A DNA stretch of 64,000 bases from the UHGV virus genome UHGV-1430452, one strand, 5' to 3'. Numbering within the stretch: position 1 is the stretch's first letter; the number at the start of each line of letters is the position of its first letter. Shown here in pieces: positions 1 through 64,000 of this stretch. The translations under genes were made by a program, and so were the position numbers. The notes under the pieces are model-generated. The model worked only from the letters and a program-made list of their open reading frames with translations, was not told where the DNA came from and ran no database searches. The stretch is from a virus.

Positions 1-4
1 TGCA

Positions 5-36
5 GGAGGGGGTGCATTTTTGCAGAGCCCCTCCCC
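5..36 (-). terminator. GC-rich inverted repeat GGAGGGG-N17-CCCCTCC downstream of ORF 42..302; possible terminator stem
   Basis: 7-bp G/C arms read directly; any U-tract would lie outside the window. Confidence 0.25.
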
Positions 37-41
37 CGGTC

Positions 42-302
42 TTAGAAAATAAATGGAATATCCTTTTTTACTTTTTTATAAATTCCTAAAGGATTCAACT
101 CAATTATTTCGTCAATCGCTCTTTCAATCTCTTCATCTTCTTCTTTCTGAGACATATCATCTGTAAGAACAGCAATACGTGCCAGATAGCCACATGTGTT
201 ATAACCTTTCTCTTCATCGAATCTTCTCCAAGAAGTGAAGTCATCGATCGGATCGAAAGGATTGTCCATTGTAGTCAACATGACTTTACTTTCTGTCATC
301 AC
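42..302 (-). CDS. hypothetical protein (86 aa)
   Basis: minus-strand ORF 3 nt downstream of the RNAP-like gene. Confidence 0.65.
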   Translation of the reverse strand: MMTESKVMLTTMDNPFDPIDDFTSWRRFDEEKGYNTCGYLARIAVLTDDMSQKEEDEEIERAIDEIIELNPLGIYKKVKKDIPFIF

Positions 303-304
303 TC

Positions 305-3300
305 TTACTTCACTCCTTTCAAATACTTAGATACTGTCGATGTAGAAACTCCCATCTTCTTAGCAATCTGTTCAAGTGTATAGTTAGATGCAGCCATTGC
401 TTTAGCTCTACTAACTTGTGCACTGCTTAGACTGTTGGTTAGTCTAGGAGTTGCTCGTTCTCTAAGGTTATCGATGTCTGTTGTGTTAAGGATTCTCTTA
501 AGCTGATTCTCACTAACAGCACCAGCTTGTATAGCTTCCCATTCTTTGTCACTGATCTCTATGTTACGATCTCTTCTAGAGATAGAGCCAACCTCTTGTC
601 TATACTTATTCAACGCCTGTTGGCTAAGCTTTCTCAACGGTTCTCCTTTAAGCTCTTCACCATGTTCTTCAAGGTAAGCCTTCTTCTTAGCTGCTATCTC
701 GGAATTAGCTTTTCGTTGAGCAGTTCTTTCTTTAATCTTATTGAGATCTGACTTATCGACTCTCTCCATTAAAGACTTAACCTCATCTCTATACGCAGCC
801 TTAGCACTTGCTGTTGTTTCGATCTTTCCTGTGTTAGCCATAGCTAATCTAGCTTTGTTACCAAGAGCTTTCATCTCATTAGCGTAGTCCGCATAGATAA
901 GTTCCATAGGATGTCTAGCTTTAGATACTAATTTATAAGCATCATCAGTCTCAGCCATCTTAGTACTTTGCTGCATACGGGTTTTAGTACGATATGTAAT
1001 ATCACCAGCGGCATTAGTATAGGTTACTTTCCCAGTGACGGGGTCTTTTTTCTCAATAGGGTTATACCTTTCGTAAGCTGCCTTATCTTTGGGATCATAT
1101 TCAATCTTCTTGCCATCAGCTGTTCGCACGGTAATAAGACCGGTCTTCTTATCTCGTTTTCTATCGACATAATATAGATCGTCGGCCTTCTTCCAAAGCT
1201 TGGCTCCATCTGGTTTGGTGGGGTCATAATCTTTACTACCTGGGATGTTTATTTTATATGAGCCTTGTCTTTTCTCAACTGAATATTGTCCCTTTGATCT
1301 TGATAAAATGGTAGAAGCTCCACCTGATCTTTCATTTCCGTCATCGTCAATACGAACCTGATACTTCTTTTTAAGTGCAGCAATATTGTTATCTATCTCA
1401 CTTTGTTTGTAATCAAGATGATGTTTCTCAGCATCAATAACAACCATGCTATGCTTAACTGCTCTTGCCAATTCTTTTTCATCAGCTCCAGCTAAAGTCA
1501 TATCAGTAATAAGATTGGATACAACACCCATCTGAGTTCCAGTGTTTTTCATGATGGGATATGCTTTTCCATTACGATAATAACGAACATTACCATCTGC
1601 ATCCTTCTTAGCAACACCACCATATTCAACCTTAGGATCAAATCCTTCAAGATCTTCAAGAGGTCGCTTATTAAGAATTTTTACCTTTCCACCTGGATCA
1701 TTGGTAGGAATACACATAACAGTATCGCCATCAAAGTCTGCACCTGAAAGCTGATCAGCAATCTTATGATTAATGCCGACTGCATCGATACTTTGTTTGC
1801 CAATTATTTTATCTCCCAGTGGATTCTTATTGTTAACTGTTAAGATAGGAATTTCAAATCGTCCGCCATGAGGATAACGAATAAGAGCGAGCTTAGTTCC
1901 ACTCTCGTAGTTTGGAGCATATACTTCATTGTCTTTTAAAGAGTTTATTGGAATAATAACGTGGTACTTCTGTCCAGGTAACGCTGCTGCTTTTAAATGT
2001 ACAGCCGCTGCATCGCAGCTATCTGCAAATTTCTCAAGCATATGTTTCTTAATAGTAGGATTAGTAATAGACATATACTCATCAAACTCAGCAAACTTAT
2101 CTTTCTTAGCAAGATCTAACTGTTTCTTAGCTAGAGTCTGTGACTGTTTAGCCAGGAACTGAGATGGTAATGCGTCCTGCCAATCATCCCAATCTCCTTC
2201 ATCGGATCTCTTATTAATGAGACCTAATTTCTTCTTACCGGTCTTAGGATCGTCATACCAATACTGTCCACCCTTGTCAGCATCTTTTATAAGAGAGCCA
2301 AATGGATTGTCTGGATCATCTTTCTTAATATTTTTAAGAACCGTACTTGTTTTATCGCCTAAAGCTGGAGTACCTTTTTTCTTATTCGTATTAAATATGA
2401 CATCTACTCCATCAGGCATGTTGTCAGAATATACTGCCATACCTTTAAGATAATGAGTTCCATCTACAAGAATACGAACCTGTGAATATCGTGAATCACC
2501 GAGATCAAGATCTTTACATCCTCTGCGAAGTTCAATGATACCGTCCTTATCAATACCCTTAAATCCATCAGCACCGACATCGTCTGCATATCGAACCATT
2601 AAACGTTTTGAATCAAGACTTGCAGGATATGTAAACTTCTTCTGGAATGTATCTCCTCCGTCTATTGATTCATAATCGTTAATTGTCTTTACTCTATCGT
2701 AGTCGTAGATTTCTTTATGTGCCGTTCCTGGTTTACAAAGAACTTTCTGGATGGTCTGTTGTCCTTTTGTATTTATCTGAGGAATACCACCAGTATACAC
2801 AGGATAACCTTCTGCTTTCTGTAAGTAATCAAGAGCAGTATTCAATCGTTCTTTGGATATGCCAAGAGATTTTTCAACACCAGCTGTTACATCGATCATA
2901 CCTTTTTGATCAACATGCTCTCGCAGAAAATCTACAGTCTCCATTGCCTGATGCATACGGTCTTCAGACTTAGGATTAAGAAGAGACCTTACTGTGGACT
3001 CTGGAATACCCATTTCTCTACCGATGGCAGTTGCTCCAAGTCCATCTTCTTTTAAAGATTTAGCTCTAGCTACCTGTTGTAATCTTTCTTCATAACCAGC
3101 CCAACTAATCTGCCTTCTATATTCTGTAGTTGTTAAGTCCATGGATTTAGCTATCGCATTATCTCCGGTCCAGGTCTTACCATTATCATCAGTGTAAGTA
3201 AAACCGGCTTTCTTAAGCTCTTTAACTCTTGCGAGGAAATCGGAACCATGTTGGTATCTATCTTTTCCACTTCCATAAGGATACCTACCGCTGCGGCGAG

Positions 3301-3475
3301 GCATACCATAATGCATAAGTTCATCTTCATTCGCGCTGTCTAAGCGATCAGACCAACCAAAATAAGAAAGGATCTCGTCAGCAACGGTGAACTCTTCATC
3401 GCTGTGCTCAAGATCCTCTTCTCCAAATATAGATTCTACAAGTTCGTTCAACGGAGGTTTCTCTAAGAACTCCAT
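305..3475 (-). CDS. large RNA polymerase-like protein (1056 aa): beta-prime-type double-psi beta-barrel motif ADFDGD preceded by IRYPHGGRFEIP; C-terminal HTH
   Basis: ADFDGD hexamer identical to multisubunit RNAP beta-prime NADFDGD; upstream R-x-P-H...F-E-P resembles the beta-prime NRxPTLHR...FEP block; HTH TLEQIAKKMGVSTSTVSKYLKG at C-terminus; start overlaps upstream stop with in-frame GAGGAGG. Confidence 0.85.
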   Translation of the reverse strand: MEFLEKPPLNELVESIFGEEDLEHSDEEFTVADEILSYFGWSDRLDSANEDELMHYGMPRRSGRYPYGSGKDRYQHGSDFLARVKELKKAGFTYTDDNGKTWTGDNAIAKSMDLTTTEYRRQISWAGYEERLQQVARAKSLKEDGLGATAIGREMGIPESTVRSLLNPKSEDRMHQAMETVDFLREHVDQKGMIDVTAGVEKSLGISKERLNTALDYLQKAEGYPVYTGGIPQINTKGQQTIQKVLCKPGTAHKEIYDYDRVKTINDYESIDGGDTFQKKFTYPASLDSKRLMVRYADDVGADGFKGIDKDGIIELRRGCKDLDLGDSRYSQVRILVDGTHYLKGMAVYSDNMPDGVDVIFNTNKKKGTPALGDKTSTVLKNIKKDDPDNPFGSLIKDADKGGQYWYDDPKTGKKKLGLINKRSDEGDWDDWQDALPSQFLAKQSQTLAKKQLDLAKKDKFAEFDEYMSITNPTIKKHMLEKFADSCDAAAVHLKAAALPGQKYHVIIPINSLKDNEVYAPNYESGTKLALIRYPHGGRFEIPILTVNNKNPLGDKIIGKQSIDAVGINHKIADQLSGADFDGDTVMCIPTNDPGGKVKILNKRPLEDLEGFDPKVEYGGVAKKDADGNVRYYRNGKAYPIMKNTGTQMGVVSNLITDMTLAGADEKELARAVKHSMVVIDAEKHHLDYKQSEIDNNIAALKKKYQVRIDDDGNERSGGASTILSRSKGQYSVEKRQGSYKINIPGSKDYDPTKPDGAKLWKKADDLYYVDRKRDKKTGLITVRTADGKKIEYDPKDKAAYERYNPIEKKDPVTGKVTYTNAAGDITYRTKTRMQQSTKMAETDDAYKLVSKARHPMELIYADYANEMKALGNKARLAMANTGKIETTASAKAAYRDEVKSLMERVDKSDLNKIKERTAQRKANSEIAAKKKAYLEEHGEELKGEPLRKLSQQALNKYRQEVGSISRRDRNIEISDKEWEAIQAGAVSENQLKRILNTTDIDNLRERATPRLTNSLSSAQVSRAKAMAASNYTLEQIAKKMGVSTSTVSKYLKGVK

Positions 3476-3478
3476 TCA

Positions 3479-4105
3479 TCACACCTCCTCGTTCATTCGC
3501 TCCAATGTTTTGCTATGCTGAATAATCGCATCCATTACAGGAAGGATTTCTTCTGCTGTAGGATTGTGGAATATAACTTCGTCGTTCTGGTAGATTCGCA
3601 ATTCAGTTTCAATCTCTCCAGGTTTGACTTTATACTCCAAACAAAAAAGAGCCGCATACACAAGTAGCTGCTCCATCTTCGCCGGAATTATACCGGACTT
3701 ATAATCATGTATTCTTAAGAAATTATTTCGGAATGAAATGGCATCTGCTGTACCGAAACAGTAATCAGAGTAATATAAGATCTGTTCCGGTGTTAACTTA
3801 AACCCAATTGCGTCATTAACGTAGGTCATAAAGTTACTGTAAATACGATCCATGTCTATAACATTTCTTGGGATACCGTCATTAAGTAGATGGGACAGTA
3901 CAGTTAACTTATCACCTTTCTTGAGTTTTAAGTTGTTGGATATTAATGTTTCAGCCAACTCGTGAAGCGATGTTCCCATGCTCTGCGCATAACCGCTAGC
4001 ATATTTCTGATAAAGCTGCTCTTCGGTATATCGCAACCAGTGAGGTTGGCTAGGAGCCAGGAAAGCATGTTTACCTCGCAGATTCAAATGCTTTTCGAAA
4101 ATCAT
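3479..4105 (-). CDS. PD-(D/E)XK nuclease, RecB/YqaJ/Cas4-like exonuclease fold
   Basis: HDYKSG...QLLVYAAL matches the D-x-K...Q-x-x-x-Y core of RecB-family nucleases; no C-terminal Cys cluster. Confidence 0.7.
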   Translation of the reverse strand: MIFEKHLNLRGKHAFLAPSQPHWLRYTEEQLYQKYASGYAQSMGTSLHELAETLISNNLKLKKGDKLTVLSHLLNDGIPRNVIDMDRIYSNFMTYVNDAIGFKLTPEQILYYSDYCFGTADAISFRNNFLRIHDYKSGIIPAKMEQLLVYAALFCLEYKVKPGEIETELRIYQNDEVIFHNPTAEEILPVMDAIIQHSKTLERMNEEV

Positions 4106-4119
4106 TTAATGGTTCCTCC

Positions 4120-4410
4120 TTATTTGTTAAATGTTTTTCTGAGATCGTCCAGGACTTGGTCCTTGTTCTCAGGAAATATAAATGCTGAGTGTGACATCTC
4201 ATTCATTTTATCTACATAGTAATCCTGATTTGGCTGATGTTTTGCCGTAGCGCTCTTCTTCACTTCTAATGCGCACCATTTATCTTTGTAGAGAACTAAT
4301 AAGTCCGGAACTCCCTGTAAATATGTTGGATCATTTTTCAGGACCATACATCCTGGGAATTCTTTCTTAAGCTCTTTGATAAGTTTTGCTTGAAATTTGT
4401 TCTCTAACAT
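4120..4410 (-). CDS. VRR-NUC domain nuclease
   Basis: GVPDLLVLYKDKWCALEVKK carries the PD...E-V-K VRR-NUC signature. Confidence 0.75.
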   Translation of the reverse strand: MLENKFQAKLIKELKKEFPGCMVLKNDPTYLQGVPDLLVLYKDKWCALEVKKSATAKHQPNQDYYVDKMNEMSHSAFIFPENKDQVLDDLRKTFNK

Positions 4411-4437
4411 ATGTATTGCCTCCTCACGTAAATCACA

Positions 4438-4511
4438 TGGACCCTCTGGGATTCGAACCCAGGACCGTCCGGTTATGAGCCGGATGCTCTAACCAACTGA
4501 ACTAAAGGTCC
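4438..4511 (-). tRNA. tRNA-Met (anticodon CAT), 74 nt, CCA not encoded
   Basis: hand-folded cloverleaf: acceptor GGACCTT/AGGGTCC, D-loop AGTTGGTTA, anticodon stem TCCGG/CCGGA with loop CTCATAA, T-loop TTCGAAT. Confidence 0.85.
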
Positions 4512-4530
4512 GCCTATTATAAAGAAAAGA

Positions 4531-4733
4531 GAAAAATAGACTTTTCTCTCATAAAAGGGCAAGAAAATTTCGTGAATAGGGTGTGTACTTTTATATGTAA
4601 ATTTAGATAAGACCGGGAGCCATGAAGGACATCCCGGTACGTTCCAAAAATATAAATAGAAAGAAAATAGACCATCTCTCTATAAAAGGGTCAGAAATTT
4701 TCGTGAATAGGGTGTGTACTTTTTATATGTAAA
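4531..4733. repeat. two copies of a ~72-bp direct repeat (4531..4603 and 4663..4733), each containing a variant promoter-like motif (ctcataaaaggg...ttcgtgaata) and separated by a 7-bp-arm hairpin
   Basis: near-identical strings read directly; hairpin ACCGGGA-N13-TCCCGGT between copies. Confidence 0.8.
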
Positions 4734-4757
4734 TATCAATAAATGAGATCGTATGTA

Positions 4758-5195
4758 TTAATCTATAGCTTCAAAGTGTAGACCTTTCGTATTGTTGTAG
4801 AAATCGTAGTTACAGCATTTACTTATTGTGGCTTCGTTCATTCCTATAGCTTTACTGCATTCCCTGATAGATTCATAAACTTCTCCAGTTTCCACAATAC
4901 GAATCTTTTTATTGCATCGCCTCCTTTCCAAATTATCAATTCTATTGTTACGTTTGTTACCATCGATATAACCGACACATGGTTTTCCTGGTTCTTCATC
5001 AAGAAATGCGTCAGCCACTAGTCGACCAACGCGCTTTGTTATTCTTCTGCCGTTCTCCTTGACCTTCACTGTTTCGTAACCCTTGTTATCAAGGCATGGA
5101 GTAAGTATTCTTCCAGTCTTTGAGTTCCTAACTCTTCCTTCGCTGCTTACCTCATATCCTTCAGCAATATTACTATCGATCCATTGTTCTTCCAT
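4758..5195 (-). CDS. HNH endonuclease paralog with degenerate HNH motif
   Basis: NUMOD4-like YEVSSEGRVRN N-terminus; HNH region GYIDGNKRNNRIDNLE lacks the His residues seen in the neighbouring paralog. Confidence 0.65.
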   Translation of the reverse strand: MEEQWIDSNIAEGYEVSSEGRVRNSKTGRILTPCLDNKGYETVKVKENGRRITKRVGRLVADAFLDEEPGKPCVGYIDGNKRNNRIDNLERRRCNKKIRIVETGEVYESIRECSKAIGMNEATISKCCNYDFYNNTKGLHFEAID

Positions 5196-5206
5196 CGATA
5201 ACCTCC

Positions 5207-5713
5207 TTATTCTACTTTCTCAAACGTGTAACCTCCGCAAGTTCTCAATCTTCCTCGTAAATACTGTGACAACATACTTTGACTTATCCCAAGCGTTTTA
5301 GCACATTCGTTCAAAGATTCATATACCTCTCCGTTCTCTTTACATCTAACTTTTATTCGATTACTTCTACCACCACCATATGGTTTCATCAATCCATCTC
5401 GTATGGCGTATTGCACATTTTCTTTTCTTGTACACCATTCAAGATTATCTGCGTGGTTATTTGTTTTATCTCCATCTTTGTGATGAACATCTAGACCTGG
5501 ATAAGGTCCGCCTAGAAATGCTTCGGCCACGAGAATATTAACTCTCTTTTGAAACCCATATCCGCATCTAGATAATGTTACAGTTTTATAACCTTTGCTG
5601 TCAGTTCCTTGTTTTAGAATTCTTCTAGTATCGATATTCCTAACCTTGCCAGTATTACTAACTTCATATTGCGAACCAAAATCATGCACCGCCTCCCATT
5701 CTTCAACTTTCAT
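5207..5713 (-). CDS. HNH homing endonuclease (NUMOD4 + HNH_3-type)
   Basis: YEVSNTGKVRN and HHKDGDKTNNHADNLEW motifs. Confidence 0.8.
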   Translation of the reverse strand: MKVEEWEAVHDFGSQYEVSNTGKVRNIDTRRILKQGTDSKGYKTVTLSRCGYGFQKRVNILVAEAFLGGPYPGLDVHHKDGDKTNNHADNLEWCTRKENVQYAIRDGLMKPYGGGRSNRIKVRCKENGEVYESLNECAKTLGISQSMLSQYLRGRLRTCGGYTFEKVE

Positions 5714-5920
5714 ATAGCCGTTCTCTTCTAACCATTGACAATAATCATAAAATCATCCTTCTTTCTTATACTCTTTCCATTGCTCCAATGGACTCTTTTC
5801 TTCGAAATCATCAAACTCGTCGTACTCGTCATACATAAACGCATTCTCCTTTCTAAATTTGTTTTAATATAAGTTCGAAAACAAAAGAAGAGGTTGAAAA
5901 TATCAATCTCATCTTTCTTT

Positions 5921-5948
5921 CTATAATAGGGCGTGTAATTTTCGCGAG
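5921..5948 (-). promoter_or_regulatory. conserved promoter-like motif copy
   Basis: plus-strand ctataatagggcgtgtaattttcgcga; family consensus. Confidence 0.55.
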
Positions 5949-6022
5949 CCGACTTATCTTATATCAAGATTCGTAGACAAAAAGAAGAGGCCGGGAATCA
6001 ATCCCGAAACCTCCTCATTCTG

Positions 6023-6406
6023 TTAAACTTCTTCGTTTACTCCGATAGATACTACTCCTCCGATCAACTGATCTGGCTTCCAATCGTAAGCATCACATAA
6101 TTCTTTTCCAAAGTTACCGAGTTCTGATAATGGAACTCCGTCTGTCCAAATATCAAACCATTTATCTGGATTGTGACTCGATACTTCTGTTACCCCTTTC
6201 TGTAATAAAGTTTCTGGTACTTCCAGTTTCTTTAGTTTTGGATCAGGAATACTCGGAAGTTTATCCCAGTCAAAATCCTCAAATTTAGGTTTCTTTTTGG
6301 TTACAACGAATATAACTCCACCAGCTATCACTAGCCCGGTTCCAATAAGAATTTCCTTCTTGTGTTCCTTTACAAATATTTTTGCTTTCTCAAGTTTTTC
6401 TTTCAT
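6023..6406 (-). CDS. membrane protein (127 aa), N-terminal TM helix
   Basis: ORF with SD AAGGAG; hydrophobic GTGLVIAGGVIFVVT. Confidence 0.7.
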   Translation of the reverse strand: MKEKLEKAKIFVKEHKKEILIGTGLVIAGGVIFVVTKKKPKFEDFDWDKLPSIPDPKLKKLEVPETLLQKGVTEVSSHNPDKWFDIWTDGVPLSELGNFGKELCDAYDWKPDQLIGGVVSIGVNEEV

Positions 6407-6447
6407 AGTTTTGTTCTCCTTTCGACTTAAACAATTTTGTTTATTTG

Positions 6448-6474
6448 CATAATAGGAGTTGTTTATTTAGCGTA
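6448..6474 (-). promoter_or_regulatory. conserved promoter-like motif copy
   Basis: cataataggagttgtttatttagcg about 40 nt upstream of start at 6406. Confidence 0.55.
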
Positions 6475-6508
6475 AAAAAAAGGAAAGCCCAAGTCGTTTT
6501 GACCTGGG
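6474..6508 (-). terminator. rho-independent terminator
   Basis: minus-strand hairpin GACCCAGGUC-loop-GACUUGGG followed by U9 tract. Confidence 0.7.
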
Positions 6509-6529
6509 TCTTTGCCTTTAGATAATAGT

Positions 6530-7027
6530 TTAAATGATATCTTTATGTTCACCTTTAAACCATAAAGAACCATCCTCGAAACCTTCAATCAGTACACAAG
6601 TTCCGACAATATCGGTTTCGTGCTTATTATGTTCCACAACCAAACGATTACCTACTGTTTTCCATGACGATAAAGCTCGTTCGTATTTTACTTTTGTATT
6701 ATACGCAGACACATATCTCTTTTCGTAACCGTCCAATCTCTGTTTTAATTTCTTTACCTCATCACCATCCGGTTTCTCTTTTTCAGTTTGCTCTTTCAAT
6801 CTGTCAAGAGTTTCCGTGATATTGTAAGGTAATTCCTTCAATCTGTTCTTGGAAGTACTCAAGTTTTTTGCTGCTTGCTTATGTAAATAATTCTCAAGCT
6901 TATCGATCTTGTCGATAATGTTCTTTGCGGTATCAATCACGATCCAATTAGAACCAAGTTTTGTACCTAAATAAATAATTTCGTTTTCTTCCTGTTTCTT
7001 TAAAAAGTTGATAAATGTTGTTTTCAT
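6530..7027 (-). CDS. hypothetical protein (165 aa), coiled-coil rich
   Basis: co-directional ORF with motif 34 nt upstream. Confidence 0.7.
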   Translation of the reverse strand: MKTTFINFLKKQEENEIIYLGTKLGSNWIVIDTAKNIIDKIDKLENYLHKQAAKNLSTSKNRLKELPYNITETLDRLKEQTEKEKPDGDEVKKLKQRLDGYEKRYVSAYNTKVKYERALSSWKTVGNRLVVEHNKHETDIVGTCVLIEGFEDGSLWFKGEHKDII

Positions 7028-7060
7028 AAATATACCCCTTTCTTTAAATAAACTATTTTT

Positions 7061-7088
7061 CTATAAAGGGAGATGTTTATTTAGCGAG
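7061..7088 (-). promoter_or_regulatory. conserved promoter-like motif copy
   Basis: ctataaagggagatgtttatttagcgag. Confidence 0.55.
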
Positions 7089-7529
7089 TTAATCCATGTT
7101 CACTAATTCGTGAATTGAACATTTCAATGCTCTCGCCATTTTTATCAGATTACGAGAATTCGGAGTGGCTAGACCGTTTGTGTATTTACTTATCGTAACC
7201 TGAGTGACACCTATCTTTTCAGCTAATCGATCTTGTGTCATAGCTACGTTTCTCATTTTCCGATTTAGATTACGAGCAAATATCTTTCTCCATTCTTCTT
7301 CTGAAATGTCAATTGAATCTTCGTTGCCTGGATCATGAATCAGATAGGCTTGTCTATTAAGAAAATCATAAGCATACTTTTTACCGCCTTTGATCTTTAC
7401 CGTGATCTCTAATTGTGCACTAGGATACCAATCTAACATTTCTTCCGCTAGATTAGGATAATCCTGACAAAATGCTTCATATACGGGTTTCCAATATTTT
7501 TTACCGTCATTCATCTTAAGTCCCTCCAT
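7089..7529 (-). CDS. XRE-family HTH DNA-binding protein (146 aa)
   Basis: C-terminal HTH QDRLAEKIGVTQVTISKYTNG. Confidence 0.75.
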   Translation of the reverse strand: MEGLKMNDGKKYWKPVYEAFCQDYPNLAEEMLDWYPSAQLEITVKIKGGKKYAYDFLNRQAYLIHDPGNEDSIDISEEEWRKIFARNLNRKMRNVAMTQDRLAEKIGVTQVTISKYTNGLATPNSRNLIKMARALKCSIHELVNMD

Positions 7530-7542
7530 TTCTTAAAGATTG

Positions 7543-7971
7543 AATTATGTGCAGACCGAAATTCGTGAAAAATAAAAAAAATACATTTTTAAATTAATAT
7601 ACAACTACTTTATACTTTGGTTATATAACTAAAGTATAAAGTTACCTTACAACAATATATAAAGAAAAAATTATTTTTTACGAATTATGTGCAGACCGAA
7701 ATTCATTTTTACCGTTTTTAGGGCCAAAATGACCGAAAATAGCCAATTTAGCCCCATTTTTGACGAAAAGTGCCGAATTATTAGCAGACCAAAAATAATT
7801 ATTAGCAGACCAAAATTCTATTTTACCATCATTTTCTTATTTATTAGCAGACCAAAAATACCATTTTCCTATTTATTAGCAGACCGAAATTCGGAATTAT
7901 TAGCAGACCAAAAATAGCAAAAACTGAATTATTAGCAGACCAAAAATAATTATTAGCAGACCAAAATTCGG
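7543..7971. repeat. iteron array: 9 copies of a ~20-bp direct repeat (A)ATTATTAGCAGACCAAAA(T), variants ATTATGTGCAGACCGAAATTCG, irregular spacing
   Basis: copies near 7543, 7683, 7776, 7797, 7837, 7871, 7895, 7927, 7949; flanked by HTH and RHH genes. Confidence 0.85.
7607..7642. promoter_or_regulatory. 12-bp-arm perfect palindrome ACTTTATACTTT-N12-AAAGTATAAAGT upstream of the HTH gene; operator-like
   Basis: inverted repeat read directly. Confidence 0.6.
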
Positions 7972-7977
7972 CATATC

Positions 7978-8262
7978 TTACACATAATCGTCCTCATCTA
8001 TGTCGTCTTCATACTCAAATTCATCATTATAATCGTCACTACCAGATCCATATAACTCTTTTAAAGCTTCTTGACGTTTGTTAATACTATCGATAGATGC
8101 TTTATATGTACTGATTCTGATAAACTCCGACATAGACATTCCGCTAAGTCTAGCTGCCCTCTCTATAGACGAATACTCCTCGTCATTGCATTTAGAGAAA
8201 ATAGGTTTTCTTCTCGCTCCAAACTTCAACGGCCTCCCACGTTTCTTTTTAACTTCTTCCAT
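7978..8262 (-). CDS. ribbon-helix-helix (CopG/MobC-like) DNA-binding protein with acidic tail
   Basis: KRGRPLKFGARRKPIFSKCNDEEYSSIERAARLSGMSMSEFIR resembles RHH family; paralogs at 9504 and 12151. Confidence 0.65.
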   Translation of the reverse strand: MEEVKKKRGRPLKFGARRKPIFSKCNDEEYSSIERAARLSGMSMSEFIRISTYKASIDSINKRQEALKELYGSGSDDYNDEFEYEDDIDEDDYV

Positions 8263-8268
8263 AAAATA

Positions 8269-8430
8269 TCAATCCTCCTCGCGAGCACTAGACGAACCAT
8301 AACGATCTAATTCAATATCTACACCCTGCAAATTATCATAATTATGTATGGTAAGATCTGTCGATACCGTACCACCAAGCAATAAATCACCGATATCCTC
8401 AATACTAAGTTTTACAATAATTCTACTCAT
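8269..8430 (-). CDS. small hypothetical protein (53 aa)
   Basis: ORF missed by track; SD AGGAGG upstream; stop TGA embedded in junction GAGGAGGATTGATATTTT-ATG. Confidence 0.5.
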   Translation of the reverse strand: MSRIIVKLSIEDIGDLLLGGTVSTDLTIHNYDNLQGVDIELDRYGSSSAREED

Positions 8431-8445
8431 AAATATCAATCCTCC

Positions 8446-8820
8446 TTACCACTCATCAAACTCATGATAATCTTCGTCCTTGCAGCCACCCTTAGCCCAC
8501 AACAACACCTGTATCAGACGGTCAATATCATACTCTTCAAATATCAAGAATTGTTTGTAACCAAGGTAGTCATTAGTATCGCCATCATAAATCTCAAATG
8601 TCGCCTTAACAGATTCCTCATCGAACACGCTATCCAGATTCCACGGTTCCAACGGCATAACCCCATTAAAAACCCAATCGAAAATATAAAACATAGGATT
8701 TAATTCTCTACCATGATCGACCTTAATCGCTAATCTCTCTTCCAAAACACACGGAGTATACGGAGCAAATATAGTACCAGCTGGCATACGATTAAATGTT
8801 TTAAAATCTACTATCTTCAT
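8446..8820 (-). CDS. hypothetical protein (124 aa)
   Basis: co-directional ORF. Confidence 0.65.
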   Translation of the reverse strand: MKIVDFKTFNRMPAGTIFAPYTPCVLEERLAIKVDHGRELNPMFYIFDWVFNGVMPLEPWNLDSVFDEESVKATFEIYDGDTNDYLGYKQFLIFEEYDIDRLIQVLLWAKGGCKDEDYHEFDEW

Positions 8821-8823
8821 AAT

Positions 8824-9207
8824 TTATTCCTCCTTATCTTTTTCACACCACATTCCAACAAGATCACTATACACTTCTAGCATTTTTACATCTGGTTTAT
8901 CGTGGGTTTTATTATATTCATCAAAATATTCATTGAATGCACAAATACACTTCCAAATATACATTTGTTTAGAATCATTTGTTTCATCCATTTCAGGTCT
9001 TTTTGCTTCCTCCTTGACATTCACTTTAGCCCAAGCGAAATAATGCTCCATATGCTCTCCAGGACCAAAGCCAACACAACGCGTGCTAACTGATAACGTA
9101 ACATCATCGGGTTTTACTTTGTAACCGTTTCGACAACAATAGTCTGCTATAATCTCACAGACATCATCTTCTGATAAATTAATAGTAATGTTCTTATTAA
9201 TATTCAT
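8824..9207 (-). CDS. hypothetical protein (127 aa)
   Basis: co-directional ORF. Confidence 0.65.
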   Translation of the reverse strand: MNINKNITINLSEDDVCEIIADYCCRNGYKVKPDDVTLSVSTRCVGFGPGEHMEHYFAWAKVNVKEEAKRPEMDETNDSKQMYIWKCICAFNEYFDEYNKTHDKPDVKMLEVYSDLVGMWCEKDKEE

Positions 9208-9221
9208 AACTCTAATCCTCC

Positions 9222-9482
9222 TTATCTCACATCAACGTTGCATCCAAAATTAATCAGATAATCGGTAGTACAACCCAACACATGAGACATTCTAGCGATA
9301 ACATCTATTCTAGGGGTACGTTTACATCTCATATAATTAGACATAGCCGACTCAGATATACCGATTAATTTAGCCAATTCTTTTTGATTAATGCCGCATA
9401 AGTCCATACGGTAATTAAGCTTTTCAACGAAGCGTTTTCGCCATTCAATTTCACTAATAGATTTTATAGGAGTCATTTCCAT
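9222..9482 (-). CDS. XRE/Cro-like HTH protein (86 aa)
   Basis: HTH QKELAKLIGISESAMSNYMRCKR. Confidence 0.7.
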   Translation of the reverse strand: MEMTPIKSISEIEWRKRFVEKLNYRMDLCGINQKELAKLIGISESAMSNYMRCKRTPRIDVIARMSHVLGCTTDYLINFGCNVDVR

Positions 9483-9503
9483 AAAAATATCAATCCTCCT
9501 TAC

Positions 9504-9674
9504 TTACTTCTCTTCTTGGTACATTCTCTCTAAAGCAGTTCTAAATACATCAGCAGCACTCATACCTGTTGACTTACGAACCTTCTCTAAAATATCTAAT
9601 TCTTTCCTATTAACACGAACTAGATATCTTGTATCTCTAGGATCTGCTATCGGTTTTCTACCTCTCTTCGCCAT
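9504..9674 (-). CDS. small RHH-type protein (56 aa), paralog of 12151..12354
   Basis: translation MAKRGRKPIADPRD...TGMSAADVFRTALERMY; missed by track (<60 aa). Confidence 0.6.
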   Translation of the reverse strand: MAKRGRKPIADPRDTRYLVRVNRKELDILEKVRKSTGMSAADVFRTALERMYQEEK

Positions 9675-9771
9675 ACATATCGCCTCCCTTCTATGACAGA
9701 TACCATTAATACGAAAAACAAAAGAAGAGCCTCAACTAAATATCAATCTAGTCAAAGCTCTCCCACATCAA

Positions 9772-9843
9772 TTAATCTTTAAGATAACCAACTTTATATA
9801 AGAATCTTCCTACAACTGCCCAAAACTTCTGTCTGAGTGTCAT
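9772..9843 (-). CDS. possible micro-ORF (23 aa, hydrophobic)
   Basis: AGGAGGG SD 6 nt upstream; promoter-like motif 32 nt upstream. Confidence 0.3.
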   Translation of the reverse strand: MTLRQKFWAVVGRFLYKVGYLKD

Positions 9844-9874
9844 ATAGATCCCTCCTTTCTATTTGGTTTCTTTT

Positions 9875-9902
9875 CATAATAGGCGTTGTTAATATCACGA
9901 AA
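9875..9902 (-). promoter_or_regulatory. conserved promoter-like motif copy
   Basis: cataataggcgttgttaatatcacgaa. Confidence 0.5.
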
Positions 9903-9928
9903 GAAAAAGAGAGAAGAAGTATATCTCA

Positions 9929-10052
9929 GCTACACGTTTCTCTGCATCCATTTAAAGACACATTCACTGGTCAGTTCCAGTCCCACTAATATACTTTGAT
10001 GCTACACGTTTCTCCATACATAAGTATGTTCACTGGTCAGTTCCAGTCCCAC
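9929..10052. repeat. tandem direct repeat (2 units, period ~72 bp): GCTACACGTTTCTC ... TTCACTGGTCAGTTCCAGTCCCAC
   Basis: both blocks recur exactly; each has the hairpin ACTGG-N6-CCAGT; lies between two promoter-like motifs. Confidence 0.8.
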
Positions 10053-10072
10053 ATCAACTTTTATTCTTCTCT

Positions 10073-10100
10073 CATAATATAAAATGTATTTTTCGCGAAT
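10073..10100 (-). promoter_or_regulatory. conserved promoter-like motif copy, directly after a terminator-like hairpin
   Basis: cataatataaaatgtatttttcgcgaa. Confidence 0.5.
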
Positions 10101-10134
10101 AAAAAGAAGAGGCTGTAAAAGCCCCTTACTTGTT

Positions 10135-10518
10135 TTACTTAATTTTAATTGAGTCGTATTCCTCCTTAAATTTATTAAGCTTTTCCGTAAGTTCTTTTAA
10201 CTCCTCTTCATATCTTTGTTTTACTATTAATGACACTTCGGAATTGTGTTTGTCACATCCTTCGATTTTAGAGACTCGATAAGCTATCTTTCTGTTCAGT
10301 GTTCCTATAGCTTCTTCAAGAGCACCTTCTTTTACCACATCTCTCACGAACTCTATAGTTTCAGTGTTATTCTTTATCTGTATATGATTCTTACATATAA
10401 AGAACGTTACCAATCCTATAGAAACACATGAGACACCGGCAATTATTTTGCCATTGTTGTCCATAACCACTTCTTTGAAAGACCTCTTTCCTTTCTCTTT
10501 AACATCGTGCTTCTTCAT
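10135..10518 (-). CDS. membrane protein (127 aa)
   Basis: TM segment IIAGVSCVSIGLVTFFIC. Confidence 0.65.
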   Translation of the reverse strand: MKKHDVKEKGKRSFKEVVMDNNGKIIAGVSCVSIGLVTFFICKNHIQIKNNTETIEFVRDVVKEGALEEAIGTLNRKIAYRVSKIEGCDKHNSEVSLIVKQRYEEELKELTEKLNKFKEEYDSIKIK

Positions 10519-10551
10519 ATCAAATACCTCCTTTAGAAATTAATAGTTTTT

Positions 10552-10577
10552 CATAAAGGGGTATGTAATTTACGCGA
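10552..10577 (-). promoter_or_regulatory. conserved promoter-like motif copy
   Basis: cataaaggggtatgtaatttacgcga. Confidence 0.55.
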
Positions 10578-10595
10578 TCACAAAAACCTCAAATA

Positions 10596-10856
10596 TCAAT
10601 CCTCACTCTCTTTTTCTTCAAACATATCTGGTCTAGCGTATAAAGCTGCTTCAACCTCTTCTTCAGTCATTAGTGGTTTAATAGAACATCTGTCAAAATC
10701 CTGGTCATTAAATCTTACAACCATACCTTTTATCCCTTCATTCTGAGCGTGGATTGCTACAAGATCCATACAGGTTCTGAAAGTCCTCTTATCCACCGAC
10801 AATCCAGCTTTTACTTCTACGTTAACTTCTCCGATAATATTCTTTTTACTTTCCAT
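10596..10856 (-). CDS. hypothetical protein (86 aa)
   Basis: co-directional ORF; C-terminal ESED tail encodes downstream SD. Confidence 0.65.
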   Translation of the reverse strand: MESKKNIIGEVNVEVKAGLSVDKRTFRTCMDLVAIHAQNEGIKGMVVRFNDQDFDRCSIKPLMTEEEVEAALYARPDMFEEKESED

Positions 10857-10859
10857 AAT

Positions 10860-11150
10860 TCAATCCTCCTTCGTTTTATCTGCCATATCTCGAATAAGCA
10901 CAATCTCATTGATATCATCCTCAATACGACGATAAATGCTATCAAATTTTTCCTGATAACGATACATGTCTTGCAAATAGAAACTATGTATACGACTGTC
11001 TCGCTTACCGAAATTGACGATAACAGTTATGTATAAACCATCAAATTGGATATTAATTGGTATATCATTCGCGCACCCAAGATCTCGTAACATCATTAAT
11101 GCGGTAGTTACGTTAGTTATCATGTTGGTTTCATCGTTATAAAACTTCAT
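10860..11150 (-). CDS. hypothetical protein (96 aa)
   Basis: co-directional ORF, coupled junction. Confidence 0.65.
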   Translation of the reverse strand: MKFYNDETNMITNVTTALMMLRDLGCANDIPINIQFDGLYITVIVNFGKRDSRIHSFYLQDMYRYQEKFDSIYRRIEDDINEIVLIRDMADKTKED

Positions 11151-11156
11151 AAAATA

Positions 11157-11417
11157 TCAATCCTCCAATGGCTTACCAGAACAATCCACCTCGATCATCT
11201 CTGGATTAGTATGTAACGTTTTCCCAAACTCCATTAATTCGGTAAGTAATTTGTTAAACTTAATAATAAATTCTTTAAGTGCCTCCTCACGAGTTTCGCC
11301 ATACCCTTCGATAGTATAAATAGTATAGTCATCAAAATCTGCGCTTACGGTATGAGACTGCCACCTACCTTTTCCATCGTCATTATGTGTTAACTTCATA
11401 AACTCAATCCTCCTCAC
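11157..11417 (-). CDS. hypothetical protein (86 aa)
   Basis: co-directional ORF, coupled junction. Confidence 0.65.
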   Translation of the reverse strand: MRRIEFMKLTHNDDGKGRWQSHTVSADFDDYTIYTIEGYGETREEALKEFIIKFNKLLTELMEFGKTLHTNPEMIEVDCSGKPLED

Positions 11418-11695
11418 AACATTTCATCAGCTAATTCCAAACAAATCTCTCTGGCCTGATCCCAAATATCAATCTCAAATGACACTCTCTTATATTCTTC
11501 CGAAAGAGATGTGTATCGGTCACTAAGCTCCATGTATTCACGGTAGCTTAATGATTCTTCACCATCTTTTAGTTTTCTATCAATCTCAATCATCTCTCTC
11601 GATACAGCACATTTCTTTTTAATACACTCTACGTACTTATCGCTCATGGCCTGCCTTACTGCGGTGTTGTATTTGGTGATACTTTCTTTACTCAT
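11414..11695 (-). CDS. hypothetical protein (93 aa)
   Basis: co-directional ORF, 4-nt overlap. Confidence 0.65.
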   Translation of the reverse strand: MSKESITKYNTAVRQAMSDKYVECIKKKCAVSREMIEIDRKLKDGEESLSYREYMELSDRYTSLSEEYKRVSFEIDIWDQAREICLELADEML

Positions 11696-11701
11696 AAAAT
11701 A

Positions 11702-11959
11702 TCAATCCTCCTTCTTGATGACGTCTATGCTAGCCTGAGCTAAAACAAAACCATCCATGTAATCAGTATCGATATCAACTGTAATTTGTTGTTTCAACTG
11801 ATCGGTAAATAACCCTGCGATATCTTCTGAAATACTGTCGGCCGGTGTGTCTGATCTGTAAATTTTATTAACACGATACTTTATAATATCTTTTGTTGGT
11901 TCTTTAAGTCTTTTTAACTCTCTTTTTAACTTTTTATTCTTGATTTTAAGATTACTCAT
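11702..11959 (-). CDS. hypothetical protein (85 aa)
   Basis: co-directional ORF. Confidence 0.65.
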   Translation of the reverse strand: MSNLKIKNKKLKRELKRLKEPTKDIIKYRVNKIYRSDTPADSISEDIAGLFTDQLKQQITVDIDTDYMDGFVLAQASIDVIKKED

Positions 11960-11966
11960 AAAAACA

Positions 11967-12167
11967 TCATTCCTCCTTACTTCTTCTAACTTCCATTTCT
12001 AACCCAGATTGTATCCAACATCTTCTACATTTACTCTCATCATAGCCAGTAACACCACAGTTACAGCGCTCAGATGATTGTAAATCATAATCGTATGGAC
12101 AATTAAACTCGACTAATAAATCGAGCATCGTTTCTTTCTGATTTTCATTATCAAATATCATTTTCAT
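11967..12167 (-). CDS. small Cys-containing protein (66 aa)
   Basis: co-directional ORF; start overlaps upstream stop. Confidence 0.6.
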   Translation of the reverse strand: MKMIFDNENQKETMLDLLVEFNCPYDYDLQSSERCNCGVTGYDESKCRRCWIQSGLEMEVRRSKEE

Positions 12168-12354
12168 CGTTTAACACACCTCGCTCCGATTCCTTCTCAT
12201 ATAACTTCTCCAAAGCCACTCTAAAAACATCGGCCTGTCCCATACCAGTCATCTTGCAGCAATCCTCTAGCATTTTATTTTCTTTATCATTTATACGTAT
12301 CATGTAATGTTTCTTCCTCGGGTCTTTACTATAAGGTCTCCCTCGTCTGCCCAT
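12151..12354 (-). CDS. RHH-type DNA-binding protein (67 aa), paralog of 9504..9674
   Basis: GRRGRPYSKDPRK...TGMGQADVFRVALEKLY. Confidence 0.65.
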   Translation of the reverse strand: MGRRGRPYSKDPRKKHYMIRINDKENKMLEDCCKMTGMGQADVFRVALEKLYEKESERGVLNDENDI

Positions 12355-12392
12355 CGGTAATCACCTCCAATCAAATATGCTTAACTTTAAAT

Positions 12393-12425
12393 GCAAAAAG
12401 AGAAGACCCACATCCGAGCCTTCTC
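12393..12425 (-). terminator. rho-independent terminator
   Basis: 8-bp stem GAGAAGGC/GUCUUCUC with G-U pair, followed by U-rich tract. Confidence 0.55.
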
Positions 12426-12433
12426 CCATCAAT

Positions 12434-12643
12434 TTAACTATTATGTATTTTACCAGCGATAGCGTGTAGCAGATCCCTCTCATACTGTGTACGAAGCAGC
12501 ACGATTTTCTCGATAGCTAAATCACGAACTGCCTTTCTAGTACCAGGACTTTCAACCAAAGATTCGATAAATAAATCGTCTAAAATCTCTTCAAGGCCTT
12601 TCTTGAAATTCTCATTTCTTTCGGTAACACTGTAATCACTCAT
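12434..12643 (-). CDS. hypothetical protein (69 aa)
   Basis: co-directional ORF. Confidence 0.6.
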   Translation of the reverse strand: MSDYSVTERNENFKKGLEEILDDLFIESLVESPGTRKAVRDLAIEKIVLLRTQYERDLLHAIAGKIHNS

Positions 12644-12698
12644 TTTATTATACTAACCTCTTTTCTTGTAACCTACATACGGCTTAATATATGATGCA

Positions 12699-13034
12699 TC
12701 AAATATCGCCTTCTTTTCTATGCTGACTCTTCTCACTGTCAAACCCATCAGGATACCTCTCCATAAGTTTGCATAAGTTAGTCTCCATAATAGTCTGAAG
12801 ATCATAACCGATAGCTTTAGCACTGATTGCCAAATACCAAGCAACATCTCCAAGCTCTTTTGCGATATGCTTTCTATCGAGTTCATGACCCTGAAACAAA
12901 TGCTTCTTGAGAATATCGATACACTCTCCGGCCTCTCCATTAAGACCCATAAGACCATTTTGAAGCTGCTCCATGTCTGTTAACTCCTGGTTTGCTGATC
13001 TCCATGCTCCATCCTGATATGCGTTAATTTCCAT
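12699..13034 (-). CDS. MazG-like nucleoside triphosphate pyrophosphohydrolase
   Basis: LNGEAGECIDILKK ... ELGDVAWYL matches the EExxE/ELGD MazG motifs. Confidence 0.75.
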   Translation of the reverse strand: MEINAYQDGAWRSANQELTDMEQLQNGLMGLNGEAGECIDILKKHLFQGHELDRKHIAKELGDVAWYLAISAKAIGYDLQTIMETNLCKLMERYPDGFDSEKSQHRKEGDI

Positions 13035-13133
13035 TTCTTTCTTTCTCCTTTTCTTATGCTATAATTATTTCGGATAAATAGACAAAACCCCTAGAAACGC
13101 CGTATAAAGCGTCACAGGGGCATTCTTAGAGGG

Positions 13134-13625
13134 TTAATCGCACCACAACACAATCTGTCCAAGTTCTCTAGTTCTCTTTACATCTATAACTCTTTGATTT
13201 GAGCTTCCTCTCCATTTCAACTGTACATCTCTGAGTTTCTCGACATACGGTCCGTCTACCAAAACATCAATGTACTCCATAACCGGTAGATCTTTAACCG
13301 CTTCATATGTATATCCGGTGTAAAGCCAGATCGTTTTGTTTGGGAAAGATGCTTTTACTATTTCGCATAGTGTCAAAATATCCCATCGGTTTCCTTCAAA
13401 CAACGGATCTCCACCCGATAAAGTCAAACCGGAAATATAATCTTCATCGAGTAGATCTTCGAGTTCCTCCCAAGCATTTCCATCAAACAACAATCCATCA
13501 TCAGGGTTCCAAGTAACAGGATTCTGACATCCAGGGCATTCATGATCGCAGCCGGCAACCCATAGGACTACACGAAGACCGTCTCCGTTTTTCATATCGT
13601 CTTTCGTAATATCATGGTATCTCAT
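13134..13625 (-). CDS. nrdG: radical-SAM activating enzyme, NrdG-like (anaerobic ribonucleotide reductase activase family)
   Basis: GDGLRVVLWVAGCDHECPGCQNPVTW with CxxxCxxC cluster and downstream LSGGDPLF. Confidence 0.75.
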   Translation of the reverse strand: MRYHDITKDDMKNGDGLRVVLWVAGCDHECPGCQNPVTWNPDDGLLFDGNAWEELEDLLDEDYISGLTLSGGDPLFEGNRWDILTLCEIVKASFPNKTIWLYTGYTYEAVKDLPVMEYIDVLVDGPYVEKLRDVQLKWRGSSNQRVIDVKRTRELGQIVLWCD

Positions 13626-13660
13626 TTACTATCACCTCCATCATTCAGTTTCACATTTGT

Positions 13661-13900
13661 TTATATATTCCATTCGTCAAGATCATCCTCGTTATTATCA
13701 ATAGCTTTCTTTGCCTCAGCAGTTGATGCCTTGATATGACGATAAATAACTTTGCTAATAACCGCAACGACTAAAACTGGCCATATAGCTATGAGAATCA
13801 ATGATTTAGGCTCTTCTGGATCTTTCTTAGCGACCTCATCAATAAGAGAACCCATACAAAAATATAACAATGCAGCACAAAACCATTCAAAACCTGTCAT
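13661..13900 (-). CDS. small membrane protein (79 aa)
   Basis: two hydrophobic segments. Confidence 0.6.
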   Translation of the reverse strand: MTGFEWFCAALLYFCMGSLIDEVAKKDPEEPKSLILIAIWPVLVVAVISKVIYRHIKASTAEAKKAIDNNEDDLDEWNI

Positions 13901-13913
13901 AATATCTCCTTTC

Positions 13914-14237
13914 TTAATCTACACATTTAACTTCGATGCCTGTCTCTTCTTCAAGTTCGCGGAAATAATCTTCCATTGTTTTACTTCCGTCTTCGATAGC
14001 GCCCATAAGCTCGTCAACGTACTCTAATGTCTTAGCGATACGCTTACTTCCGAATTTATGAATCCTATGTTCAGCCAGTGCGAAACAAGACATCAGGGCC
14101 TCCGTACTAAATGTGGAAGCCCTATCTGAAATATCTTTCTTGATCTTAGCAAGTTCATACTTGTCGATCACGACCTGATTTTTCTTGTTCTCAATCCTTT
14201 CTAATCGTTCGCGCATTCTCCTTTCAGCACGTCCCAT
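13914..14237 (-). CDS. hypothetical protein (107 aa)
   Basis: co-directional ORF. Confidence 0.65.
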   Translation of the reverse strand: MGRAERRMRERLERIENKKNQVVIDKYELAKIKKDISDRASTFSTEALMSCFALAEHRIHKFGSKRIAKTLEYVDELMGAIEDGSKTMEDYFRELEEETGIEVKCVD

Positions 14238-14241
14238 ACTT

Positions 14242-14511
14242 TTAATCCTCCTTTAAAAACGTATCTTCAAACTCCAAATCAGGCATAAAATTAGCGCATA
14301 TACTATCGTAGCGATAATCATAAAACTCGATCTCACTAACGAATATGAATATGCGCCCATCTTTTAAATAAATTATTCGTTCGGATACGTGTAACTCAGC
14401 AATGTCTTGTGCAATGTCACTCTTAGTCATAAACCGTTCAAATATATTTTGTGCCATCCGGTTGGTTCTTGATATTATTATGTATAAATTAGTATTTGGT
14501 TTTTCTGACAT
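14242..14511 (-). CDS. hypothetical protein (89 aa)
   Basis: co-directional ORF. Confidence 0.65.
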   Translation of the reverse strand: MSEKPNTNLYIIISRTNRMAQNIFERFMTKSDIAQDIAELHVSERIIYLKDGRIFIFVSEIEFYDYRYDSICANFMPDLEFEDTFLKED

Positions 14512-14674
14512 TATTTGATCCTTTCAATGCGTAGGGAGTACGATCAAACCATTTTCTAGCTTTCGAATAGTTTTCCTTTTCTCGCCCTAAACTTTCACAT
14601 CTAGAATATTCAGCGTGTTTATTGAAACCTATCACTTTCTTAGAATGGCTTTTGTCCACATCCACATATCTCAT
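14489..14674 (-). CDS. hypothetical protein (61 aa)
   Basis: co-directional ORF. Confidence 0.55.
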   Translation of the reverse strand: MRYVDVDKSHSKKVIGFNKHAEYSRCESLGREKENYSKARKWFDRTPYALKGSNNVRKTKY

Positions 14675-14829
14675 TTCTTTTTCTCCTTGTAATATACAGG
14701 TTTATGAGAGTTAAGATTTGTCGGTTCATCGAGACAATCAAAACACGGATCTTCCCATTCTTCTTTATCCTCATGTCGGCACGATTTACAATACTCAAAA
14801 TAAACCTCTTTTTCATCATTTGGCCGCAT
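14671..14829 (-). CDS. small Cys-rich protein (52 aa), zinc-ribbon-like
   Basis: missed by track; CxxC...CxxC; SD GGAGGAAA; ATGA overlap with next gene. Confidence 0.5.
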   Translation of the reverse strand: MRPNDEKEVYFEYCKSCRHEDKEEWEDPCFDCLDEPTNLNSHKPVYYKEKKK

Positions 14830-14861
14830 CTCGGTTTCCTCCTTTCTAAAAAAGAGAAGCC

Positions 14862-15023
14862 CTAATTGGACTCCTTTTGAGTTACTTCATTCTTTTCGGT
14901 GCTATTCTTTTCTTCGTTTTTGTTACGTTTCCCGCTCGCCATATTCAACGCAAATATAACAGTGGAAACAATACCTGCAATGTAGCTCAGTACGATAATC
15001 GCTAAAATCTCTGTGAATGCCAT
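14862..15023 (-). CDS. small membrane protein (53 aa)
   Basis: missed by track; SD AGGAGG; hydrophobic N-terminus. Confidence 0.5.
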   Translation of the reverse strand: MAFTEILAIIVLSYIAGIVSTVIFALNMASGKRNKNEEKNSTEKNEVTQKESN

Positions 15024-15026
15024 AAT

Positions 15027-15707
15027 TTAATCCTCCTTTTTAGATCCGGTGATAAGTTCTGAATATGGAAGAGTTTCGATCCATCTACAGAATTCTCTCC
15101 ACTCATCGAGCTTGTGGTTTTTTCTCTGGTGATACATGGCTGCCAGGACTTCATAATTGAGCATAACAGTACGTTTCTGGTTATAGCTGCTCGGAAGAAG
15201 CTGAATCATCTGCCACCAACAGCCTTTGTCTTTAGATTTTAAATAAGATTCACGGCACCAGTTTAACTGCTCTATTGTGGTATTAAGAACGGATAATGAT
15301 GCTTTGCATAAATGTTCACAACTAAAATCCTCCAGCGTAAATTCCTTCGCATGAATCTTGTGCATAGTTGAGCAAGAGTTAGCAACAGTACCGATTTTAT
15401 AAGTATCGAACTCCTTCCACCAATACAAAGGCGCTGTAATATCCACATACACAGTAATCATCCGCATAAATTTACGATGCTCTGTACCAGCGTTCCGAAG
15501 TCTTTTCATAAGGTCGAGGTCGTTTGGCCCGATTATAAAACGGCATGTATTACCGCACCAATCCGGTTTGAAACCACACGATTTACAAAGACCAGTATCG
15601 CATCCGTTACTACTATCACTCTTCTCCCAACTATTCATCGGATTCCGCATACCTCTAATGGCAGCTTCCCATCCCATAACTTCTACATTCTCAATTTTAA
15701 TACTCAT
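15027..15707 (-). CDS. Cys-rich protein (226 aa); tentative ThyX-like fold lacking the canonical RHR motif
   Basis: N-terminal VEVMGWEAAIRGMRNPMNS and ITVYVDITAPLYWW loosely resemble ThyX blocks; recalled alignment only. Confidence 0.6.
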   Translation of the reverse strand: MSIKIENVEVMGWEAAIRGMRNPMNSWEKSDSSNGCDTGLCKSCGFKPDWCGNTCRFIIGPNDLDLMKRLRNAGTEHRKFMRMITVYVDITAPLYWWKEFDTYKIGTVANSCSTMHKIHAKEFTLEDFSCEHLCKASLSVLNTTIEQLNWCRESYLKSKDKGCWWQMIQLLPSSYNQKRTVMLNYEVLAAMYHQRKNHKLDEWREFCRWIETLPYSELITGSKKED

Positions 15708-15719
15708 AATTTAATCCTC

Positions 15720-16463
15720 CTATTCAAGCCAATTGTTATCTAAATAATAAAATCCAATTACACAAGCGATAATTAACACAATCCATACTACCCAAAAGAA
15801 TATAAGCCACCCGTTTCCGTATTTTAATGTCTCGTACGTTTCATCAATGCTCATATTGTTATAGAAATTAGTGTTATCAGGTATGGTTCCGTCTTTTAAC
15901 CTGGCAAATATAGTTCCTTTGAATTTGGTTGGTGTACCATAATACTTATATCGAACGTCACTAGATTCCTTAAGGGTATCGATATAATCCGGTGATGGAA
16001 TATTGATTTTACTAGACGGAAAAGTAACACCACAAAATATCAATTCTTTGCAGGTCTTATCCTCGCTTCCAACCCTATCCCATGTCCAGTAGTACTCTGT
16101 TCTTGTATGTGTGGTTCTATTTTTGCCAGAACCGGTAGTATAAGTGACAATTCGAGTATGCATTGTATATCGCTCTTTCACTTTTTCGACATACATATAT
16201 TTTCCGTCTATTTCCGGATAAGTAACCGTGTCAACAGCTTTTAGATTTCCATTCACAAAAGCGTTTCCGACATTGGTCCTCATACCATACTCGAATATAT
16301 CGGACTCTTTGATTTTTACTGCTTTGTTGTAGATCTCATTCTTATCCATTTGGTGCTCCGAAATCTTACTAGAAATCAGAACACCAATAAGTAATAGAAT
16401 GGCTATAATAGAAATACTGGCTAACACTTCCCTTTTAGTTATTTCAATATCATAGTCTCCCAT
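15720..16463 (-). CDS. membrane protein (247 aa), TM helices at both ends; partner of LemA
   Basis: hydrophobic ends; immediately downstream of LemA gene. Confidence 0.65.
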   Translation of the reverse strand: MGDYDIEITKREVLASISIIAILLLIGVLISSKISEHQMDKNEIYNKAVKIKESDIFEYGMRTNVGNAFVNGNLKAVDTVTYPEIDGKYMYVEKVKERYTMHTRIVTYTTGSGKNRTTHTRTEYYWTWDRVGSEDKTCKELIFCGVTFPSSKINIPSPDYIDTLKESSDVRYKYYGTPTKFKGTIFARLKDGTIPDNTNFYNNMSIDETYETLKYGNGWLIFFWVVWIVLIIACVIGFYYLDNNWLE

Positions 16464-16468
16464 ATTAT

Positions 16469-17023
16469 TTACTCCTTGAATAAATCCTGCGGTGCGTCAA
16501 CTGGAGCATCATAATCCAAATATGTATAATCTTGTGTCTCGTATCCTAATAAACTTAAAAATGTTCTTGTCGGGAATTTACGTACATAGCGATTGTATTC
16601 TTTTATCTGCTTATTATAGTTACTACGATATTCCGCGATAAGATTCTCTGTAATAGATAATTCATTCATTAGTTCTTTATAGTTTGAATCTGACTTCAAC
16701 TCAGGATATGCTTCAGATACTGCGGTAATAGCTGTCGTCACATTCTCAATGTCTCCTGTTTTACCTCGGCCTTCCACAATTGACTTAAGAGTCTCTGCTT
16801 CGTGTTTATCGTACTGCTTCACACAATCTGCCAGATTCATAACGAGATCTACTCTTCGTTTTTCCTGAACCTTGATATCAGAATCAGCACTGTTTACTTG
16901 TTCTTCTAGAGCAATTGCTTTGTTCTGAGAACTCTGGACTACAAATACACCTAATAAAATAACTGCCAGAATACCAGCAGCTACGATTAACATTACCTTC
17001 CAATTTTTATTATTTCCTTTCAT
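16469..17023 (-). CDS. lemA: LemA family protein
   Basis: N-terminal TM then RRVDLVMNL...EAYPELKSDSNYKELMNELSITENLIAEYRSNYN matches LemA; likely start at internal ATG (17023), not the TTG used by the track. Confidence 0.75.
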   Translation of the reverse strand: MKGNNKNWKVMLIVAAGILAVILLGVFVVQSSQNKAIALEEQVNSADSDIKVQEKRRVDLVMNLADCVKQYDKHEAETLKSIVEGRGKTGDIENVTTAITAVSEAYPELKSDSNYKELMNELSITENLIAEYRSNYNKQIKEYNRYVRKFPTRTFLSLLGYETQDYTYLDYDAPVDAPQDLFKE

Positions 17024-17199
17024 TTTTTGATCTCCTTTTCTAAATATTTTTTGATTTCTTCGCAACGTTCTGCATGTTTACAAGTAATGTCTGTATTAGT
17101 GCAATATCTACCCATATCGCATTCCAATTCAGCTTTACTAACATACGGATCGAAGTCAGGACAATTATGACAATAATCCTCCACGAATAATTTGATCAT
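17020..17199 (-). CDS. small Cys-rich protein (59 aa)
   Basis: missed by track; multiple Cys pairs; TGA/ATG overlap with lemA. Confidence 0.45.
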   Translation of the reverse strand: MIKLFVEDYCHNCPDFDPYVSKAELECDMGRYCTNTDITCKHAERCEEIKKYLEKEIKK

Positions 17200-17268
17200 G
17201 TAATTCCTCCTTTCTTTAGTTTACTTATACAAAAAGAAAAAGAGCCCCACAATTGAGACTTTAATTCT

Positions 17269-17394
17269 CTAAAATATAAGTTCCAAAATTACATTGATGA
17301 TGCTCACACTGGTCCAAGCAATTGCTCCACCCGCATATAATGCTAATGCAAGTTTTCCTGCCTCAACCAAGTCTTTCTTAATATTTCTCAACAT
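17269..17394 (-). CDS. small membrane peptide (41 aa)
   Basis: SD AAGGAGG; promoter-like motif 25 nt upstream. Confidence 0.45.
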   Translation of the reverse strand: MLRNIKKDLVEAGKLALALYAGGAIAWTSVSIINVILELIF

Positions 17395-17418
17395 ACTTTT
17401 ATCCTCCTTAATATCTTT

Positions 17419-17448
17419 CTATAAAGAAGAATGTTTACTTCGCGAATA
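17419..17448 (-). promoter_or_regulatory. conserved promoter-like motif copy
   Basis: ctataaagaagaatgtttacttcgcgaata. Confidence 0.55.
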
Positions 17449-17573
17449 CGGTCTTCTATAGAAACGTTCTTTCACTTTTTCTTCATGATCTTCATTTGCA
17501 AATTTGCTATATCGTATCGATTTGTTTTTAGATATATCTTCTCTCATGAAACGCTTATCTTTATATTCTTTTG

Positions 17574-17843
17574 TCACTGTTGACTATCCCCTTTCATCGC
17601 CGAACATATACGGCAATCATTGTTAGCTGCTCCGAAACAACCCTCACATTTATCGGTGTTTGTGCAGTCGAGTAATCCTAAGAAAATATAAAGTTTCTTC
17701 ATACAATCATTGCATAGATCAAGTTCGTCTATTACACTGCGGTTTTCTCTCAATATAGCCACCTTTGATGGAACTTCTCCATTTTTTATACTCACATTCT
17801 TGTCGTAATAGTTTCCGCATCTATCACATTTCTTAGCTTTCAT
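17574..17843 (-). CDS. zinc-ribbon protein (89 aa)
   Basis: CDRCGN...CNDC...CEGC...CRIC. Confidence 0.6.
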   Translation of the reverse strand: MKAKKCDRCGNYYDKNVSIKNGEVPSKVAILRENRSVIDELDLCNDCMKKLYIFLGLLDCTNTDKCEGCFGAANNDCRICSAMKGDSQQ

Positions 17844-17895
17844 TTAAACCTCCATTTCACTATAAATAATGAAAAACGAAAAGAGTAGCACCCGA

Positions 17896-18171
17896 TTATT
17901 GAGTGCCACCCTTGTCAATAAAGTACCTGTTAAATATAAATTTACGATACTTGGCTAATACTTCATAAGCTTCATAATCTGTAGAATATCCATGCAGTAT
18001 CCTGTCTGAGAAATTCTCAATAACAACTTTGAATGTCAAATCTTCGCTTTTTCTAACGATTAAGATCTCCAATTTATCATCATTAGTACTTCTCACAAAT
18101 ACACCAGCATGAACTTTTTCCTTCAGTTTTTCATGTAAAGCTTTGCTGAAAATATAACCATAATCTGTCAT
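17896..18171 (-). CDS. hypothetical protein (91 aa)
   Basis: SD AAAAGGAG; motif upstream. Confidence 0.65.
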   Translation of the reverse strand: MTDYGYIFSKALHEKLKEKVHAGVFVRSTNDDKLEILIVRKSEDLTFKVVIENFSDRILHGYSTDYEAYEVLAKYRKFIFNRYFIDKGGTQ

Positions 18172-18199
18172 AAATTTGTTCTCCTTTTTACTGTATTTT

Positions 18200-18229
18200 C
18201 TATAAAGGAGTTTGTTTTATCCGCGAATA
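18200..18229 (-). promoter_or_regulatory. conserved promoter-like motif copy
   Basis: ctataaaggagtttgttttatccgcgaata. Confidence 0.55.
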
Positions 18230-18577
18230 TAACGCGAGCCGTGGAGAATGTTTCTTACGCGTACCATCTACTAACAGATTCATACACATCTACAAGTTCC
18301 TCGTAACCTAGTAGTCTAAGAAAATCACAAAGAATATCATCGGCATTCTCATGATCTTCTTCCGGATTCCCGGTAAAACAGTTGCATTTAATTCGCTCAA
18401 TTACTTCTGCTTCGTCAATCACAGTAAGTCCTCCTTTCTATTCATCCAATTCAAAATCGTCACATGCAGACTGATCAGGTGATACGTCAGTATAAGATCT
18501 ACGGCAATAATGTTCGCCAGTAGCCATATTGTATCGACAGTGCTTGCAATCTAAGCATTCATAGTATTTTTCATCAT

Positions 18578-19231
18578 TCATAACTCAACCTCAATAATTC
18601 TTTCTGGTTCAATGTCACTATCATCATCGATAAACACAGGCATAATCATACAAATACCAATACTTGTCTGAATAGTAATTGGTCTGCGTTTACCGTCAGG
18701 ATGATAAACCATAGCTTCTTTACCGTCATCGATAATTCCATAAGTCGCTTCCAACAATCCAATTTTGTAATAAGTACCGTCATAAAGCATTAGGTACTCA
18801 AACCCAGCTCCAACTTCTTTCTTAGTAAGTTTATAACCTCGACTCCTAGCCTCTGCAAATATCTTACTGAAATCTACTTTCCGTTTAATCCCCTCGAAAC
18901 TAATCAATCTAGTAACGTCAGGGTATTTCAAATTCTCCTTATCAAACAATTCGATTTCACCAATATCTTCGGTAGTTAATACCAAAGACCAAGAGTTAGT
19001 GAAAGAAATATAAGGTTTTCCTTCAAACTCAATTTCACAAGGCTTCTGGCAGCATTCTCTGGCATTGTTAGTATATGAGAAATACTTTTTCATAGCTGTG
19101 TAACGTTTCTTAGCATTCGGTTTAGACTTTAATGAATCTGCATAAATCTCGTCTTGTAATTTAGTCTTTAATTCATCAATCTTACCTTCATTAAGCATTT
19201 CCAATACTTTTACGCTTCTCATGGAAGTCAC
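18578..19231 (-). CDS. hypothetical protein (217 aa)
   Basis: co-directional ORF. Confidence 0.7.
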   Translation of the reverse strand: MTSMRSVKVLEMLNEGKIDELKTKLQDEIYADSLKSKPNAKKRYTAMKKYFSYTNNARECCQKPCEIEFEGKPYISFTNSWSLVLTTEDIGEIELFDKENLKYPDVTRLISFEGIKRKVDFSKIFAEARSRGYKLTKKEVGAGFEYLMLYDGTYYKIGLLEATYGIIDDGKEAMVYHPDGKRRPITIQTSIGICMIMPVFIDDDSDIEPERIIEVEL

Positions 19232-19274
19232 GTCCTTTAGTTATTTTGTCTCGGTCGTGCTAATAACTTATCGT

Positions 19275-19493
19275 TTATTGTTCTTTTCCTAATAAAATAC
19301 GCAATTCGCTAATTATCTGATCGCTCGTAACATCTCGATATGACCATGTACCAACCTCTTCTGGTAAAAATATAGTGGCCATAGTTGGACTTTTAATAAC
19401 GCCAAATAAGACGAGGATTTTATGGAGTTTACTGTTCATGCAGTTCTTTCTCCATAGATTCCATCGCCTTATATGCTTTATCAATTTATTCAT
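19275..19493 (-). CDS. hypothetical protein (~72 aa); track start trimmed to the SD-supported ATG
   Basis: SD TAAAGGAGGTGAG before ATG at 19493. Confidence 0.5.
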   Translation of the reverse strand: MNKLIKHIRRWNLWRKNCMNSKLHKILVLFGVIKSPTMATIFLPEEVGTWSYRDVTSDQIISELRILLGKEQ

Positions 19494-19507
19494 TAATCTC
19501 ACCTCCT

Positions 19508-19768
19508 TTATTTCGGAACCACAATCTTGTGTTTGCCTAACGAGTTCCTTAACACTTTCAATCCACAACTTTTAATTTGATCGAGTCCTTTGTTATACTC
19601 GACCAACTGAGCAGGATTTCCTCTCATATAAATAGCCCACATATCATCCAGGTTCTTCTCAAATTCCTGACGTCGAAACATGATTTCCATCATAAGGGTA
19701 TCCTTATATTCAGATGTGTTTTTATAAGCATCAAATACACCTCCAAAAATATCCTCAAACTGTCCCAT
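19508..19768 (-). CDS. hypothetical protein (86 aa)
   Basis: co-directional ORF. Confidence 0.65.
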   Translation of the reverse strand: MGQFEDIFGGVFDAYKNTSEYKDTLMMEIMFRRQEFEKNLDDMWAIYMRGNPAQLVEYNKGLDQIKSCGLKVLRNSLGKHKIVVPK

Positions 19769-19781
19769 TCACAGATCCTCC

Positions 19782-19997
19782 TTACACTCCATTAACAATC
19801 ATCGTATTAGGTCGTAAATACAAATCCCCATCCTCGGTTTCATCGAAGACAGGTTCACAACCGTTTTCAAAATGTGCTAGATTCAAATGTGATGGTAATA
19901 CCCAGTTACCGTTTTTCTCGTATACGATAACTCTGCCAGTCATACCGTCATAAATAACATTGGTGTGATCTTTGTCACTCATTTTTGCTCTCCTCAC
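19782..19997 (-). CDS. hypothetical protein (71 aa)
   Basis: co-directional ORF. Confidence 0.6.
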   Translation of the reverse strand: MRRAKMSDKDHTNVIYDGMTGRVIVYEKNGNWVLPSHLNLAHFENGCEPVFDETEDGDLYLRPNTMIVNGV

Positions 19998-20379
19998 TAA
20001 CGAGTTTGATTTTGTAACCGAGCTTCTTTTCGATTTCTGCTATAGTCATCTCTTGAGGCTTTTCTTTTAGAGTATTAATGACATAAGCTGCTTTTTCGCA
20101 TTTGAGAGTCACACCATTTTTTCTAACAGCTACATCATCTCGCAATAAGTCAAAAGTATCAGAATCACGATTGATATAATAATCTAAAATAGCCATAGGA
20201 CCTACATGAAAGTCATGTTTAATAATCGGTAAATAGTCTGTTCGAATCTCTAAATCTAATTTAGGAATAATAAGCTCATATACACCACGTTCAGTTTCGT
20301 ACTCGTACACCAGTTTTAAATATAAACGATTATCCTCTTCAAACACTTTACGTTCCTTTAAAACTACATTTTTATTCAT
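19975..20379 (-). CDS. hypothetical protein (134 aa)
   Basis: co-directional ORF. Confidence 0.65.
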   Translation of the reverse strand: MNKNVVLKERKVFEEDNRLYLKLVYEYETERGVYELIIPKLDLEIRTDYLPIIKHDFHVGPMAILDYYINRDSDTFDLLRDDVAVRKNGVTLKCEKAAYVINTLKEKPQEMTIAEIEKKLGYKIKLVSEESKNE

Positions 20380-20592
20380 TTATTTCTCCTTTCTAGTCAG
20401 CACCTTTTCAAATATCAATCTGCCTTTAAATTGTTGTTTTGTCATACAACTTCCGTCATCGTTATCTATTGGATTCTCTATAGTTTCTTCACACTCTTTT
20501 CGGAATGCACAATAAAGACATTCTCGAAGTCTATCTTTATCTTCATCACTAAGAGCACGGATTGCTTTAATGACACTTATCACTTCACTCAT
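20380..20592 (-). CDS. hypothetical Cys-containing protein (70 aa)
   Basis: co-directional ORF. Confidence 0.6.
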   Translation of the reverse strand: MSEVISVIKAIRALSDEDKDRLRECLYCAFRKECEETIENPIDNDDGSCMTKQQFKGRLIFEKVLTRKEK

Positions 20593-20594
20593 CT

Positions 20595-20762
20595 CTACCT
20601 CCTATTTTTCATCATCCGTTCGAAGTCGTTAATAACTTCTTGCTGATGATTGATGATTCCGATCAACTCATTTACTTTTTGAACCAGAATCTTATCGGTA
20701 TGTCCGTATTCGTCTGATACATACCAAGGTTTATTAAGTCTGTTGATTTTCTTTTTAGGCAT
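20595..20762 (-). CDS. small hypothetical protein (55 aa)
   Basis: missed by track; SD AAAAGGAGGG; stop within the next gene's SD. Confidence 0.5.
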   Translation of the reverse strand: MPKKKINRLNKPWYVSDEYGHTDKILVQKVNELIGIINHQQEVINDFERMMKNRR

Positions 20763-20802
20763 AATATCAACCCTCCTTTTTAAATCAGTCTCAGTTCCTT
20801 CA

Positions 20803-20845
20803 AACAGAAAACAAAAAGAGTCCTAATCATTTCTGATTAAGACCC
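20803..20845 (-). terminator. strong rho-independent terminator
   Basis: 12-bp stem GGGUCUUAAUCA/UGAUUAGGACUC (with G-U pairs), loop GAAA, then U-rich tract. Confidence 0.7.
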
Positions 20846-20982
20846 TTTCCAAGAATAAGAATAGAGTTGCGCAAATCTAATGCCTTCGCGAGGGGGCGGC
20901 TTTTACACCGAGGACAGTCGCAACATTAGATATCTCTATCCTAAGCATAACTAATCCCTATCCATTTAATTATGCAGTTTCT
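20846..20982 (-). ncRNA. candidate small non-coding RNA: promoter-like motif, ~135-nt GC-rich structured segment, then terminator
   Basis: only micro-ORFs; 8-bp inverted repeat ATCTAATG/CATTAGAT encloses a GC-rich core; bounded by motif 20983..21009 and terminator 20803..20845. Confidence 0.4.
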
Positions 20983-21009
20983 CATAATAGGAATTGTATT
21001 TATCGCGAA
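20983..21009 (-). promoter_or_regulatory. conserved promoter-like motif copy
   Basis: cataataggaattgtatttatcgcgaa. Confidence 0.55.
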
Positions 21010-21010
21010 T

Positions 21011-21036
21011 AAAGAAAAGCCCCGGATAGAGGGCTT
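21011..21036 (-). terminator. terminator hairpin immediately upstream of promoter motif
   Basis: stem AAGCCC/GGGCUU then UUCUUU. Confidence 0.5.
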
Positions 21037-21041
21037 ATCTA

Positions 21042-21398
21042 TTAAATCTTGTTTTTCTCTAAATAGAGTTCTTCAAGTTGTATAGTTAGTTCTTCTATCC
21101 GTGCTTGCCTTTCTGGAATTCTACTAAATTTATTAATGTTTATAGTATCATCCAATCTGCTTATAGATTCCTTTAACTCGTCAATTTCAAATATCACGCG
21201 CTTTATCTCTCTGTCGATACTTCTTTTTGCTACCGATGTAACCTTTCCTAGTCTAATGTCGATACTGTTCAGAATCTTAGTCTTATGATTCAACTTGCAT
21301 CCCATTATAACTAATCCAGTTCCGGCGACAGCTAATGATATCTCGATTTTATGCTCCTTGATATAGTCTTTAGCTTTGTTAAATTTTTCTTTCAGCAT
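21042..21398 (-). CDS. membrane-anchored coiled-coil protein (118 aa)
   Basis: TM LAVAGTGLVIMGC then coiled coil. Confidence 0.65.
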   Translation of the reverse strand: MLKEKFNKAKDYIKEHKIEISLAVAGTGLVIMGCKLNHKTKILNSIDIRLGKVTSVAKRSIDREIKRVIFEIDELKESISRLDDTININKFSRIPERQARIEELTIQLEELYLEKNKI

Positions 21399-21433
21399 AA
21401 TAAATACCTCCTTTAAATAACTTTAATGATTTC

Positions 21434-21460
21434 CATTAAAGGAGATGTTTACGACGCGAG
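21434..21460 (-). promoter_or_regulatory. conserved promoter-like motif copy
   Basis: cattaaaggagatgtttacgacgcgag; near-identical to copy at 22006. Confidence 0.55.
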
Positions 21461-21524
21461 ATTAACACTTTTAGAAAAAGAAACAAAAAGAAAGACCCCA
21501 GCATTTCTGCCAGAGTCTATCTCT

Positions 21525-21998
21525 TTAAATATAGTCCAATATGTTTCCATCCACATTGAAGTCTAATAATGCCGTATTCTTATAACCATTGATAAAATCG
21601 AAATTACATTCATTCATTAAACCAAAATCTACGAAATTGTCTCCAATAGGATTCTCCTCGTCATAAACCCAGCCAACAACTGCTCCTGCTTTTGTTCTCG
21701 GAATGCCTAACGTATCGTAGACATCATTCAGAAATAAATGTCCTCTTGATCTCAGCAAAACATTACAATATTTCTGCTGATCTTTCAAAAAGTTCATATT
21801 ATACTCTGGATCTTTAATCCACCCAATACAGCTATCATCGAAAAACCTAGCATATTGACTAAAGTTTTCGGTTTTGTCAACCCTGTTTCCTGGATACTCT
21901 TCTTCTGATTTCAGATTGAATAATTTCTTTAATTCCTCATCATCAATTTCAATAGTTACATTAATCTTCATAATTATTCTCCTTTCAAATATAAACAT
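21525..21998 (-). CDS. hypothetical protein (157 aa) sharing a ~110-aa domain with the C-terminus of 44029..44967
   Basis: FFDDSCIGWIKDPEYNMNFLKDQQKY...GDNFVDFG...LLDFNVDGNIL aligns by eye with 44029 C-terminus. Confidence 0.7.
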   Translation of the reverse strand: MFIFERRIIMKINVTIEIDDEELKKLFNLKSEEEYPGNRVDKTENFSQYARFFDDSCIGWIKDPEYNMNFLKDQQKYCNVLLRSRGHLFLNDVYDTLGIPRTKAGAVVGWVYDEENPIGDNFVDFGLMNECNFDFINGYKNTALLDFNVDGNILDYI

Positions 21999-22005
21999 AT
22001 TGTTT

Positions 22006-22032
22006 CATTAAAGGAGATGTTTACGACGCGAG
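22006..22032 (-). promoter_or_regulatory. conserved promoter-like motif copy
   Basis: cattaaaggagatgtttacgacgcgag. Confidence 0.55.
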
Positions 22033-22136
22033 TTATTTATGAAAGCCGATATCGCCGGCAATAGCAAATAAACCAGCAGCTATAATTAATGCAGGTTCAC
22101 TTGTCGCAAGATACAAAAATATTAATATTCCAGAAA

Positions 22137-23423
22137 TTACCCATCCCATTTACACCACCGCCTTTCATTAAATTTTCGCTTTTCATGCAGAGCTCTGGAT
22201 ATTGCTAGGTCAATACCACTCCTACTTTTTAGATGATAGTAATATAAATCTATGAATGGAGAATTAAGTCTATCGATCCTACCCTTTGCCTGGAGTAATG
22301 TCTTGTATGAATATGTTTGCGAATAAAATACGATACAGTTTGTTTTAATGCAATTGAAACCCTCGGCTCCTGCTGAATAATTTACCAGATAAATCCACTT
22401 CTCGCTTTCTGGTATAGCATCATGCTGGTGTCCGTTATATTCTGCAATAACCACATCTTCTCCATAATATAGATTCTTCAAGATATCCAGTTCGTAGTCG
22501 AATGAATAGAACACAATCATTCTTGGATGTTGTTCAAATATCTCTAATAGTTTTATCTGGCGTGATTCATCTGAATTAACGATTCTACGTAGAACATAGC
22601 AAAGCCCAGAAGCTTGTTGGATAGGTTCTTGTTTAAAAGGATCAAAACGAGTTCTAATAGCTTGCTTGTATTTATGGATGTCGTAAGTAGCCGAAATATC
22701 AATGTCATGAGGTACCGTATGTCTCTCGAAATCCATATCAATAAGAATCCGATCTCTTAAACGAATCAATCTCGTCTCATTACGATAACCTTCAACACTA
22801 GGATACTTTGTCCAACGAGAATATATAATGTGCTCTTGCCTGAATTCCGTTCTATTACGAAAGAATCCATTAGCCACAAATACCGTTTCGTAATCTGACC
22901 AATTATCACCTGGACTAGCTGATAGTATGATCCATTCGTTAAATTTAGCTATCTTTAAAAAAGCTTTACACCATGCGCCTTTACCAGTTAGCTTATCTTC
23001 GTCAAATATAAATACAGCATCTCGAACATCTGCATATTTCTTTATGCATTGCCAACTATCGATAAATATTTTGTTCCCATATCTAGTCTTTTTAGTATCT
23101 GGATCAGGATATAAAAGAAACGGCATCAATTCTTCTTCCCATTCAAGATCATTTTTTTTCTTTGCTGTGCTGATAATGTATAAATCTGGTGGATTAGGTT
23201 TCATTGGTTTGTACTCTTTATTACCTATGTATCCTCCGTTTTTAGAGAAATACCAATACAAAGCAGTTCTAGATTTCCCAGAACCTGTGCCACCGTTAAG
23301 AATGCAACCGCTGAACATACGATCTATAGCCTGCTGTTGATGTGGATAGAGAAAATCCGTTTTGGTTTGAGTTTTGTTGTAAGAAATAGTATGTCGATCT
23401 TTATAGCTCACTTCCAAAATCAC
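22137..23423 (-). CDS. SF2 helicase (DEAD/DEAH-like NTPase)
   Basis: motif I GTGSGKS, motif II IFDEDK, motif III SAS, motif VI QAKGRIDR. Confidence 0.75.
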   Translation of the reverse strand: MILEVSYKDRHTISYNKTQTKTDFLYPHQQQAIDRMFSGCILNGGTGSGKSRTALYWYFSKNGGYIGNKEYKPMKPNPPDLYIISTAKKKNDLEWEEELMPFLLYPDPDTKKTRYGNKIFIDSWQCIKKYADVRDAVFIFDEDKLTGKGAWCKAFLKIAKFNEWIILSASPGDNWSDYETVFVANGFFRNRTEFRQEHIIYSRWTKYPSVEGYRNETRLIRLRDRILIDMDFERHTVPHDIDISATYDIHKYKQAIRTRFDPFKQEPIQQASGLCYVLRRIVNSDESRQIKLLEIFEQHPRMIVFYSFDYELDILKNLYYGEDVVIAEYNGHQHDAIPESEKWIYLVNYSAGAEGFNCIKTNCIVFYSQTYSYKTLLQAKGRIDRLNSPFIDLYYYHLKSRSGIDLAISRALHEKRKFNERRWCKWDG

Positions 23424-23605
23424 TCATCCTCCTTACCACTACCGGTCAACTTCCTATACAACTCCATGGCCTCTTCTCCCTGAAAAGCATTCAAAATATC
23501 GATAGTCTCGCCTTTCTTTTTCTTACCAACGACTAAAATAGCTGTATCAGGTCCGCCTTTCATATCAAAATCAACTGATACTAAAATAGAATCTGTTATT
23601 CTCAT
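23420..23605 (-). CDS. hypothetical protein (61 aa)
   Basis: co-directional ORF, 4-nt overlap. Confidence 0.6.
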   Translation of the reverse strand: MRITDSILVSVDFDMKGGPDTAILVVGKKKKGETIDILNAFQGEEAMELYRKLTGSGKEDE

Positions 23606-23865
23606 AATTCGTCCTCCAAATTTAATCTCGGAAAATGTTTATCTAATAGCTCCAAAAGTTTTTCTGCACATTCTGGACACATGTCTAGCCGTAAATGTTT
23701 GTGTCTATTATTTCTATCCTTGATAGTGAGCGATAACCAAGATTCATCATAAATAGGATCTAACGCAATTTTTTCGTCAATGACATGGTCAGCCTCAAAC
23801 CGTATCTTACACATATCGCAAGTATGTTTGATTTTTTTAAATTTTCTTCCTAAATCTGTCGCCAT
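23602..23865 (-). CDS. zinc-finger protein (87 aa)
   Basis: CDMC...CPEC pairs. Confidence 0.6.
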   Translation of the reverse strand: MATDLGRKFKKIKHTCDMCKIRFEADHVIDEKIALDPIYDESWLSLTIKDRNNRHKHLRLDMCPECAEKLLELLDKHFPRLNLEDEL

Positions 23866-23937
23866 TTAAGTTACTCCCTTCTAAAATATAAACAAAAAGA
23901 AAGAGAGTCCAAATTAATGAACCCTCTCCTCCTGAAA

Positions 23938-24099
23938 CTATTCTTCAGTTTTGTTCTTCACGTTATGTCTCGTTTTCGTCACAGATCTCACTGTCTTGCA
24001 AACGTATCGTCCGATGCTCTCAACCACTACTCCCATTGCGAACATACCCCACACTGGAATATCAATTGTTTTGTCACCTTTCTTAATATGCATGTTCAT
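23938..24099 (-). CDS. small membrane protein (53 aa)
   Basis: missed by track; SD AAAGGAG; hydrophobic core. Confidence 0.45.
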   Translation of the reverse strand: MNMHIKKGDKTIDIPVWGMFAMGVVVESIGRYVCKTVRSVTKTRHNVKNKTEE

Positions 24100-24147
24100 A
24101 ATCTGTTTCTCCTTTCATTGTTTGAATTTAACTTTTATGTATAGTTT

Positions 24148-24174
24148 CATAATAGCAAGTGCGAATATCGCGAA
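24148..24174 (-). promoter_or_regulatory. conserved promoter-like motif copy
   Basis: cataatagcaagtgcgaatatcgcgaa. Confidence 0.5.
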
Positions 24175-24215
24175 TTTTTATGAGCGTGTATTTGATATGT
24201 ATTTTGCGCGAAATA

Positions 24216-24848
24216 TCAATATGGAATCTTCCACTTGCCTCCTACTTTCACAGCTCCTGGATGCAACCCCTGTCTACACTGTTTCTGAATTGTAGCTTTT
24301 GTACAACCTAATTTTTCAGCGAGTTCTTCTGCGGTAAGCATGATTACTTTTCTTTCTTCTGTATTGTCCTTGTTAACCGCGATCGAAAGTTTTGGTATAG
24401 TTAAATTATTAAGTGCTTGTTTTAATTCATCCAAAGCCGATAATTCTTCCTCCTCTTTTTCTTCCGGTAACCATTTCTTAAATACTTCATAATAGTTACC
24501 CTTATTTCCAAGAGCCTTCTTAGCAATTGCCATAGCCAGACCTTTCTCCGGATCGTAAATATCATCTTCTCCTGATTTTACGATAGTCTTAGTTCCATCT
24601 TCCCACAGAACTACAGTTACCGGATCATTGAAATATACTTTCTTAATTGTCATAGTGTTTTCTCTCCTCTCTGAACTTTCAACTCCAAACATTTTATTCA
24701 GAGCATGTTTAGCTAACATTTTCATTTCTTTATCAATATCCATAGCAAGTACCGGATTTATTAAAGTATTAGACTCGTAATGACTCCATCCGACACACCC
24801 CCTACATGCATAGGTGTTTTTATTTTTACATCCATAACAACTCAACAT
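24216..24848 (-). CDS. DNA-binding protein with N-terminal Cys cluster and C-terminal excisionase/MerR-type HTH
   Basis: LTAEELAEKLGCTKATIQKQCRQGLHPGAVKVGGKWKIP resembles HTH_17. Confidence 0.65.
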   Translation of the reverse strand: MLSCYGCKNKNTYACRGCVGWSHYESNTLINPVLAMDIDKEMKMLAKHALNKMFGVESSERRENTMTIKKVYFNDPVTVVLWEDGTKTIVKSGEDDIYDPEKGLAMAIAKKALGNKGNYYEVFKKWLPEEKEEEELSALDELKQALNNLTIPKLSIAVNKDNTEERKVIMLTAEELAEKLGCTKATIQKQCRQGLHPGAVKVGGKWKIPY

Positions 24849-24988
24849 AATTTTATTTTCCTTTCTTAAATATCAATCTTTTACATAATGAAGACCCTCC
24901 CAAACTACGAGAGAGCCAAGTTACTCAAACGGATTATCTACCTTTGGCATTGTAAATCCCACTACGCATCACCTCACTTTGTTTTTTT

Positions 24989-25171
24989 TTATTCGTAAGC
25001 AGACATTTTTACAAAAGATTCGTCATGTTTGTTAAACTGTATGCTAGCATGACAATATGGTCCGTAAACTTCGATATATACATGTTTCGGATCAATACAT
25101 TCATAATAGCTATTTTCGTATTTGACACCCCATTTATTTAACCATTCTTTCCATTGTTCTAGATCTGTCAT
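24989..25171 (-). CDS. hypothetical protein (60 aa)
   Basis: co-directional ORF. Confidence 0.55.
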   Translation of the reverse strand: MTDLEQWKEWLNKWGVKYENSYYECIDPKHVYIEVYGPYCHASIQFNKHDESFVKMSAYE

Positions 25172-25206
25172 AATATTATTCTCACTTTCTAAATATCAAC
25201 TCTAAC

Positions 25207-25761
25207 TTAAAACTCAAACGGAATTTGTTCTACATCCCCGCCCTGAACAGTAACGCTCTGCATTAGCTGTCCAGTCTCTTCGTCGTAAAATAAATCATCC
25301 AAGAAATGATCAATGTCATCTTGAACGTCCTGGTCTGCCATTCTCATAACTTCATAGCCTTCAAGACCGATATGACGACGGAGTTTCTTCAAAACAGTAG
25401 CAGTCCATCTTCTGAATTTACGAGCTTCAAGTTTCTTACTAGAATATAAAGCTTCATATATACCGATCTCATTTACCGCCAACATCCAACGGTATCTATT
25501 TTCCCCTTTTGATCTATCCACCTTTGAAAGGTGATCAGATGATTCGTTATACCTTAAAGGTATATCAGATACGTCTACTCTAACTCTCATCATCATATCC
25601 GGATCTAATCTCTGAGATACTTTGAATGTTTTAAGTTCCAAAGCATTACAAATATCTTTCAGGATAGCCCACCATTCACCATCCTGCTCGATAAATCTAA
25701 TATCATATCCCATCCAATTCTCTGTTCTCATTTCGCTCATATTATTCTCCTTTCCTACCAA
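25207..25761 (-). CDS. Bro-N domain antirepressor-like protein
   Basis: YDIRFIEQDGEWWAILKDICNALEL resembles Bro-N. Confidence 0.65.
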   Translation of the reverse strand: MVGKENNMSEMRTENWMGYDIRFIEQDGEWWAILKDICNALELKTFKVSQRLDPDMMMRVRVDVSDIPLRYNESSDHLSKVDRSKGENRYRWMLAVNEIGIYEALYSSKKLEARKFRRWTATVLKKLRRHIGLEGYEVMRMADQDVQDDIDHFLDDLFYDEETGQLMQSVTVQGGDVEQIPFEF

Positions 25762-25966
25762 AACTTCACGTTACGAATCTTTCCACAGATCTTACACCGA
25801 CATCTAAATATGCCTACTTTAAAACCGCAGTAGTCGTAATAAATATCATGCGGTTTGTCTTCGAGTTTTTCCCATTCGTGAATATGAAACATACTATACC
25901 TCTCCTTTCTTATCAAAAATCCCACACTGATAAAATTTTAGTTAAAATAAAAAAAAAGAGGCCAGA

Positions 25967-27535
25967 CTATTTAGCCAAGCCCCTTTCGTTTAGTGCATCC
26001 TCAACTGCGGAATATCGATCTGAGTTAAGTTGCTCTAATAAGCACTCTAGCGGATCGGTGTTATTACTAAGCACCATATTGGTAATAATCGGACTAAATC
26101 CACTTACTAAAGCAACTCCTAGATCGTTCTCTTTTACTGGGATGGTTCCTGTTCTGCTACAAATGTTCCAGAATATCAATCTAGGAAGTTTATAGCCGTA
26201 CTGAGAGTAACGATCTGATATCGTATTAAACAGTGTTTTACTCGGTCTGATATTGCTCCATCTTGAACCTCCTTCGCAACTAGCACAGCTATCAAATTCC
26301 ATATCTGATAAGATAAGTATGTTTTTAGGAATGTCGTTCTGTGACATGTTATTGTTGATTGCTGTTTTGAGAATAAGTTCAAATACAGCTTCGATGTTTG
26401 TGTTAGCCACCTCGTTGTATCTCCTGGCAATTTCGATCTTTTCTCTCAAAGATTCTCCGTTACTAAGATCTACTAAACGAGGATTCATGCTGAATGTAAT
26501 ATATTTGTCTCTGAATTCACCAGAACTTCTTTCAGAAAAATATATTGCAAGAGCATTGGCTACCTCTAAAGCTGTTACACTTGTTCCGCCGACAGGACAG
26601 TCCATACTACCCGATCCGTCCGCAACGCAAATTGTGTTACCGTCTCCGTTTACATAATCGGGAAGTGCTTTCCACAATTCTTCAAGTGTAATGTCATCTT
26701 TACCTTTGAGTTTATTCCCGTACCAAAATTCACCCCGATCAAAGTATTTATGTACAATATCATGCGGGAATAGTACACCAGCATTGATTTTCGTCTCGCC
26801 TTTCTGCAAACTCGCTAAGTAACTACTTCTCCTTTCCTCATCGTTCTTCATAAACGCATTACCATATATAATATTGGCTCTTGATGGAACCGCAGAATAA
26901 TCAATCTTTGACCATTCTTTCTTACACATACTAACTTCCACAACTTTTAAATATGCACGAAGATCCGAAAGCATTTTACGATAGGATTTCTCGTTAATAA
27001 ATAACTTCTGAATCATAAGACGTGCTAGTCGTTTTGTCTCTTTAGACGAAGTGTTTGCAGACGGCATCCATTTAGCTAATAAAGAAATAGGCTCTCCTAG
27101 AGATCTCTTCCTTATATCACTTGTCAACTGTGTAGATACAATTGATACAACGTAGTCTGAAACGTCAGTGTCTAATAAACACCATAAATCATCCCATCTA
27201 CCGTATTCCGGAACCAACGGAATGATTGCCTTTGATATATCGGCATGTTTTTCGGATAGATACTTAAGACAATATCTGAATAATCTTCTTTCTCCGAGAC
27301 CTTCTCGTACATCTCTGGCATAGAACAACCACTTGATAGCAAGCTGTTTGTTTTCGTAGAATGTCTTTACAAACTTGTCTACGATTTCTCCCTCGTCCAT
27401 ATTTCGCATGGATGTTACTGAAAAGTTGATGTCAAGAAGTTCTTTACCAGTAGTACGGTAACCAACTGCTCCATTTTCAGTAAGGCTTGTGTTGAATTCA
27501 TCATTGATTGTTTCTTTCAGATTGTTCATAAACAT
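25967..27535 (-). CDS. vWA-domain protein with MIDAS motif (522 aa); possibly TROVE/Ro60-like or DUF2828-type
   Basis: ICVADGSGSM is a DxSxS MIDAS motif; helical N-terminal region; family assignment tentative. Confidence 0.7.
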   Translation of the reverse strand: MFMNNLKETINDEFNTSLTENGAVGYRTTGKELLDINFSVTSMRNMDEGEIVDKFVKTFYENKQLAIKWLFYARDVREGLGERRLFRYCLKYLSEKHADISKAIIPLVPEYGRWDDLWCLLDTDVSDYVVSIVSTQLTSDIRKRSLGEPISLLAKWMPSANTSSKETKRLARLMIQKLFINEKSYRKMLSDLRAYLKVVEVSMCKKEWSKIDYSAVPSRANIIYGNAFMKNDEERRSSYLASLQKGETKINAGVLFPHDIVHKYFDRGEFWYGNKLKGKDDITLEELWKALPDYVNGDGNTICVADGSGSMDCPVGGTSVTALEVANALAIYFSERSSGEFRDKYITFSMNPRLVDLSNGESLREKIEIARRYNEVANTNIEAVFELILKTAINNNMSQNDIPKNILILSDMEFDSCASCEGGSRWSNIRPSKTLFNTISDRYSQYGYKLPRLIFWNICSRTGTIPVKENDLGVALVSGFSPIITNMVLSNNTDPLECLLEQLNSDRYSAVEDALNERGLAK

Positions 27536-27585
27536 AGTTTTTCTCCTTTCTTACAAGACGGTTTTTAATCCCTTTGTTTTAAATT

Positions 27586-27740
27586 TGCTGTTACCGCCTT
27601 AGGTCAAGATGCTTCATTCTTCTTAATTGCCAACATTAAAAATTGCTGTTAGCATCTTAAAAAAGAAAAGAGAGTAGCTGTTACAAGATACTATAATTCG
27701 CTCATCCAATTGTTTTAATTAGTTGCTGTTAGTATCTTTA
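27586..27740. repeat. four copies of TTGCTGTTA(C/G)NATCTT-like repeat in the 5' leader of the vWA gene
   Basis: copies near 27586, 27641, 27673, 27721. Confidence 0.6.
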
Positions 27741-27759
27741 TTTAACTACTACTCTCTCT

Positions 27760-27784
27760 CATAATAGGTGTTGTAAATTTCGCG
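27760..27784 (-). promoter_or_regulatory. conserved promoter-like motif copy, ~225 nt upstream of vWA gene start
   Basis: cataataggtgttgtaaatttcgcg. Confidence 0.55.
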
Positions 27785-27787
27785 TCT

Positions 27788-27967
27788 CTAGACAAGTACA
27801 TACAACTGTCTTCCGTTCACAACACCACAAGCCTCAAGTTTTCCATAAGCCTTCAAAGTGTCTAAACCGTACTTACCAACCAGACTCACAATATAATCCT
27901 CGTAAATTGAATCCAGTCCTTCGCAGTCTTTCTTTATGATCTCGTAAACAGATTCTTCGTATGTCAT
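27788..27967 (-). CDS. small hypothetical protein (59 aa)
   Basis: missed by track; ATG with SD-like AAAGGGG. Confidence 0.45.
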   Translation of the reverse strand: MTYEESVYEIIKKDCEGLDSIYEDYIVSLVGKYGLDTLKAYGKLEACGVVNGRQLYVLV

Positions 27968-27986
27968 TTTAAGCAGCCCCTTTTAG

Positions 27987-28226
27987 TTAATAATCGCCAA
28001 GACCTCTAAATGAAGACGGGGAATACAAAACACTTCCGTCATCTGGGTTATTCCACCAATGTCCTCCGCCCGAAGTCGTGTAATCATCAGTTCCTATCAT
28101 TCCGTATTTATTTTTAATAACATAATTTCCGCTTTTATCCGGCTTCCCCTTTATAAAATCATTGAATAACGTTTTCCACATTTTATCGTTTCTATAATAT
28201 TTTTTCTTTAAGTCATCAATACTCAT
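27987..28226 (-). CDS. hypothetical protein (79 aa)
   Basis: co-directional ORF. Confidence 0.6.
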   Translation of the reverse strand: MSIDDLKKKYYRNDKMWKTLFNDFIKGKPDKSGNYVIKNKYGMIGTDDYTTSGGGHWWNNPDDGSVLYSPSSFRGLGDY

Positions 28227-28227
28227 T

Positions 28228-28419
28228 TCATTCTCCTTTCAACTTCTTTCCACACATAGGACAGTAATTGATTCTACTAATTAAACCGTTACTTCCAGAT
28301 CCATGAATATCATAGCCGTAAGCATTCAATCTATTAGGATAGTGAATGGCAATACCCTGATCATTTGTTTTACCAGTTACTAAAGGTTTTCCTCCTTCGC
28401 AGTATTCACACATATTCAT
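28228..28419 (-). CDS. zinc-ribbon protein (63 aa)
   Basis: CEYC...CPMC. Confidence 0.6.
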   Translation of the reverse strand: MNMCEYCEGGKPLVTGKTNDQGIAIHYPNRLNAYGYDIHGSGSNGLISRINYCPMCGKKLKGE

Positions 28420-28434
28420 TCTCCTTTCTTTTAG

Positions 28435-28746
28435 TTAAAATAAATAGACCAGAGCCACAATATAATGTAGCACCTGGTCGGTAACGTAATTTATTTTGTT
28501 GTATCGGGCTTTCAATGGATCAATAATCATATGAGCTACAAATATCAATCCAAGCTGCCACGTTAACCCGAATGCTATATAGAACGGTAAAACATATAAT
28601 CCACAATGAACAAATAGATGATACCAGTTTGATCCTTTTGATTTGGCGATAAAGTCAGATTGTAAAACGTAGTCGCCTACTAAGTGACAAAATATAATTA
28701 GTAATATTGTTTCAAACATATCATTCTCCTTTCTTATTAAACACAC
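28435..28746 (-). CDS. membrane protein (103 aa)
   Basis: three hydrophobic segments. Confidence 0.65.
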   Translation of the reverse strand: MCLIRKENDMFETILLIIFCHLVGDYVLQSDFIAKSKGSNWYHLFVHCGLYVLPFYIAFGLTWQLGLIFVAHMIIDPLKARYNKINYVTDQVLHYIVALVYLF

Positions 28747-28981
28747 TCAACATCTCATTCTCCTCATCGCAGAATTTGATACATGGTGGTTCTACTCGCT
28801 TAACACCATCCTCAAATTCAACTAGTCCATATACTCCACTTTGCCCAGACGAATTAGTATAATGCTCCCAGGTATGAAAATATCCATAACTTCCTCTAAC
28901 TGTACAGAGTCGTCGTTCTTGTTTAACTACCATTTCCCAAGCCATGTTATTCTCCTTTCTTATTACATTTGCTACTCTCAC
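28721..28981 (-). CDS. hypothetical protein (86 aa)
   Basis: co-directional ORF. Confidence 0.6.
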   Translation of the reverse strand: MRVANVIRKENNMAWEMVVKQERRLCTVRGSYGYFHTWEHYTNSSGQSGVYGLVEFEDGVKRVEPPCIKFCDEENEMLSVFNKKGE

Positions 28982-29372
28982 AATCGAAATAATTTACAAA
29001 GTTATCTTCCTTGCACTCCTCACACGGATAAATATAAGGATCATGGTTTCGAAAACTTGCTCTATGATATACAGGCCTGCCATAACATTCGCAGCGATGA
29101 TCTTTCTTATAAGAGTTTGCTCCATAAGCTTGCTGCTCTTCTTCTGTAAAGTTCAAATATCCACAATCATTACAGTCTGGCACACGGATATTCATACACT
29201 TTGTTAAGAATTCTGGTGGATTCGACTGCTTTATTTTTTCAGTTATATCCCGCAATTCAGACCAAAGATTATCAATAGCATCTTTCTTCCCGTCTCGATA
29301 ACCTTTATCGTATCCTTCCATAGCAGAAGTAGCGATAAGTTCGTTATACTCTTTGTCCGACAAAACGATCAT
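28947..29372 (-). CDS. Cys-rich protein (141 aa)
   Basis: co-directional ORF; multiple Cys pairs. Confidence 0.65.
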   Translation of the reverse strand: MIVLSDKEYNELIATSAMEGYDKGYRDGKKDAIDNLWSELRDITEKIKQSNPPEFLTKCMNIRVPDCNDCGYLNFTEEEQQAYGANSYKKDHRCECYGRPVYHRASFRNHDPYIYPCEECKEDNFVNYFDCESSKCNKKGE

Positions 29373-29386
29373 TGCTACTCTCCTTT

Positions 29387-29731
29387 CTATAATACTTCCG
29401 TAAGAATCCTGAAATCTTTAAATGTGTTGTTTTCCATAGTTACCTCAACTGGTTTATTCAGAAGTTCTGATACATAATTTACTTTTGCATCTTTTAATAT
29501 CCGGTCAACTTCTTCAATAGATTTTGTGACTGTCGCCTCTCGGTTTAAATCTTTCCATTTGCATTCTGGACTAATATTGACGGTATATTTTCCGCCATCC
29601 ATAACACTACTTCCGCCCATACGAAAGCCGAGCTGCAAACCGATTAGAAACGGATAATCTCTAATAGTTCCAAACTCGGCAAAAGTAATTTTCCCTAATT
29701 CTTTAGTTGTCATTTTGTTCTCCTTTCTCAA
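29387..29731 (-). CDS. hypothetical protein (114 aa)
   Basis: co-directional ORF. Confidence 0.65.
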   Translation of the reverse strand: MRKENKMTTKELGKITFAEFGTIRDYPFLIGLQLGFRMGGSSVMDGGKYTVNISPECKWKDLNREATVTKSIEEVDRILKDAKVNYVSELLNKPVEVTMENNTFKDFRILTEVL

Positions 29732-30312
29732 AAATTGTCAAGGAAATGTTTATCATATCTCCATTTATAAGGTCCGTGTTTCATCTGGTATTTCTTCTTA
29801 TCTTCCTTACTCCAAAACACTGGTCTCATCTCGATTCCAGCATCTCGCAGCTTCTCCCAAATATCACGGTATTCGCCTCTAATTATAGCGGATCTATGAG
29901 AAGGTGCTGGCCTAGTAAAATCAATCGGTTCTTCATTTACAGAAAGAAGCTGATGAAGCATCTCGGCGGTAGTCTTTCCTGTTCTACGACCAGCATAAGC
30001 ACAACCACTAAGAATATAATCCTTCTGCCAACCGAACAGTCGGAAACCTAGAGCCTTTTCTACAGCATCGAAATTTACAGTGCAACAGTACTCTTTAGGT
30101 GCATGATATATCCATTCCGGTGGTTCTTCCTCAATCTTAATACTCATAAAATCCTTCTTACTCGCCTCTTTAAGTCCGTCCGCAATATATGGAAATTCAT
30201 GAGTAAATAAAGGTCTTCCCATGATCTCTTCAGCATAAGCCTGGAAATCACTAAACTCTCCAATCAAATATCCCGTGTAAGCACTTATAATAGCAGCCTC
30301 TCTTTTAGTCAT
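29728..30312 (-). CDS. hypothetical protein (194 aa)
   Basis: co-directional ORF. Confidence 0.7.
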   Translation of the reverse strand: MTKREAAIISAYTGYLIGEFSDFQAYAEEIMGRPLFTHEFPYIADGLKEASKKDFMSIKIEEEPPEWIYHAPKEYCCTVNFDAVEKALGFRLFGWQKDYILSGCAYAGRRTGKTTAEMLHQLLSVNEEPIDFTRPAPSHRSAIIRGEYRDIWEKLRDAGIEMRPVFWSKEDKKKYQMKHGPYKWRYDKHFLDNF

Positions 30313-30688
30313 ACTGTTCTCCTTTCTCAGAAACTATCTCAATACTACAGGAAGCAGGGGTCGCGTCCTTATAAATAGAAGAAGCACAGAATACAATACC
30401 GAATATTAGATCCTCGTCTGCGCCAGTTAACCTTCCTATCGTGACACCGTTCTCATCTTTGATAGGTTTGTTTTCTACTTGTTCCGTCGTTAAGTGGTCG
30501 GTATTATTCATAGCGACATTAACAAACTCTTCAGTACACCAAATATCATCGACAATCATTTTATTCTCCTTTCTAGCTGCATCTAGAAATATCTCATACC
30601 TATAGCAATCCTCACATTCACCCGGATATGGCGAATGCTCATCACATTTCTCTTCATTAAAATATCCACAATCAGGGTATATTTTCAT
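30305..30688 (-). CDS. hypothetical protein (127 aa)
   Basis: co-directional ORF. Confidence 0.65.
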   Translation of the reverse strand: MKIYPDCGYFNEEKCDEHSPYPGECEDCYRYEIFLDAARKENKMIVDDIWCTEEFVNVAMNNTDHLTTEQVENKPIKDENGVTIGRLTGADEDLIFGIVFCASSIYKDATPASCSIEIVSEKGEQYD

Positions 30689-30916
30689 TCACTTTCTCCT
30701 TTCATAACTCTCCTTTACATGATCAATCCTCTTACCATTACCATCCAGAATCATCGGACCTTTTCTACCCATTACGATAGTAGATCCTTCCGGTAAATCG
30801 GCAAATATCTCAAGCATTTTCTTTTGATACACAGTAAGTTTTATGCCGGATACTTTTTCGACGAAATCGACAATATTTAATTCCGGCAATTGTTCAATTA
30901 AAGCTTTTTCTTCCAT
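30689..30916 (-). CDS. hypothetical protein (75 aa)
   Basis: co-directional ORF. Confidence 0.6.
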   Translation of the reverse strand: MEEKALIEQLPELNIVDFVEKVSGIKLTVYQKKMLEIFADLPEGSTIVMGRKGPMILDGNGKRIDHVKESYERRK

Positions 30917-30940
30917 TAAATATCACTTGTTTCTCCTTTT

Positions 30941-31276
30941 CTACTTATCAAAATTCCTAACTTCATTAATACTAAAACCGGCAATATCACAGGCTCCAGT
31001 ATCAGTTGGCGTATACCTTGCACCTTCGATTGACGGATACATGAATTCGATCATTGCAAAGTTAGCCACATCAGCTAGGAACTCTGTATTTCCGGTTTCT
31101 TTGTACTTTTGAATGCGCTTCTCAATATTTCCTAACGCATCCATACACTTGAACTTATCGTAGTTTTCTTTCATAGGTCCGTACTTATAATAAGACATAA
31201 CCATCATATCTTTACGAATCTTATCAAACCTTTCAGAATATTCAGTCTTTAAAATATCTTCTATCGCTTTACTCAT
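30941..31276 (-). CDS. hypothetical protein (111 aa)
   Basis: co-directional ORF. Confidence 0.65.
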   Translation of the reverse strand: MSKAIEDILKTEYSERFDKIRKDMMVMSYYKYGPMKENYDKFKCMDALGNIEKRIQKYKETGNTEFLADVANFAMIEFMYPSIEGARYTPTDTGACDIAGFSINEVRNFDK

Positions 31277-31567
31277 TTAATCCTCCTCGCTATAATCCTC
31301 AATTTTAATTCCTAATAAGATTTTCCACATTTTCTTTTGTAACCAGTTAAAGTGTTGGTTCACTTTAATAATAGTAGCAAAACAATTTTTACCTATAGTC
31401 AGTTTCGAACCATTTTTGATTTTAGGAATATAAATAGTCCCGATTCCTTGTTCTAAAGTTGGTTCTTCTTTCTCGTCTTTAATAGGTCGATTCGCAAAAT
31501 AAACCAATAAGACTATACCGACTATAGCGAAACCAAATAAACCCAAAGCTATTAAAATATCAATCAT
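31277..31567 (-). CDS. membrane protein (96 aa)
   Basis: N-terminal TM IDILIALGLFGFAIVGIVLLV. Confidence 0.65.
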   Translation of the reverse strand: MIDILIALGLFGFAIVGIVLLVYFANRPIKDEKEEPTLEQGIGTIYIPKIKNGSKLTIGKNCFATIIKVNQHFNWLQKKMWKILLGIKIEDYSEED

Positions 31568-31806
31568 TTATTACCTCCAAACGGTGTTCTCACAGTAACA
31601 TCTTCTCTGAACTCTTTACATCGAACAGAGGCCTCAAAAATATCACTAATAGTTTCTCCAAGTTTTTCGATTCCTCTTTTTGCATCCAAGAAATCCTGCT
31701 GATAATCCATTTTGCATACGCTTTTATGAATACATTTTTCACAACTTGTTTCTCCTTTAAATATCATAGTTTTCTCCTTTCTAATAAACACCCATCTTCC
31801 TAGCAA
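31564..31806 (-). CDS. hypothetical protein (80 aa)
   Basis: co-directional ORF. Confidence 0.6.
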   Translation of the reverse strand: MLGRWVFIRKEKTMIFKGETSCEKCIHKSVCKMDYQQDFLDAKRGIEKLGETISDIFEASVRCKEFREDVTVRTPFGGNK

Positions 31807-32122
31807 ACTCTAGTATTTCCTCCATAGTTAACCACTCAGGTTTATCATTCTCGTCGAAAGAATTCCAAATATCTTTCATGTTCTGGATATGCTGCTTTTC
31901 ATCTTTAGCCCAGAGAACGTTAGCACTTCCTCCAATCCTCAAGTAATACTCACAATCCTGTCTCATTCTGTCTAACATCATATATCTGAAACGCTTTTCT
32001 GATTTCAAAATATCTTTCATGGTTAACAGCCCCTTCATTTTTTGTAATAAATCTTTCTTTACCGGAAGAGCAGGTTTTTCTTTAGTTAAATAAAAATAAG
32101 TTACCATAGACATTCCTTTCAT
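31781..32122 (-). CDS. hypothetical protein (113 aa)
   Basis: co-directional ORF. Confidence 0.65.
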   Translation of the reverse strand: MKGMSMVTYFYLTKEKPALPVKKDLLQKMKGLLTMKDILKSEKRFRYMMLDRMRQDCEYYLRIGGSANVLWAKDEKQHIQNMKDIWNSFDENDKPEWLTMEEILEFARKMGVY

Positions 32123-32124
32123 TT

Positions 32125-32337
32125 CTAATCCGTATATTCATGAACTGTATTTAGAACTTTACTAGCACCAGAACAACCGCCTATTTCGATAGATAACGTG
32201 GCTAAATGTTCTGTTAAATACGTCGCAGCTTCAATATCGTTAACGTATTTGTTACATATGATCTGACAGGCTGCGATTCGTTTAAGCAATTCGTCCTGTT
32301 TATTTTTAGTTAATAGTTTCATAACCTCTCCTTTCAT
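32125..32337 (-). CDS. hypothetical protein (70 aa)
   Basis: co-directional ORF. Confidence 0.6.
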   Translation of the reverse strand: MKGEVMKLLTKNKQDELLKRIAACQIICNKYVNDIEAATYLTEHLATLSIEIGGCSGASKVLNTVHEYTD

Positions 32338-32705
32338 TTGTATTCAAATAGCACTTGCGTATCTGGACTGCATTCTTTTCGTTCTTCTTTTTCGCAATAT
32401 GGGCAACCAAACTTGTCGTAGTTTAGATGCTTACAAAATTCACAAGTTCTTAAAAACGGAACTGGAAAATTACCAAAATCCCAGAAAGATATCTCCCCGC
32501 ACTTAGAACATTTATACTTAATGATTCCGTCATTATCCTCTATAAATTGTCCATTTTTAATAAGTTCGTTGATGCACTTAGGACAATATATGAAGGTATG
32601 TTGTTTGTTCTTATTTCCATGTTTGATAATGAAGTCTAACATTATAGACCACACCATAATGATTATCACTGCTATTAAAATATCAATCATACTTACTCCT
32701 TTCAT
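32334..32705 (-). CDS. membrane-anchored zinc-ribbon protein (123 aa)
   Basis: N-terminal TM; CPKC...CSKC...CEFC...CPYC. Confidence 0.65.
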   Translation of the reverse strand: MKGVSMIDILIAVIIIMVWSIMLDFIIKHGNKNKQHTFIYCPKCINELIKNGQFIEDNDGIIKYKCSKCGEISFWDFGNFPVPFLRTCEFCKHLNYDKFGCPYCEKEERKECSPDTQVLFEYK

Positions 32706-33205
32706 CTATGCTGATCGCAGCACCCATTATCGTAATCGAATTCTTCTCGATCTAATGCGCAGTAATAGCCAGATATGTTATCGCAAGTCTCTTCATCATA
32801 ATAGTCTTCAAAATCACAATGAACACACTCCCCGCAGCAATGTTTTTCTCTAATATCTTCAACATTCGCATACTCATCATCTCCGGTTAAACGTAATAAT
32901 TCTTTAATCTCATCGTCTGTTAAATCGAGTTCACCAGAGTTAAGTCTACTTCTCAAATATTCTGAAAATACAACATCCGAATTACTTGTATAATCAGAAA
33001 TGATATCACCTAACTTGTCATAAGCATCCGGTCCTTCTCCATATTCCTCAGCACATTTCTTACTATTCGGAATATAGTACATACACTGATCTCCGGAAAC
33101 ATCACAATAGTATCTTCCTTCATCCGGATCAAATTTTGCAGCTTTACAAGACATAGTTTTCTCCTTTCTACAATTAACAAAATTCAAGTCCATACCAAGT
33201 ATCAT
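32702..33205 (-). CDS. acidic Cys-rich protein (167 aa)
   Basis: co-directional ORF. Confidence 0.65.
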   Translation of the reverse strand: MILGMDLNFVNCRKEKTMSCKAAKFDPDEGRYYCDVSGDQCMYYIPNSKKCAEEYGEGPDAYDKLGDIISDYTSNSDVVFSEYLRSRLNSGELDLTDDEIKELLRLTGDDEYANVEDIREKHCCGECVHCDFEDYYDEETCDNISGYYCALDREEFDYDNGCCDQHR

Positions 33206-33458
33206 TGATTTTAGTTACTTTTAATTTGTCTTCATAATACTCGTTTTTATAATTATCAATCAGCTTCTTTTTAGCTTTTGATAAATTTGTAAACCATTCC
33301 TTATCATACATATCGTAATCCCATTCCCAACTGTCTGGTTCAGTCGCTGTACCGAAGCTATCAATAATAAAGCTATCCTTGCCTAAGAACCCGACAGTAT
33401 CGACTAAGATACCATCGTCGTAAATACAATATACTTTTCTACCAAGCTTTGGTTTCAT
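33174..33458 (-). CDS. hypothetical protein (94 aa)
   Basis: co-directional ORF. Confidence 0.6.
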   Translation of the reverse strand: MKPKLGRKVYCIYDDGILVDTVGFLGKDSFIIDSFGTATEPDSWEWDYDMYDKEWFTNLSKAKKKLIDNYKNEYYEDKLKVTKINDTWYGLEFC

Positions 33459-33471
33459 AGTTTCCCCTTTC

Positions 33472-33615
33472 CTATTTATTGCTCTTTAATTCGTTAGATA
33501 ACGATAACACGATAAGTCCAGCAAATATCAACCAAGCATCCGGTGAAATATTTGAAGTCTGTGCGTTAGTTCCAAAGACAAAACATAAAATTAATAGTAT
33601 TAATATAGTAATCAT
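33472..33615 (-). CDS. small membrane peptide (47 aa)
   Basis: missed by track; strongly hydrophobic. Confidence 0.4.
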   Translation of the reverse strand: MITILILLILCFVFGTNAQTSNISPDAWLIFAGLIVLSLSNELKSNK

Positions 33616-33638
33616 ATATTTATTCGAATCCTTTCCGT

Positions 33639-33687
33639 AAAAATAAAACAAAAGAGTCTCAACTAAATATCAATCTAGTTAAGACTC
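33639..33687 (-). terminator. rho-independent terminator
   Basis: stem GAGTCT/AGACTC extended by AACTA/TAGTT, then U-rich tract. Confidence 0.65.
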
Positions 33688-33701
33688 CTTTGTGTGATAA
33701 A

Positions 33702-33917
33702 TCATCTTTTTTTAGTAATCGGAATATTCAAATTCATACCACTCTCTTTCAAATCCTTACGGACATTATCGAATTCCTCTTTCCACTTATCAGTCCAGTC
33801 TCCGGCCTTTGTCTTTTCAGGTCTTGTGAACCTGATTTTAGACAGATCGCATCCCTTTTCTTTAAGTCCGTTTGCTACTTCGATAATTTCCTTAATAATT
33901 TTTCCATCAGTATTCAT
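33702..33917 (-). CDS. hypothetical protein (71 aa)
   Basis: SD AAAGGAGGA; motif upstream. Confidence 0.65.
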   Translation of the reverse strand: MNTDGKIIKEIIEVANGLKEKGCDLSKIRFTRPEKTKAGDWTDKWKEEFDNVRKDLKESGMNLNIPITKKR

Positions 33918-33952
33918 TTCAATTCCTCCTTTAATAAAAAAATGTTTTATTT

Positions 33953-33977
33953 CATTAAAGTAGATGTTTTTTACGCG
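33953..33977 (-). promoter_or_regulatory. conserved promoter-like motif copy
   Basis: cattaaagtagatgttttttacgcg. Confidence 0.5.
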
Positions 33978-34235
33978 TTATTTCCTAATAAACTGTCCAC
34001 ATGATCCGCAATAATGATCATACTCAGCTGTAGGTATTGGTGCCTCGCATGTCGGACATAATTTAAGAGATCCCTGGTCTGGATCGTCCGCCACTCGATA
34101 TTTTAATTCACTAACTACTTCTGTAAAAAGATCGGCGTTAGGTCCACCGTTTTTAATTTCCAAATCTCTAAGTTCTCTCATTCTATTTACAATATTGATT
34201 ACTCTCTGATTTCTTTCTTCTAAATATTTTTTCAT
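33978..34235 (-). CDS. zinc-ribbon protein (85 aa)
   Basis: CPTC...CGSC. Confidence 0.6.
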   Translation of the reverse strand: MKKYLEERNQRVINIVNRMRELRDLEIKNGGPNADLFTEVVSELKYRVADDPDQGSLKLCPTCEAPIPTAEYDHYCGSCGQFIRK

Positions 34236-34236
34236 C

Positions 34237-34851
34237 TTATTTCTCCTTTCTTACTACCCTAGCTCTCTCAAAAATATAATTGTTAATATTATCAGGACCG
34301 TTACCATAGCGTTGTACATATGGCACTCCTAAAACATTTCTACCATTTACAAATCTATGTTCTCCGATCCCGATAACTTCGTGTTTCTCATATCGTCCAC
34401 TACTATTCATAATGAACACAATATCACCGACTTTAATCTCATTTACTGGAGTTTCTACAGCATCTAGGAATTCTCCGAGCTGTTCTTTTAATGGTTGACG
34501 AATATCAATCTCTTTAAGGAATTCGTCTAGATCATAACCTTCATGATAGTCTTCACCACCAACATGTCTAACAATATCCCAGTCTTTTACGACATAAATA
34601 CCATTATCCAACCAGTAATCCTCGACTTCACTTTCCCTTACATCAGTCTCAATTCCGATAGATAAGTTTCCACCAAAGAAATTACCTACGACCTGACAGA
34701 ATCTAGCCATACCGTAGGAATCATCAAATCCTCTATGCTCTTTTAACTCACAGTATTTAAGAAATGCAGTAACGCTATCAATACCTCCATTCCAATGCAA
34801 ATATACTCCGATGTCTTTTCCTTCTGGTTTTACGATAGCTCTGTTACCCAT
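34237..34851 (-). CDS. hypothetical protein (204 aa)
   Basis: co-directional ORF. Confidence 0.7.
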   Translation of the reverse strand: MGNRAIVKPEGKDIGVYLHWNGGIDSVTAFLKYCELKEHRGFDDSYGMARFCQVVGNFFGGNLSIGIETDVRESEVEDYWLDNGIYVVKDWDIVRHVGGEDYHEGYDLDEFLKEIDIRQPLKEQLGEFLDAVETPVNEIKVGDIVFIMNSSGRYEKHEVIGIGEHRFVNGRNVLGVPYVQRYGNGPDNINNYIFERARVVRKEK

Positions 34852-34874
34852 GTTAAGTCAGCTCCTAAGTTGAT

Positions 34875-35075
34875 TTATTTTAAAATGCCTTTATGTCTAC
34901 ATAACTCTAGCAACATTTCATTCTCTTCTTGTAAAGCCTCTAATTTATCGGCAGCATTCTTACAGTAAATATGAATCGCATTAGACATTTTATCCGTTTC
35001 ATCCAACGGAACTTTCGTTAATGGAAACATATTTACAAGCCAACGTAGAGACTTAGCTTCTGGTACTTCTTTCAT
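34875..35075 (-). CDS. hypothetical protein (66 aa)
   Basis: co-directional ORF. Confidence 0.55.
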   Translation of the reverse strand: MKEVPEAKSLRWLVNMFPLTKVPLDETDKMSNAIHIYCKNAADKLEALQEENEMLLELCRHKGILK

Positions 35076-35106
35076 TCGTTTCTCCTTTCAAATATCAGCT
35101 CCTAAT

Positions 35107-35256
35107 TTAGTCTATCTTTACTATTTGTTCTATGCCGCCATCCCTAAGCTCACGATTTACAACTTGTGCTCCGTAAATTTCAAAATAGTCTGATTCTACA
35201 ATTTGCAAATCCTTTGGCAATTGTTCTAAAATATCGATAAGTTCACCTACTGTCAT
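35107..35256 (-). CDS. small hypothetical protein (49 aa)
   Basis: missed by track; SD AAAGGAGAAACT. Confidence 0.45.
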   Translation of the reverse strand: MTVGELIDILEQLPKDLQIVESDYFEIYGAQVVNRELRDGGIEQIVKID

Positions 35257-35281
35257 TTAGTTTCTCCTTTCAAATATCAAC

Positions 35282-35632
35282 TCACAAATCCTCATAGCTA
35301 TGAGCAATCAATGCGTAAATACTTTTATCTAAAACAAACGCATTATCGCCATCATTTCCGAAACCGATTACTCTATGATTCTTCAAGTTGTCACCGTGGA
35401 ATTTCGCATCAATACAACTTTCATCTTTGCTAGTCTGCATAACACAAAAAGTGACATAATTATCGTTAGGAAGTTTTATAGATATAGTGTTCATCCAGTC
35501 TTTAGATTTATGGTCCAAATGAGACATATCAACTGTATAGTGATTACATTTGTTGAATGTCGGATAACCTAATTTCTCAGCTTCCTCGATTGAACATTTA
35601 GTAAATATCAATTCTTTTTGTGTTGCTTCCAT
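35282..35632 (-). CDS. hypothetical protein (116 aa)
   Basis: co-directional ORF. Confidence 0.65.
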   Translation of the reverse strand: MEATQKELIFTKCSIEEAEKLGYPTFNKCNHYTVDMSHLDHKSKDWMNTISIKLPNDNYVTFCVMQTSKDESCIDAKFHGDNLKNHRVIGFGNDGDNAFVLDKSIYALIAHSYEDL

Positions 35633-35721
35633 TGTTGGTCAGCTCCCTAAGTTAGTTTTAATGCTTAACATTAAATATAAAAAGAAGAAGCCCCAGCTAA
35701 ATATAGCCAGAGCTTCATACT

Positions 35722-35976
35722 TTACTTGCAATGAAATCCCATTACTACTTTTTCTTCAGATTCATTTTCCTTATTTTCTTCCGGTTCAACTTTGATTTTC
35801 GCTTTCTCGCATACCTCCTGTGCGATTTCGTTACCTTCTTTAGCAGCAAACTTCAATGTACCAAGGCCGATACCTGTAATAACTGCCTGAGCCATTTCCG
35901 CTGCAAACTTACCCATAGCAACTCCAAATGACACTGCAAATGCTGCTTTGCGTAAATCTTTAAATTGTCCATTCAT
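35722..35976 (-). CDS. small glycine-zipper membrane protein (84 aa)
   Basis: AFAVSFGVAMGKFAAEMAQAVITGIGLG; motif upstream. Confidence 0.65.
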   Translation of the reverse strand: MNGQFKDLRKAAFAVSFGVAMGKFAAEMAQAVITGIGLGTLKFAAKEGNEIAQEVCEKAKIKVEPEENKENESEEKVVMGFHCK

Positions 35977-36012
35977 TTTAAGTTCCTCCTTTAAGAAATA
36001 TAGACTTCATTC

Positions 36013-36037
36013 CATTAAAGGCGATGTTTATGTCGCG
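36013..36037 (-). promoter_or_regulatory. conserved promoter-like motif copy
   Basis: cattaaaggcgatgtttatgtcgcg. Confidence 0.55.
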
Positions 36038-36039
36038 TA

Positions 36040-36369
36040 TTATCTATTTTTCTTACCGTAAGCGGAATAATCCCTACGCTTTGGAGTTACTGGTGCTTCT
36101 GGTTTTTCCGGACTTTCTTCCACCACCTCAACAGCATCGACGGGAGTGTCTGGCTTCTCTTCTTTTTTGACTTCTCCGTATGCGCTGCTAGTCTCGACTT
36201 TCTTACCGTTAACTCTTTTCTTCCATTCACAATCAAACTCTTCATCGATGCCAGACTTGTAAGAAAACGTGCAAATATACTCCTGTCCTGTTTTTGAATC
36301 TGTGTAAATATCACCGATAGCTCCTTCTGTTCTTCTTGTTGGTGCTCCTACTCCTGTTAATTTAGCCAT
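36040..36369 (-). CDS. hypothetical protein (109 aa)
   Basis: co-directional ORF. Confidence 0.65.
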   Translation of the reverse strand: MAKLTGVGAPTRRTEGAIGDIYTDSKTGQEYICTFSYKSGIDEEFDCEWKKRVNGKKVETSSAYGEVKKEEKPDTPVDAVEVVEESPEKPEAPVTPKRRDYSAYGKKNR

Positions 36370-36388
36370 TGATATTATCCTCCATAAT

Positions 36389-36607
36389 TTAAACTTTTTC
36401 TATTTTGCATTCATCACTGAGTAACCAGTTAAGACTTACTCCAGATAAACAAGGGTGTGGTGCAAAACCAGGTAATTTGATTAATGAACCCTGCTTACTA
36501 TCGAAATAATAAATATCGTTACTCTTCTGATTTGTAAATCTGAAGTATTCAGACGGCCCAATACCGAGCCGCCTTCTGATTAAAAATATAATTAATCTAT
36601 TTAACAT
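36389..36607 (-). CDS. hypothetical protein (72 aa)
   Basis: co-directional ORF. Confidence 0.55.
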   Translation of the reverse strand: MLNRLIIFLIRRRLGIGPSEYFRFTNQKSNDIYYFDSKQGSLIKLPGFAPHPCLSGVSLNWLLSDECKIEKV

Positions 36608-36622
36608 ATCGCTCCTTTCTGA

Positions 36623-37120
36623 TTACTCTTCCGGATGTTCCTCCGCTGCAAATCTGGATGAGAATCTGTCAATATCCTGAGTTACACACATTGACTGCAA
36701 ATATGCTGCACGGAATGGTTTACCGTTAATCTCAGAATCATACGGTCTGATATCAAGATCGACACTTGCAATATCAATTTCGTCGAGCATGGATACTGTT
36801 TCTTCATCAAGTTTGACTCTATTTCTACCAGACTGAAGATATACAATAGGGCCTCTGTCGTTAAATTTGACTTTAACTGGAAGATAGATAAATGGTTCAT
36901 CTCCATCTTCTCTTGGCGGTTTGATCTTTACATTCCATCCTGCTCCAAACTTATTTACATCATTCTGCAAAGCTTCTGCCATTTCTTCGTTAGGGATAAT
37001 CAAAGCGAAGTTACGGTCTCCTTCTTTGTTGAATTTACCGCCTTCTCCTCTGAAGTTTCTGAAAATGATTCTTGCGTCATCGATCTGTAATACTCCTCTT
37101 GGTGCGAATGTTAATTCCAT
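36623..37120 (-). CDS. hypothetical protein (165 aa); possibly ssDNA-binding by position next to the replicase
   Basis: location in replication module; no motif confirmed. Confidence 0.6.
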   Translation of the reverse strand: MELTFAPRGVLQIDDARIIFRNFRGEGGKFNKEGDRNFALIIPNEEMAEALQNDVNKFGAGWNVKIKPPREDGDEPFIYLPVKVKFNDRGPIVYLQSGRNRVKLDEETVSMLDEIDIASVDLDIRPYDSEINGKPFRAAYLQSMCVTQDIDRFSSRFAAEEHPEE

Positions 37121-37228
37121 AATGTTAATCTCCTTTTAAATAAATATAGTTTTTAATGGATTTGATTTAATTGCTGCGTTGGACTTTTGTTTAACTTCCT
37201 CGCATATGATTGCTCCTTTCTTGTGATA

Positions 37229-37268
37229 GAAAAACAAAAAGAGTCTCAACCATAATCGGTCAAGACTC
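37229..37268 (-). terminator. terminator-like hairpin with U-tract, immediately downstream of a promoter-like motif
   Basis: 9-bp stem GAGUCUUGA/UUGAGACUC then UUUUUGUUUUUC. Confidence 0.55.
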
Positions 37269-37278
37269 CTTATCTCTT

Positions 37279-37304
37279 CATTAAAGCCGTTGTATTTTTC
37301 GCGA
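37279..37304 (-). promoter_or_regulatory. conserved promoter-like motif copy followed by a hairpin (attenuator-like)
   Basis: cattaaagccgttgtatttttcgcga. Confidence 0.45.
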
Positions 37305-37310
37305 TTCGTA

Positions 37311-37601
37311 CTATCGTAAAGATTTTGGGACAAGGCTTTTGATAATCTTTTTCTGATGCTCGTCCAGATCGTGATATAGAGTGAAACCCGTTGCCCCATT
37401 ATACTCATCGCCAAACTGTTTGTAGTACATAGATTGTTTCCATAACTCCGGATACTCTTTTTTGTACTTTGCGAGTTCTTTTGCTTTCTTGTCATACTGT
37501 TTATCCGAAATTATATTATTATCTAACTCGTAATAAATATATGAATGAAGTATGATATATCTTTGCAAGTAATCTATGTATTCGAGGGTTGTTAGTTCCA
37601 T
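37311..37601 (-). CDS. hypothetical protein (96 aa)
   Basis: start overlaps replicase stop; preferred over overlapping ORF 37136..37495. Confidence 0.6.
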   Translation of the reverse strand: MELTTLEYIDYLQRYIILHSYIYYELDNNIISDKQYDKKAKELAKYKKEYPELWKQSMYYKQFGDEYNGATGFTLYHDLDEHQKKIIKSLVPKSLR

Positions 37602-40600
37602 GGCAGCTCTACATCTTCATCATCGAATGGAATTTCCTCAGGAGATCCTTCCGGTATGTTCATGAAGTCTGGTAAATGAGAATCTCTAAAAGGAGGTTCA
37701 TGCCGATCTGAAGCATCCCAAGGCGGAGTACCAACATATGGATCGTCTGATATGAACCACTCAGCGTCTCCGTATTGACCAATAGTTTCAAGAGCATCAT
37801 CCACAAGCTTTCGATAATATGAACGATCAATATTTTCTTCATTTCCCGGAGACATCATTAACTCGGATTCAAGCCAACGGAAACCAGTTGTTCCTGTAGC
37901 TGCATAATATTTACCGTTCTGTTCTCGCATCAATAGTCCTCCACCCTTTCCAGGCTTAACCGGACAAAATTGCCCAACTTTACCTACGAAATGATAGTCA
38001 TGACCTTCAGCTATTAAATCGTTTAATCTTCGACACTCACTTTCGAAAGTTGTGTCCGATAACTTACCTTTCCTGTACTTATCTTCAAGTTTGGATAGTT
38101 CTTTTTCATACTCGGATACATCTGGAAGTTTTTCGTTCATATCCAAATATAAAGCAGATTTTACTGAGAATGCTTCGCACATATCTTTCAACTCAATTGG
38201 TTCTTTACTGAACAGTGTTTTAAATACATACGGAACTGCAAACTGTTTTCCAGTAGCTGTCCATTCTCCGGCATTCTTTCCATCTTTAAACCTAGCCACG
38301 TACACAGCATCATTTACTAAACAGAATTTTTCAAAGTTAGCCTCTGTTTCAAATGTATATCCGTATTCTTTACCGAATTTGGTTACGAAATCAATAATAT
38401 CAGGAGTAGCATCGGGTATCTTTATGGAATCTGTCTTGATATGACAAACAGTAAATCCTCGTTTCTGAACTTCTCTTTTCAATAATGTCATGAAGAGAGC
38501 TCCTCTTTTGGCAACAATGTTATCCTTATTTCTAGGATCTCTAAATTCATTTACGAAGCCAGCTGATGTCAAACCATAAATGGAATTGATAACAATCTTA
38601 AGTGCCTGCGCTAAATCAGCAGCCTGTTCTTCATTTAAGTATGGTTTCAACGCTCCACCTAATAATTGTCCAGCTGTTTCAAAGTCTTTATGCTTAATTG
38701 CAACACGAGCTTTTACAATATCCTCAAACCGTTTTGTATATTCTGGTCCAAATAGACATTCGAATATAATACTGTGAGGATGCTGAGAAGCAATGTCTCC
38801 ATCCCATACATTACCGTAATGCCCAGGTTCAGAGTAAACCCGACCGCCTTCTCCAATGGCTTCGCCTAAATATGTTGATTTACCAAACTCAAAAGTATAG
38901 CCTTTAAAGAATGGAAGAATGCTATAACCTTCTGGAAGCTTTTCGCCAGGAACGTAAGATCGATATAATGGAAGACCCTCAGAATCAAATACTCTGAAAT
39001 CATAATCATCTCCGAATTTAATTCTATATTCATCATAACGATCTGAGCTAACCGGTTCCGCCAAGTATCTATAGTTGAATACATTCTGCGGTTTTTTATT
39101 ATTTCCAAATATAATTCTTTTAGAAAGAGTATTTGTCGTATCATTAACTGTAACGTTTGTAATATCATGTAAGAGTTTTACAAGATCAACCTGAATCTGT
39201 CTAGCAACAAAGTCTGCTTTTCTTGCATTGAATACAGCTTCCGTCGCAATGACATCATTATCGCAATACTCAGCAACCTTTGCCCATAATTCTTCTGGAA
39301 CTGGTTGATCCCAAGGAAGACCAAGCTCTTGATGATGAATACCCAGTTCAATCTCCCATTTCTTTAAACTCTGTTTCACAGTTGACATATCATATACATC
39401 AATGTAACCAAGATTATATGCCTCACCAAACATGCCATTATCACGGCTTCCCTTTGGAGCATTAATAATTCTTTGAGATAACTTATATATTTCCTCATTT
39501 GTGTATCCCATAAGTCTAGCATAAATGATATGTCTGTCGTATTTACGTCCATTAAAATCAACAAGTTTAAACTTTAGAAGATTTTCTATTTCTGCTGGTG
39601 TAGGATTAATTAATCTAACTACTGTTTTTCCTTCTCCAGCAAACTTATAGTTTACCAAAAATAAATTTGGGAATACCTCACAATCATAGAATACAAGATC
39701 GTCAGTATCACCCTCATTACTTGTCTCTGAAGCCTCTTCACTCTTAAACGCCATCTGATTAACTAACTTCAAACACTCATCAGCCTGGTTACTACTACTC
39801 GCCGCCAAAGCAAATACAGCATTTTTCATATCAGACACATCATATCCAATACCACTCTCATAAGCCTCATCCAAAAGTTTCTTAATCATTTGAATACTTG
39901 GAGCTGTGTTACCCATAATTTCTTTATTCAGATGTTTCTTAAGAACGGATCTCAAATATTTCTCATTCTTAATACCATCAAAGTTAATCACATTTTTCAC
40001 CTCTTTCAACGGAAGACCTGAGCTAATTGTACGAATAACAAGATTGACACACTTAGTAAGTTTTCTTCTAAGAGATGTTTTACCGGTAAATACCTTAATC
40101 TCGATATCCTCATCAAATATACGACTTAATTCACTCACATCACCGTTATAAATATAATGAAGATGAATACCTCCACCACTTTTGCTTAACTCAGCATATG
40201 TTGGAGGCCATTTACTAGCTGCTTCAAGATTCTTCTCGAAACATTTATTACCATTCTCGTCCTTAATATCAAAGTCAATAACTACATGATTTTCAGGGAC
40301 CTTGACGTAATGAAGTTTTGATGTGTCAAGTTCTGATAGGGTAGTTGAAACTTCATCCCATGGCTTCGTCGGAGTTTCTTTTGAAGTAGCATATTGAGCT
40401 GGACAATCAGAACATTCTTTATCAAAAATAGACTCCTGTTCTTCAAATATAAGCCAGCTCTCAGTTTTCTCATCTCCAATAGGTTTCTCTGCTTTAACCT
40501 TTTTCTTCCCACCAATAGAGTCTTCGAAAATATCAGTCTTAAAACCGTCGTAATAACTCAGCAGCTTACTTCCATCTTCTTTCTCCACCTTCTCATCAAA

Positions 40601-41818
40601 TTCCAAAAAATAGTTTCTCAACTCGTCTTTGAATTTTGTCTTAGAAAATGGATACGGCACTTTTGCTTCCTCACAGTAGTTTTTATACATCTCCCATGCT
40701 GCTTTTAGCGTAGTACCATCTTCTTTCTTGAAGACACTGAATGAATCACATACGAAGTTATAAAAGTCATTAGAAGCCATAAGCATGTCCTTCGGAGCGT
40801 AAGTATCGTAATACTCTGGATCTTCTTTAAAGACTTGTAAACAATGATATGCGATTGCTCCCAACTCAAAATCAACCTGTTTGGTCAATCTACGATATTC
40901 TCGAATCGGTATCTTGTTTCCAGTAGGACGAACGTCAATCAAACGCCTTAGTAAACCAGACTTAGCATCAGTGATCTTAACAGGTGTGTTTGTACCCATA
41001 AATAAAAAACATTTGAATCTTGTTTCATATTGTCCTTTAAATTTTTCATTCATGGTCATTATCTCGTGTGAAATCACCGAGTTTAAGCGCGTATTATCTT
41101 CGATTTTTGATAAATCACCATCATGTTGTATCGCTACAAGAGGGTTATTCTTAAACGGTTCCAGAGCGAAAACATTATTCGGATTACCCAAAGCTTTTGC
41201 GTCAAAAGAACAACAATATCCTTCAAATAATTTCTCGATAATATTTATGATAGTTGATTTACCAGTACCACCAGCTCCGTAAAGCACCAGGAACTTTTGA
41301 AGTATTTTTGATTCCCCAGATACAACGGAGCCGATAGCCCATTCTATTTTACGTCGTTCTTCTTCGGAATATAGAGTACCGATGAGTTTATCCCATGCAG
41401 AAATATCGCCAGGTTCGAGAGGATACGGGAGTCTCTTGCTTGCGAAATTCTCTCTGCTTAATTCTGTGTTTGAAAATATAAGTTCATCATCGAGTACAGC
41501 AAAGTTATCACGCATCTGTTTCTGACAATATTTATGGAACTTATCGATTGAGCCACTGTCAGCATCCCACATATACTTAATTACAGGAGTACCTTCAAGA
41601 CGTCCTTCATTTTCAGCGACATATCTATCAAGTTCTCTATCTACAAGACGGGTTACATCGTCTTCATCTGTACTCCACATCTTTCGATCTTCATCCCAGA
41701 TAGCGTAAAAGTCCCTACCTCGAATCATGAGATCTTTAGATTTCAACATTTTGAACTTAGGAGAAACATCAACACTGCTTTTATTCGTCTTCGTTGATAC
41801 TGTCATGAAGTCCAACAT
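37592..41818 (-). CDS. multidomain replicase (1408 aa): SF3 helicase-type NTPase + primase-polymerase (AEP) domain + family B DNA polymerase with 3'-5' exonuclease
   Basis: Walker A VLYGAGGTGKST and motif C FMGTNTP; AEP motifs VVIDFDIKD and GGGIHLHY; exonuclease FYDCEVF and YCDNDVIATEAVF; PolB motif A DIASQHPHS, motif B KIVINSIYG, motif C HIKTDS. Confidence 0.9.
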   Translation of the reverse strand: MLDFMTVSTKTNKSSVDVSPKFKMLKSKDLMIRGRDFYAIWDEDRKMWSTDEDDVTRLVDRELDRYVAENEGRLEGTPVIKYMWDADSGSIDKFHKYCQKQMRDNFAVLDDELIFSNTELSRENFASKRLPYPLEPGDISAWDKLIGTLYSEEERRKIEWAIGSVVSGESKILQKFLVLYGAGGTGKSTIINIIEKLFEGYCCSFDAKALGNPNNVFALEPFKNNPLVAIQHDGDLSKIEDNTRLNSVISHEIMTMNEKFKGQYETRFKCFLFMGTNTPVKITDAKSGLLRRLIDVRPTGNKIPIREYRRLTKQVDFELGAIAYHCLQVFKEDPEYYDTYAPKDMLMASNDFYNFVCDSFSVFKKEDGTTLKAAWEMYKNYCEEAKVPYPFSKTKFKDELRNYFLEFDEKVEKEDGSKLLSYYDGFKTDIFEDSIGGKKKVKAEKPIGDEKTESWLIFEEQESIFDKECSDCPAQYATSKETPTKPWDEVSTTLSELDTSKLHYVKVPENHVVIDFDIKDENGNKCFEKNLEAASKWPPTYAELSKSGGGIHLHYIYNGDVSELSRIFDEDIEIKVFTGKTSLRRKLTKCVNLVIRTISSGLPLKEVKNVINFDGIKNEKYLRSVLKKHLNKEIMGNTAPSIQMIKKLLDEAYESGIGYDVSDMKNAVFALAASSSNQADECLKLVNQMAFKSEEASETSNEGDTDDLVFYDCEVFPNLFLVNYKFAGEGKTVVRLINPTPAEIENLLKFKLVDFNGRKYDRHIIYARLMGYTNEEIYKLSQRIINAPKGSRDNGMFGEAYNLGYIDVYDMSTVKQSLKKWEIELGIHHQELGLPWDQPVPEELWAKVAEYCDNDVIATEAVFNARKADFVARQIQVDLVKLLHDITNVTVNDTTNTLSKRIIFGNNKKPQNVFNYRYLAEPVSSDRYDEYRIKFGDDYDFRVFDSEGLPLYRSYVPGEKLPEGYSILPFFKGYTFEFGKSTYLGEAIGEGGRVYSEPGHYGNVWDGDIASQHPHSIIFECLFGPEYTKRFEDIVKARVAIKHKDFETAGQLLGGALKPYLNEEQAADLAQALKIVINSIYGLTSAGFVNEFRDPRNKDNIVAKRGALFMTLLKREVQKRGFTVCHIKTDSIKIPDATPDIIDFVTKFGKEYGYTFETEANFEKFCLVNDAVYVARFKDGKNAGEWTATGKQFAVPYVFKTLFSKEPIELKDMCEAFSVKSALYLDMNEKLPDVSEYEKELSKLEDKYRKGKLSDTTFESECRRLNDLIAEGHDYHFVGKVGQFCPVKPGKGGGLLMREQNGKYYAATGTTGFRWLESELMMSPGNEENIDRSYYRKLVDDALETIGQYGDAEWFISDDPYVGTPPWDASDRHEPPFRDSHLPDFMNIPEGSPEEIPFDDEDVELPWN

Positions 41819-42029
41819 TCATCTTATGGCCTCCTTTCATTTTTTTAATATATGATTCTAATGTTTCATAGCACCAGTCATAAAAATTATGGTAAGTAAA
41901 AACAAAATCCGAGCCGCTTTTTATGCGAACTCGGACACTATCTTTACCGTTGGGGAACCAGTCTTCTACATGAATTGCAATTTCCGGAAATTGTTTGCTA
42001 AATTGTTTATATACATCTTCGTGCTTCAT
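41781..42029 (-). CDS. hypothetical protein (82 aa)
   Basis: co-directional ORF. Confidence 0.6.
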   Translation of the reverse strand: MKHEDVYKQFSKQFPEIAIHVEDWFPNGKDSVRVRIKSGSDFVFTYHNFYDWCYETLESYIKKMKGGHKMNVGLHDSINEDE

Positions 42030-42038
42030 ATCTTACCT

Positions 42039-42593
42039 CTAAACAAAAGTATCTAAATACCATAACATTTGAATCCAGATTTCAAATTTACGTAAGTCAT
42101 GATCGCAATTCTTAACTCTGAATAATCCACCGCGGCCGTCGGGTTCATATTCACGTTTGAGAAATGTGTTGATCACTTCTCTAACATACTTTTTATCAAA
42201 CCTGGAATCATACATACCGCCCAAACCGAGATTTACGATCATCTTCCAGAACCATTGTCCTGTTCTATCGCCGACACTCGGATCGTCCATAATATCTTCG
42301 CAACGAATTGCAAGAGCTATTATCATTTCTAGGATACTACATGGACGAGATAACATATCGACGATAACTTCTCGGCTTTCAGGGCTGTATATTTCATAAG
42401 CAAACCGACTTCTCAGATTTTCTCCGTCAGTTTCTCTGTTCTCATCTTTTGGGATGCTGTATCTGAATTCAATCTCATGTAAATATTCCAAAAGCTTTTT
42501 ATATGAATTTGCTTTGGCATATCTACCACTGCATACCAGATTATACATCCACTCGAAATATTCTATCTCAATTTCAGTCCTCGTCACCGCCAA
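42039..42593 (-). CDS. hypothetical protein (184 aa)
   Basis: co-directional ORF. Confidence 0.7.
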   Translation of the reverse strand: MAVTRTEIEIEYFEWMYNLVCSGRYAKANSYKKLLEYLHEIEFRYSIPKDENRETDGENLRSRFAYEIYSPESREVIVDMLSRPCSILEMIIALAIRCEDIMDDPSVGDRTGQWFWKMIVNLGLGGMYDSRFDKKYVREVINTFLKREYEPDGRGGLFRVKNCDHDLRKFEIWIQMLWYLDTFV

Positions 42594-43167
42594 CTACCTC
42601 GCTGTAACTTCCGTAATCTCTAAGGATTTCGTAATATGACTTAAAATTAGGATTTTTGATATACACAGTATCGTCTTCATACTCTCCGAAATGGGAAGCG
42701 AAATCCTCTCCTACCATCTCGTCAATATTACCAATTATTCTGTCACGTTCATCCGCGAGCACTCCATCACCTTCATAATATGTCAGAGTGATCATCGGAT
42801 AATCCTGCTCCCATGTCTCTTCTGGAGCAATTACTTCAGGTCCGCCCATGTCATCTGCTTCCTCCTTTTCTTTCTCTTTCATAGCCTGCTCGTTAATATA
42901 ACCGAGCTCCTGTACTTTATCTCTGATTTCCTGAACAGTAAGTTTATCCGGATTTTCAATACCATCTTTTAAACCTTCCGTTAAAGCCTCTCCAACTTTT
43001 TTACAAGCTTTGCTCTCAGAATAGCGATCCCTAAGGAATTCATTCTCTTCGGTTTTGTCAGCAATGATCTGCTCGTACTTGGTTTTAACTAACTTCCATG
43101 TTACTACCGAACCGATTGCACCTCCAGCTAAGAATATCATTCCTTTAATTAATAAATTCTTGTTCAT
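42574..43167 (-). CDS. membrane-anchored acidic protein (197 aa)
   Basis: N-terminal TM then acidic domain. Confidence 0.65.
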   Translation of the reverse strand: MNKNLLIKGMIFLAGGAIGSVVTWKLVKTKYEQIIADKTEENEFLRDRYSESKACKKVGEALTEGLKDGIENPDKLTVQEIRDKVQELGYINEQAMKEKEKEEADDMGGPEVIAPEETWEQDYPMITLTYYEGDGVLADERDRIIGNIDEMVGEDFASHFGEYEDDTVYIKNPNFKSYYEILRDYGSYSEVVGGDED

Positions 43168-43179
43168 TTGTTTCTCCTT

Positions 43180-43377
43180 TCACTCAGAGTATATAAGTTC
43201 GTACTCACCGCTATCATTTTGTTCCTCGTTTGGATCAGTCTTTACCGATAACACCGTCACTGCTAGTCCACCGAATAACAGTGAAATACTCATAAGAATC
43301 CCTCCTGCGATATGACGTCTTTTCTTTGTATTTAACGAATGGTCTATCATTGATAGAATTCTTCCGAGCTTCTCCAC
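43180..43377 (-). CDS. small membrane protein (65 aa)
   Basis: TM HIAGGILMSISLLFGGLAVTVL. Confidence 0.6.
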   Translation of the reverse strand: MEKLGRILSMIDHSLNTKKRRHIAGGILMSISLLFGGLAVTVLSVKTDPNEEQNDSGEYELIYSE

Positions 43378-43521
43378 TTATATCTCTCCCTTTGTTTTAT
43401 TTAGTTGCTGTTGTAGTTTTTAAAATATGCGAATTCCCCTCAATAGGATGAGTAAGAATCATAAGTCCACTGACAAAACAAATCCCAGCAATAGTGGCAA
43501 ACGTAATTGATAACTTTTCTT

Positions 43522-43773
43522 TCACGTTAAGTCAGTCCTTTCATTCTTTTCGAACGGATTTGGTTGCAACGCTAAAACAAAGTAGTCATCGACGATTTTA
43601 GCACCTTTTACTTTGCCGATTTCAATCATTGCTTTAACTGTTGCAGTTCCACAATTCCATCTCACAGCTGCTTTTTCTGCTGAGATAAATAACGGCGTAA
43701 GATTCTGACTGAATAACTCTTTGTCTTCCAAACCGTTCTCCAAAATATAAATGATTAACTCTCTACCGGTCAT
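43522..43773 (-). CDS. hypothetical protein (83 aa)
   Basis: co-directional ORF. Confidence 0.6.
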   Translation of the reverse strand: MTGRELIIYILENGLEDKELFSQNLTPLFISAEKAAVRWNCGTATVKAMIEIGKVKGAKIVDDYFVLALQPNPFEKNERTDLT

Positions 43774-43925
43774 AAATCTCTCTCCATTTTTGATATATAC
43801 TCTTCAGGAAATATGGAATCGATAGACTTCAAGATGTCATTTAGATCATCTTCATCCATCGGTTCACTTAGAGTACAGGCTACTGCAATTTTTAAGTTAT
43901 TGAGTCTTTCTCGTAAATCGGTCAT
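43770..43925 (-). CDS. small acidic protein (51 aa)
   Basis: missed by track; SD AAGGAGAA; ATGA overlap with next gene. Confidence 0.45.
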   Translation of the reverse strand: MTDLRERLNNLKIAVACTLSEPMDEDDLNDILKSIDSIFPEEYISKMERDL

Positions 43926-44028
43926 TCAATTCTCCTTATACTTACCCTCAGCCTCATGCACGAAGCCAAGGGTAGTCAAACATATCTCTGTAGGGATTCC
44001 CAGACCCGAGATTATCGAGTCCTGACAT

Positions 44029-44967
44029 TCAAATCATGTTGAGAATATCCCCATCCACATTGAAATCAAGAAGAATAGTTCTCTCATAACCGTTCACGAA
44101 GTTACGATTTGCCTCGTTGTAAGTGTTATAGATTCCGAAATCTACGAAATTATCACCTACTGGATGTTTCTCGTCATAAATCCATCCAACAATCTGACCT
44201 GCCTGTGTACGCGGGATTCCGAGCATATCATATACTTCATTCAGGAACAGATGACCTTTCGTTTTCAACATGTCATTTGCATAACGCTGCTGATCTTTAA
44301 GGAACATTAGATTGAATTCAGGATCTTTAGTCCATCCTGTACATCCATCATCGAAGAATTTAGCATAATCGCTGTAACTGTCGAGAGTTGCTACATTTGC
44401 TGTTTTCTTAACAGTAGTTTCTGTACCATCTTCATTTACAACAGTCTCTTCGATTTCTTTTGCTTTGATGTTGTACTTCAGTTCTTTATCAAGCTCTTCA
44501 CCAAATCTCTCAATAACACGACCACGATATTCCTTGAAGCCTTTGTCAATAGTTGCATAAGCGGCTGCAAGTGCTAAGTTACGTTTACGAAGAATATGAT
44601 GACCACTAAGAATAGCAGCGATAGAAACTGTTCCAAGGATTACTGCTGGAGCATAAAGTTTTGCTACCTTTACGGCTGTTTGAGTATACATGATAGTTAA
44701 ATCTTTCTTACCATCTTCTTCTGTGTACTCTTTACCTTCTGGAACCATATCTGGATTTTCCATAAATTCATGAATTTTCTCGATTTTTTCTTTTGGCTCA
44801 GCGAGCACCTCATCGAGTTTAGTAGTTGCTTTACATGCCATTACAGCAGAGCCAACTACACCAACAATACCTGCGCCAACCAAGATTTCAGGGCTATGCT
44901 TTTTAAATTTAAAACCTACACGATGGAGGCTTCTAGTTACTGTGTTCATAATTTCTAATTTTGCCAT
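44029..44967 (-). CDS. two-TM-anchored modular protein (312 aa), paralog family A (N-terminal domain shared with 47042 and 49330; C-terminal domain shared with 21525)
   Basis: N-terminal ...PEILVGAGIVGVVGSAVMACKAT... and C-terminal FFDDGCTGWTKDPEFNLMFLKDQQRY blocks. Confidence 0.75.
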   Translation of the reverse strand: MAKLEIMNTVTRSLHRVGFKFKKHSPEILVGAGIVGVVGSAVMACKATTKLDEVLAEPKEKIEKIHEFMENPDMVPEGKEYTEEDGKKDLTIMYTQTAVKVAKLYAPAVILGTVSIAAILSGHHILRKRNLALAAAYATIDKGFKEYRGRVIERFGEELDKELKYNIKAKEIEETVVNEDGTETTVKKTANVATLDSYSDYAKFFDDGCTGWTKDPEFNLMFLKDQQRYANDMLKTKGHLFLNEVYDMLGIPRTQAGQIVGWIYDEKHPVGDNFVDFGIYNTYNEANRNFVNGYERTILLDFNVDGDILNMI

Positions 44968-44969
44968 GA

Positions 44970-45416
44970 TTATTTACTCTCCTTTTCTAATTCTTTACAA
45001 AATTCCATTAAACTTTTACCGCGAATAAGAATATCGTTTGGTGTTAAAACAATATCAGGTTCCTTGCTCTTATTCGGATTCTCAACATATTCAATAAGCC
45101 TATTGAGATACCACTGAGCTTTCTTTAAGTCCTCAATGCCGTTTTTCTTTTTCCAGCGACATAAATACTTCATTGCATTACCTGTACAAAATGCTTCTAA
45201 TCCGTTAAGACCATCACAAAAGGCCTCGATAACGTCGATAGTTTCGAGACCTGATTTTGACTGATAATGATCCGGATGATTCACCATATCGTTTTTGGCA
45301 ACCCATTGTGTCGGAATACAAAAAGGATCATCGCTCGTTATACAGTGTTTACAAGCTTCCGATCCCATTGTACGACCACAATTGTCACAATCATATTTGC
45401 TTTTTGTTATACTCAT
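44970..45416 (-). CDS. DUF3310-like phage protein
   Basis: NHPDHY...GLETIDVIEAF...GNAMKYLCRWKKK resembles the DUF3310 HPxHY signature. Confidence 0.6.
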   Translation of the reverse strand: MSITKSKYDCDNCGRTMGSEACKHCITSDDPFCIPTQWVAKNDMVNHPDHYQSKSGLETIDVIEAFCDGLNGLEAFCTGNAMKYLCRWKKKNGIEDLKKAQWYLNRLIEYVENPNKSKEPDIVLTPNDILIRGKSLMEFCKELEKESK

Positions 45417-45426
45417 AGTTTTCCTT

Positions 45427-45735
45427 TCAAATATAATCTTTTACCTTCTTGCCAGTGTTATAAATCTCTCGTTCGATTCCTAGACCAAAAGGTAATCTAA
45501 CACTCTCTAATTCAGACAGCATTACATAACCCCATTCCCATTCAAAAAGATGACAATAACCGTATAATAACCAGTCACCGTCATCTTGTTTTTCACCTTC
45601 TGTAATTAACCAGGTACCTGTTCCAGTTGGATTAAAATACTTAACTACTACATCAGCTTCTTCCATCTTTCCTTCCTGAGAACCAATCGGATAATTTTCA
45701 AAAGTTTTCTCCAATTCATCGGTCATTAGTAGCAT
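45427..45735 (-). CDS. conserved phage protein (102 aa)
   Basis: co-directional ORF; motifs YFNPTGTGTWLITE, WEWGYV. Confidence 0.65.
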   Translation of the reverse strand: MLLMTDELEKTFENYPIGSQEGKMEEADVVVKYFNPTGTGTWLITEGEKQDDGDWLLYGYCHLFEWEWGYVMLSELESVRLPFGLGIEREIYNTGKKVKDYI

Positions 45736-45767
45736 CGTAACGACACATCCTTATTGTGTATTTTTAT

Positions 45768-46376
45768 TTAGTCAATTGGCATAGCTTTTGGCAACTTAAG
45801 AACATATCCATCTTTAATTCTCACAGTCTCGGCAGTACGAATGTTTGTCCATCCGTATTTGTTACTTGTATACGGTGCTGGAAGAGCAGCCATATCATAC
45901 ATATCAGCTACAGTAACAAAGCCATATGTGTCTATAAGATCTACCATCTGTTCTCTTACAGCCTCACATTCACCGCGAGAATCAAACACAAGATCATCAT
46001 AATCAAACCGGCCTTTTGCACGTAGACCACCATCACGTCGATCGTCTTTCTTATCGTCATAATAACTTCGGTAAGATATCTTGTTCCCAGTCTTACGCTT
46101 ATTACTTCCAGAACCGCCGTAAAGAATCATGTCGGCACCATCAGTAACAATATCCAAGATTGCTTTCTTAATTGCTGGAATCAAAACATCCAAGACAATA
46201 TATGATTTAACATTAGCTGCATCTTCGGAAATGAACATGCTTGCTAATTTACGTCCTTCGTTTTTCTTCGTTTTCACTTTACCATTAACAACTTTCTGCA
46301 CCCTCTTTTCTTTCGTAGGCGCTTCAGTTGCTTTTTCTTCTTTGCTCTTATGAGAATTCGGTTGATATTCTCTCAT
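45768..46376 (-). CDS. hypothetical basic protein (202 aa)
   Basis: co-directional ORF. Confidence 0.7.
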   Translation of the reverse strand: MREYQPNSHKSKEEKATEAPTKEKRVQKVVNGKVKTKKNEGRKLASMFISEDAANVKSYIVLDVLIPAIKKAILDIVTDGADMILYGGSGSNKRKTGNKISYRSYYDDKKDDRRDGGLRAKGRFDYDDLVFDSRGECEAVREQMVDLIDTYGFVTVADMYDMAALPAPYTSNKYGWTNIRTAETVRIKDGYVLKLPKAMPID

Positions 46377-46390
46377 TTTCTTATCACCTC

Positions 46391-46594
46391 TTAATTAACC
46401 ATTTTGATTTCACCAGGCAATGTTATCCTCACACCTGGCAATAAATTTAATTGTTTCTTAGCCTGATAAGTTAAGTTACTCCTGGCTTTTTGTTTTGATG
46501 AAGCACTTGTTTCACCCTTCCAACGATCGATCATGCATTTATCAAACGACATTACAGGACCTTCGTATGTGTATTTGTCATACTCTTCGTTCAT
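46391..46594 (-). CDS. hypothetical protein (67 aa)
   Basis: co-directional ORF. Confidence 0.55.
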   Translation of the reverse strand: MNEEYDKYTYEGPVMSFDKCMIDRWKGETSASSKQKARSNLTYQAKKQLNLLPGVRITLPGEIKMVN

Positions 46595-46666
46595 TGTTAC
46601 CTCCTAGAAACAAAAAGAGAAGAGTCCCATAATTGAGACCCGTCTCTTTTTCGAATACTTTAAATG

Positions 46667-46972
46667 TTATTTCTCGGCTGCTTCCTCGTCGATTTCTTCC
46701 TCGATAACGGATTCATCTTCAGGTTCATCAACCTCTTCAACCTCGACCCATTTCAGTCTTTTCTTGGCTTTCTTCTTTTTAGGCTGCTCGTCTTTCTTTT
46801 TGGATTTGATTTTCTTGTAAGCTGCTGCTCCTAATGCAACTGCTCCAGCAATCAATCCTACTGTCAGACCGATAGCCTTTCCAGATCCACCTTCTTCTAC
46901 TGAATAGTCTTCCGGCTCCAGGTCAATAACCTCAACCTCGTTATCCATTACTTCGTCTTTGATTTCGCTCAT
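46667..46972 (-). CDS. membrane protein with Lys-rich tail (~101 aa); start trimmed to SD-supported ATG
   Basis: SD AAAGGAGGA before ATG at 46972; TM LTVGLIAGAVALGAAAY. Confidence 0.6.
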   Translation of the reverse strand: MSEIKDEVMDNEVEVIDLEPEDYSVEEGGSGKAIGLTVGLIAGAVALGAAAYKKIKSKKKDEQPKKKKAKKRLKWVEVEEVDEPEDESVIEEEIDEEAAEK

Positions 46973-47011
46973 AGCAAGATCCTCCTTTAAAATAATTTTA
47001 AGTATTTTCTT

Positions 47012-47036
47012 CATAAAGCACTGTGTATTTTTCGCG
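47012..47036 (-). promoter_or_regulatory. conserved promoter-like motif copy
   Basis: cataaagcactgtgtatttttcgcg. Confidence 0.5.
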
Positions 47037-47041
47037 TATGA

Positions 47042-47869
47042 TTAATAGTAGCTATCGAAACCATATTCCGGAGGCATCAGATGATCAATAACAATACACG
47101 GTTCATTATCTTCCGTAATTTGAGCACTATATCTCACATCGATTTTGCCTTTATCGATTCTCCAACCGATGCTATTACCAACTTCGGTATGCTTAAGACC
47201 AATTTCGTCATAGAAATCATTCAGAGAAATATACATCTCGTTACCGTTGATCATTCTCTCATTAAGAGTAAGAACAGCATTTTTAATCTTGTCGATATCC
47301 GATCTGAAATATCTGTCGGAATGACTGTCATAACACAACGTGTTACCTTTACCTGTCATGATAATCTGAGTGTCTGCAACCGGATGTTCTTCAACTTGCT
47401 TCTTAGCGACTTTATCTCTGATGTTATTTTCCTTCTTCTCTCCGATAGTCTCTACCACTTTCTCTCTGTAGTCAGACAGTGCTGTTGTAGATAACTGATA
47501 TGCTGTTGCCAATGCTGCGTTACGTCTTACATGTACGGAATTAGCACCGATAAGACAAGCGACTGACGCAATGCCAGTGATAGCTGCTGGAATATAAGGT
47601 TTCCAAGCTGCTTTTACTGTTTCGACAGGTGTGAGATTTAAAGCGTTTCTTTCGTCTTCTTCTGTGAAAATACCGCCTTCATGAGCTTCTTTCTCTTTAA
47701 ACTTCTTCTCTTCCTCGATTAACTCCATAGCTTTTGGTGTTGCTTTTACTGCAAGCACAACAGTAGATATCATACCTGCGATACCAATGCCAGTAAGAAT
47801 TTCCGGACTGCGTTTTTTCATTACATATTTTGCAGTGTTTAAAAATTTTGTTACATTTGGTTTGTTCAT
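47042..47869 (-). CDS. two-TM-anchored modular protein, paralog family A (275 aa)
   Basis: N-terminal domain aligns with 44029 and 49330. Confidence 0.75.
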   Translation of the reverse strand: MNKPNVTKFLNTAKYVMKKRSPEILTGIGIAGMISTVVLAVKATPKAMELIEEEKKFKEKEAHEGGIFTEEDERNALNLTPVETVKAAWKPYIPAAITGIASVACLIGANSVHVRRNAALATAYQLSTTALSDYREKVVETIGEKKENNIRDKVAKKQVEEHPVADTQIIMTGKGNTLCYDSHSDRYFRSDIDKIKNAVLTLNERMINGNEMYISLNDFYDEIGLKHTEVGNSIGWRIDKGKIDVRYSAQITEDNEPCIVIDHLMPPEYGFDSYY

Positions 47870-47957
47870 TTTTTATCTCCTTTCATGAACAGTTAAATTG
47901 TTTTTACCAAAAATCCCACTCGGGAAAATTTTGATCTTGAAAAAATAGAAATCGAAA

Positions 47958-48029
47958 AGAAACAGTGTAGGACTCGAACCCACAACCTACAGATATAAGT
48001 CTGTTGCTCTACCAATTGAGCTAACTGTT
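47958..48029 (-). tRNA. tRNA with atypical anticodon loop, probable anticodon TAT (Ile)
   Basis: acceptor AAACAGT/ACTGTTT, D-arm GCTC-AATTGGTA-GAGC, T-loop TTCGAGT; anticodon stem ACAG/CTGT with loop containing CTTATAT (6 or 8 nt by hand). Confidence 0.6.
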
Positions 48030-48034
48030 TCTTC

Positions 48035-48061
48035 TCATAATAGCGCTTGTAAATTTCGCGA
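48035..48061 (-). promoter_or_regulatory. conserved promoter-like motif copy directly upstream of the tRNA
   Basis: cataatagcgcttgtaaatttcgcgaa. Confidence 0.55.
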
Positions 48062-48106
48062 ATATAGATCTTCAGAAACAAAAAAGAAGAACCCCGAAGG
48101 ATTCTC

Positions 48107-48277
48107 CTAGACTTTCTTCTGAAGCTCAGAAACTGCTTTCTTCAACTCTTCAAACTCCTTTTCTTTTTTCTGATCTGATAATGCACCTGCTATAGCCATA
48201 ATACCTGTTACTACAACACCTGCATATTTTCCGACAGACTTCAGAAGCGGATTATTGATAATACCTTTGAATTTCAT
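48107..48277 (-). CDS. small glycine-zipper membrane protein (56 aa)
   Basis: missed by track; SD AAGGAGACGAG; KYAGVVVTGIMAIAGALS. Confidence 0.5.
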   Translation of the reverse strand: MKFKGIINNPLLKSVGKYAGVVVTGIMAIAGALSDQKKEKEFEELKKAVSELQKKV

Positions 48278-48301
48278 TTTTCTCGTCTCCTTTCTTCATT
48301 C

Positions 48302-48327
48302 CATTAAAGGAAATGTTTTTGTCGCGA
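48302..48327 (-). promoter_or_regulatory. conserved promoter-like motif copy
   Basis: cattaaaggaaatgtttttgtcgcga. Confidence 0.55.
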
Positions 48328-48364
48328 TACCGGTTTCGCTATATCAAAATATCATCGTTTATCG

Positions 48365-48853
48365 TCACCCGTGTATGGGTAAATCCATTTTGATTTTGTC
48401 AGGATTCATAATGAGGATACTATCGCAGTCCCAGCCATACAGATCCCAATATAACTGATGATCAGCTGATAAATTTAACTCGATGGCATCATAGCCAAGT
48501 TCAATGCATTTCTCGAAATCTATCAGTGTACTTATTGATTTCCATACCGGGTCAGCAATTGTTGGAAGTTCCTTTAATTTTTCTACGGAATCTATAACGA
48601 ATATATTGGCTTCCGGAAGAGTGAATATGAAACTATTTTCTTCAATACATTCACGAAAATTTTCTCTTTCACACCAGTCTTTCCAACCTAATTTGGCATC
48701 TATCGGACTAGCCCAAAGACCTCCTCTAGGTTTAACCCAGCATTGCTCATTTTGAATAGGTTTAAATAAGTTTGGATTAAAAGTTGCATGTCCGTAATGA
48801 ATATAAATCTTGTCTTGCATATTACTATCCTTTCGTTCAAAAACATATGTCAC
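48365..48853 (-). CDS. hypothetical protein (162 aa)
   Basis: co-directional ORF. Confidence 0.7.
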   Translation of the reverse strand: MTYVFERKDSNMQDKIYIHYGHATFNPNLFKPIQNEQCWVKPRGGLWASPIDAKLGWKDWCERENFRECIEENSFIFTLPEANIFVIDSVEKLKELPTIADPVWKSISTLIDFEKCIELGYDAIELNLSADHQLYWDLYGWDCDSILIMNPDKIKMDLPIHG

Positions 48854-48860
48854 TTAGTAA

Positions 48861-48893
48861 CAAAAAGAAAAGAGGCCCCTATTTCAGGACCTC
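48861..48893 (-). terminator. rho-independent terminator overlapping the stop of 48879..49082
   Basis: stem GAGGUCC/GGGCCUC then UUUUCUUUUUG. Confidence 0.6.
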
Positions 48894-49082
48894 AAATTTC
48901 TCTTTTTTATTTTTCTTGATTTTATTCTCAACGGATTCTTTCCATTGATTCGCTTTAGTTGCCACTGCCTGTCTGACTTCTGGAATAGCAAGTGCCGAAC
49001 CGACAACCGTTACTGCCGGCACAACAATCTGTCCAATCCAAAGTCTTACTTCTCTCATAGCATCAATATTTTTGCGTTTCAT
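48879..49082 (-). CDS. small membrane protein (67 aa)
   Basis: TM IVVPAVTVVGSALAI; own motif and terminator. Confidence 0.65.
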   Translation of the reverse strand: MKRKNIDAMREVRLWIGQIVVPAVTVVGSALAIPEVRQAVATKANQWKESVENKIKKNKKEKFEVLK

Positions 49083-49114
49083 AGTTTTATCCTCCTTTAA
49101 AAATATAATCTTTT

Positions 49115-49140
49115 CATTAAAGGCGTTGTTTATTTAGCGA
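49115..49140 (-). promoter_or_regulatory. conserved promoter-like motif copy
   Basis: cattaaaggcgttgtttatttagcga. Confidence 0.55.
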
Positions 49141-49349
49141 GTGTAATGGATATGCTCATTGTTTAATTCGTCGAGATGTTTAATAAAATCTAAATATCTT
49201 TTATTTCGTCTATTCTCCACAAAGTTTATAACTAACCAAGCAATCCCTACGATAGGCAAGCCAACGAATACTAATAGAAATAGTAAGCATGTAATCATAG
49301 AAACAAGCGTATTCATAAATCTTCTCCTTTCAATACTCTTCGTAATCAA
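49134..49349 (-). CDS. small membrane protein (71 aa)
   Basis: two hydrophobic segments; track start may overextend into the motif. Confidence 0.55.
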   Translation of the reverse strand: MITKSIERRRFMNTLVSMITCLLFLLVFVGLPIVGIAWLVINFVENRRNKRYLDFIKHLDELNNEHIHYTR

Positions 49350-50106
49350 TGAACGGCTCTGTGAAATCTACAATATAACATTCAATACCGTCGTCCATTT
49401 CTACTTTTGTATGGTGGAAATATAGCCAACCATCCCAGTACATTTCATACATCTGAGCTGCGGACCAACCCATAAATTCACCGTAATCCTGTCGATCAAT
49501 CTCTAGTAAATCGTAATAATCGTTTAAAGATGCACCACCGGATTGAGATAGCATTTTATTAATCTCATACTCTGCTCTCAATTGAGTTTCTTTCGTCACA
49601 CGGTAATAACGTTTGGAATATTCATCGTAGAATAGTGTTTTGCCATCCTCGTATTCGTCGTCATATTCTTCTTTGTCTTCTTCCTCGTAATGGTCTTTTG
49701 CTACAGCAGCACGAATGAGTTTGTCTCCGTCTTCACCATATAACTTTTTAACTTTGTTTTTGTACTCTTTGTGAGTTTGGTCTAGTAAGGCATAAGCAGA
49801 TGCGATGGCTGCTTGGGAATGTTTGTTTAATAGATTCGCGCCAAATATGCAAGCTAGGGTTCCTGTTCCAATCAATAAGGAAGGAATATATGTTGGTCCT
49901 GCTACTCGAATAGTCTCCCATTTTGTTAATTCATCTCCTTTCTCTTCTTCAGCTAGTTCAATAAGTTCCATTGCTTTCGGAGTAGCTTTAACCGCCATTA
50001 CAGCTGTACCTACCACTCCGGCAGCTCCTAATACTGTTAATATAGTAGAGCTGTTTTTCTTTACGAATCTTTTCGAAACTGTTAGTAAGTCATTCATTTC
50101 CAGCAC
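49330..50106 (-). CDS. two-TM-anchored modular protein, paralog family A (258 aa)
   Basis: N-terminal domain aligns with 44029 and 47042. Confidence 0.75.
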   Translation of the reverse strand: MLEMNDLLTVSKRFVKKNSSTILTVLGAAGVVGTAVMAVKATPKAMELIELAEEEKGDELTKWETIRVAGPTYIPSLLIGTGTLACIFGANLLNKHSQAAIASAYALLDQTHKEYKNKVKKLYGEDGDKLIRAAVAKDHYEEEDKEEYDDEYEDGKTLFYDEYSKRYYRVTKETQLRAEYEINKMLSQSGGASLNDYYDLLEIDRQDYGEFMGWSAAQMYEMYWDGWLYFHHTKVEMDDGIECYIVDFTEPFIDYEEY

Positions 50107-50218
50107 GCTCCTTGGCGATAAATTTGGTAAAAATAAAAAGAGAAAGAAAAGAGTCAGCTTGTTGTGTAAACCAAGTCTAACTCAATTCTTTTTGTCATTA
50201 TCCGAAATAACAATATCC

Positions 50219-50245
50219 CATAACAGGTGATGTAATTTTCGCGAA
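50219..50245 (-). promoter_or_regulatory. conserved promoter-like motif copy
   Basis: cataacaggtgatgtaattttcgcgaa. Confidence 0.55.
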
Positions 50246-50248
50246 TCC

Positions 50249-50479
50249 CTACTGCTCAAAAAATAAAACTACATCTACCGGATCTTTGAAGTGCTGCTCC
50301 TCCACTACTTCTTTAAATTCTTCAAATGATTCCGGTTCGTATTCTTGTAAATATAAAATCTGTTCAAGCAATCTTCCGTAAAATCCTTGAGAATTAGATA
50401 GCATTTTTACCACACCAATGACTTGTTCAACATCATAACCGTCTGCTTTCTTTTCCATAGCGTTTGCCATTTTGAACAC
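50249..50479 (-). CDS. hypothetical acidic protein (76 aa)
   Basis: SD AAAGGAG; preceded by long structured leader. Confidence 0.65.
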   Translation of the reverse strand: MFKMANAMEKKADGYDVEQVIGVVKMLSNSQGFYGRLLEQILYLQEYEPESFEEFKEVVEEQHFKDPVDVVLFFEQ

Positions 50480-50648
50480 TCCTTTAATTGGTTTTTGATA
50501 AAAATAAAAAGAGAATACAATGACTTCAGGGTCGGCCCAACGAAAACCGTTGCCCGGTGGGTAGCATGTTTTATTACGTTATTACGTGCCGCTACGCCTT
50601 CGTGTCTCACCACTGGATTTCCACCAGTATCTATCCATTGCTTTCTCT
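50480..50648 (-). ncRNA. candidate structured 5' leader / cis-regulatory RNA (~165 nt, GC-rich) between promoter motif and start of 50249..50479
   Basis: hairpins ACTGG-N7-CCAGT and CAACG-N5-CGTTG, followed by U-rich tract just upstream of the SD. Confidence 0.35.
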
Positions 50649-50675
50649 CATAATAGGTGATGTAATTTTCGCGAA
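50649..50675 (-). promoter_or_regulatory. conserved promoter-like motif copy (consensus match)
   Basis: cataataggtgatgtaattttcgcgaa. Confidence 0.55.
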
Positions 50676-50702
50676 TAGAAAAAGAAAATGCCTAGTTTTT
50701 AA

Positions 50703-50966
50703 CTAGACAAATTCTTTAATAATTATTGTTCCACCAACTACATCGATTTTTATTTTATTCATCGCTTTCAACATACTAGCCACTTTTTGCACTGGTAACT
50801 TACTTGTGAAACCATAGAACACCAAGTCGCCCATGGTATATACATGCCCTACTGAATACTTAACTTCAATATCGGCTGTATATTTGCCAAGGCAATCCAT
50901 TGCTCCTAAATTTTTCACAACTTCGTTTTTATTCGCGCATAAAGTAATTTCATATTTAGTAAACAT
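50703..50966 (-). CDS. hypothetical protein (87 aa)
   Basis: SD AAGGAGGA; motif upstream. Confidence 0.65.
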   Translation of the reverse strand: MFTKYEITLCANKNEVVKNLGAMDCLGKYTADIEVKYSVGHVYTMGDLVFYGFTSKLPVQKVASMLKAMNKIKIDVVGGTIIIKEFV

Positions 50967-51001
50967 ATAAATTCCTCCTTATTCGATTTCATTGTTTTTC
51001 T

Positions 51002-51028
51002 CATAATAGGTGATGTAATTTTCGCGAA
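51002..51028 (-). promoter_or_regulatory. conserved promoter-like motif copy
   Basis: cataataggtgatgtaattttcgcgaa, identical to 50649 copy. Confidence 0.55.
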
Positions 51029-51050
51029 AACAAAAGAGAAAGGGCCCATG

Positions 51051-51191
51051 TTACTGAGCCACTTTCGCTTTCTTATGATTTTTAACTGCTTTCTTAGAAA
51101 CCTCTACTGCTTTATTCACTGCATCACTTGCCAAACTACCGACTACCAATCCGCCAGCAATCTCAATAATGTGTCTAACTAAAACATTCAT
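51051..51191 (-). CDS. small glycine-zipper membrane protein (46 aa)
   Basis: missed by track; SD AGGAGGAA; IIEIAGGLVVGSLAS. Confidence 0.5.
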   Translation of the reverse strand: MNVLVRHIIEIAGGLVVGSLASDAVNKAVEVSKKAVKNHKKAKVAQ

Positions 51192-51227
51192 TTTAGATTC
51201 CTCCTGTTAAGCAATTTATTATCTTTC

Positions 51228-51254
51228 CATAATAGGACTTGTAATTTTCGCGAA
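51228..51254 (-). promoter_or_regulatory. conserved promoter-like motif copy
   Basis: cataataggacttgtaattttcgcgaa. Confidence 0.55.
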
Positions 51255-51256
51255 TT

Positions 51257-51285
51257 AAAAGAAAAGACACCGTGTTTCAGGTGCC
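51257..51285 (-). terminator. rho-independent terminator directly followed by promoter motif
   Basis: stem GGCACC/GGUGUC (G-U) then UUUUCUUUU. Confidence 0.6.
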
Positions 51286-51512
51286 TAATCCTCTGAATCA
51301 ACCATTTGTTCAATTTTCAGTAATACTTTCTGATCAATTTCTCCATCCGCATTGATATGAAATCGTATTTTACCATCCTTCATCTCAGCTTCTATCTCAC
51401 TAATACGGATGTCTGGTTTGACTCCAATATTTTTGTATATAGCTCTAGATATAAGTTTGGCTACCATACCTCTCATAAATCTAGTAGATAATTTAATTTT
51501 CATTTCGTCCAT
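51285..51512 (-). CDS. hypothetical protein (75 aa)
   Basis: co-directional ORF. Confidence 0.65.
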   Translation of the reverse strand: MDEMKIKLSTRFMRGMVAKLISRAIYKNIGVKPDIRISEIEAEMKDGKIRFHINADGEIDQKVLLKIEQMVDSED

Positions 51513-51539
51513 AATTACCTCCTCCTTCTAGGTTGTTTC

Positions 51540-51567
51540 CTATAATAGGGGAAGTTTAAGTCGCGAA
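51540..51567 (-). promoter_or_regulatory. conserved promoter-like motif copy
   Basis: ctataataggggaagtttaagtcgcgaa. Confidence 0.55.
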
Positions 51568-51598
51568 AACAAAAGAAAGAGCAGTGGGTGACACCGCT

Positions 51599-51706
51599 CT
51601 AACTGTTTCTCAAAAATCGAATGAGAATCCATACAAGCCATAATCCTCCGGTTGCAAATACTAATACAAAGTCGATAAGCAATCCGAATAATCCACGCTT
51701 TTTCAT
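51599..51706 (-). CDS. small membrane peptide (35 aa)
   Basis: missed by track; SD AAAGGAGAAG; terminator hairpin overlaps its 3' end. Confidence 0.45.
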   Translation of the reverse strand: MKKRGLFGLLIDFVLVFATGGLWLVWILIRFLRNS

Positions 51707-51733
51707 GATTATCTTCTCCTTTCATTTTCTTTT

Positions 51734-51758
51734 CACAATAGGAGAAGTTTTTATCGCG
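51734..51758 (-). promoter_or_regulatory. conserved promoter-like motif copy
   Basis: cacaataggagaagtttttatcgcg. Confidence 0.5.
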
Positions 51759-51809
51759 TGCATTATCAGTTCCTTCAAATACAAAATAAAAGAGACCAAT
51801 CGGCCTCTC

Positions 51810-51959
51810 TTACATGTTTCGTTTAGAAAGTTCTTCTGCTACCTTCTTTGCAATCTTTTCATCCAATAACTTATCTGTACTTTGTTTCCCTGCGAATGTT
51901 AATCCCGCACTAACAATAGCTGTTATAAGCTTTGCAATTCTAATTACTTTTGGTGACAT
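51810..51959 (-). CDS. small glycine-zipper membrane protein (49 aa)
   Basis: missed by track; SD AAGGAGGT; KLITAIVSAGLTFAG. Confidence 0.5.
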   Translation of the reverse strand: MSPKVIRIAKLITAIVSAGLTFAGKQSTDKLLDEKIAKKVAEELSKRNM

Positions 51960-51974
51960 AAATATACCTCCTTT

Positions 51975-52000
51975 CTATAATAGAAGAGGTTTAAATCGCG
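51975..52000 (-). promoter_or_regulatory. conserved promoter-like motif copy
   Basis: ctataatagaagaggtttaaatcgcg. Confidence 0.5.
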
Positions 52001-52350
52001 CGTCTATCGAAGCAAGTTTCCCATCGTTCTCGCTTAACTGGCTTCATTTTCATAGTCCACATCATTTGTCGGACCGTTACGGTGGGATATAAACCGTTCT
52101 CAGGTTCTCCCGATCTATCCTCGAAGAACTCCAGGAATCTTTCATGTAAATATAAAGTGTCTGTCAGCCACGGATCAATCTCGCCCCACCAGGTATTTTT
52201 CGTCGCTGGATCATATCGCTGCTGAATAACAGCTAGTCCTTTTCGTCCCATTTTGAATAAAGTACATTTACTGTAAACTGGATGATCACATTCATAAGTT
52301 TCTCCGTACATCGATACATAAACTTTTGGCTTTTCGTAGTGATAACGCAT
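51991..52350 (-). CDS. hypothetical protein (119 aa)
   Basis: co-directional ORF. Confidence 0.65.
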   Translation of the reverse strand: MRYHYEKPKVYVSMYGETYECDHPVYSKCTLFKMGRKGLAVIQQRYDPATKNTWWGEIDPWLTDTLYLHERFLEFFEDRSGEPENGLYPTVTVRQMMWTMKMKPVKRERWETCFDRRAI

Positions 52351-52445
52351 ATTACTATTATCCTTTCTTTAACTTTAGTTATATAACTTTTGTTTAAACT
52401 CTCGCGTTAGGAAATATAAAAGAAGAAAAAAAAAGAAAAGACTAT

Positions 52446-52525
52446 GGGAATAGCGCGGGATTCGAACCCACGACGTTGAGTTTCCTCTTATTCTTCCATT
52501 AGAACTAACCGTCTTAACTATTCCA
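52446..52525 (-). other. tRNA-like element: canonical acceptor stem and T-arm (GGGTTCGAATCCC) but no resolvable anticodon arm; pseudo-tRNA or tRNA-derived structured RNA
   Basis: acceptor GGAATAG/CTATTCC and T-loop TTCGAAT found; every 5-bp/7-nt anticodon-arm register checked by hand fails; promoter motif directly upstream. Confidence 0.4.
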
Positions 52526-52572
52526 GAGACTTCTTCCGATATATTGCTATACGGGAATTGTTCTCTTCTTTT

Positions 52573-52600
52573 CTATAATAGGAAATGTTTATTTAGCGAA
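52573..52600 (-). promoter_or_regulatory. conserved promoter-like motif copy upstream of the tRNA-like element
   Basis: ctataataggaaatgtttatttagcgaa. Confidence 0.55.
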
Positions 52601-52643
52601 AGAAAATAGCCCAGGCGTTTAACCCGAGCTAATTCTCTTAAAC

Positions 52644-53012
52644 TTATTCGTTACCATTGAGTTTCTCAATAGCTTCAACCTTCCTGCTGTCAAACATCGT
52701 AGAATTTACAATACTCATCACAGCTTTGTAATATGTTTTCGGCTGATCCTTCTTGAGCAACTCTATCGCCTGAACTTTACGACTATCAAACATGCTGCTG
52801 TTCATTATCGAAGCTACCGCACTGTCATAATCTGCTGTGCTAAATATATCCGCTAATAAATCAACTTCATATGTGTCCTGTTTTCGTTTCTTTTCACGCA
52901 ATACAACTGCCACAATTGGAATCGCAATACCAATCCCATTTGCTACATATTCTGTGATTTTCCATAAACTCTCTTTTGTTTTCTCGCTAGTTAAAACTTC
53001 TTTGATTTTCAT
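52644..53012 (-). CDS. membrane-anchored protein with internal sequence repeat (122 aa)
   Basis: duplicated block MNSSMFDSRKVQAIELL / VNSTMFDSRKVEAIEKL. Confidence 0.65.
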   Translation of the reverse strand: MKIKEVLTSEKTKESLWKITEYVANGIGIAIPIVAVVLREKKRKQDTYEVDLLADIFSTADYDSAVASIMNSSMFDSRKVQAIELLKKDQPKTYYKAVMSIVNSTMFDSRKVEAIEKLNGNE

Positions 53013-53039
53013 ATCAATAACCTCCTATAAGTTTATTCT

Positions 53040-53066
53040 CATAACAGGCGTTGTAATAATAGCGAA
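53040..53066 (-). promoter_or_regulatory. conserved promoter-like motif copy
   Basis: cataacaggcgttgtaataatagcgaa. Confidence 0.5.
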
Positions 53067-53112
53067 AAAGAAGAGCCTAAGTCATTTCGACTCAAGCCCT
53101 TCCATTTTGAAA

Positions 53113-53496
53113 TTACTTTTTTGGGAGTAACTTCTGAATGAATCCTCGACCCATTATTGTTGTGATGGTTCCAGTCTCTTCGAATTTGATAGACTTGATT
53201 GTGCCCCAGATAGTAACCGCTGTCGGTATAACAATACCCGCTCCTGTTAAGCAATTCTTAACAACTCGATCTTTTCGTTCATCTTTAAGCTGCTCTGCTC
53301 TTAATTCAGCATCAACATTTTGCTGATCCTTTTTAAGTTCTTGTTCAGCCTTAATTTTCTCAAGTTCGATTGCTCGATCACATAACTTTGTCAGGCCGTC
53401 TACCGTATTTTTGTACTTATCTGTACCTACTTCAAGTTTTCCTAACTCTTCGAATTCGTCCTGAATCTCATCTTTTAATAATGTTTCAATACTCAT
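53113..53496 (-). CDS. coiled-coil membrane protein (~127 aa); start at SD-supported second ATG
   Basis: SD AAGGAGGAG before ATG at 53496; C-terminal TM. Confidence 0.65.
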   Translation of the reverse strand: MSIETLLKDEIQDEFEELGKLEVGTDKYKNTVDGLTKLCDRAIELEKIKAEQELKKDQQNVDAELRAEQLKDERKDRVVKNCLTGAGIVIPTAVTIWGTIKSIKFEETGTITTIMGRGFIQKLLPKK

Positions 53497-53523
53497 TTTG
53501 AACTCCTCCTTATATTCGTATTT

Positions 53524-53549
53524 CATAATAGGGAATGTTATTTTTGCGA
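53524..53549 (-). promoter_or_regulatory. conserved promoter-like motif copy
   Basis: cataatagggaatgttatttttgcga. Confidence 0.5.
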
Positions 53550-53747
53550 CAGATCTACTCTAAGCATTACGTGTTTATCTTTTCGTAGCTTATATGCCTT
53601 ACCACTATCTATTTCTAAAAATAAATACGGTGCTGAGTCTGGATCTGAGCTGTCTACTTTCAGTGTGCCGATTGGCTTTTTTACTAAGAGTGTCGTTGCC
53701 ACAACTGCACCTATCAGCATACCTACTAATAAAAATAAAAGTTCCAC
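53538..53747 (-). CDS. small membrane protein (~70 aa); probable GTG start after SD AAGGAGGAAG
   Basis: track start lacks SD and overlaps motif; TM LLFLLVGMLIGAVVATTLLV. Confidence 0.5.
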   Translation of the reverse strand: MELLFLLVGMLIGAVVATTLLVKKPIGTLKVDSSDPDSAPYLFLEIDSGKAYKLRKDKHVMLRVDLSQK

Positions 53748-53861
53748 TACGCTACTTCCTCCTTTCTTCAATAGAATTGTTTTATCGAAAACTCCCTCCC
53801 GGGAAATTTTCACTTTAGAATTTTAATATTGTTTCCTGTCACCTATGTACGGAATATCTAT

Positions 53862-53890
53862 TCTAGATTAGAGTTTGTTTTAATCTAGGT
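53862..53890. promoter_or_regulatory. 8-bp-arm palindrome CTAGATTA-N10-TAATCTAG; operator-like
   Basis: perfect inverted repeat read directly. Confidence 0.45.
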
Positions 53891-53891
53891 T

Positions 53892-53918
53892 AAAGAAAAA
53901 AGAGAGCCTAAGCCCTCT
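53892..53918 (-). terminator. rho-independent terminator
   Basis: stem GAGGGC/GCUCUC loop UUAG then U6. Confidence 0.55.
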
Positions 53919-54144
53919 TATCTGTCATAAAACTTGGTAACTGAAGTTCTGGTTTATAAGTCATTAACTCTGCTTCATATAGCCTCATGATAATAGCTAT
54001 CTCATCTTCATGAATACTTTTTATCAACTTAAAGACTTTATCATAATCAACATCTGATTTATTCTTCATTTGACAAATATAATCCACGAGTCTGGTATAC
54101 TTATCATCCGCAGTTCCTATCATTGCCGCAAATTTAACTTCCAT
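53908..54144 (-). CDS. hypothetical protein (78 aa)
   Basis: co-directional ORF. Confidence 0.65.
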   Translation of the reverse strand: MEVKFAAMIGTADDKYTRLVDYICQMKNKSDVDYDKVFKLIKSIHEDEIAIIMRLYEAELMTYKPELQLPSFMTDKRA

Positions 54145-54178
54145 AATTTATCCTCCTTAAATTTAAAGTTTTATGTTT

Positions 54179-54206
54179 CTATAAAGTAGTATGTATTTTT
54201 GGCGAA
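54179..54206 (-). promoter_or_regulatory. conserved promoter-like motif copy
   Basis: ctataaagtagtatgtatttttggcgaa. Confidence 0.5.
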
Positions 54207-54225
54207 AAAGAAAAGAAGAGACCGA

Positions 54226-54426
54226 TTAGGCCTCCTCTTTAAATAACTCAGGGTATTTCTCCATCAGTTCTTTTCTGTCTCGTTCAATGTCTTTTTCTAT
54301 ATGCTCGATTTCTGCTTCCAATTTACCTGTGCTTTTACCTAAACGGTAACCCAGATAAGATCCTACAGCATAAACCAATCCGGCATATAAACCAAAACCT
54401 AAACCAGCTTTTAAATTAGCTTTCAT
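54226..54426 (-). CDS. small glycine-zipper membrane protein, YtxH-like (66 aa)
   Basis: GLGFGLYAGLVYAVGSYLGYRLG then coiled coil. Confidence 0.65.
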   Translation of the reverse strand: MKANLKAGLGFGLYAGLVYAVGSYLGYRLGKSTGKLEAEIEHIEKDIERDRKELMEKYPELFKEEA

Positions 54427-54452
54427 GATAGATCACTCCTATAATTTATTCT

Positions 54453-54478
54453 CATAATAGGCGTTGTTTTAGTCGCGA
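54453..54478 (-). promoter_or_regulatory. conserved promoter-like motif copy
   Basis: cataataggcgttgttttagtcgcga. Confidence 0.55.
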
Positions 54479-54657
54479 TCATCAAACGGTACTTCTATGT
54501 TTTCAATCTCGTCAGAAATAATCTCCCCGTCACCGATAAGTAGTTCTCTTTTGTTTATTTGATTAACGCTAGTTCGATATATACCCTCAGCTACTGCTAG
54601 TCCGATAAATGTACTTACTCCCCAAAGAATTCCTTTGATTAATTTATTAGTATCCAT
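54469..54657 (-). CDS. small membrane protein (~62 aa); start trimmed to internal ATG
   Basis: SD-like GAGGAAAA before ATG at 54657; TM ILWGVSTFIGLAVAEGIY. Confidence 0.5.
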   Translation of the reverse strand: MDTNKLIKGILWGVSTFIGLAVAEGIYRTSVNQINKRELLIGDGEIISDEIENIEVPFDDRD

Positions 54658-54737
54658 TTTGAATTTTCCTCTCATGATATATTCTCTATTGGAAATCAAA
54701 AGGAAGAGTATCTGCATAGATACCCGCCTTTTTGTTT

Positions 54738-54953
54738 TTAATTATTGCTTGTGGTCCAACCCATGTTGTTCTGTGTGAATGAGTTGTTAATGCCGTTGAT
54801 AGTTCTTACTCTATCCTCGTACAATGAATTGTCGCTAATGATGCTAACTCCGAATTTCCATTTGAAGTCTGGAATTTCGTTAGCTGCTTTCATAGCTTCA
54901 TCCCATTTCTCAAGGAAGACTTCTATCGCATATCCTCTCTCTACACTATCCAT
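54738..54953 (-). CDS. hypothetical protein (71 aa)
   Basis: co-directional ORF; motif upstream. Confidence 0.6.
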   Translation of the reverse strand: MDSVERGYAIEVFLEKWDEAMKAANEIPDFKWKFGVSIISDNSLYEDRVRTINGINNSFTQNNMGWTTSNN

Positions 54954-54980
54954 GTCGTTACCCTCCTTTATAATAATTTT

Positions 54981-55008
54981 CTATAAAGGAGCGTGTAATT
55001 TTCGCGAA
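54981..55008 (-). promoter_or_regulatory. conserved promoter-like motif copy
   Basis: ctataaaggagcgtgtaattttcgcgaa. Confidence 0.55.
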
Positions 55009-55056
55009 TATCTAATCCCGTGCATTAATCAACTTCAGATTCTCACTTCGTTCTAA

Positions 55057-55476
55057 TCAATCCCTAGCATTCGATAGCAGCCAAAAGAACCTTCTGTACC
55101 TGTCGTAATACATGTCTCTACCGCACGGAATATCTAACTTTGACCGCAGGTAAGTATACGATAAACCCTCTGTAACCGCTTTTAAAATGTAATCGTACAA
55201 ATAACGGTCTGCATCCAAAGCTATCCTCTCGATTAGATCGATTTTCTCTTTATAATAAGCTCTCAAGATTGCTCTCTTACCTGTTGGATCACCAGGCATA
55301 TTGCTCGTTGGGATTTTCTCGATCATGGATAACGGTACAGAATGATCGTTAAAAGCAGCATAAGCACTCTTCCATATCGGATACTGTAAACAAAAATGTT
55401 TTAGTTCGTAATATCGATGTTTGCTAATCCAGTATTTGTTGTTCTCAGACAGCTCTGGACGTATTCTTGTTGCCAT
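55057..55476 (-). CDS. hypothetical protein (139 aa)
   Basis: SD GAAGGAGAAAAA. Confidence 0.7.
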   Translation of the reverse strand: MATRIRPELSENNKYWISKHRYYELKHFCLQYPIWKSAYAAFNDHSVPLSMIEKIPTSNMPGDPTGKRAILRAYYKEKIDLIERIALDADRYLYDYILKAVTEGLSYTYLRSKLDIPCGRDMYYDRYRRFFWLLSNARD

Positions 55477-55617
55477 TTTGATTTTTCTCCTTCAATTTAT
55501 TCTTCCTGCATTTATCTGCTTTCTTCATAAATTTAACAGTGGCTTTTTCCAACTTCTCTCTATCAACTTCTCCATAAACATTAACGATAGCATTCTTATA
55601 ACGGTATGTTTCCATCA

Positions 55618-55836
55618 CTATTTACTCCGTGATAAGAATATGTCCAATGCTTCTAGGTTAGTTAATCCAAGAACCTCTTTTAACTTAGCCGCTTCATTTA
55701 CCGTAAATGCATCAAATCCATTTAGCTTACGATAAAAAGAAGATCTGTTGATGTCGATCAGATCAGCGGTCTTAGCCACGTTCAATCCCTTTTCGACTAT
55801 CTTGCCTTTTAATTTATTCGCATTCATGCACATCAC
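55618..55836 (-). CDS. Cro/XRE-type HTH regulator (72 aa), divergent from plus-strand regulator
   Basis: HTH VAKTADLIDINRSSFYRKLNG. Confidence 0.7.
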   Translation of the reverse strand: MMCMNANKLKGKIVEKGLNVAKTADLIDINRSSFYRKLNGFDAFTVNEAAKLKEVLGLTNLEALDIFLSRSK

Positions 55837-56052
55837 CTCTCGCTGTATTTGTCGCTTATCTGCAACAACACGAGAATATCACCAGCTTACTTTTTCTGTC
55901 AATAACTTTTTCGCATAAAACGAAAACGATTTATTCTAGAATACAATTTATTTGCATATATGCGATTTTGTGTGTATCATATGGATTGATAAGAGAAGAA
56001 TAAGAAAGAGTCCTAAGACTCATCTTCGCGATAGTATAAAGGAGTTAACCGA
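55837..56052. promoter_or_regulatory. divergent-promoter/operator region of the lysogeny switch; contains palindromes GCATATATGC, ATTCTAGAAT and GAGTC-CTAA-GACTC
   Basis: intergenic between divergently oriented HTH genes; palindromes read directly. Confidence 0.55.
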
Positions 56053-56649
56053 ATGACAATAGGACAAAAAATAAAAGAATTACGCAATCAACTTAATATG
56101 TCGGTGGATGATCTTGCTGTGAAACTGGGTAAGAACCGTGCGACTATCTACCGCTATGAACGAGGAGATATCGAGAACCTCCCTCTCGATGTACTAGAAC
56201 CATTAGCAAATGCTCTTGAGACCACACCTGGTTATTTAATGGGATGGGAAGAAACTACGAAAAAGAAAGAGCCTTCAATTATCGATGAAGTTACCATGGG
56301 TGACGTTTTTAAAGCGTTACGTCTAGGAAGTAATTTATCGATAGAGGAATTTTCGCATGAGATTGGATTATCTGCCCAAGACATAAGCAATTATGAAGCA
56401 GGAAAGACTCCTATACCTGTAAATATAATTAATCTTGTTGCTGATTTCTTTGGCATATCAATAGCGGAAATAGTTAAGGCACACAAAAACAGCGAAAATA
56501 GAACGCCTTCTGGTTTCGAAATGAAAAAGGAACGATTTGAACGTTTTAAAGTTTGGAATAAAGAGTTTGGACGAATACATTTTACTGATGAAGAAATCAA
56601 TAAAATAATGGAATATACAAGGTTCTTACTTAGCCAAAGAAGACAGTAA
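56053..56649 (+). CDS. XRE-family transcriptional regulator with two HTH domains (198 aa), CI-like
   Basis: HTHs LNMSVDDLAVKLGKNRATIYRYERG and LSIEEFSHEIGLSAQDISNYEAG; SD AAAGGAG. Confidence 0.8.
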   Translation: MTIGQKIKELRNQLNMSVDDLAVKLGKNRATIYRYERGDIENLPLDVLEPLANALETTPGYLMGWEETTKKKEPSIIDEVTMGDVFKALRLGSNLSIEEFSHEIGLSAQDISNYEAGKTPIPVNIINLVADFFGISIAEIVKAHKNSENRTPSGFEMKKERFERFKVWNKEFGRIHFTDEEINKIMEYTRFLLSQRRQ

Positions 56650-56734
56650 GTCTACATAGGTTTACTCTATTTAAAGGAGGTGATGCCTGAATTCAGTTCA
56701 TCGTAGAATTTACATCAAAGGAAAGGTGGAACCA

Positions 56735-58312
56735 ATGACAACGTTTGATATGAACAACGCTGTAGACAATGCGTTCGGTATGGACGTATATGCTATCTAT
56801 CTTCGGAAAAGTCGAGCCGATGTAGAAGCAGAAAAACTTGGAGAAGGAGAAACACTAGCAAGGCATAGAAAGATACTAACAGAACTTGCTGCTAGAAAAG
56901 GATTGTATATCGGTAAGATTTACGAGGAAATTGTATCTGGTGAAACAATCGAAGCTAGACCTGAAATACAAAAACTGATAGAAGATTGTTATAAAGGGAA
57001 ATATAGAGGAATCCTAATAGTAGAAGTTACTCGTCTATCTCGTGGTAATCAAGGAGACGCTCAAAAAATACTCGACTGTCTCAAATATTCGAATAGAAAC
57101 AATGGTGTATTAGTTATCACTCCTACTAAGACTTATGACGTTGCACACAGCCAAGAAGACGAAGAATATATGGAGTTTGAATTGTTTATGTCTCGTCGAG
57201 AATATAAGATGATTCAAAAGCGTATGGATCGTGGCCGTAAACAAGCAGTCGTAGAAGGAAACTTCATGGGTAGTTACCGTCCCTATGGATATGACATCTT
57301 AAAAACCAAGACCGGACGAACACTTATACCGAATGAAGATGAAGCTCCTATCGTGAAAATGATTTACGAATGGACAGTTAACGATAATTTATCTCCTTTC
57401 AAGATAGCTGAGCGTTTAACTAATATGGGTGTTCCTACTTATTATGGTGAGAAGGATTGGTCTAAAGAAACAGTTAAAACCATTTTGACGAATCAGACAT
57501 ACATGGGTAAAGTTCGTTGGAATGATCGAATGACTGTTAAGACTATGGTCGACGGAGAACTTAAAGCTACACGACCTCGTTCAAATCATTCCGATCACTT
57601 CATGCTATATGATGGAAAACATATGAAACACGCACTCGTCGACGAAGAAACATTCAAAGCAGCCTCCTCTCGCTTTCATAACGATAGGACAAGATCAAAT
57701 CTAAAACTTGTTAATCCTCTTGCAGGACTTCTATTTTGTAAGAAATGTGGTAAATCTATGGGTTATCAATCATATAGACATAAGAAAAACGGACCAATGG
57801 ATCGATACAATCATAGACAGTCTGCTAATGGATGCAAGGTTAAGTCAGCAGTTGCTGAGGATGTTATAAAAGCTGTTATACATGCTTTGAAACTTTATAT
57901 AGAAGATTTCGAATTTAAGTTAGACAACACTCCAGATGTTGACGAAAATTCAATCAATACGCAGCTCGAAGCTTTACAAAAAGAAATACGAAAATCCGAA
58001 CGAAAACTTGCTAAGCTATTCGATTCTTGGGAAGATGAGAAGATAACAGATAATGAATTTGTTCAAAGGAAAGCCGTCCATAATCAGAAGATAGAAAATA
58101 TAAAGAGGCAAATGGAAGAACTCGAATATTCGATACCAGAAAGAGAAGAATATGAGGATAAAATAATATTGCTGTCTGAAGCACTTGTCGCTATCACAGA
58201 CGAATCGCTTGACGCAGATATTAAGAACGAGTATCTTAAAAGAATCATTGATAGAATAGAGTTTAGTAGAGAGAATAACTCAGAGTTTATACTAGATATA
58301 GACTTATGCTAA
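56735..58312 (+). CDS. large serine recombinase (phage integrase)
   Basis: N-terminal YAIYLRKSRAD catalytic-Ser motif, zinc ribbon CKKCGKS...C, C-terminal coiled coil; start moved to ATG with SD AAAGGTGGA. Confidence 0.85.
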   Translation: MTTFDMNNAVDNAFGMDVYAIYLRKSRADVEAEKLGEGETLARHRKILTELAARKGLYIGKIYEEIVSGETIEARPEIQKLIEDCYKGKYRGILIVEVTRLSRGNQGDAQKILDCLKYSNRNNGVLVITPTKTYDVAHSQEDEEYMEFELFMSRREYKMIQKRMDRGRKQAVVEGNFMGSYRPYGYDILKTKTGRTLIPNEDEAPIVKMIYEWTVNDNLSPFKIAERLTNMGVPTYYGEKDWSKETVKTILTNQTYMGKVRWNDRMTVKTMVDGELKATRPRSNHSDHFMLYDGKHMKHALVDEETFKAASSRFHNDRTRSNLKLVNPLAGLLFCKKCGKSMGYQSYRHKKNGPMDRYNHRQSANGCKVKSAVAEDVIKAVIHALKLYIEDFEFKLDNTPDVDENSINTQLEALQKEIRKSERKLAKLFDSWEDEKITDNEFVQRKAVHNQKIENIKRQMEELEYSIPEREEYEDKIILLSEALVAITDESLDADIKNEYLKRIIDRIEFSRENNSEFILDIDLC

Positions 58313-58373
58313 ATGGTGGCTTTGCTGCCTGTAAGACCTGCACTAAAATGGTGTAGGTAACTTTTTCCCCGAC

Positions 58374-58421
58374 ATATATATCATGGTTGTGTTTCTTTTA
58401 TATCGCCACCATGATATATAT
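58374..58421. other. candidate attP: perfect 14-bp inverted arms ATATATATCATGGT / ACCATGATATATAT flanking a 20-bp asymmetric core
   Basis: read directly, 62 bp downstream of the integrase stop; no U-tract so unlikely a terminator. Confidence 0.4.
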
Positions 58422-58468
58422 CACAGGGAAACTATTCTAAACGTTGATATATCAAGGAGGAGATATAC

Positions 58469-58720
58469 ATGAGAATAGTATGGAAAGACAGTGCGCCTAA
58501 AACAAAACCTTGGTTGACGTTCAAATATAGAGAACATATCGTTAGCCAATATGGAGATGGATGGATTACCGATATACCTGGTGATAACAATATCTATTTT
58601 CCGAGAGAGTGTGCTTATAATGCAATCGATAAGTCTCTAGGTGGAAAGACACGAAAAGCTAATCCTCAAAGACATAAATTAGGAATAAAAGTTATTGGTA
58701 GAAAGGACGATGTATCATGA
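58469..58720 (+). CDS. small protein (83 aa), tandem paralog 1 (MRIVWKDS family)
   Basis: SD AAGGAGGAG; shares MRIVWKDS...GDNN.Y...NAID...G.K.IG.K.D with the next ORF. Confidence 0.7.
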   Translation: MRIVWKDSAPKTKPWLTFKYREHIVSQYGDGWITDIPGDNNIYFPRECAYNAIDKSLGGKTRKANPQRHKLGIKVIGRKDDVS

Positions 58721-58968
58721 GAATCGTATGGAAAGATAGTCATAAGCCAAAAGAATATGAACCTATGAAATATCGAAATATTTACATCTTCGGTACTCCT
58801 GAAGGATGGGAAGTAAATATAAAAGGAGATAATAATCTATACAAGACTCATTACTGTGCTATGAATGCGATTGATGATTACTTTGGAGATTTTGGAGAAC
58901 GTGGTACAGAAAAACGTAAACGATATGGAATACAAATAATAGGTAAGAAAAATGATGAGACTGCATGA
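58717..58968 (+). CDS. small protein (83 aa), tandem paralog 2
   Basis: ATGA overlap with paralog 1. Confidence 0.7.
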   Translation: MRIVWKDSHKPKEYEPMKYRNIYIFGTPEGWEVNIKGDNNLYKTHYCAMNAIDDYFGDFGERGTEKRKRYGIQIIGKKNDETA

Positions 58969-59016
58969 ATCTCAAAAGCCACTTCCTTTTCTGGAGGTGG
59001 CATATTTTTATCTAGG

Positions 59017-59568
59017 TTAGACATTTCTATTTTCGTATGACGTAAATTTTACATTTGTGTACTCGTTAACCAAAAAGCTACATGCTTCATTAACTGTTTT
59101 AACGACGGATTCCCCTTCTATATAACTCTGATAATTCCTTCTTTGATTTTCAAATTTAAGATCAGGTTCAACCATGGTATCTACACTTAACCATATTAGT
59201 TCCGTAGTATAGTCTTCGGTAAAATATCCTTTTATAAAAACCTCTTTCTTTCCAACCGTTCCGATTAGTTTTATAAACGACATATCATGCTTCGTCAGAT
59301 TAAACGCATATCTTATTCCTTTTACATATTGCCCGCCAAGTTTCCTCGACTTAATTGTTTCATAGTAATTATCTTTATTGTTGTTCTTTTTATGCCACTC
59401 ATCCGATATACAAATCCACATTAAAAGTTCGCTTAAAGTTGCAACCATGGATATGCTATTTTGTTTGTCGCTTGTGCTTAAATATTCATGAAATCTTTTA
59501 TGAGATTCTCTTAATCCATGGTTTATATACATTAGCCTAAATTCTTCGACACTATTCATTATCTGCAT
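59017..59568 (-). CDS. hypothetical protein (183 aa), stand-alone unit between integrase region and lysis genes
   Basis: isolated minus-strand ORF. Confidence 0.65.
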   Translation of the reverse strand: MQIMNSVEEFRLMYINHGLRESHKRFHEYLSTSDKQNSISMVATLSELLMWICISDEWHKKNNNKDNYYETIKSRKLGGQYVKGIRYAFNLTKHDMSFIKLIGTVGKKEVFIKGYFTEDYTTELIWLSVDTMVEPDLKFENQRRNYQSYIEGESVVKTVNEACSFLVNEYTNVKFTSYENRNV

Positions 59569-59625
59569 TCCTCCTTTTATCGTAATATTCGACCATATAG
59601 GAGAAATTTCCTTTTAACCATATGA

Positions 59626-59657
59626 AGAAAAATAAAAGGGGCTGTTTTATTCGCCCC
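59626..59657 (-). terminator. rho-independent terminator
   Basis: stem GGGGC/GCCCC loop 10 nt then UUUUAUUUUUC. Confidence 0.65.
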
Positions 59658-59664
59658 AATTATT

Positions 59665-59973
59665 TTACATCTTGTGTGAAATCTCCTCGCAATGCTTTTC
59701 CAATGATTTGATTCGTTCTTCGTGACCCTGATTTTGAATTTTCAGCTCGTCTATTTCAGATCCATGATTCGTAACCCGAGTCTTCAAGTTATTAATCATC
59801 TCGGTCAAGAAGTTTATAGTCGCGTTGAGTTTGATTATGTTTTCGTTTAGCTTTTCGATAGGCTCATTTTTAGAATGTTCTTCCTGAGTAATATCCTTCC
59901 TCAGTTTCATATAGAAAGCGAACACTGAGCCTATGACTGTTAAGACAATGATTATAACTTGATTCTCTGCCAT
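59665..59973 (-). CDS. membrane-anchored coiled-coil protein (102 aa), lysis-associated by position
   Basis: N-terminal TM IIIVLTVIGSVFAFY then coiled coil. Confidence 0.6.
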   Translation of the reverse strand: MAENQVIIIVLTVIGSVFAFYMKLRKDITQEEHSKNEPIEKLNENIIKLNATINFLTEMINNLKTRVTNHGSEIDELKIQNQGHEERIKSLEKHCEEISHKM

Positions 59974-59975
59974 AG

Positions 59976-60269
59976 TTATTTTTCCTTCGCTGTATTATTA
60001 TCGTCTTTCTTACCTTCTACAAATCTACTAAATCCCTGATGTAGACCTGTAGATGCCAGACCCATAACTGCACCATATACGATGGAATCGACAGAGATGC
60101 CGCTTACTGCCGTATTCAATGCTGCGCCGACAACAGCCAGGATGACTGGAATATCGTCGTTAGGGATACGTTTTAAAAAAGTCGCATGTTTGATGATATA
60201 TCCAACCACCAGACAAGCGACCATTACTACAAGTACGAAATGTTCAGTTAAAATTTTTGCGAAATCCAT
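59976..60269 (-). CDS. putative phage holin (97 aa)
   Basis: two TM helices, charged C-terminal tail; sits just downstream of tail fibre genes. Confidence 0.65.
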   Translation of the reverse strand: MDFAKILTEHFVLVVMVACLVVGYIIKHATFLKRIPNDDIPVILAVVGAALNTAVSGISVDSIVYGAVMGLASTGLHQGFSRFVEGKKDDNNTAKEK

Positions 60270-60293
60270 TTTGAATTACCTTCCTTTCTTTTA

Positions 60294-60929
60294 CTAATTA
60301 ACTTTTTCCCATCCAGCAGGATATGCCTCAGGGGAGTACACGTTGTTATCGATAAGTGAAACGTACTTCTCGTTATTGAATGTTATCTTATCTCCCTTTT
60401 TATATGCCGTCTCAGCGTTGATCGGCTGTTTAAATTCTGGATACTCAACGTTAGGATCTGAGATTTCAACATACAAGGACGGAGAAACATCCGGCTTCCA
60501 TTCTTCAGTAGATGTGAACGGATCTGACGCGACAACCTTATAGAATTTATCCTGATAGATAAAGCGATCTCCTTTGCTATATGTAACTCCCACAACATAT
60601 TCCGGATACATATATCTCATAATATAAGCATCTTTGTCAGAAGCTTGTTTAAGTGTAAGATCGAACTGCAACTCTTCAAGTTTCTTAGTTCCTTCTTCGA
60701 TAGCTGCTTCTTTTTCTTTTTCTTTCAGGATATTATTGTAATGCTCTTCGTCATAAACTAGATGGTATTTCTTATCCTCTTCGTTAAGTTTCAAAGCATA
60801 ACAATGTAATTTGGAAAGATCCACAACAGTATCATCGAGAATCGCACAAATATAATTATTGCGTAATTGACGAAGAGAAATGTTAGTTATCTCTCCATTG
60901 ACGTTTTCCGCTTCAACATAAACATTCAT
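60294..60929 (-). CDS. hypothetical protein (211 aa), possibly tail-fibre associated
   Basis: co-directional ORF downstream of tail fibre gene. Confidence 0.65.
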   Translation of the reverse strand: MNVYVEAENVNGEITNISLRQLRNNYICAILDDTVVDLSKLHCYALKLNEEDKKYHLVYDEEHYNNILKEKEKEAAIEEGTKKLEELQFDLTLKQASDKDAYIMRYMYPEYVVGVTYSKGDRFIYQDKFYKVVASDPFTSTEEWKPDVSPSLYVEISDPNVEYPEFKQPINAETAYKKGDKITFNNEKYVSLIDNNVYSPEAYPAGWEKVN

Positions 60930-60945
60930 TGCTCATCACCTCCCC

Positions 60946-61281
60946 TTAAACATCAACAGCCCCCGTATAGGAAGGCTGAGTTTTTAACCAATCGTATGCA
61001 TTTTGAATTAGATCGCCTATAAGTAGTTTCTGAGCCTCATCCCATTCAATGCTAAGATAATCCATGTTGGTGTATGGAAAAGATGGCTCTCCTATGATTC
61101 TACCAGCCATATAATCCTTATCGTATTGACGACCTTCTTTATCAATGTACGATTCTACAATAATAGTAGCTCGCTGATTAATTTCTACGTTAATGGCGGC
61201 AATATGATGATAGCTTACTACTACACCATTAGCGGTTTTAATGTTTACTTCTATAGCCAAAATATCACTCCTAAACTCCAA
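60946..61281 (-). CDS. hypothetical protein (111 aa), possible tail-fibre assembly factor
   Basis: overlaps tail fibre gene end by 11 nt. Confidence 0.6.
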   Translation of the reverse strand: MEFRSDILAIEVNIKTANGVVVSYHHIAAINVEINQRATIIVESYIDKEGRQYDKDYMAGRIIGEPSFPYTNMDYLSIEWDEAQKLLIGDLIQNAYDWLKTQPSYTGAVDV

Positions 61282-63703
61282 TTACTTGTCTAAGAACAAA
61301 CCTGTTATTGGTATAAGCAACTCCATTGTTTCCCTGTCCGGTATAGTTATTTTCAACCCCACCGGTGAGTTTGCCATCAGATATGTTCAATACTTTAACA
61401 CTCGCATATCCGCAAACTTCAGACATAAGCGTGAAACACCACGGTTTTCCTGAGTATGTAGAAACAGCGCTTTTAGGCACGAAGAAGCTATGTAATCTTG
61501 TATTAGTAGCAGACCCATTATAATAGTCAGAGAATATCAATACGATTCCATGAGGTTGATTTGATACAGGGCTACTAAAAGTTATGGTATGAGTATTACT
61601 CGGCCATAAACTTCCGGTCCATAGTGTATTATTTGTAAACCTTTCGGTAACTGAACCTCTTACAAAGCCATTATCAGCAGTAAACGTCATAGCAGTTCTG
61701 ATACTGTGAGGGGAATATGAATCTGTTGGGGTCATGAGAAAATAATTTTCGCTACTCCCATCAACTTTTCTAGCAAACATTTTTACTGTAGGACTGACTC
61801 CTCCTCTATCCCCTTTAACGCTAACATAAGAAGCCACACCATCGTGTGACTCAAAATTTGCTAACATATCAGCAATATCTGCTCTTAATACCACGCGATA
61901 CTCTCCATCATAGCGGCTAGTGTAAATTGTTTCAGTAGTTGAGGCAGCATTAGCTTCGTATGTAATGATTGGATCATCATCATCTTCGAAATAAACGAGA
62001 ACATCGTCTGTAAATGCTTCATCGTTTTCGATGACTAAAGTACCTTTTACAGTAGATATCTTACCTCTACCGTTATTCATGGATATTACTGTATTATCTG
62101 AATTTTTCCCGAGATCTATTAACGATTCACCAAAAGTAGCCAACTCAGTAATTCCGTTTCTCATTTCGATGTCTGTACTACTAATAAGAATATTTCTGCC
62201 AAGAGTTGATGTTCTCTTATCAGCAACCATAAGTCCATTAGCATCGAAACCGAGGAAGTTTGTAGCGGTTTTAGCAGCTTCTACAGCCTGACCATAAGGA
62301 TCAATCCAGCTACTCCATGTTGAAGTTGAAGTTCCAACACGCCAATATTCTTTTCCAGTACCTTCGACTTTGGCTGTCTGTCTCGGATATCCTCCGCTAG
62401 TATCTTTGTACGGCATATCAGTTCGTAAATGACAGTAAGTCCCTACTCCAGACAATCCTATAGTAGAACAATACTTGAATTCGGCAACTGATGTACTAGG
62501 ATAATTATTTATGTAATATAGCGGCGGGTAATTCGAATTTTTGGTATCTTTTACGTCAAGTCCGTCGCCTTTTGGTCCTTGTGGTCCAGTAGGTCCTTGT
62601 GGTCCTGTTGCGCCTGTACTACCAGTTTCTCCTCGTGGTCCAGTAGGTCCTTGTGGTCCAGTGGCTCCTGTGGCTCCGGTGTTACCAGTAATACATACAC
62701 CATTAGATGATGGAGTATATGATGTAGTGTTGTCTGTGTACGTTACCAGTGTTCTTCTCCAAATATACTTTCCATCAGCCCACGTAGGTTGACTCGTACT
62801 CCATGATCCACCTGTTAATGTTGTCGGGGAATTGGATGAATAGAACTGTTCTTGTGTACTTTTTATGGTAGAACCCAGTGTTACGCTCAATCCATTAGCA
62901 GTCTGTTCTAGAGTAGAGACCTCGCCTTCCAAATCTGTTACTTTCGAACTTAAACCACTGGCAGTCTGTTCTACCGTACTAACCCTGTTTCCAAGAGAAG
63001 TAGTTTCCTGTACATTTGCTTCTATTCTGTCAGCATTTTGATCGATACTGGATTTAGCGTTTGTTAGATCTGTAGTGAGCTTCGATACATCCGAAGTTAA
63101 GCCATCAGCAGTCTGTTCAAGCGTGCTTGTCCTGACACCTAATTCATTTGTGGCGTTCACATTTGCTGTAATACGTTCTCTTTCTATGTTCAGATCAGCT
63201 TCGTACTCCGTTCTGAGGTCATTCACGGCTTCCCATGAACTATCACAAACTGGGCTTGTGTATGCATTTGACGTTGGGTTCTTATACGTAATGAGATATC
63301 TCGTCCATAAATACATACCAGTAGACCAGGTAGGCATGGAAGTTACCCATGACCCGCCTGTCTGTGTTGTTTTGGAAGTGCTTAAATAATATTGCTGAGT
63401 GATGCTATCAATGCCAGTACCAGTAGGACCCTGAGATCCTGTTGCCCCGTCGGTTCCATTCTTAGGTATGTAAGATACTGAATATGTTGTAGATGTATCA
63501 CCCTCTGTATATGTAATGACGGTTCTGCTCCACAAATACTGTCCAGGTGATACAGAGGGGATTGTCGTACTCCATGTACCGTTTGGAGGATTTGTGCCTG
63601 ACGTACCAGCCTGATAAGTTATGACTGTGGATGTAATTCCCTTGCCGTCTATTCCGTCTATAATGTCCGAGATAGTAACCTCGGCTTTAGCTATCACAGC
63701 CAA
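61271..63703 (-). CDS. tail fibre protein with collagen-like Gly-X-Y repeats (810 aa)
   Basis: GNTGATGATGPQGPTGPRGETGSTGATGPQGPTGPQGPKGDG plus shorter GxY runs; coiled-coil/Thr-rich segments. Confidence 0.85.
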   Translation of the reverse strand: MAVIAKAEVTISDIIDGIDGKGITSTVITYQAGTSGTNPPNGTWSTTIPSVSPGQYLWSRTVITYTEGDTSTTYSVSYIPKNGTDGATGSQGPTGTGIDSITQQYYLSTSKTTQTGGSWVTSMPTWSTGMYLWTRYLITYKNPTSNAYTSPVCDSSWEAVNDLRTEYEADLNIERERITANVNATNELGVRTSTLEQTADGLTSDVSKLTTDLTNAKSSIDQNADRIEANVQETTSLGNRVSTVEQTASGLSSKVTDLEGEVSTLEQTANGLSVTLGSTIKSTQEQFYSSNSPTTLTGGSWSTSQPTWADGKYIWRRTLVTYTDNTTSYTPSSNGVCITGNTGATGATGPQGPTGPRGETGSTGATGPQGPTGPQGPKGDGLDVKDTKNSNYPPLYYINNYPSTSVAEFKYCSTIGLSGVGTYCHLRTDMPYKDTSGGYPRQTAKVEGTGKEYWRVGTSTSTWSSWIDPYGQAVEAAKTATNFLGFDANGLMVADKRTSTLGRNILISSTDIEMRNGITELATFGESLIDLGKNSDNTVISMNNGRGKISTVKGTLVIENDEAFTDDVLVYFEDDDDPIITYEANAASTTETIYTSRYDGEYRVVLRADIADMLANFESHDGVASYVSVKGDRGGVSPTVKMFARKVDGSSENYFLMTPTDSYSPHSIRTAMTFTADNGFVRGSVTERFTNNTLWTGSLWPSNTHTITFSSPVSNQPHGIVLIFSDYYNGSATNTRLHSFFVPKSAVSTYSGKPWCFTLMSEVCGYASVKVLNISDGKLTGGVENNYTGQGNNGVAYTNNRFVLRQVIGV
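62570..62705 (-). repeat. collagen-like Gly-X-Y triplet repeat region within the tail fibre gene
   Basis: GPxGPxG periodicity; produces a mirror ORF on the plus strand. Confidence 0.8.
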
Positions 63704-63723
63704 ATAACATCACTGTCCTTTCT

Positions 63724-64000
63724 CTAAATATCTGTAGCTCCCTCGAATTCAGGAAGTGTTTTAAGATACTCATATGCAAGTTCAATTGTCATATTAGGAC
63801 TATAATCTGTCTCATAAGTCTTGCTCTTTTTATAAGCAACAGAATCGAATGTGTCTTTTTCGTCATTCCTTGCATGTTCATCAATGTATGAGAGAACCGC
63901 TATGGAATTCTGCCGATTGATTGTCGACTGAATAAATAAGATTCTATGATAGTTTGTAGTAACGCCGTCCAGTTGTTTAATAGCTTTACATAATGCCATA
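63724..64000 (-). CDS. hypothetical protein, 5'-truncated by window edge
   Basis: minus-strand ORF running off the window end. Confidence 0.55.
   Translation of the reverse strand, partial: MALCKAIKQLDGVTTNYHRILFIQSTINRQNSIAVLSYIDEHARNDEKDTFDSVAYKKSKTYETDYSPNMTIELAYEYLKTLPEFEGATDI

Follow-up and report, generated by a model that had tools for sequence, protein, structure and literature searches.

An array of motif-headed small-gene units in a phage genome and a candidate promoter class associated with a two-barrel RNA polymerase

We analysed a window of 64,000 nucleotides of the virus genome UHGV-1430452. Between positions 47,958 and 55,012 it carries 19 small protein genes and 2 tRNA-like genes, all on the minus strand, together with 12-13 hairpin/T-run terminators and 16 copies of a 30-bp motif, TCGCGA-N5-(A/T)ACA-N5-TATTATG-purines (Table 1). 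Immediately upstream of the region stands the switch operon, made up of cro, a 57-aa gene and a 139-aa gene. Its promoter has two options for its -10, GATATT at 16 nt or TATTCT (preceded by TG) at 18 nt; no other host-type promoter occurs on the lytic strand in this neighbourhood.

Table 1. Coordinates of the motif-headed units, of the other genes of the region and of the associated features (positions in the window)
Feature	Coordinates	Strand	Content
cro operon promoter, sigma-A-type	55873..55902	(-)	TTGACA + -10-like hexamer
139-aa protein gene (phrog_11237)	55057..55476	(-)	last of cro operon; first motif copy follows
Unit 1	54706..55012	(-)	motif 54973-55012, ORF 54738-54953 (71 aa), terminator 54706-54725
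Gene without PWM-detectable motif	54469..54657	(-)	62-aa membrane protein
Unit 2	54212..54483	(-)	motif 54444-54483, ORF 54226-54426 (66 aa, GxxxG glycine zipper), terminator 54212-54240
Unit 3	53900..54210	(-)	weak motif 54171-54210, ORF 53908-54144 (78 aa), terminator 53900-53919
Scaffold gene without own motif	53538..53747	(-)	69-aa membrane protein, phrog_15309; 38/41 loci
Unit 4	53069..53554	(-)	motif 53515-53554, ORF 53113-53496 (127 aa, scaffold gene, phrog_15866; 40/41 loci), terminator 53069-53103
Unit 5	52607..53070	(-)	motif 53031-53070, ORF 52644-53012 (122 aa, N-terminal membrane segment and internal repeat), terminator 52607-52631
Unit 6	52440..52604	(-)	motif 52565-52604, tRNA-like RNA ~52440-52525, then T-run
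Scaffold gene without PWM-detectable motif	51991..52350	(-)	119 aa, phrog_17256; 35/41 loci
Unit 7	51786..52006	(-)	motif 51967-52006, ORF 51810-51959 (49 aa, scaffold gene), terminator 51786-51813
Unit 8	51578..51764	(-)	motif 51725-51764, ORF 51599-51706 (35-aa membrane peptide), terminator 51578-51600
Unit 9	51265..51571	(-)	motif 51532-51571, ORF 51285-51512 (75 aa, scaffold gene, phrog_18243), terminator 51265-51286
Unit 10	51043..51258	(-)	motif 51219-51258, ORF 51051-51191 (46 aa), terminator 51043-51060
Unit 11	50689..51032	(-)	motif 50993-51032, ORF 50703-50966 (87 aa), terminator 50689-50709
Unit 12	50249..50679	(-)	motif 50640-50679, ~160-nt structured leader or ncRNA (50480-50640), ORF 50249-50470 (73 aa)
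Unit 13	49134..50249	(-)	motif 50210-50249, 120-nt leader, DUF6353 gene 49330-50097 (255 aa from the start used; Pfam query, 258-aa GTG-start ORF 49330-50106); second gene 3' of it, 60-aa membrane protein, 49134-49316
Unit 14	48872..49145	(-)	motif 49106-49145, ORF 48879-49082 (67-aa membrane protein), terminator 48872-48893
Gene without own motif	48365..48820	(-)	151 aa
Unit 15	48085..48332	(-)	motif 48293-48332, ORF 48107-48277 (56-aa membrane protein), terminator 48085-48108
Unit 16	47958..48066	(-)	motif 48027-48066 abutting tRNA-like gene 47958-48031
YonO/'RdRP-like' two-barrel RNA polymerase	305..3475	(-)	1,056 aa, N- and C-terminal HTH domains

A position weight matrix (PWM) was derived from the repeated motif and scored on both strands of the window and on shuffled sequences: it matched 31 sites on the minus (coding) strand, none on the plus strand and none in the shuffles. 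Fifteen of these sites fall within 48,027-55,012, which is 11% of the window, and the weak copy at 54,171-54,210 comes in addition; the density in the region is one motif per 200-450 bp. The motif is always intergenic and strictly co-directional with the genes; its 30 bp form an asymmetric element, rich in purines at the 3' end and with a palindromic upstream box, TCGCGA. In most units 25-37 nt separate its G from the start codon, and the leader lengths are uniform. Outside the region it heads replication genes and the polymerase operon (the copies at 4541-4580 and 5913-5952 stand ahead of the polymerase gene). The strand bias is the same in relatives, as we found no opposite-strand match in 80 related viral contigs, and 343 matches against 0 on the opposite strand in 80 chromosomal prophage copies, where the density is 0.82/kb downstream of the 139-aa gene and 0.09/kb upstream of it.

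Terminator-like sites made of a hairpin and a T-run are enriched as well: 21 were found between 46 and 57 kb against 5.9 expected from shuffles, and a stricter scan of the whole window gave 29 minus-strand and 5 plus-strand sites, including 12 within the region. Both enrichments agree with the initial annotation, which had described a private promoter motif and often an own terminator for nearly every small gene; the example it gave of a terminator abutting the next promoter is genuine (a hairpin at 51,265-51,286 with its T-run is followed by the conserved motif portion, 51,228-51,253). A T-run precedes only about half of the motif copies. The count of about 20 single-gene units has to be lowered: the array of autonomous motif-headed units stands, but there are 16 of them, and five genes (with 5' ends at 54,657, 53,747, 52,350, 49,316 and 48,820) lack a PWM-detectable copy.

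Three to four units drive an RNA instead of, or ahead of, a protein, namely those of the tRNA-like genes (47,958-48,031 and ~52,440-52,525) and of the long leaders (50,480-50,640 and 50,110-50,210). The tRNA-like RNA of unit 6 has an 8-bp acceptor-like stem and a T arm, GGGTTCGAATCCC, and neither ARAGORN nor Rfam gave a call for it. That of unit 16 has its 5' end 5 nt past the G of TTATG and a non-canonical anticodon loop of 6 nt, CTTATA.

We compared the region across 41 dereplicated related loci. It comprises 214 protein families there, of which 158 (74%) occur in one locus only, while a co-linear scaffold of about 8 families runs through it and is kept even in Faecalibacterium phage FP_oengus. 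Cassettes turn over among these relatives, and the junctions lie at the terminator/promoter composites. In one relative (L004) the whole of unit 1 is absent, the ORF of unit 3 alone is replaced, between promoter/RBS and terminator, and the terminator with the motif start (53062-53093, unit 5) is duplicated around an extra cassette. Overall, 56% of homology ends fall at unit boundaries against 31% expected (27/63 clusters, p=0.027), a modest statistical effect. The cassette-like array first suggested is supported by this strong gain, loss and replacement across relatives and by the junctions; "accessory" suits the variable cassettes but not the scaffold.

In the motif, the gap between TCGCGA and TATTAT is 13-14 nt and the gap between TTACA and TATTAT is 5 nt. 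Sigma-70-like consensus sites occur in the region at the level of chance (35 against 35.0 expected). Of the tRNA(-like) genes found, 50/53 directly follow a motif; their mature 5' end is at index 31-36 of the motif 40-mer, most commonly 2 nt past the G of TTATG, and in more than 25 related loci a tRNA-like gene begins 1-6 nt past TTATG. This means that transcription must start there and that TATTAT stands at about -6 to -1, which leaves no room for the 5-8-nt discriminator following a sigma-dependent -10. Hence, we rejected the motif as a sigma-70 promoter, both for its wrong spacing and for these tRNA-like starts. It is probably a phage-specific promoter.

FP_oengus, Lactococcus phage P092, Streptomyces phage Scap1 and Arthrobacter phage Mudcat share the architecture of the region, and their polymerases are 37-43% identical to the one described here. 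P092 has at least 10 near-identical motif copies, Scap1 carries the motif at 61% GC, and Mudcat has GTCGCGAAAATTACACGCCCTATAATAGAAGA, almost identical with the site at 5952 in the window; the upstream box is also present in Scap1 and Mudcat. This class of putative promoters is common to a phage supergroup encoding its own two-barrel RNA polymerase, which the initial annotation had overlooked. The polymerase of our phage matches phrog_4291 over its full length (1,140 bits), with the catalytic motif GADFDGD at residues 578-584 and a sigma-region-4-type HTH at residues 1016-1054, and full-length homologs are present in 250 phage records; its AF2 model is of poor quality (pLDDT 55). The 'RdRP-like' family of phage polymerases has been related to RdRP PF05183 (HHpred 95.7%) and has a DxDGD motif (bioRxiv 10.1101/842583). 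YonO of SPbeta is too distant from our polymerase for detection by BLAST.

Two proteins are candidates for reading the motif. In about 160 loci the 139-aa gene sits exactly where host-type promoters give way to motif-type ones, the first motif copy following it by 0-220 nt in nearly all of them, and its product has weak sigma4- and Q-like fold matches; it may therefore contribute to reading the motif, and is a possible transcription factor. However, the polymerase is present in 5/5 of the motif-bearing phages compared (ours included) and the 139-aa protein in only 2/5, which makes the polymerase the likely reader. No homolog of the 139-aa protein was found in P092 and Scap1 by tblastn and a 108-sequence profile HMM (for P092, the HMM search covered the first 50 kb of 53.5 kb, the remainder being the polymerase gene and a small ORF), nor in Mudcat by tblastn alone, which matched four phage records, Mudcat not among them. 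Against the polymerase, its gene lies 50 kb downstream of the region and is itself behind motif copies; we found no convincing sigma-A promoter near it.

Taken as a whole, the region is probably best explained by promoter cassettes that are read by the phage polymerase and swapped via their composites. The phage would be a temperate siphovirus infecting gut Clostridia and related to FP_oengus, and the region its hyperplastic early module, with a host-transcribed cro operon directly upstream of 16 autonomous transcription units. Transcription would begin at the G of the motif or 1-2 nt past it, a 25-37-nt leader with a strong ribosome-binding site would follow, and most units would be closed by a hairpin/T-run terminator abutting the next promoter, at which the phage polymerase presumably terminates. 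The reader would be the phage's own single-chain two-barrel polymerase with its fused HTH domains, in place of a sigma-70-type reading, and repression of this one gene would keep more than 30 promoters silent in the lysogen. The terminator/promoter composites may double as homology arms for the insertion, loss and swap of single genes between relatives, the outcome being about 8 conserved scaffold genes amid highly variable small genes, roughly half of them for membrane proteins. The small-gene products presumably target the host at an early lytic stage. If true, this reading would provide a testable promoter for a polymerase family without a known one.

It is bacterial RNA polymerase that classically responds to hairpin/U-tract terminators, which counts against reading by the phage enzyme. 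Such terminators would suit a host polymerase redirected to the motif by the 139-aa protein, acting as a small sigma-like factor, as a MotA-like activator at a -30 box or as a Q-like antiterminator past the terminators, while the phage polymerase would transcribe only the late structural operon. The place of the 139-aa gene, last in a sigma-A-driven operon and just ahead of the first motif, fits this idea, as do the restriction of SPbeta YonO to late genes and the 13 nt between TCGCGA and TATTAT, close to the spacing between the MotA box and the -10 in T4. We nevertheless hold it to be unlikely, because P092, Scap1 and Mudcat have the motif and the polymerase but no detectable 139-aa homolog, because the tRNA-like starts exclude a discriminator after TATTAT, and because the hosts of motif phages belong to two phyla and range from 36 to 61% GC. 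The start-site bound also tells against an ordinary strong host sigma-A promoter spread by duplication, which would make the region a run of 'morons', each with its own promoter and terminator. TATTAT and TATAAT do resemble a -10 hexamer, and TTACA a part of the -35, but TTACA is too close to TATTAT, TCGCGA at 13-14 nt is unlike TTGACA, the sigma-70 scan is at chance and the true sigma-A promoter at cro looks different. Moreover, the motif is conserved between phages of Actinobacteria and Firmicutes, and it also heads the replication genes and the polymerase operon, which points to a lytic programme and not to prophage-expressed morons; this is the least probable of the readings. Very improbable too is a signal other than a promoter, for instance one for recombination, RNA processing or antitermination, or a repressor operator (TTCGCGAA is palindromic). 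The palindromic box and the coincidence of cassette junctions with composites would be expected of it, but not a motif that is always intergenic, co-directional with the genes, placed 25-37 nt ahead of start codons and just after terminators (where transcription has to be re-initiated) and abutting the 5' ends of tRNA-like genes, with the 30-bp asymmetry and purine-rich 3' end of known phage-polymerase promoters.

Compatible with promoter cassettes read by the phage polymerase is the proposal that they supply a diversifying set of factors acting on membranes, in superinfection exclusion or lysis modulation, which we regard as tentative. In its favour are the early position of the region, the extreme turnover (74% of families in a single locus) and an about two-fold enrichment in membrane segments above the hydrophobicity threshold: 8/19 products (42%) against 21/101 (21%) elsewhere in the window, and 46% in the relatives' regions. 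With 3-4 further borderline products this makes about half, so the products are not mostly membrane peptides, as had been stated; nor are there at least six glycine zippers, as only the product of 54,226-54,426, with 5 GxxxG, is a clear one in the region (the ORFs cited elsewhere, at 35,722 (84 aa) and 43,180 (37 aa), exist). Against the proposal, the other half of the products are soluble, several units yield RNAs, and the best-conserved genes of the region show no variability. Searches in Pfam, NCBIfam and PADLOC gave no match to characterised exclusion, holin/antiholin or defence proteins, and the PHROGs matches are to families of unknown function only.

The class II/III promoters of T7, T3 and SP6 exceed 20 bp, are highly conserved and strand-specific and precede many phage genes. 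Ours resemble them in being conserved up to the start, with TATA-like bases just upstream, a purine-rich start and hairpin/U-run terminators; they are denser, and the polymerase, two-barrel with a DFDGD catalytic loop and fused HTH domains, is unrelated to the T7-type single-subunit enzyme and is encoded outside the host-transcribed early operon. Lambdoid morons are scattered single small genes, each between a promoter and a terminator of its own, which the host polymerase transcribes from the prophage, and the host-takeover module of SPO1 clusters about 24 small early genes with many terminators and many strong sigma-A promoters. Single small genes are bracketed in the same way here, but by a putative promoter class common to lytic replication genes and not sigma-A-like.

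The layout is not unusual for phages, contrary to what had been thought, as the same one was published for the hyperplastic regions of T4-type phages, with their PeSL (promoter-early stem-loop) composites (Arbiol et al. 2010, PMC2839356; Comeau et al. 2014, PMC4122927). There too, single small ORFs of unknown function lie between composites of a terminator stem-loop and an early promoter, in hypervariable clusters between conserved genes, and indel and swap junctions lie in the composites. The T4-type promoter is, however, a host sigma-70 early promoter, whereas here a non-sigma-70 motif of ~30 bp is common to distant phages encoding a two-barrel RNA polymerase, the phage appears to be a temperate siphovirus of Clostridia, and only about half of the motif copies have the terminator half. 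The only relative of our polymerase to have been characterised, SPbeta YonO, is likewise a single-chain phage enzyme related to multisubunit polymerases and RdRPs; its phage, too, is temperate and infects Firmicutes, and its gene closely precedes the structural genes (Forrest et al. 2017, PMC5467207). It serves one late operon with a single mapped start and has no known promoter sequence (PMC5467207); here more than 30 candidate promoters per genome would serve early and middle genes, and the protein belongs to the HTH-bearing 'RdRP-like' family of the actinophage/Lactococcus/FP_oengus supergroup (bioRxiv 10.1101/842583).

A 30-bp motif, TCGCGA-N5-(A/T)ACA-N5-TATTATG followed by purines, recurs on the minus strand of the window. 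A PWM derived from it finds 31 sites on this strand, 15 of which lie within 48,027-55,012, and gives no match on the plus strand or in shuffled sequences; a further weak copy is listed in the table. Hairpin/T-run terminators are enriched in 46-57 kb (21 for 5.9 expected), and a stricter scan of the whole window finds 29 of them on the minus strand against 5 on the plus strand, with 12 in the region 47,958-55,012. This region contains 16 motif-headed units and 12-13 terminators, which serve two tRNA-like genes and 19 protein genes with a median length of 71 aa. In most units the start codon lies 25-37 nt from the G of the motif. A motif copy was scored 7-26 nt downstream of seven terminators, and by their coordinates at least three others adjoin one; window-wide, a T-run stands just upstream of only about half of the motif copies. 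The layout claimed in the initial annotation, a promoter-like motif and often a terminator for nearly every small gene, is thus confirmed, and the terminator/promoter pair which it gave at 51.2 kb was accurate. Further motif-headed genes are found at 37.3, 36.0, 34.0, 27.8, 22.0, 21.5, 21.0, 17.5, 10.6, 10.1, 9.9, 7.1, 6.5 and 6.0 kb.

The minus strand carries every gene from 47 to 56 kb. The window is a temperate element, in which the integrase and the repressor face the Cro-like gene across a promoter. The cro operon consists of the Cro-like gene, a 57-aa gene and a 139-aa gene, and the region begins immediately after it. The protein collection contains 7,912 homologs of the 139-aa protein (phrog_11237); relatives of this protein occur in 332 IMG/VR contigs, about 60-90 kb long, and in chromosomal prophages of Hungatella hathewayi, Enterocloster lavalensis, [Ruminococcus] torques ATCC 27756, Roseburia, Blautia, Oscillibacter and others, the only annotated phages which carry it being Faecalibacterium phage FP_oengus and two faecal scaffolds. 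The gene order of FP_oengus matches that of the window: the integrase, a small gene with the 139-aa homolog, about 12 tiny genes and three DUF6353 genes, followed by a large DNA polymerase, an exonuclease, an "RNA-dependent RNA polymerase" and the structural genes. DUF6353 is multi-copy in almost all relatives, as it is in FP_oengus. Small genes are unusually frequent along the whole 56-kb lytic arm, on the minus strand (about 130 called, with a median of 93 aa outside the region), which has only 31 ORFs of at least 150 aa.

Features of the window and of related phages, with their coordinates or sequences
Feature	Genome	Position (strand)	Remark
Serine integrase	window	56,726-58,312 (plus)	
cI-like repressor	window	56,053-56,649 (plus)	
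Sigma-A-type promoter	window	TTGACA at 55,902	good; between repressor and cro
Cro-like gene	window	55,618-55,836	
139-aa protein gene	window	55,057-55,476 (minus)	
Glycine-zipper product	window	54,226-54,426	66 aa; GxxxG five times
Weak motif copy	window	54,171-54,210	
RNA with acceptor-like stem	window	52440-52525 (minus)	motif-driven
Structured leader/ncRNA	window	50480-50640 (minus)	motif-driven, about 160 nt; ahead of a 73-aa gene
DUF6353 paralog	window	49330-50106 (minus)	N-terminal membrane segment
tRNA-like gene	window	47958-48031 (minus)	after the last motif of the region
DUF6353 paralog	window	47042-47869 (minus)	N-terminal membrane segment
DUF6353 paralog	window	44029-44967 (minus)	N-terminal membrane segment
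Tandem variant motifs	window	4675-4723 and 4544-4592 (minus)	131 bp apart
Polymerase	window	305-3475 (minus)	1,056 aa
Motif copy	FP_oengus		GACGCGAAAAATACAGCCTCCTTTATGGAA; genome 49% GC
Motif copy	Lactococcus phage P092 (virulent)		TTTTACATACCCTATAATGAGA; at least 10 copies
Motif copy	Streptomyces phage Scap1		CTCGCAAGTTTTACAGCCTCTATAGTGAGACC; 61% GC
Motif copy	Arthrobacter phage Mudcat		GTCGCGAAAATTACACGCCCTATAATAGAAGA; near-identical to the window site at 5952
Repeat stretch	P092 (L085)	48412-48771	repeats CCCGGATTTT
Repeat stretch	Scap1 (L087)	38061-38364	repeats TTGACA/TTGTCAAA
Repeat stretch	Mudcat (L168)	40165-40602	repeats GTGGCCAA

The distance from TCGCGA to TATTAT is 13-14 nt and that from TTACA to TATTAT is 5 nt; the arrangement of sigma-70/sigma-A promoters, with hexamers 16-18 nt apart and a start 5-8 nt past the -10, is not found, and a generic scan of the region gives sigma-70-like sites at chance level only. 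The position of the start can be bounded with the tRNA-like gene, which adjoins the motif both in the window and in relatives (more than 25 distinct loci): its mature 5' end falls at index 31-36 of the 40-mer, that is to say 1-6 nt past TTATG, and most commonly 2 nt past the G. In FP_oengus this end is 1-2 nt past the G (index 31 by ARAGORN, 32 by manual cloverleaf reading). Since these 5' ends abut the motif, we infer that transcription starts at or just after the G of TTATG, so that TATTAT would lie at about -6 to -1, as it does in phage-polymerase promoters, rather than at -12 to -7. As far as the sequence tells, neither the motif spacing nor this putative bound on the start is compatible with sigma-70 geometry. 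An N4-type hairpin promoter was rejected, for the hairpin distance is variable, T-runs follow, the hairpins are positioned after stop codons and half of the sites have none. A sigma-54-type geometry, with boxes at about -24 and -12, was also considered, and the sequences do not fit GG/GC. We found no earlier description of these promoters in the literature searched; the original reports on ReqiPepy6 or on Lactococcus phages could hold one.

The window encodes its own RNA polymerase, as expected of a genome with phage-polymerase promoters. The product matches phrog_4291 end to end (1,140 bits) and has the universal catalytic loop GADFDGD (DFDGD at residues 580-584); the DxDGD loop and the family-level match make it YonO/RdRP-like, and its C-terminus carries a sigma-region-4-type HTH. 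Full-length homologs occur in 250 phage records (Arthrobacter, Gordonia, Streptomyces, Rhodococcus, Lactococcus, FP_oengus), where they are labelled "RNA-dependent RNA polymerase" or HTH protein. Many of the actinophage homologs are annotated merely as "helix-turn-helix DNA-binding protein", and a 79%-identical homolog (P0167), present on 572 contigs, bears the NCBI name "ArsR family transcriptional regulator [Blautia sp. TM10-2]"; this looks like a systematic mis-annotation. The AF2 model, made from a shallow alignment of 74-92% identity, is of too low a quality (pLDDT of 55.5, pTM of 0.34) to show the two double-psi beta-barrels of such polymerases, and a sequence search of the PDB gave no match. 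With a profile, the only PDB match is a non-significant one (E 0.16-0.28), to the sigma-54 RpoN-box DNA-binding domain (2o8k, 2ahq); it covers residues about 925-972, the CGCG box of the motif standing at about -24 from the putative start, and we take it as a lead only. A supergroup of actinophages, Lactococcus phages and FP_oengus has already been defined with the HTH-bearing YonO/RdRP-like protein as its signature, in a preprint which reports an HHpred result for the polymerase family and leaves promoters unmentioned (bioRxiv 10.1101/842583). One single-chain two-barrel polymerase, YonO of SPbeta, has been characterised, and its promoter is explicitly stated to be unknown (PMC5467207).

The architecture of the motif is common to five lineages (the window, FP_oengus, P092, Scap1 and Mudcat), from two host phyla and with 36-61% GC. 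All five lineages encode the polymerase; hence motif and polymerase occur together across divergent genomes, whatever the host. In FP_oengus, in Mudcat and in the window, the endonuclease/exonuclease/polymerase operon comes after the last motif copy, and the structural modules of FP_oengus and P092 contain no copy. Geometry, start site and distribution point away from sigma-70 and argue for the phage polymerase as the reader; the motif is probably its promoter. The contig MT835485 had been taken as a case of the motif without the polymerase; it was dropped, as it stops 1-2 kb short of the expected position of the gene.

This reading has weak points. The polymerase gene lies 50 kb from the cro promoter and behind motif copies, and no evident sigma-A promoter is found near it, which bears on the origin of the first polymerase molecules. 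Moreover, host-type promoters give way to motif-type ones precisely at the 139-aa gene; the rival reading is that the host polymerase reads the motif with the 139-aa protein as a factor. The fold matches of this protein to the Q21 antiterminator and to sigma4 are weak. However, the motif occurs in P092, Scap1 and Mudcat, where tblastn finds no 139-aa protein, and a profile HMM of 108 sequences likewise finds none in P092 and Scap1; we consider such a host-based reader unlikely.

Two variant motifs stand in tandem upstream of tRNA-Met and of the exonuclease/polymerase operon of the window. In these copies TCACGA replaces TCGCGA, the ACA is missing and a conserved upstream extension is common to both; they may form a distinct promoter subclass for switching the polymerase on. 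In P092, Scap1 and Mudcat, a repeat-rich non-coding stretch lies just upstream of the polymerase-containing operon, and could be an origin, or a host-read control region which launches the synthesis of the polymerase.

To return to the phage polymerase as reader, the promoter half of the composites appears, from sequence comparison, to be the promoter, hitherto undescribed, of minimal two-barrel phage RNA polymerases, a widespread family, and this apparent polymerase promoter is more interesting than the layout itself. We put slightly better than even chances on a joint reading, in which the motif, kept almost base for base in Arthrobacter and Streptomyces phages, in Lactococcus phages and in abundant prophages of gut Clostridia, would be the first consensus of a promoter for single-chain two-barrel RNA polymerases of the HTH-fused, YonO/RdRP-like kind. 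The polymerase alone would recognise it, an HTH reading the upstream box at about -24 with TATWATG at the start, would drive nearly the whole lytic programme, leaderless tRNA-like RNAs included, and would stop at hairpin/oligo-T sites; the composites would double as recombination arms and hold the arsenal of early genes in flux. With a candidate promoter conserved across phyla, in dozens of copies per genome, questions on such polymerases become directly testable, as the motif is found in culturable systems (P092, Mudcat, Scap1, FP_oengus) and in prophages of culturable hosts (Hungatella hathewayi DSM 13479, [Ruminococcus] torques ATCC 27756). Together with its polymerase, it could also serve as a compact orthogonal pair for use in Gram-positive hosts and gut bacteria.

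Gain and loss of cassettes was followed in the 8 kb downstream of the 139-aa homolog of 75 loci, dereplicated to 41, with a simple ORF caller which matches the manual gene list of the window. The 41 loci contain 214 protein families, 158 of them present in a single locus. About 8 families are found in at least half of the loci in conserved order and form a co-linear scaffold, represented in the window by the genes at 53,747, 53,496, 52,350, 51,959 and 51,512 and by DUF6353; several are retained in FP_oengus. In the window, 12 of 20 genes belong to families seen in at most 5 of the 41 loci. The differences from the closest contig found, L004 (139-aa protein 99% identical), are unit-precise: L004 lacks one entire unit, has one ORF swapped exactly between promoter/RBS and terminator, and carries an extra 81-aa cassette between duplicated copies of the terminator and of the motif start. 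Over all relatives, 56% of homology end-points fall at unit boundaries for 31% expected (clusters, p=0.027). The diversification foreseen in the initial annotation is borne out by these comparisons.

The same shuffling has been described for the PeSL composites of T4-type phages (PMC2839356; PMC4122927). As in these, a stem-loop terminator directly precedes a putative promoter between small ORFs, the region is hyperplastic, with ORFs that differ between close relatives, and the junctions of indels and swaps lie inside the composites; unlike in these, the promoter half is not a host sigma-70 early promoter. Hence the layout is that of PeSL-like cassettes in a temperate siphovirus of Clostridia, with a different class of promoter. 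This carries the idea of regulatory composites as drivers of modular shuffling beyond T4-type myoviruses, to gut prophages of a very common family, and accounts for their large, fast-changing set of early small genes. The units are also bracketed by their own promoter and terminator in the manner of morons; as lytic genes are headed by this motif too, expression of the units from a repressed prophage is doubtful.

The interpretation in the initial annotation is supported in part. The products had been described as mostly membrane peptides, several of them with glycine zippers. The hydrophobicity threshold is passed by 8 of 19 products, with 3-4 more borderline (21 of 101 elsewhere in the window), and the membrane-segment fraction in relatives is 46%. 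The 66-aa product in the table is the sole clear glycine zipper, the other ORFs named having 0-1 GxxxG. About 20 cassette proteins gave no match in Pfam, NCBIfam or PADLOC and only families of unknown function in PHROGs. Early host-directed roles (takeover, exclusion or anti-defence) are plausible.

Finally we must note several structured RNAs. With Rfam, at gathering and E-value thresholds, only the tRNA was found. The tRNA-like gene has a canonical acceptor stem, D arm and T arm, and a non-canonical anticodon loop of 6 nt, CTTATA. In the orthologous units of L004-L084 the loops are hypervariable: about 30 loci have GATTAAA, a suppressor-TTA by ARAGORN, and others have GATCAAA (TCA), AGTTAT, TGGAAT or TTGATT, mostly without U33. 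In P092, two tRNA-like units with unlike loops stand in tandem, and ARAGORN calls neither. These RNAs may act as suppressors of an unusual kind, or as decoys against anticodon nucleases. The RNA with the acceptor-like stem (8 bp) has a T arm (GGGTTCGAATCCC) and no normal D or anticodon arm, and a long T-run comes after it; neither ARAGORN (with introns or relaxed settings) nor Rfam calls it, and its counterpart is found only in L004. The leader/ncRNA, which has no Rfam match, seems to be mobile as a unit, because an 87%-identical copy lies at L080:130-280, upstream of the 139-aa homolog of that locus.

What the first reader, a model, noticed from the sequence alone, without database searches (positions are those of the whole stretch)
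50480..50678. Long GC-rich structured leader with attenuator-like hairpin and U-tract upstream of gene 50249..50479
Between the promoter motif (50649..50675) and the SD of the downstream gene lies a ~165-nt untranslated region with far higher GC than its surroundings, containing hairpins ACTGG-N7-CCAGT and CAACG-N5-CGTTG followed by a U-rich tract. This suggests a riboswitch-like or attenuator element, or an independent sRNA. The ACTGG...CCAGT hairpin also occurs twice in the 9929..10052 repeat.
Basis: inference. Interest (0 to 1): 0.55.

Follow-up and report, generated by a model that had tools for sequence, protein, structure and literature searches.

The report
Conserved stand-alone phage small RNA gene
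The "structured leader" is a self-contained, highly conserved small-RNA gene with its own promoter and terminator, carried by many gut Oscillospiraceae phages, often inside tRNA gene arrays; it matches no described RNA family and its function is unknown.

Summary
The GC-rich untranslated stretch is real, but it is not a leader specific to gene 50249..50479. On the minus strand, a phage-type promoter (TTCGCGA-N13-TATTAT, 50650-50675) drives a ~135-150 nt RNA. Its 5' and 3' ends pair (P1), and a U tract (50498-50510) follows directly.

Pattern scans found 114-115 occurrences (42 distinct sequences) in gut viral contigs, metagenomes and Oscillospiraceae/Eubacteriales prophages. The 108-nt core is 87-100% identical to the window's copy. 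Yet 69 of 87 loci with long flanks share no flank similarity with the window.

Covariation supports a four-helix junction: 17 pairs change on both sides and 95.9% of cells are paired. No shuffle, and no slid control, reached these values. The CAACG/CGTTG hairpin is disfavoured.

Contexts differ widely. Most copies are followed by another promoter; others are fused to tRNA or tRNA-like genes. No Rfam 15 family reaches threshold. There is only a ~16-bit AdoCbl resemblance, limited to a T-loop-type hairpin.

In this window the 73-aa gene has no promoter of its own, so it can only be expressed by terminator read-through. Best reading: a cassette-like, probably trans-acting, stable phage RNA of unknown function.

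The parts
50689..50709 (-). Terminator-like hairpin plus T tract that ends the upstream gene (50703..50966); marks the upstream boundary of the cassette.
   Evidence: stem of 9 pairs, then TTTTCTTTTT; sequence.
50650..50675 (-). Phage-type promoter TTCGCGA-N13-TATTAT, followed by the initial transcribed sequence GAGAGAA.
   Evidence: Three further exact copies of the 21-mer core, plus one near copy, against 0 expected by chance. There are 9 regex matches, all on the coding strand, each after a terminator and before a gene or tRNA-like gene. That it acts as a promoter is inferred.
50498..50649 (-). Inferred transcription unit of the small RNA, from the start-site region to the end of the U tract.
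   Evidence: The ends are inferred; no transcript data are available.
50514..50645 (-). Match to covariance model R1 of the RNA family (132 positions); the only copy in the window.
   Evidence: 156.2 bits, E = 3.4e-42, model positions 1-132.
50634..50649 (-). P1, 5' strand (GAGAGAAAGCAAUGGA).
   Evidence: 7 of 10 counted P1 pairs change on both sides across the family.
50511..50524 (-). P1, 3' strand (GUCAUUGUAUUCUC), directly abutting the U tract.
50629..50633 (-). J1/2, UAGAU, nearly invariant.
50612..50628 (-). The loop has the UGRAAAU form that aligns to the AdoCbl model's CuGGUGaaAAUCCaG hairpin.
   Evidence: 3 of 5 pairs change on both sides, 99.5% paired; for the hairpin resemblance.
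50596..50611 (-). J2/3, GGUGAGACACGAAGGC, essentially invariant. GGUG may pair with CACC at 50556-50559 (P2.1; no covariation).
50561..50595 (-). P3 and P3a: long irregular hairpin (GUAGCGG..CAUGCUAC around ACGU-AAUA-ACGU) with a conserved A/U-rich internal loop.
   Evidence: 4 of 7 P3 pairs and 1 of 4 P3a pairs change on both sides. The four top-ranked mutual-information column pairs are 53-83, 54-82, 20-32 and 52-84; three of them are P3 pairs.
50556..50560 (-). J3/4, CCACC, invariant.
50529..50555 (-). P4: GGG-CAA-CGG-[UUUUCGUUGGG]-CCG-A-CCC.
   Evidence: CGG/CCG has A-U replacements in L027, L034 and L153. The rival hairpin is broken without compensation in L001, L027 and L034.
50525..50528 (-). 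J4/1, UGAA, nearly invariant (with G50524 it forms UGAAG).
50498..50510 (-). U tract (UUUUUAUUUUUAU) directly after P1; the inferred intrinsic terminator.
   Evidence: A U tract follows P1 in 59 of 65 distinct contexts.
50249..50485 (-). SD AAAGGAG (50479-50485) and the downstream 73-aa gene (ATG 50470 to stop at 50249). There is no promoter motif between the U tract and the SD.

Best explanation
The region is an autonomous small-RNA gene, an 'RNA moron' cassette, and not a leader belonging to the downstream gene.

Shown:
- A family of near-identical RNAs (108-nt core, 87-100% identical to the window's copy) occurs in more than 100 gut phage and prophage loci whose flanks are mostly unrelated.
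- The RNA folds into a four-helix junction (P1-P4). Helices covary and junctions are almost invariant.
- The wobble pairs fix the strand as the minus strand.

Inferred:
- A phage-specific promoter starts transcription a few bases before P1. This promoter is probably read by the phage's own YonO-like RNA polymerase, which carries a sigma-region-4-like HTH.
- The 3' end is set either by the P1 helix plus U tract acting as an intrinsic terminator (as in this window), or, in relatives, by tRNA-processing enzymes that cut at flanking tRNA or tRNA-like elements.
- The product is therefore a stable, compact ~135-nt RNA. It most likely acts in trans through its invariant junction core and a T-loop-type hairpin, by binding a conserved host or phage partner during infection (host takeover or counter-defence).
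- In this window only, transcripts that read through the terminator are the sole source of mRNA for the 73-aa gene. The terminator thus fixes the ratio of RNA to protein; nothing suggests this is a regulated switch.

The identity of the partner is unknown.
For: - Module boundaries: the promoter family is seen, and the upstream terminator.
- Family size: 6, then 38, viral loci, 7 Oscillospiraceae/Eubacteriales genomes and 69 metagenome contigs, all matching R1 at 93-167 bits.
- Conservation against flanks: the core is 87-100% identical to the window's in 114 loci, while 69 of 87 loci with at least 500-nt flanks share no flank similarity with the window.
- Structure: 95.9% of cells are paired and 17 pairs change on both sides. 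No shuffle of 500 reaches these values, and slid controls give 33-49% paired.
- Independent check: the five highest mutual-information column pairs are all predicted pairs, and RNAalifold agrees with the model.
- Strand: G-U pairs at 11-127 (40 of 42 sequences) and 56-80 (41 of 42) make sense only on the minus strand.
- Contexts: of 65 distinct contexts, at least 37 have the family promoter immediately upstream by the motif test. At least 7 by the T-loop motif, and about 17 by reading the flanks, lie directly after a tRNA or tRNA-like 3' end; in L154 the RNA starts 4 nt after tRNA-Leu. Eight have a tRNA-like element downstream, 6 of them directly with no U tract.
- Patchy distribution: at least 595 IMG/VR contigs encode the related RNA polymerase, but only about 38 carry the RNA.
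- Phage polymerase: phrog_4291 with a sigma-r4-like HTH.
Against: - There are no transcript data, so the promoter, the RNA ends and RNA stability are all inferred.
- No partner was identified and no protein neighbour is consistently linked to the RNA.
- The family is shallow: most of the core never varies. P2.1, the outer part of P4 and any tertiary contact are therefore untested by covariation.
- The extreme conservation could partly reflect recent horizontal spread rather than constraint.
- Single-sequence folding energy is not exceptional.
- In about 10 contexts, including this window, a gene follows the U tract with no promoter in between. A cis role cannot be excluded for those cases.
Confidence: 0.65

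Rival explanations
1. Cis-acting riboswitch or attenuator. A ligand or factor stabilises P1, which together with the U tract terminates transcription before the 73-aa gene. Without the ligand the polymerase reads through.
For: - The junction core is invariant, like an aptamer.
- P1 abuts a U tract.
- The downstream gene has no promoter here or in L001, L003, L020, L121 and L156.
- There is a weak AdoCbl-aptamer resemblance of 16-16.6 bits.
Against: - Most contexts place a new promoter directly after the U tract, or fuse the RNA to tRNA or tRNA-like genes with no U tract.
- Downstream genes are unrelated across loci.
- No alternative anti-terminator pairing was found.
- No riboswitch family reaches its threshold, and the window's own copy gives no hit at E<=10.
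- The AdoCbl score is at chance level (E about 1) and rests on one hairpin plus AAGUC.
Confidence: 0.1
2. Cis-acting processive antitermination RNA, like HK022 put or the Bacillus EAR element. The nascent RNA would modify the transcribing polymerase so that it reads through the many terminators of this region of small genes.
For: - The RNA lies immediately downstream of a promoter, in a region where every small gene is bracketed by a terminator and a promoter.
- Downstream genes depend on read-through.
Against: - A canonical terminator geometry (P1 plus U tract) ends the element itself.
- Many copies sit at the 3' end of tRNA units, or are followed at once by a fresh promoter.
- There was no Rfam hit at E<=10 other than the AdoCbl resemblance, so none to EAR.
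- The hypothesis was not tested directly.
Confidence: 0.08
3. A decayed or expanded tRNA gene, or simply a bulky terminator/insulator between cassettes, with no function of its own.
For: - It sits among tRNA-like genes, and in L002 it occupies the slot taken by a tRNA-like gene.
- The helices follow the order of a cloverleaf.
- P1 is built from the same GAGAAAC...GUUUCUC ends as the neighbouring tRNA-like genes.
Against: - A 108-nt core kept at 87-100% identity to the window's copy, with compensatory changes, across unrelated flanks is not what decay produces.
- The tRNA model gives no hit at E<=10, and ARAGORN finds nothing there.
- Simple terminators elsewhere in the window are short hairpins.
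Confidence: 0.07
4. A protein-coding or DNA-level feature: the 18-codon sense ORF (MDRYWWKSSGETRRRSGT), the antisense ORF 50423..50653, or a DNA hairpin site such as an origin or attachment site.
For: - A sense ORF with AUG and a double stop exists in the window.
- An antisense ORF is open in most loci.
Against: - The AUG is ACG in 10 of 42 distinct sequences, and there is no SD.
- Changes come as paired, structure-preserving substitutions, not with codon periodicity.
- The frequent G-U pairs would be A-C mismatches on the other strand or in a DNA duplex.
Confidence: 0.03

Closest known systems
Phage T4 stable RNAs species 1 and 2 (rnaC, rnaD) in the tRNA gene cluster
   Same: These are small RNAs (139 and 119 nt) annotated as stable, encoded next to phage tRNA genes and adjacent to tRNA-Arg in the T4 record. 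From my own knowledge, they are co-processed with the tRNAs and their function is still unknown. Their size, context and orphan status match the present RNA.
   Different: There is no sequence or structure relationship: R1 run with filters off gives no hit on rnaC or rnaD. rnaC ends in a canonical T arm, which the present RNA lacks. The host phylum and phage type also differ.
Bacterial and phage Y RNAs (YrlA), partners of Ro60/Rsr
   Same: The 5' and 3' ends form a long closing stem around a multi-branched, tRNA-like body. From my own knowledge, some phage examples lie near tRNAs. The window also encodes a DUF2828/DUF7788/vWA protein that PHROGs names 'RNA-binding protein'.
   Different: That protein is 23 kb away. 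Sixty-six loci around its homologues contain no copy of the RNA, and the two sets of contigs do not overlap. There is no T-loop-bearing tRNA-like domain and no Rfam YrlA hit.
Cobalamin (AdoCbl) riboswitch aptamer, Rfam clan CL00101
   Same: Both are built on a four-helix junction. P2/L2 (CUGG-UGRAAAU-CCAG) matches the model's CuGGUGaaAAUCCaG hairpin almost base for base, and AAGUC precedes the closing helix. From my own knowledge, that hairpin corresponds to P4-L4 of the aptamer, where it forms a T-loop.
   Different: The score is 16-16.6 bits against a gathering score of 50, with E about 1, and the window's own copy gives no hit. In the alignment, 52 nt of our RNA (most of J2/3 and P3) stand where the model has 10, and of the B12-box region only AAGUC matches. 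The RNA is not placed upstream of any consistent set of genes.
GOLLD and ROOL large RNAs of prophages
   Same: These are phage or prophage-borne structured RNAs of unknown function, often adjacent to tRNA genes (PMC12286853, and my own knowledge).
   Different: They are 4-6 times larger (about 600-800 nt) and form homo-oligomeric complexes (PMC12286853). No Rfam hit to them was found here.
Phage morons (independent promoter-gene-terminator cassettes)
   Same: The RNA is bounded by its own promoter and terminator, inserted between unrelated genes, and patchily distributed within a phage group.
   Different: From my own knowledge, classical morons encode proteins. Here the cargo is a structured RNA.

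Membership tests
Riboswitch (any class) | Match to a described aptamer family at its curated threshold | tested here: not met
   No match at gathering score over the whole window, and nothing relevant at E<=10 on 50150-50800. Relatives L009 and L011 give only AdoCbl at 16-16.6 bits, against a gathering score of 50.
Riboswitch (any class) | Consistent cis position in the 5' UTR of functionally related genes | tested here: not met
   Across 65 distinct contexts, most copies are followed by a new promoter or by tRNA-like genes, and the downstream genes are unrelated.
Riboswitch (any class) | Expression platform with mutually exclusive terminator and anti-terminator pairings | tested here: inconclusive
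   P1 plus a U tract is present in 59 of 65 contexts, but no conserved alternative pairing was found. The only pair of competing helices lies inside P4.
Riboswitch (any class) | Ligand binding | not testable with these tools
   Requires in-line probing, ITC or similar experiments.
Leader-peptide or protein-mediated transcription attenuator | Conserved leader ORF or factor-binding repeats coupled to alternative hairpins before one operon | tested here: not met
   The 18-codon ORF loses its AUG in 10 of 42 sequences. No repeats were seen, and there is no fixed downstream operon.
tRNA / tRNA-like (Rfam RF00005, ARAGORN) | Cloverleaf with D and T arms that scores against the tRNA model | tested here: not met
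   There is no tRNA hit at E<=10 in 50150-50800, and ARAGORN finds only the two other tRNA genes in the window. The four helices follow cloverleaf order, but there is no T-loop consensus.
tmRNA | tRNA-like domain plus a tag reading frame | tested here: not met
   ARAGORN reports no tmRNA, and there is no Rfam hit.
Y RNA / YrlA | Encoded next to a Ro60/Rsr orthologue | tested here: not met
   The only candidate (25967-27535, phrog_850) is 23 kb away. R1 finds nothing within 4 kb of 66 homologues of it.
Y RNA / YrlA | Ro-binding helix in the 5'/3' stem, and binding to Ro | not testable with these tools
   A closing stem exists, but no Ro-site model was available. There is no Rfam YrlA hit.
Cobalamin riboswitch | B12 box and conserved junction nucleotides; score at or above the gathering score | tested here: not met
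   In the alignments only the P4-L4-like hairpin and AAGUC match, and 52 nt of the RNA stand where the model has 10.
T4 species 1/2 RNAs | Sequence or structure homology | tested here: not met
   R1 run with filters off on the T4 tRNA region gives no hit on rnaC or rnaD.
Independent small-RNA gene (generic) | Own promoter and own 3'-end signal, conserved independently of its neighbours | tested here: met
   The promoter and terminator are identified by motif and position only.
Independent small-RNA gene (generic) | A discrete transcript is detected | not testable with these tools
   No expression data are available.

The most novel reading that the evidence does not exclude
The RNA is a new class of trans-acting phage effector RNA. 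It would be a compact four-way-junction fold with a T-loop module, expressed at a high level alongside an arsenal of non-canonical tRNA-like RNAs. It would work as a decoy or sponge, either for a host factor that recognises tRNA-shaped RNA (an anticodon nuclease or another RNA-targeting defence), or for a small molecule (a free-standing aptamer without an expression platform, for example for a corrinoid or an immune signalling nucleotide).
Probability: 0.2. Interest if true: 0.85.

Novelty: new variant of a known kind. Interest (0 to 1): 0.6.

Why it matters
- Structured RNAs carried by phages are few and mostly unexplained; T4 species 1 and 2, GOLLD and ROOL are examples.
- This one is short, extremely conserved and abundant in human-gut samples, and it is also present in cultured Oscillospiraceae lysogens. 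It is therefore experimentally tractable.
- It comes with a defined promoter type, a phage-encoded single-subunit RNA polymerase, and a set of tRNA-like genes with 6-, 8- and 18-nt anticodon loops.
- Together these point to an RNA-based host-takeover or counter-defence toolkit in a major group of gut phages.
- For annotation, it shows that 'long structured 5' UTRs' in these phages can be separate RNA genes whose terminators gate the next ORF.

Tried and rejected
- **Rfam.** I scanned the whole window at gathering thresholds, and the region plus two relatives at E<=10. Only sub-threshold AdoCbl hits appeared.
- **GenBank phages.** blastn of 49800-51200 found no match, so the RNA is absent from 50,697 deposited phage records.
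- **Ro/Y-RNA partnership.** I tested a link with the DUF2828/vWA 'RNA-binding protein'. There is no co-location and no shared contigs.
- **rRNA mimicry.** By eye the RNA resembles parts of 16S rRNA: positions about 693-740, and the UGAAGUC of the decoding site. The best local alignment to the E. coli rrn operon scores 22, against 21.2 +/- 2.1 for shuffles, which is chance. No Firmicute rRNA was available for a closer test.
- **T4 rnaC/rnaD.** No homology.
- **Kinship with the 9929-10052 repeat.** R1 does not match it, and the shared ACUGG/CCAGU is a variant of this window only, not the family consensus.
- **Homology with the L002 tRNA-like gene in the same slot.** The MAFFT similarity conflicts with the covariation-supported P1, so I dropped it.
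- **Coding.** Both the 18-aa sense ORF and the antisense ORF were rejected.
- **Neighbour-protein clustering.** No protein is consistently linked. DUF6353 genes often follow the RNA, but they are multi-copy in these phages.
- **Literature.** Searches for core sequence words and for tRNA-array RNAs found nothing specific.
- **L2-L4 kissing loop.** GRAAA with UUUUC is compatible in 98.6% of cells, but no compensatory change supports it. It is kept only as a possibility.

Full report
**What is in the sequence.** All genes around the finding lie on the minus strand. Read on that strand, the gene at 50703..50966 ends in a terminator-like hairpin with a T tract (50689-50709). The motif TTCGCGAAAATTACATCACCTATTAT follows at 50675-50650. 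After it comes about 170 nt without a plausible ORF, then AAAGGAG (50485-50479) and an ATG at 50470. GC reaches 0.45-0.48 at 50500-50650, against 0.27-0.37 on either side. The U tract (UUUUUAUUUUUAU) is at 50498-50510. The MFE fold pairs the very 5' end (GAGAGAA.GCAAUGG) with the sequence just before the U tract (UCAUUGU.UUCUCUU). The single-sequence energy is not exceptional, with z = -1.34.

**The promoter motif is a family.** The 21-mer core occurs at three more sites exactly, and once more with mismatches, where chance predicts none. The looser form TTCGYGA-N13-TATTAT-GAGA occurs nine times. All nine are on the coding strand, after a terminator, and before a gene or a tRNA-like gene. The spacing is not sigma-70-like. 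The window encodes a 1056-aa protein of phrog_4291, a YonO-type single-subunit RNA polymerase. PHROGs labels this family 'RNA-dependent RNA polymerase'; YonO-type is my reading of it. The protein has a C-terminal sigma-region-4-like HTH. That this polymerase reads these promoters is an inference.

**The element is a conserved, movable module.**
- Loci found through the downstream 76-aa protein gave one near-identical copy (L001). They also gave one phage (L002) that has a tRNA-like gene in the same slot.
- Exact-pattern scans with core words then found 6, and later 38, viral contigs.
- They also found 7 genomes of Oscillospiraceae, Eubacteriales or 'Clostridiales', including Muriventricola aceti and strain CCNA10.
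- A metagenome scan found 69 contigs, many labelled human gut.
- A covariance model built from 22 sequences (R1) scores all 69 metagenome copies at 93-167 bits. It finds exactly one copy in the window, at 50514-50645 (156 bits).
- In all there are 114-115 occurrences and 42 distinct sequences. The 108-nt core is 87-100% identical to the window's copy in every locus. Yet 69 of 87 loci with at least 500 nt on both sides share no detectable flank similarity with the window.
- None of the 50,697 GenBank phage records holds the RNA.

**Structure.** On the 42-sequence alignment I tested a four-helix junction made of these parts:
- P1, the 5'/3' closing stem;
- an invariant 4-bp P2.1;
- P3 and P3a, a long irregular hairpin;
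- P4, drawn as GGG..CCC plus CGG..CCG.

In this model 95.9% of cells are standard pairs and 17 pairs change on both sides. None of 500 shuffles reaches these values, and sliding the partners by 1-3 columns drops pairing to 33-49%. Without using the model, the five highest mutual-information column pairs are all predicted pairs. RNAalifold recovers the same helices.

The competing CGG/CCG pairing shows G-C to A-U replacements in L027, L034 and L153. Two G-U pairs are present in 40 and 41 of the 42 sequences, which fixes the functional strand as the minus strand. The junctions almost never vary. These are UAGAU, GGUGAGACACGAAGGC, CCACC and UGAAG.

**Contexts argue against a gene-specific leader.** I found 65 distinct flank combinations.
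- At least 37 have the family promoter immediately upstream by the motif test, and 59 have a U tract after P1.
- The U tract is usually followed at once by another promoter.
- At least 7 by the T-loop motif, and about 17 by reading the flanks, begin directly after a tRNA or tRNA-like 3' end. In L154 the RNA starts 4 nt after a tRNA-Leu(CAA).
- Eight have a tRNA-like element downstream. In six of these there is no U tract and the element follows directly; some of these minihelices lack an anticodon arm.
- The downstream genes differ. They include DUF6353-like genes, a homologue of window gene 51285..51512 (L121), and others.
- One copy (L125) carries a deletion of the 3' domain.

The related polymerase is found in at least 595 viral contigs, but the RNA in only about 38. 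The RNA is therefore an accessory, patchily distributed cassette.

**What this means in the window.** No promoter motif lies between the U tract and the SD of the next gene. The true start of that gene is ATG 50470, because the GTG at 50479 is out of frame in L002. The 73-aa gene can therefore be transcribed only by read-through of the RNA's terminator. The same layout recurs at two other places. The tRNA-like gene 47958-48031 is followed by a DUF6353 paralogue. The leader at 50107-50219 carries its own terminator-like hairpin before another paralogue. This is the sense in which 'attenuator' is partly right. It looks like a fixed partition between an abundant RNA and a less abundant mRNA, and nothing indicates a regulated switch.

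**Comparison with known families.**
- Rfam 15 gives nothing at threshold and nothing relevant at E<=10 for the window's copy.
- Two relatives give an AdoCbl-aptamer hit at 16-16.6 bits, where the gathering score is 50 and E is about 1. The hit rests on CUGG-UGRAAAU-CCAG, which matches the model's CuGGUGaaAAUCCaG hairpin, and on AAGUC. From my own knowledge this is the P4-L4 hairpin, which forms a T-loop in cobalamin riboswitches. I take this as a shared structural motif, not as family membership.
- tRNA and tmRNA models do not match.
- A Y-RNA/Ro partnership with the DUF2828/vWA protein (phrog_850) is not supported.
- Similarity to 16S rRNA is at chance level.
- The closest analogue in context is the pair of T4 stable RNAs, species 1 and 2, beside tRNA-Arg. 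They are not homologous.

**Mechanism and rivals.**
- Best supported: a stand-alone, stable small RNA made from a phage promoter. It is released by termination or by tRNA-type processing, and it acts in trans through an invariant junction core. What it binds is unknown. I favour a host or phage macromolecule that recognises compact tRNA-like shapes, for three reasons: the RNA sits among tRNA-like genes, it is an accessory element, and it lies in a region of small, individually transcribed genes.
- Rivals: a cis riboswitch or attenuator; a put/EAR-like antitermination RNA; a decayed tRNA or a mere terminator; and coding or DNA-level features. Each is scored in the rival-explanation list, and all are disfavoured by the context and covariation data.

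**Limits.**
- There are no expression data.
- Homologues were collected with exact-word patterns, so divergent members are missing. Much of the core is untested by covariation.
- The promoter and terminator assignments rest on motif recurrence and position only.

Noticed in passing
window 9905-10073 (minus strand): This is a second cassette of promoter, structured RNA and U tract. It holds two tandem ~66-nt units. Each unit has a variable closing stem, then UKGGG, a hairpin ACUGG/CCAGU with loop AACUGA, GAA, a variable hairpin, and GAGAAACGUGUAG. Another phage lineage (L184-L186) keeps the same plan with UACGG/CCGUA and different inner hairpins. There is no Rfam hit and it is not related to R1.
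   Followed up: partly
window 47958-48031 (minus strand); also L006:9513-9587, L131:1235-1308, L041:8461-8535, L133, L171, L120, L163, L007:10975-11067, L002:2848-2931: These are tRNA-like genes, each on its own phage promoter, with non-canonical anticodon loops. Loops are 6 nt (CUUAUA in the window), 8 nt (ARAGORN reports 4-base anticodons gaaa or aacc), or 18 nt and longer. The transcript start appears to coincide with the acceptor 5' end, a U tract follows the acceptor 3' strand, and no CCA is encoded.
   Followed up: partly
L002:1700-1750, L029, L027, L034:4485-4550, L119, L147: tRNA-like minihelices follow the RNA directly. They have an acceptor stem, a short D-like arm or another hairpin, and a T arm with GGUUCGAYUCC, but no anticodon arm. 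They could be RNase P-type 3'-end processing signals, as for MALAT1/mascRNA.
   Followed up: no
window 305-3475 (minus strand): A 1056-aa protein of phrog_4291 (a YonO-like single-subunit RNA polymerase; PHROGs labels the family 'RNA-dependent RNA polymerase') with a C-terminal sigma-70 region-4-like HTH. At least 595 relatives occur in IMG/VR. It is the likely reader of the TTCGCGA-N13-TATTAT promoters.
   Followed up: partly
window, minus strand, from-to: 51567-51542, 51254-51229, 51028-51003, 50675-50650, 50245-50220, 48062-48037, 24174-24149, 21009-20984, 10099-10074, 9901-9876: A phage promoter family, TTCGYGA-N13-TATTAT followed by GAGA. Each copy comes after a terminator hairpin with a T tract. 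Related phages use CCGCAGA-N12-TATTAT followed by GGA.
   Followed up: partly
window 49330-50106, 47042-47869, 44029-44967, 21525-21998 (minus strand): Four paralogues of DUF6353 (phrog_2152), a family of unknown function. In many relatives a DUF6353-like gene is the first gene after the RNA.
   Followed up: partly
window 50107-50219 (minus strand): The leader between promoter 50220-50245 (with TGTTAT as its -10) and the DUF6353 gene folds into two hairpins, and the second is followed by a long U tract. Its z-score is -3.59. It shares the CTCTTTTTATTTTTAYCAAA tail with the RNA's terminator.
   Followed up: partly
window 4512-4556 (minus strand): An 'empty' cassette lies just upstream of tRNA-Met. 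It consists of a promoter tail, GAGAGAAAAGUCUAUUUUUCUCU and a U tract, that is, a bare closing stem with no cargo.
   Followed up: no
window 25967-27535 (minus strand): A 522-aa DUF2828 + DUF7788 (+ weak vWA) protein of phrog_850, annotated 'RNA-binding protein'. It is widespread in other gut phages (66 loci) but is not linked to the RNA.
   Followed up: partly
L004:2491-2571: An Rfam RT-18 RNA (a reverse-transcriptase-associated motif, 45.7 bits) lies in one RNA-bearing phage, 5.5 kb upstream of the RNA.
   Followed up: no
L125:3908-4030: A natural deletion variant. The RNA is cut after GGGCAACGGTT and joined to the start codon of the next gene, removing P4, the 3' strand of P1, the U tract and the next promoter.
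   Followed up: no
window 56053-58312 (plus strand): A repressor-like regulator and a large serine recombinase lie on the opposite strand. The element is therefore a temperate phage or prophage, consistent with the genome hits.
   Followed up: no
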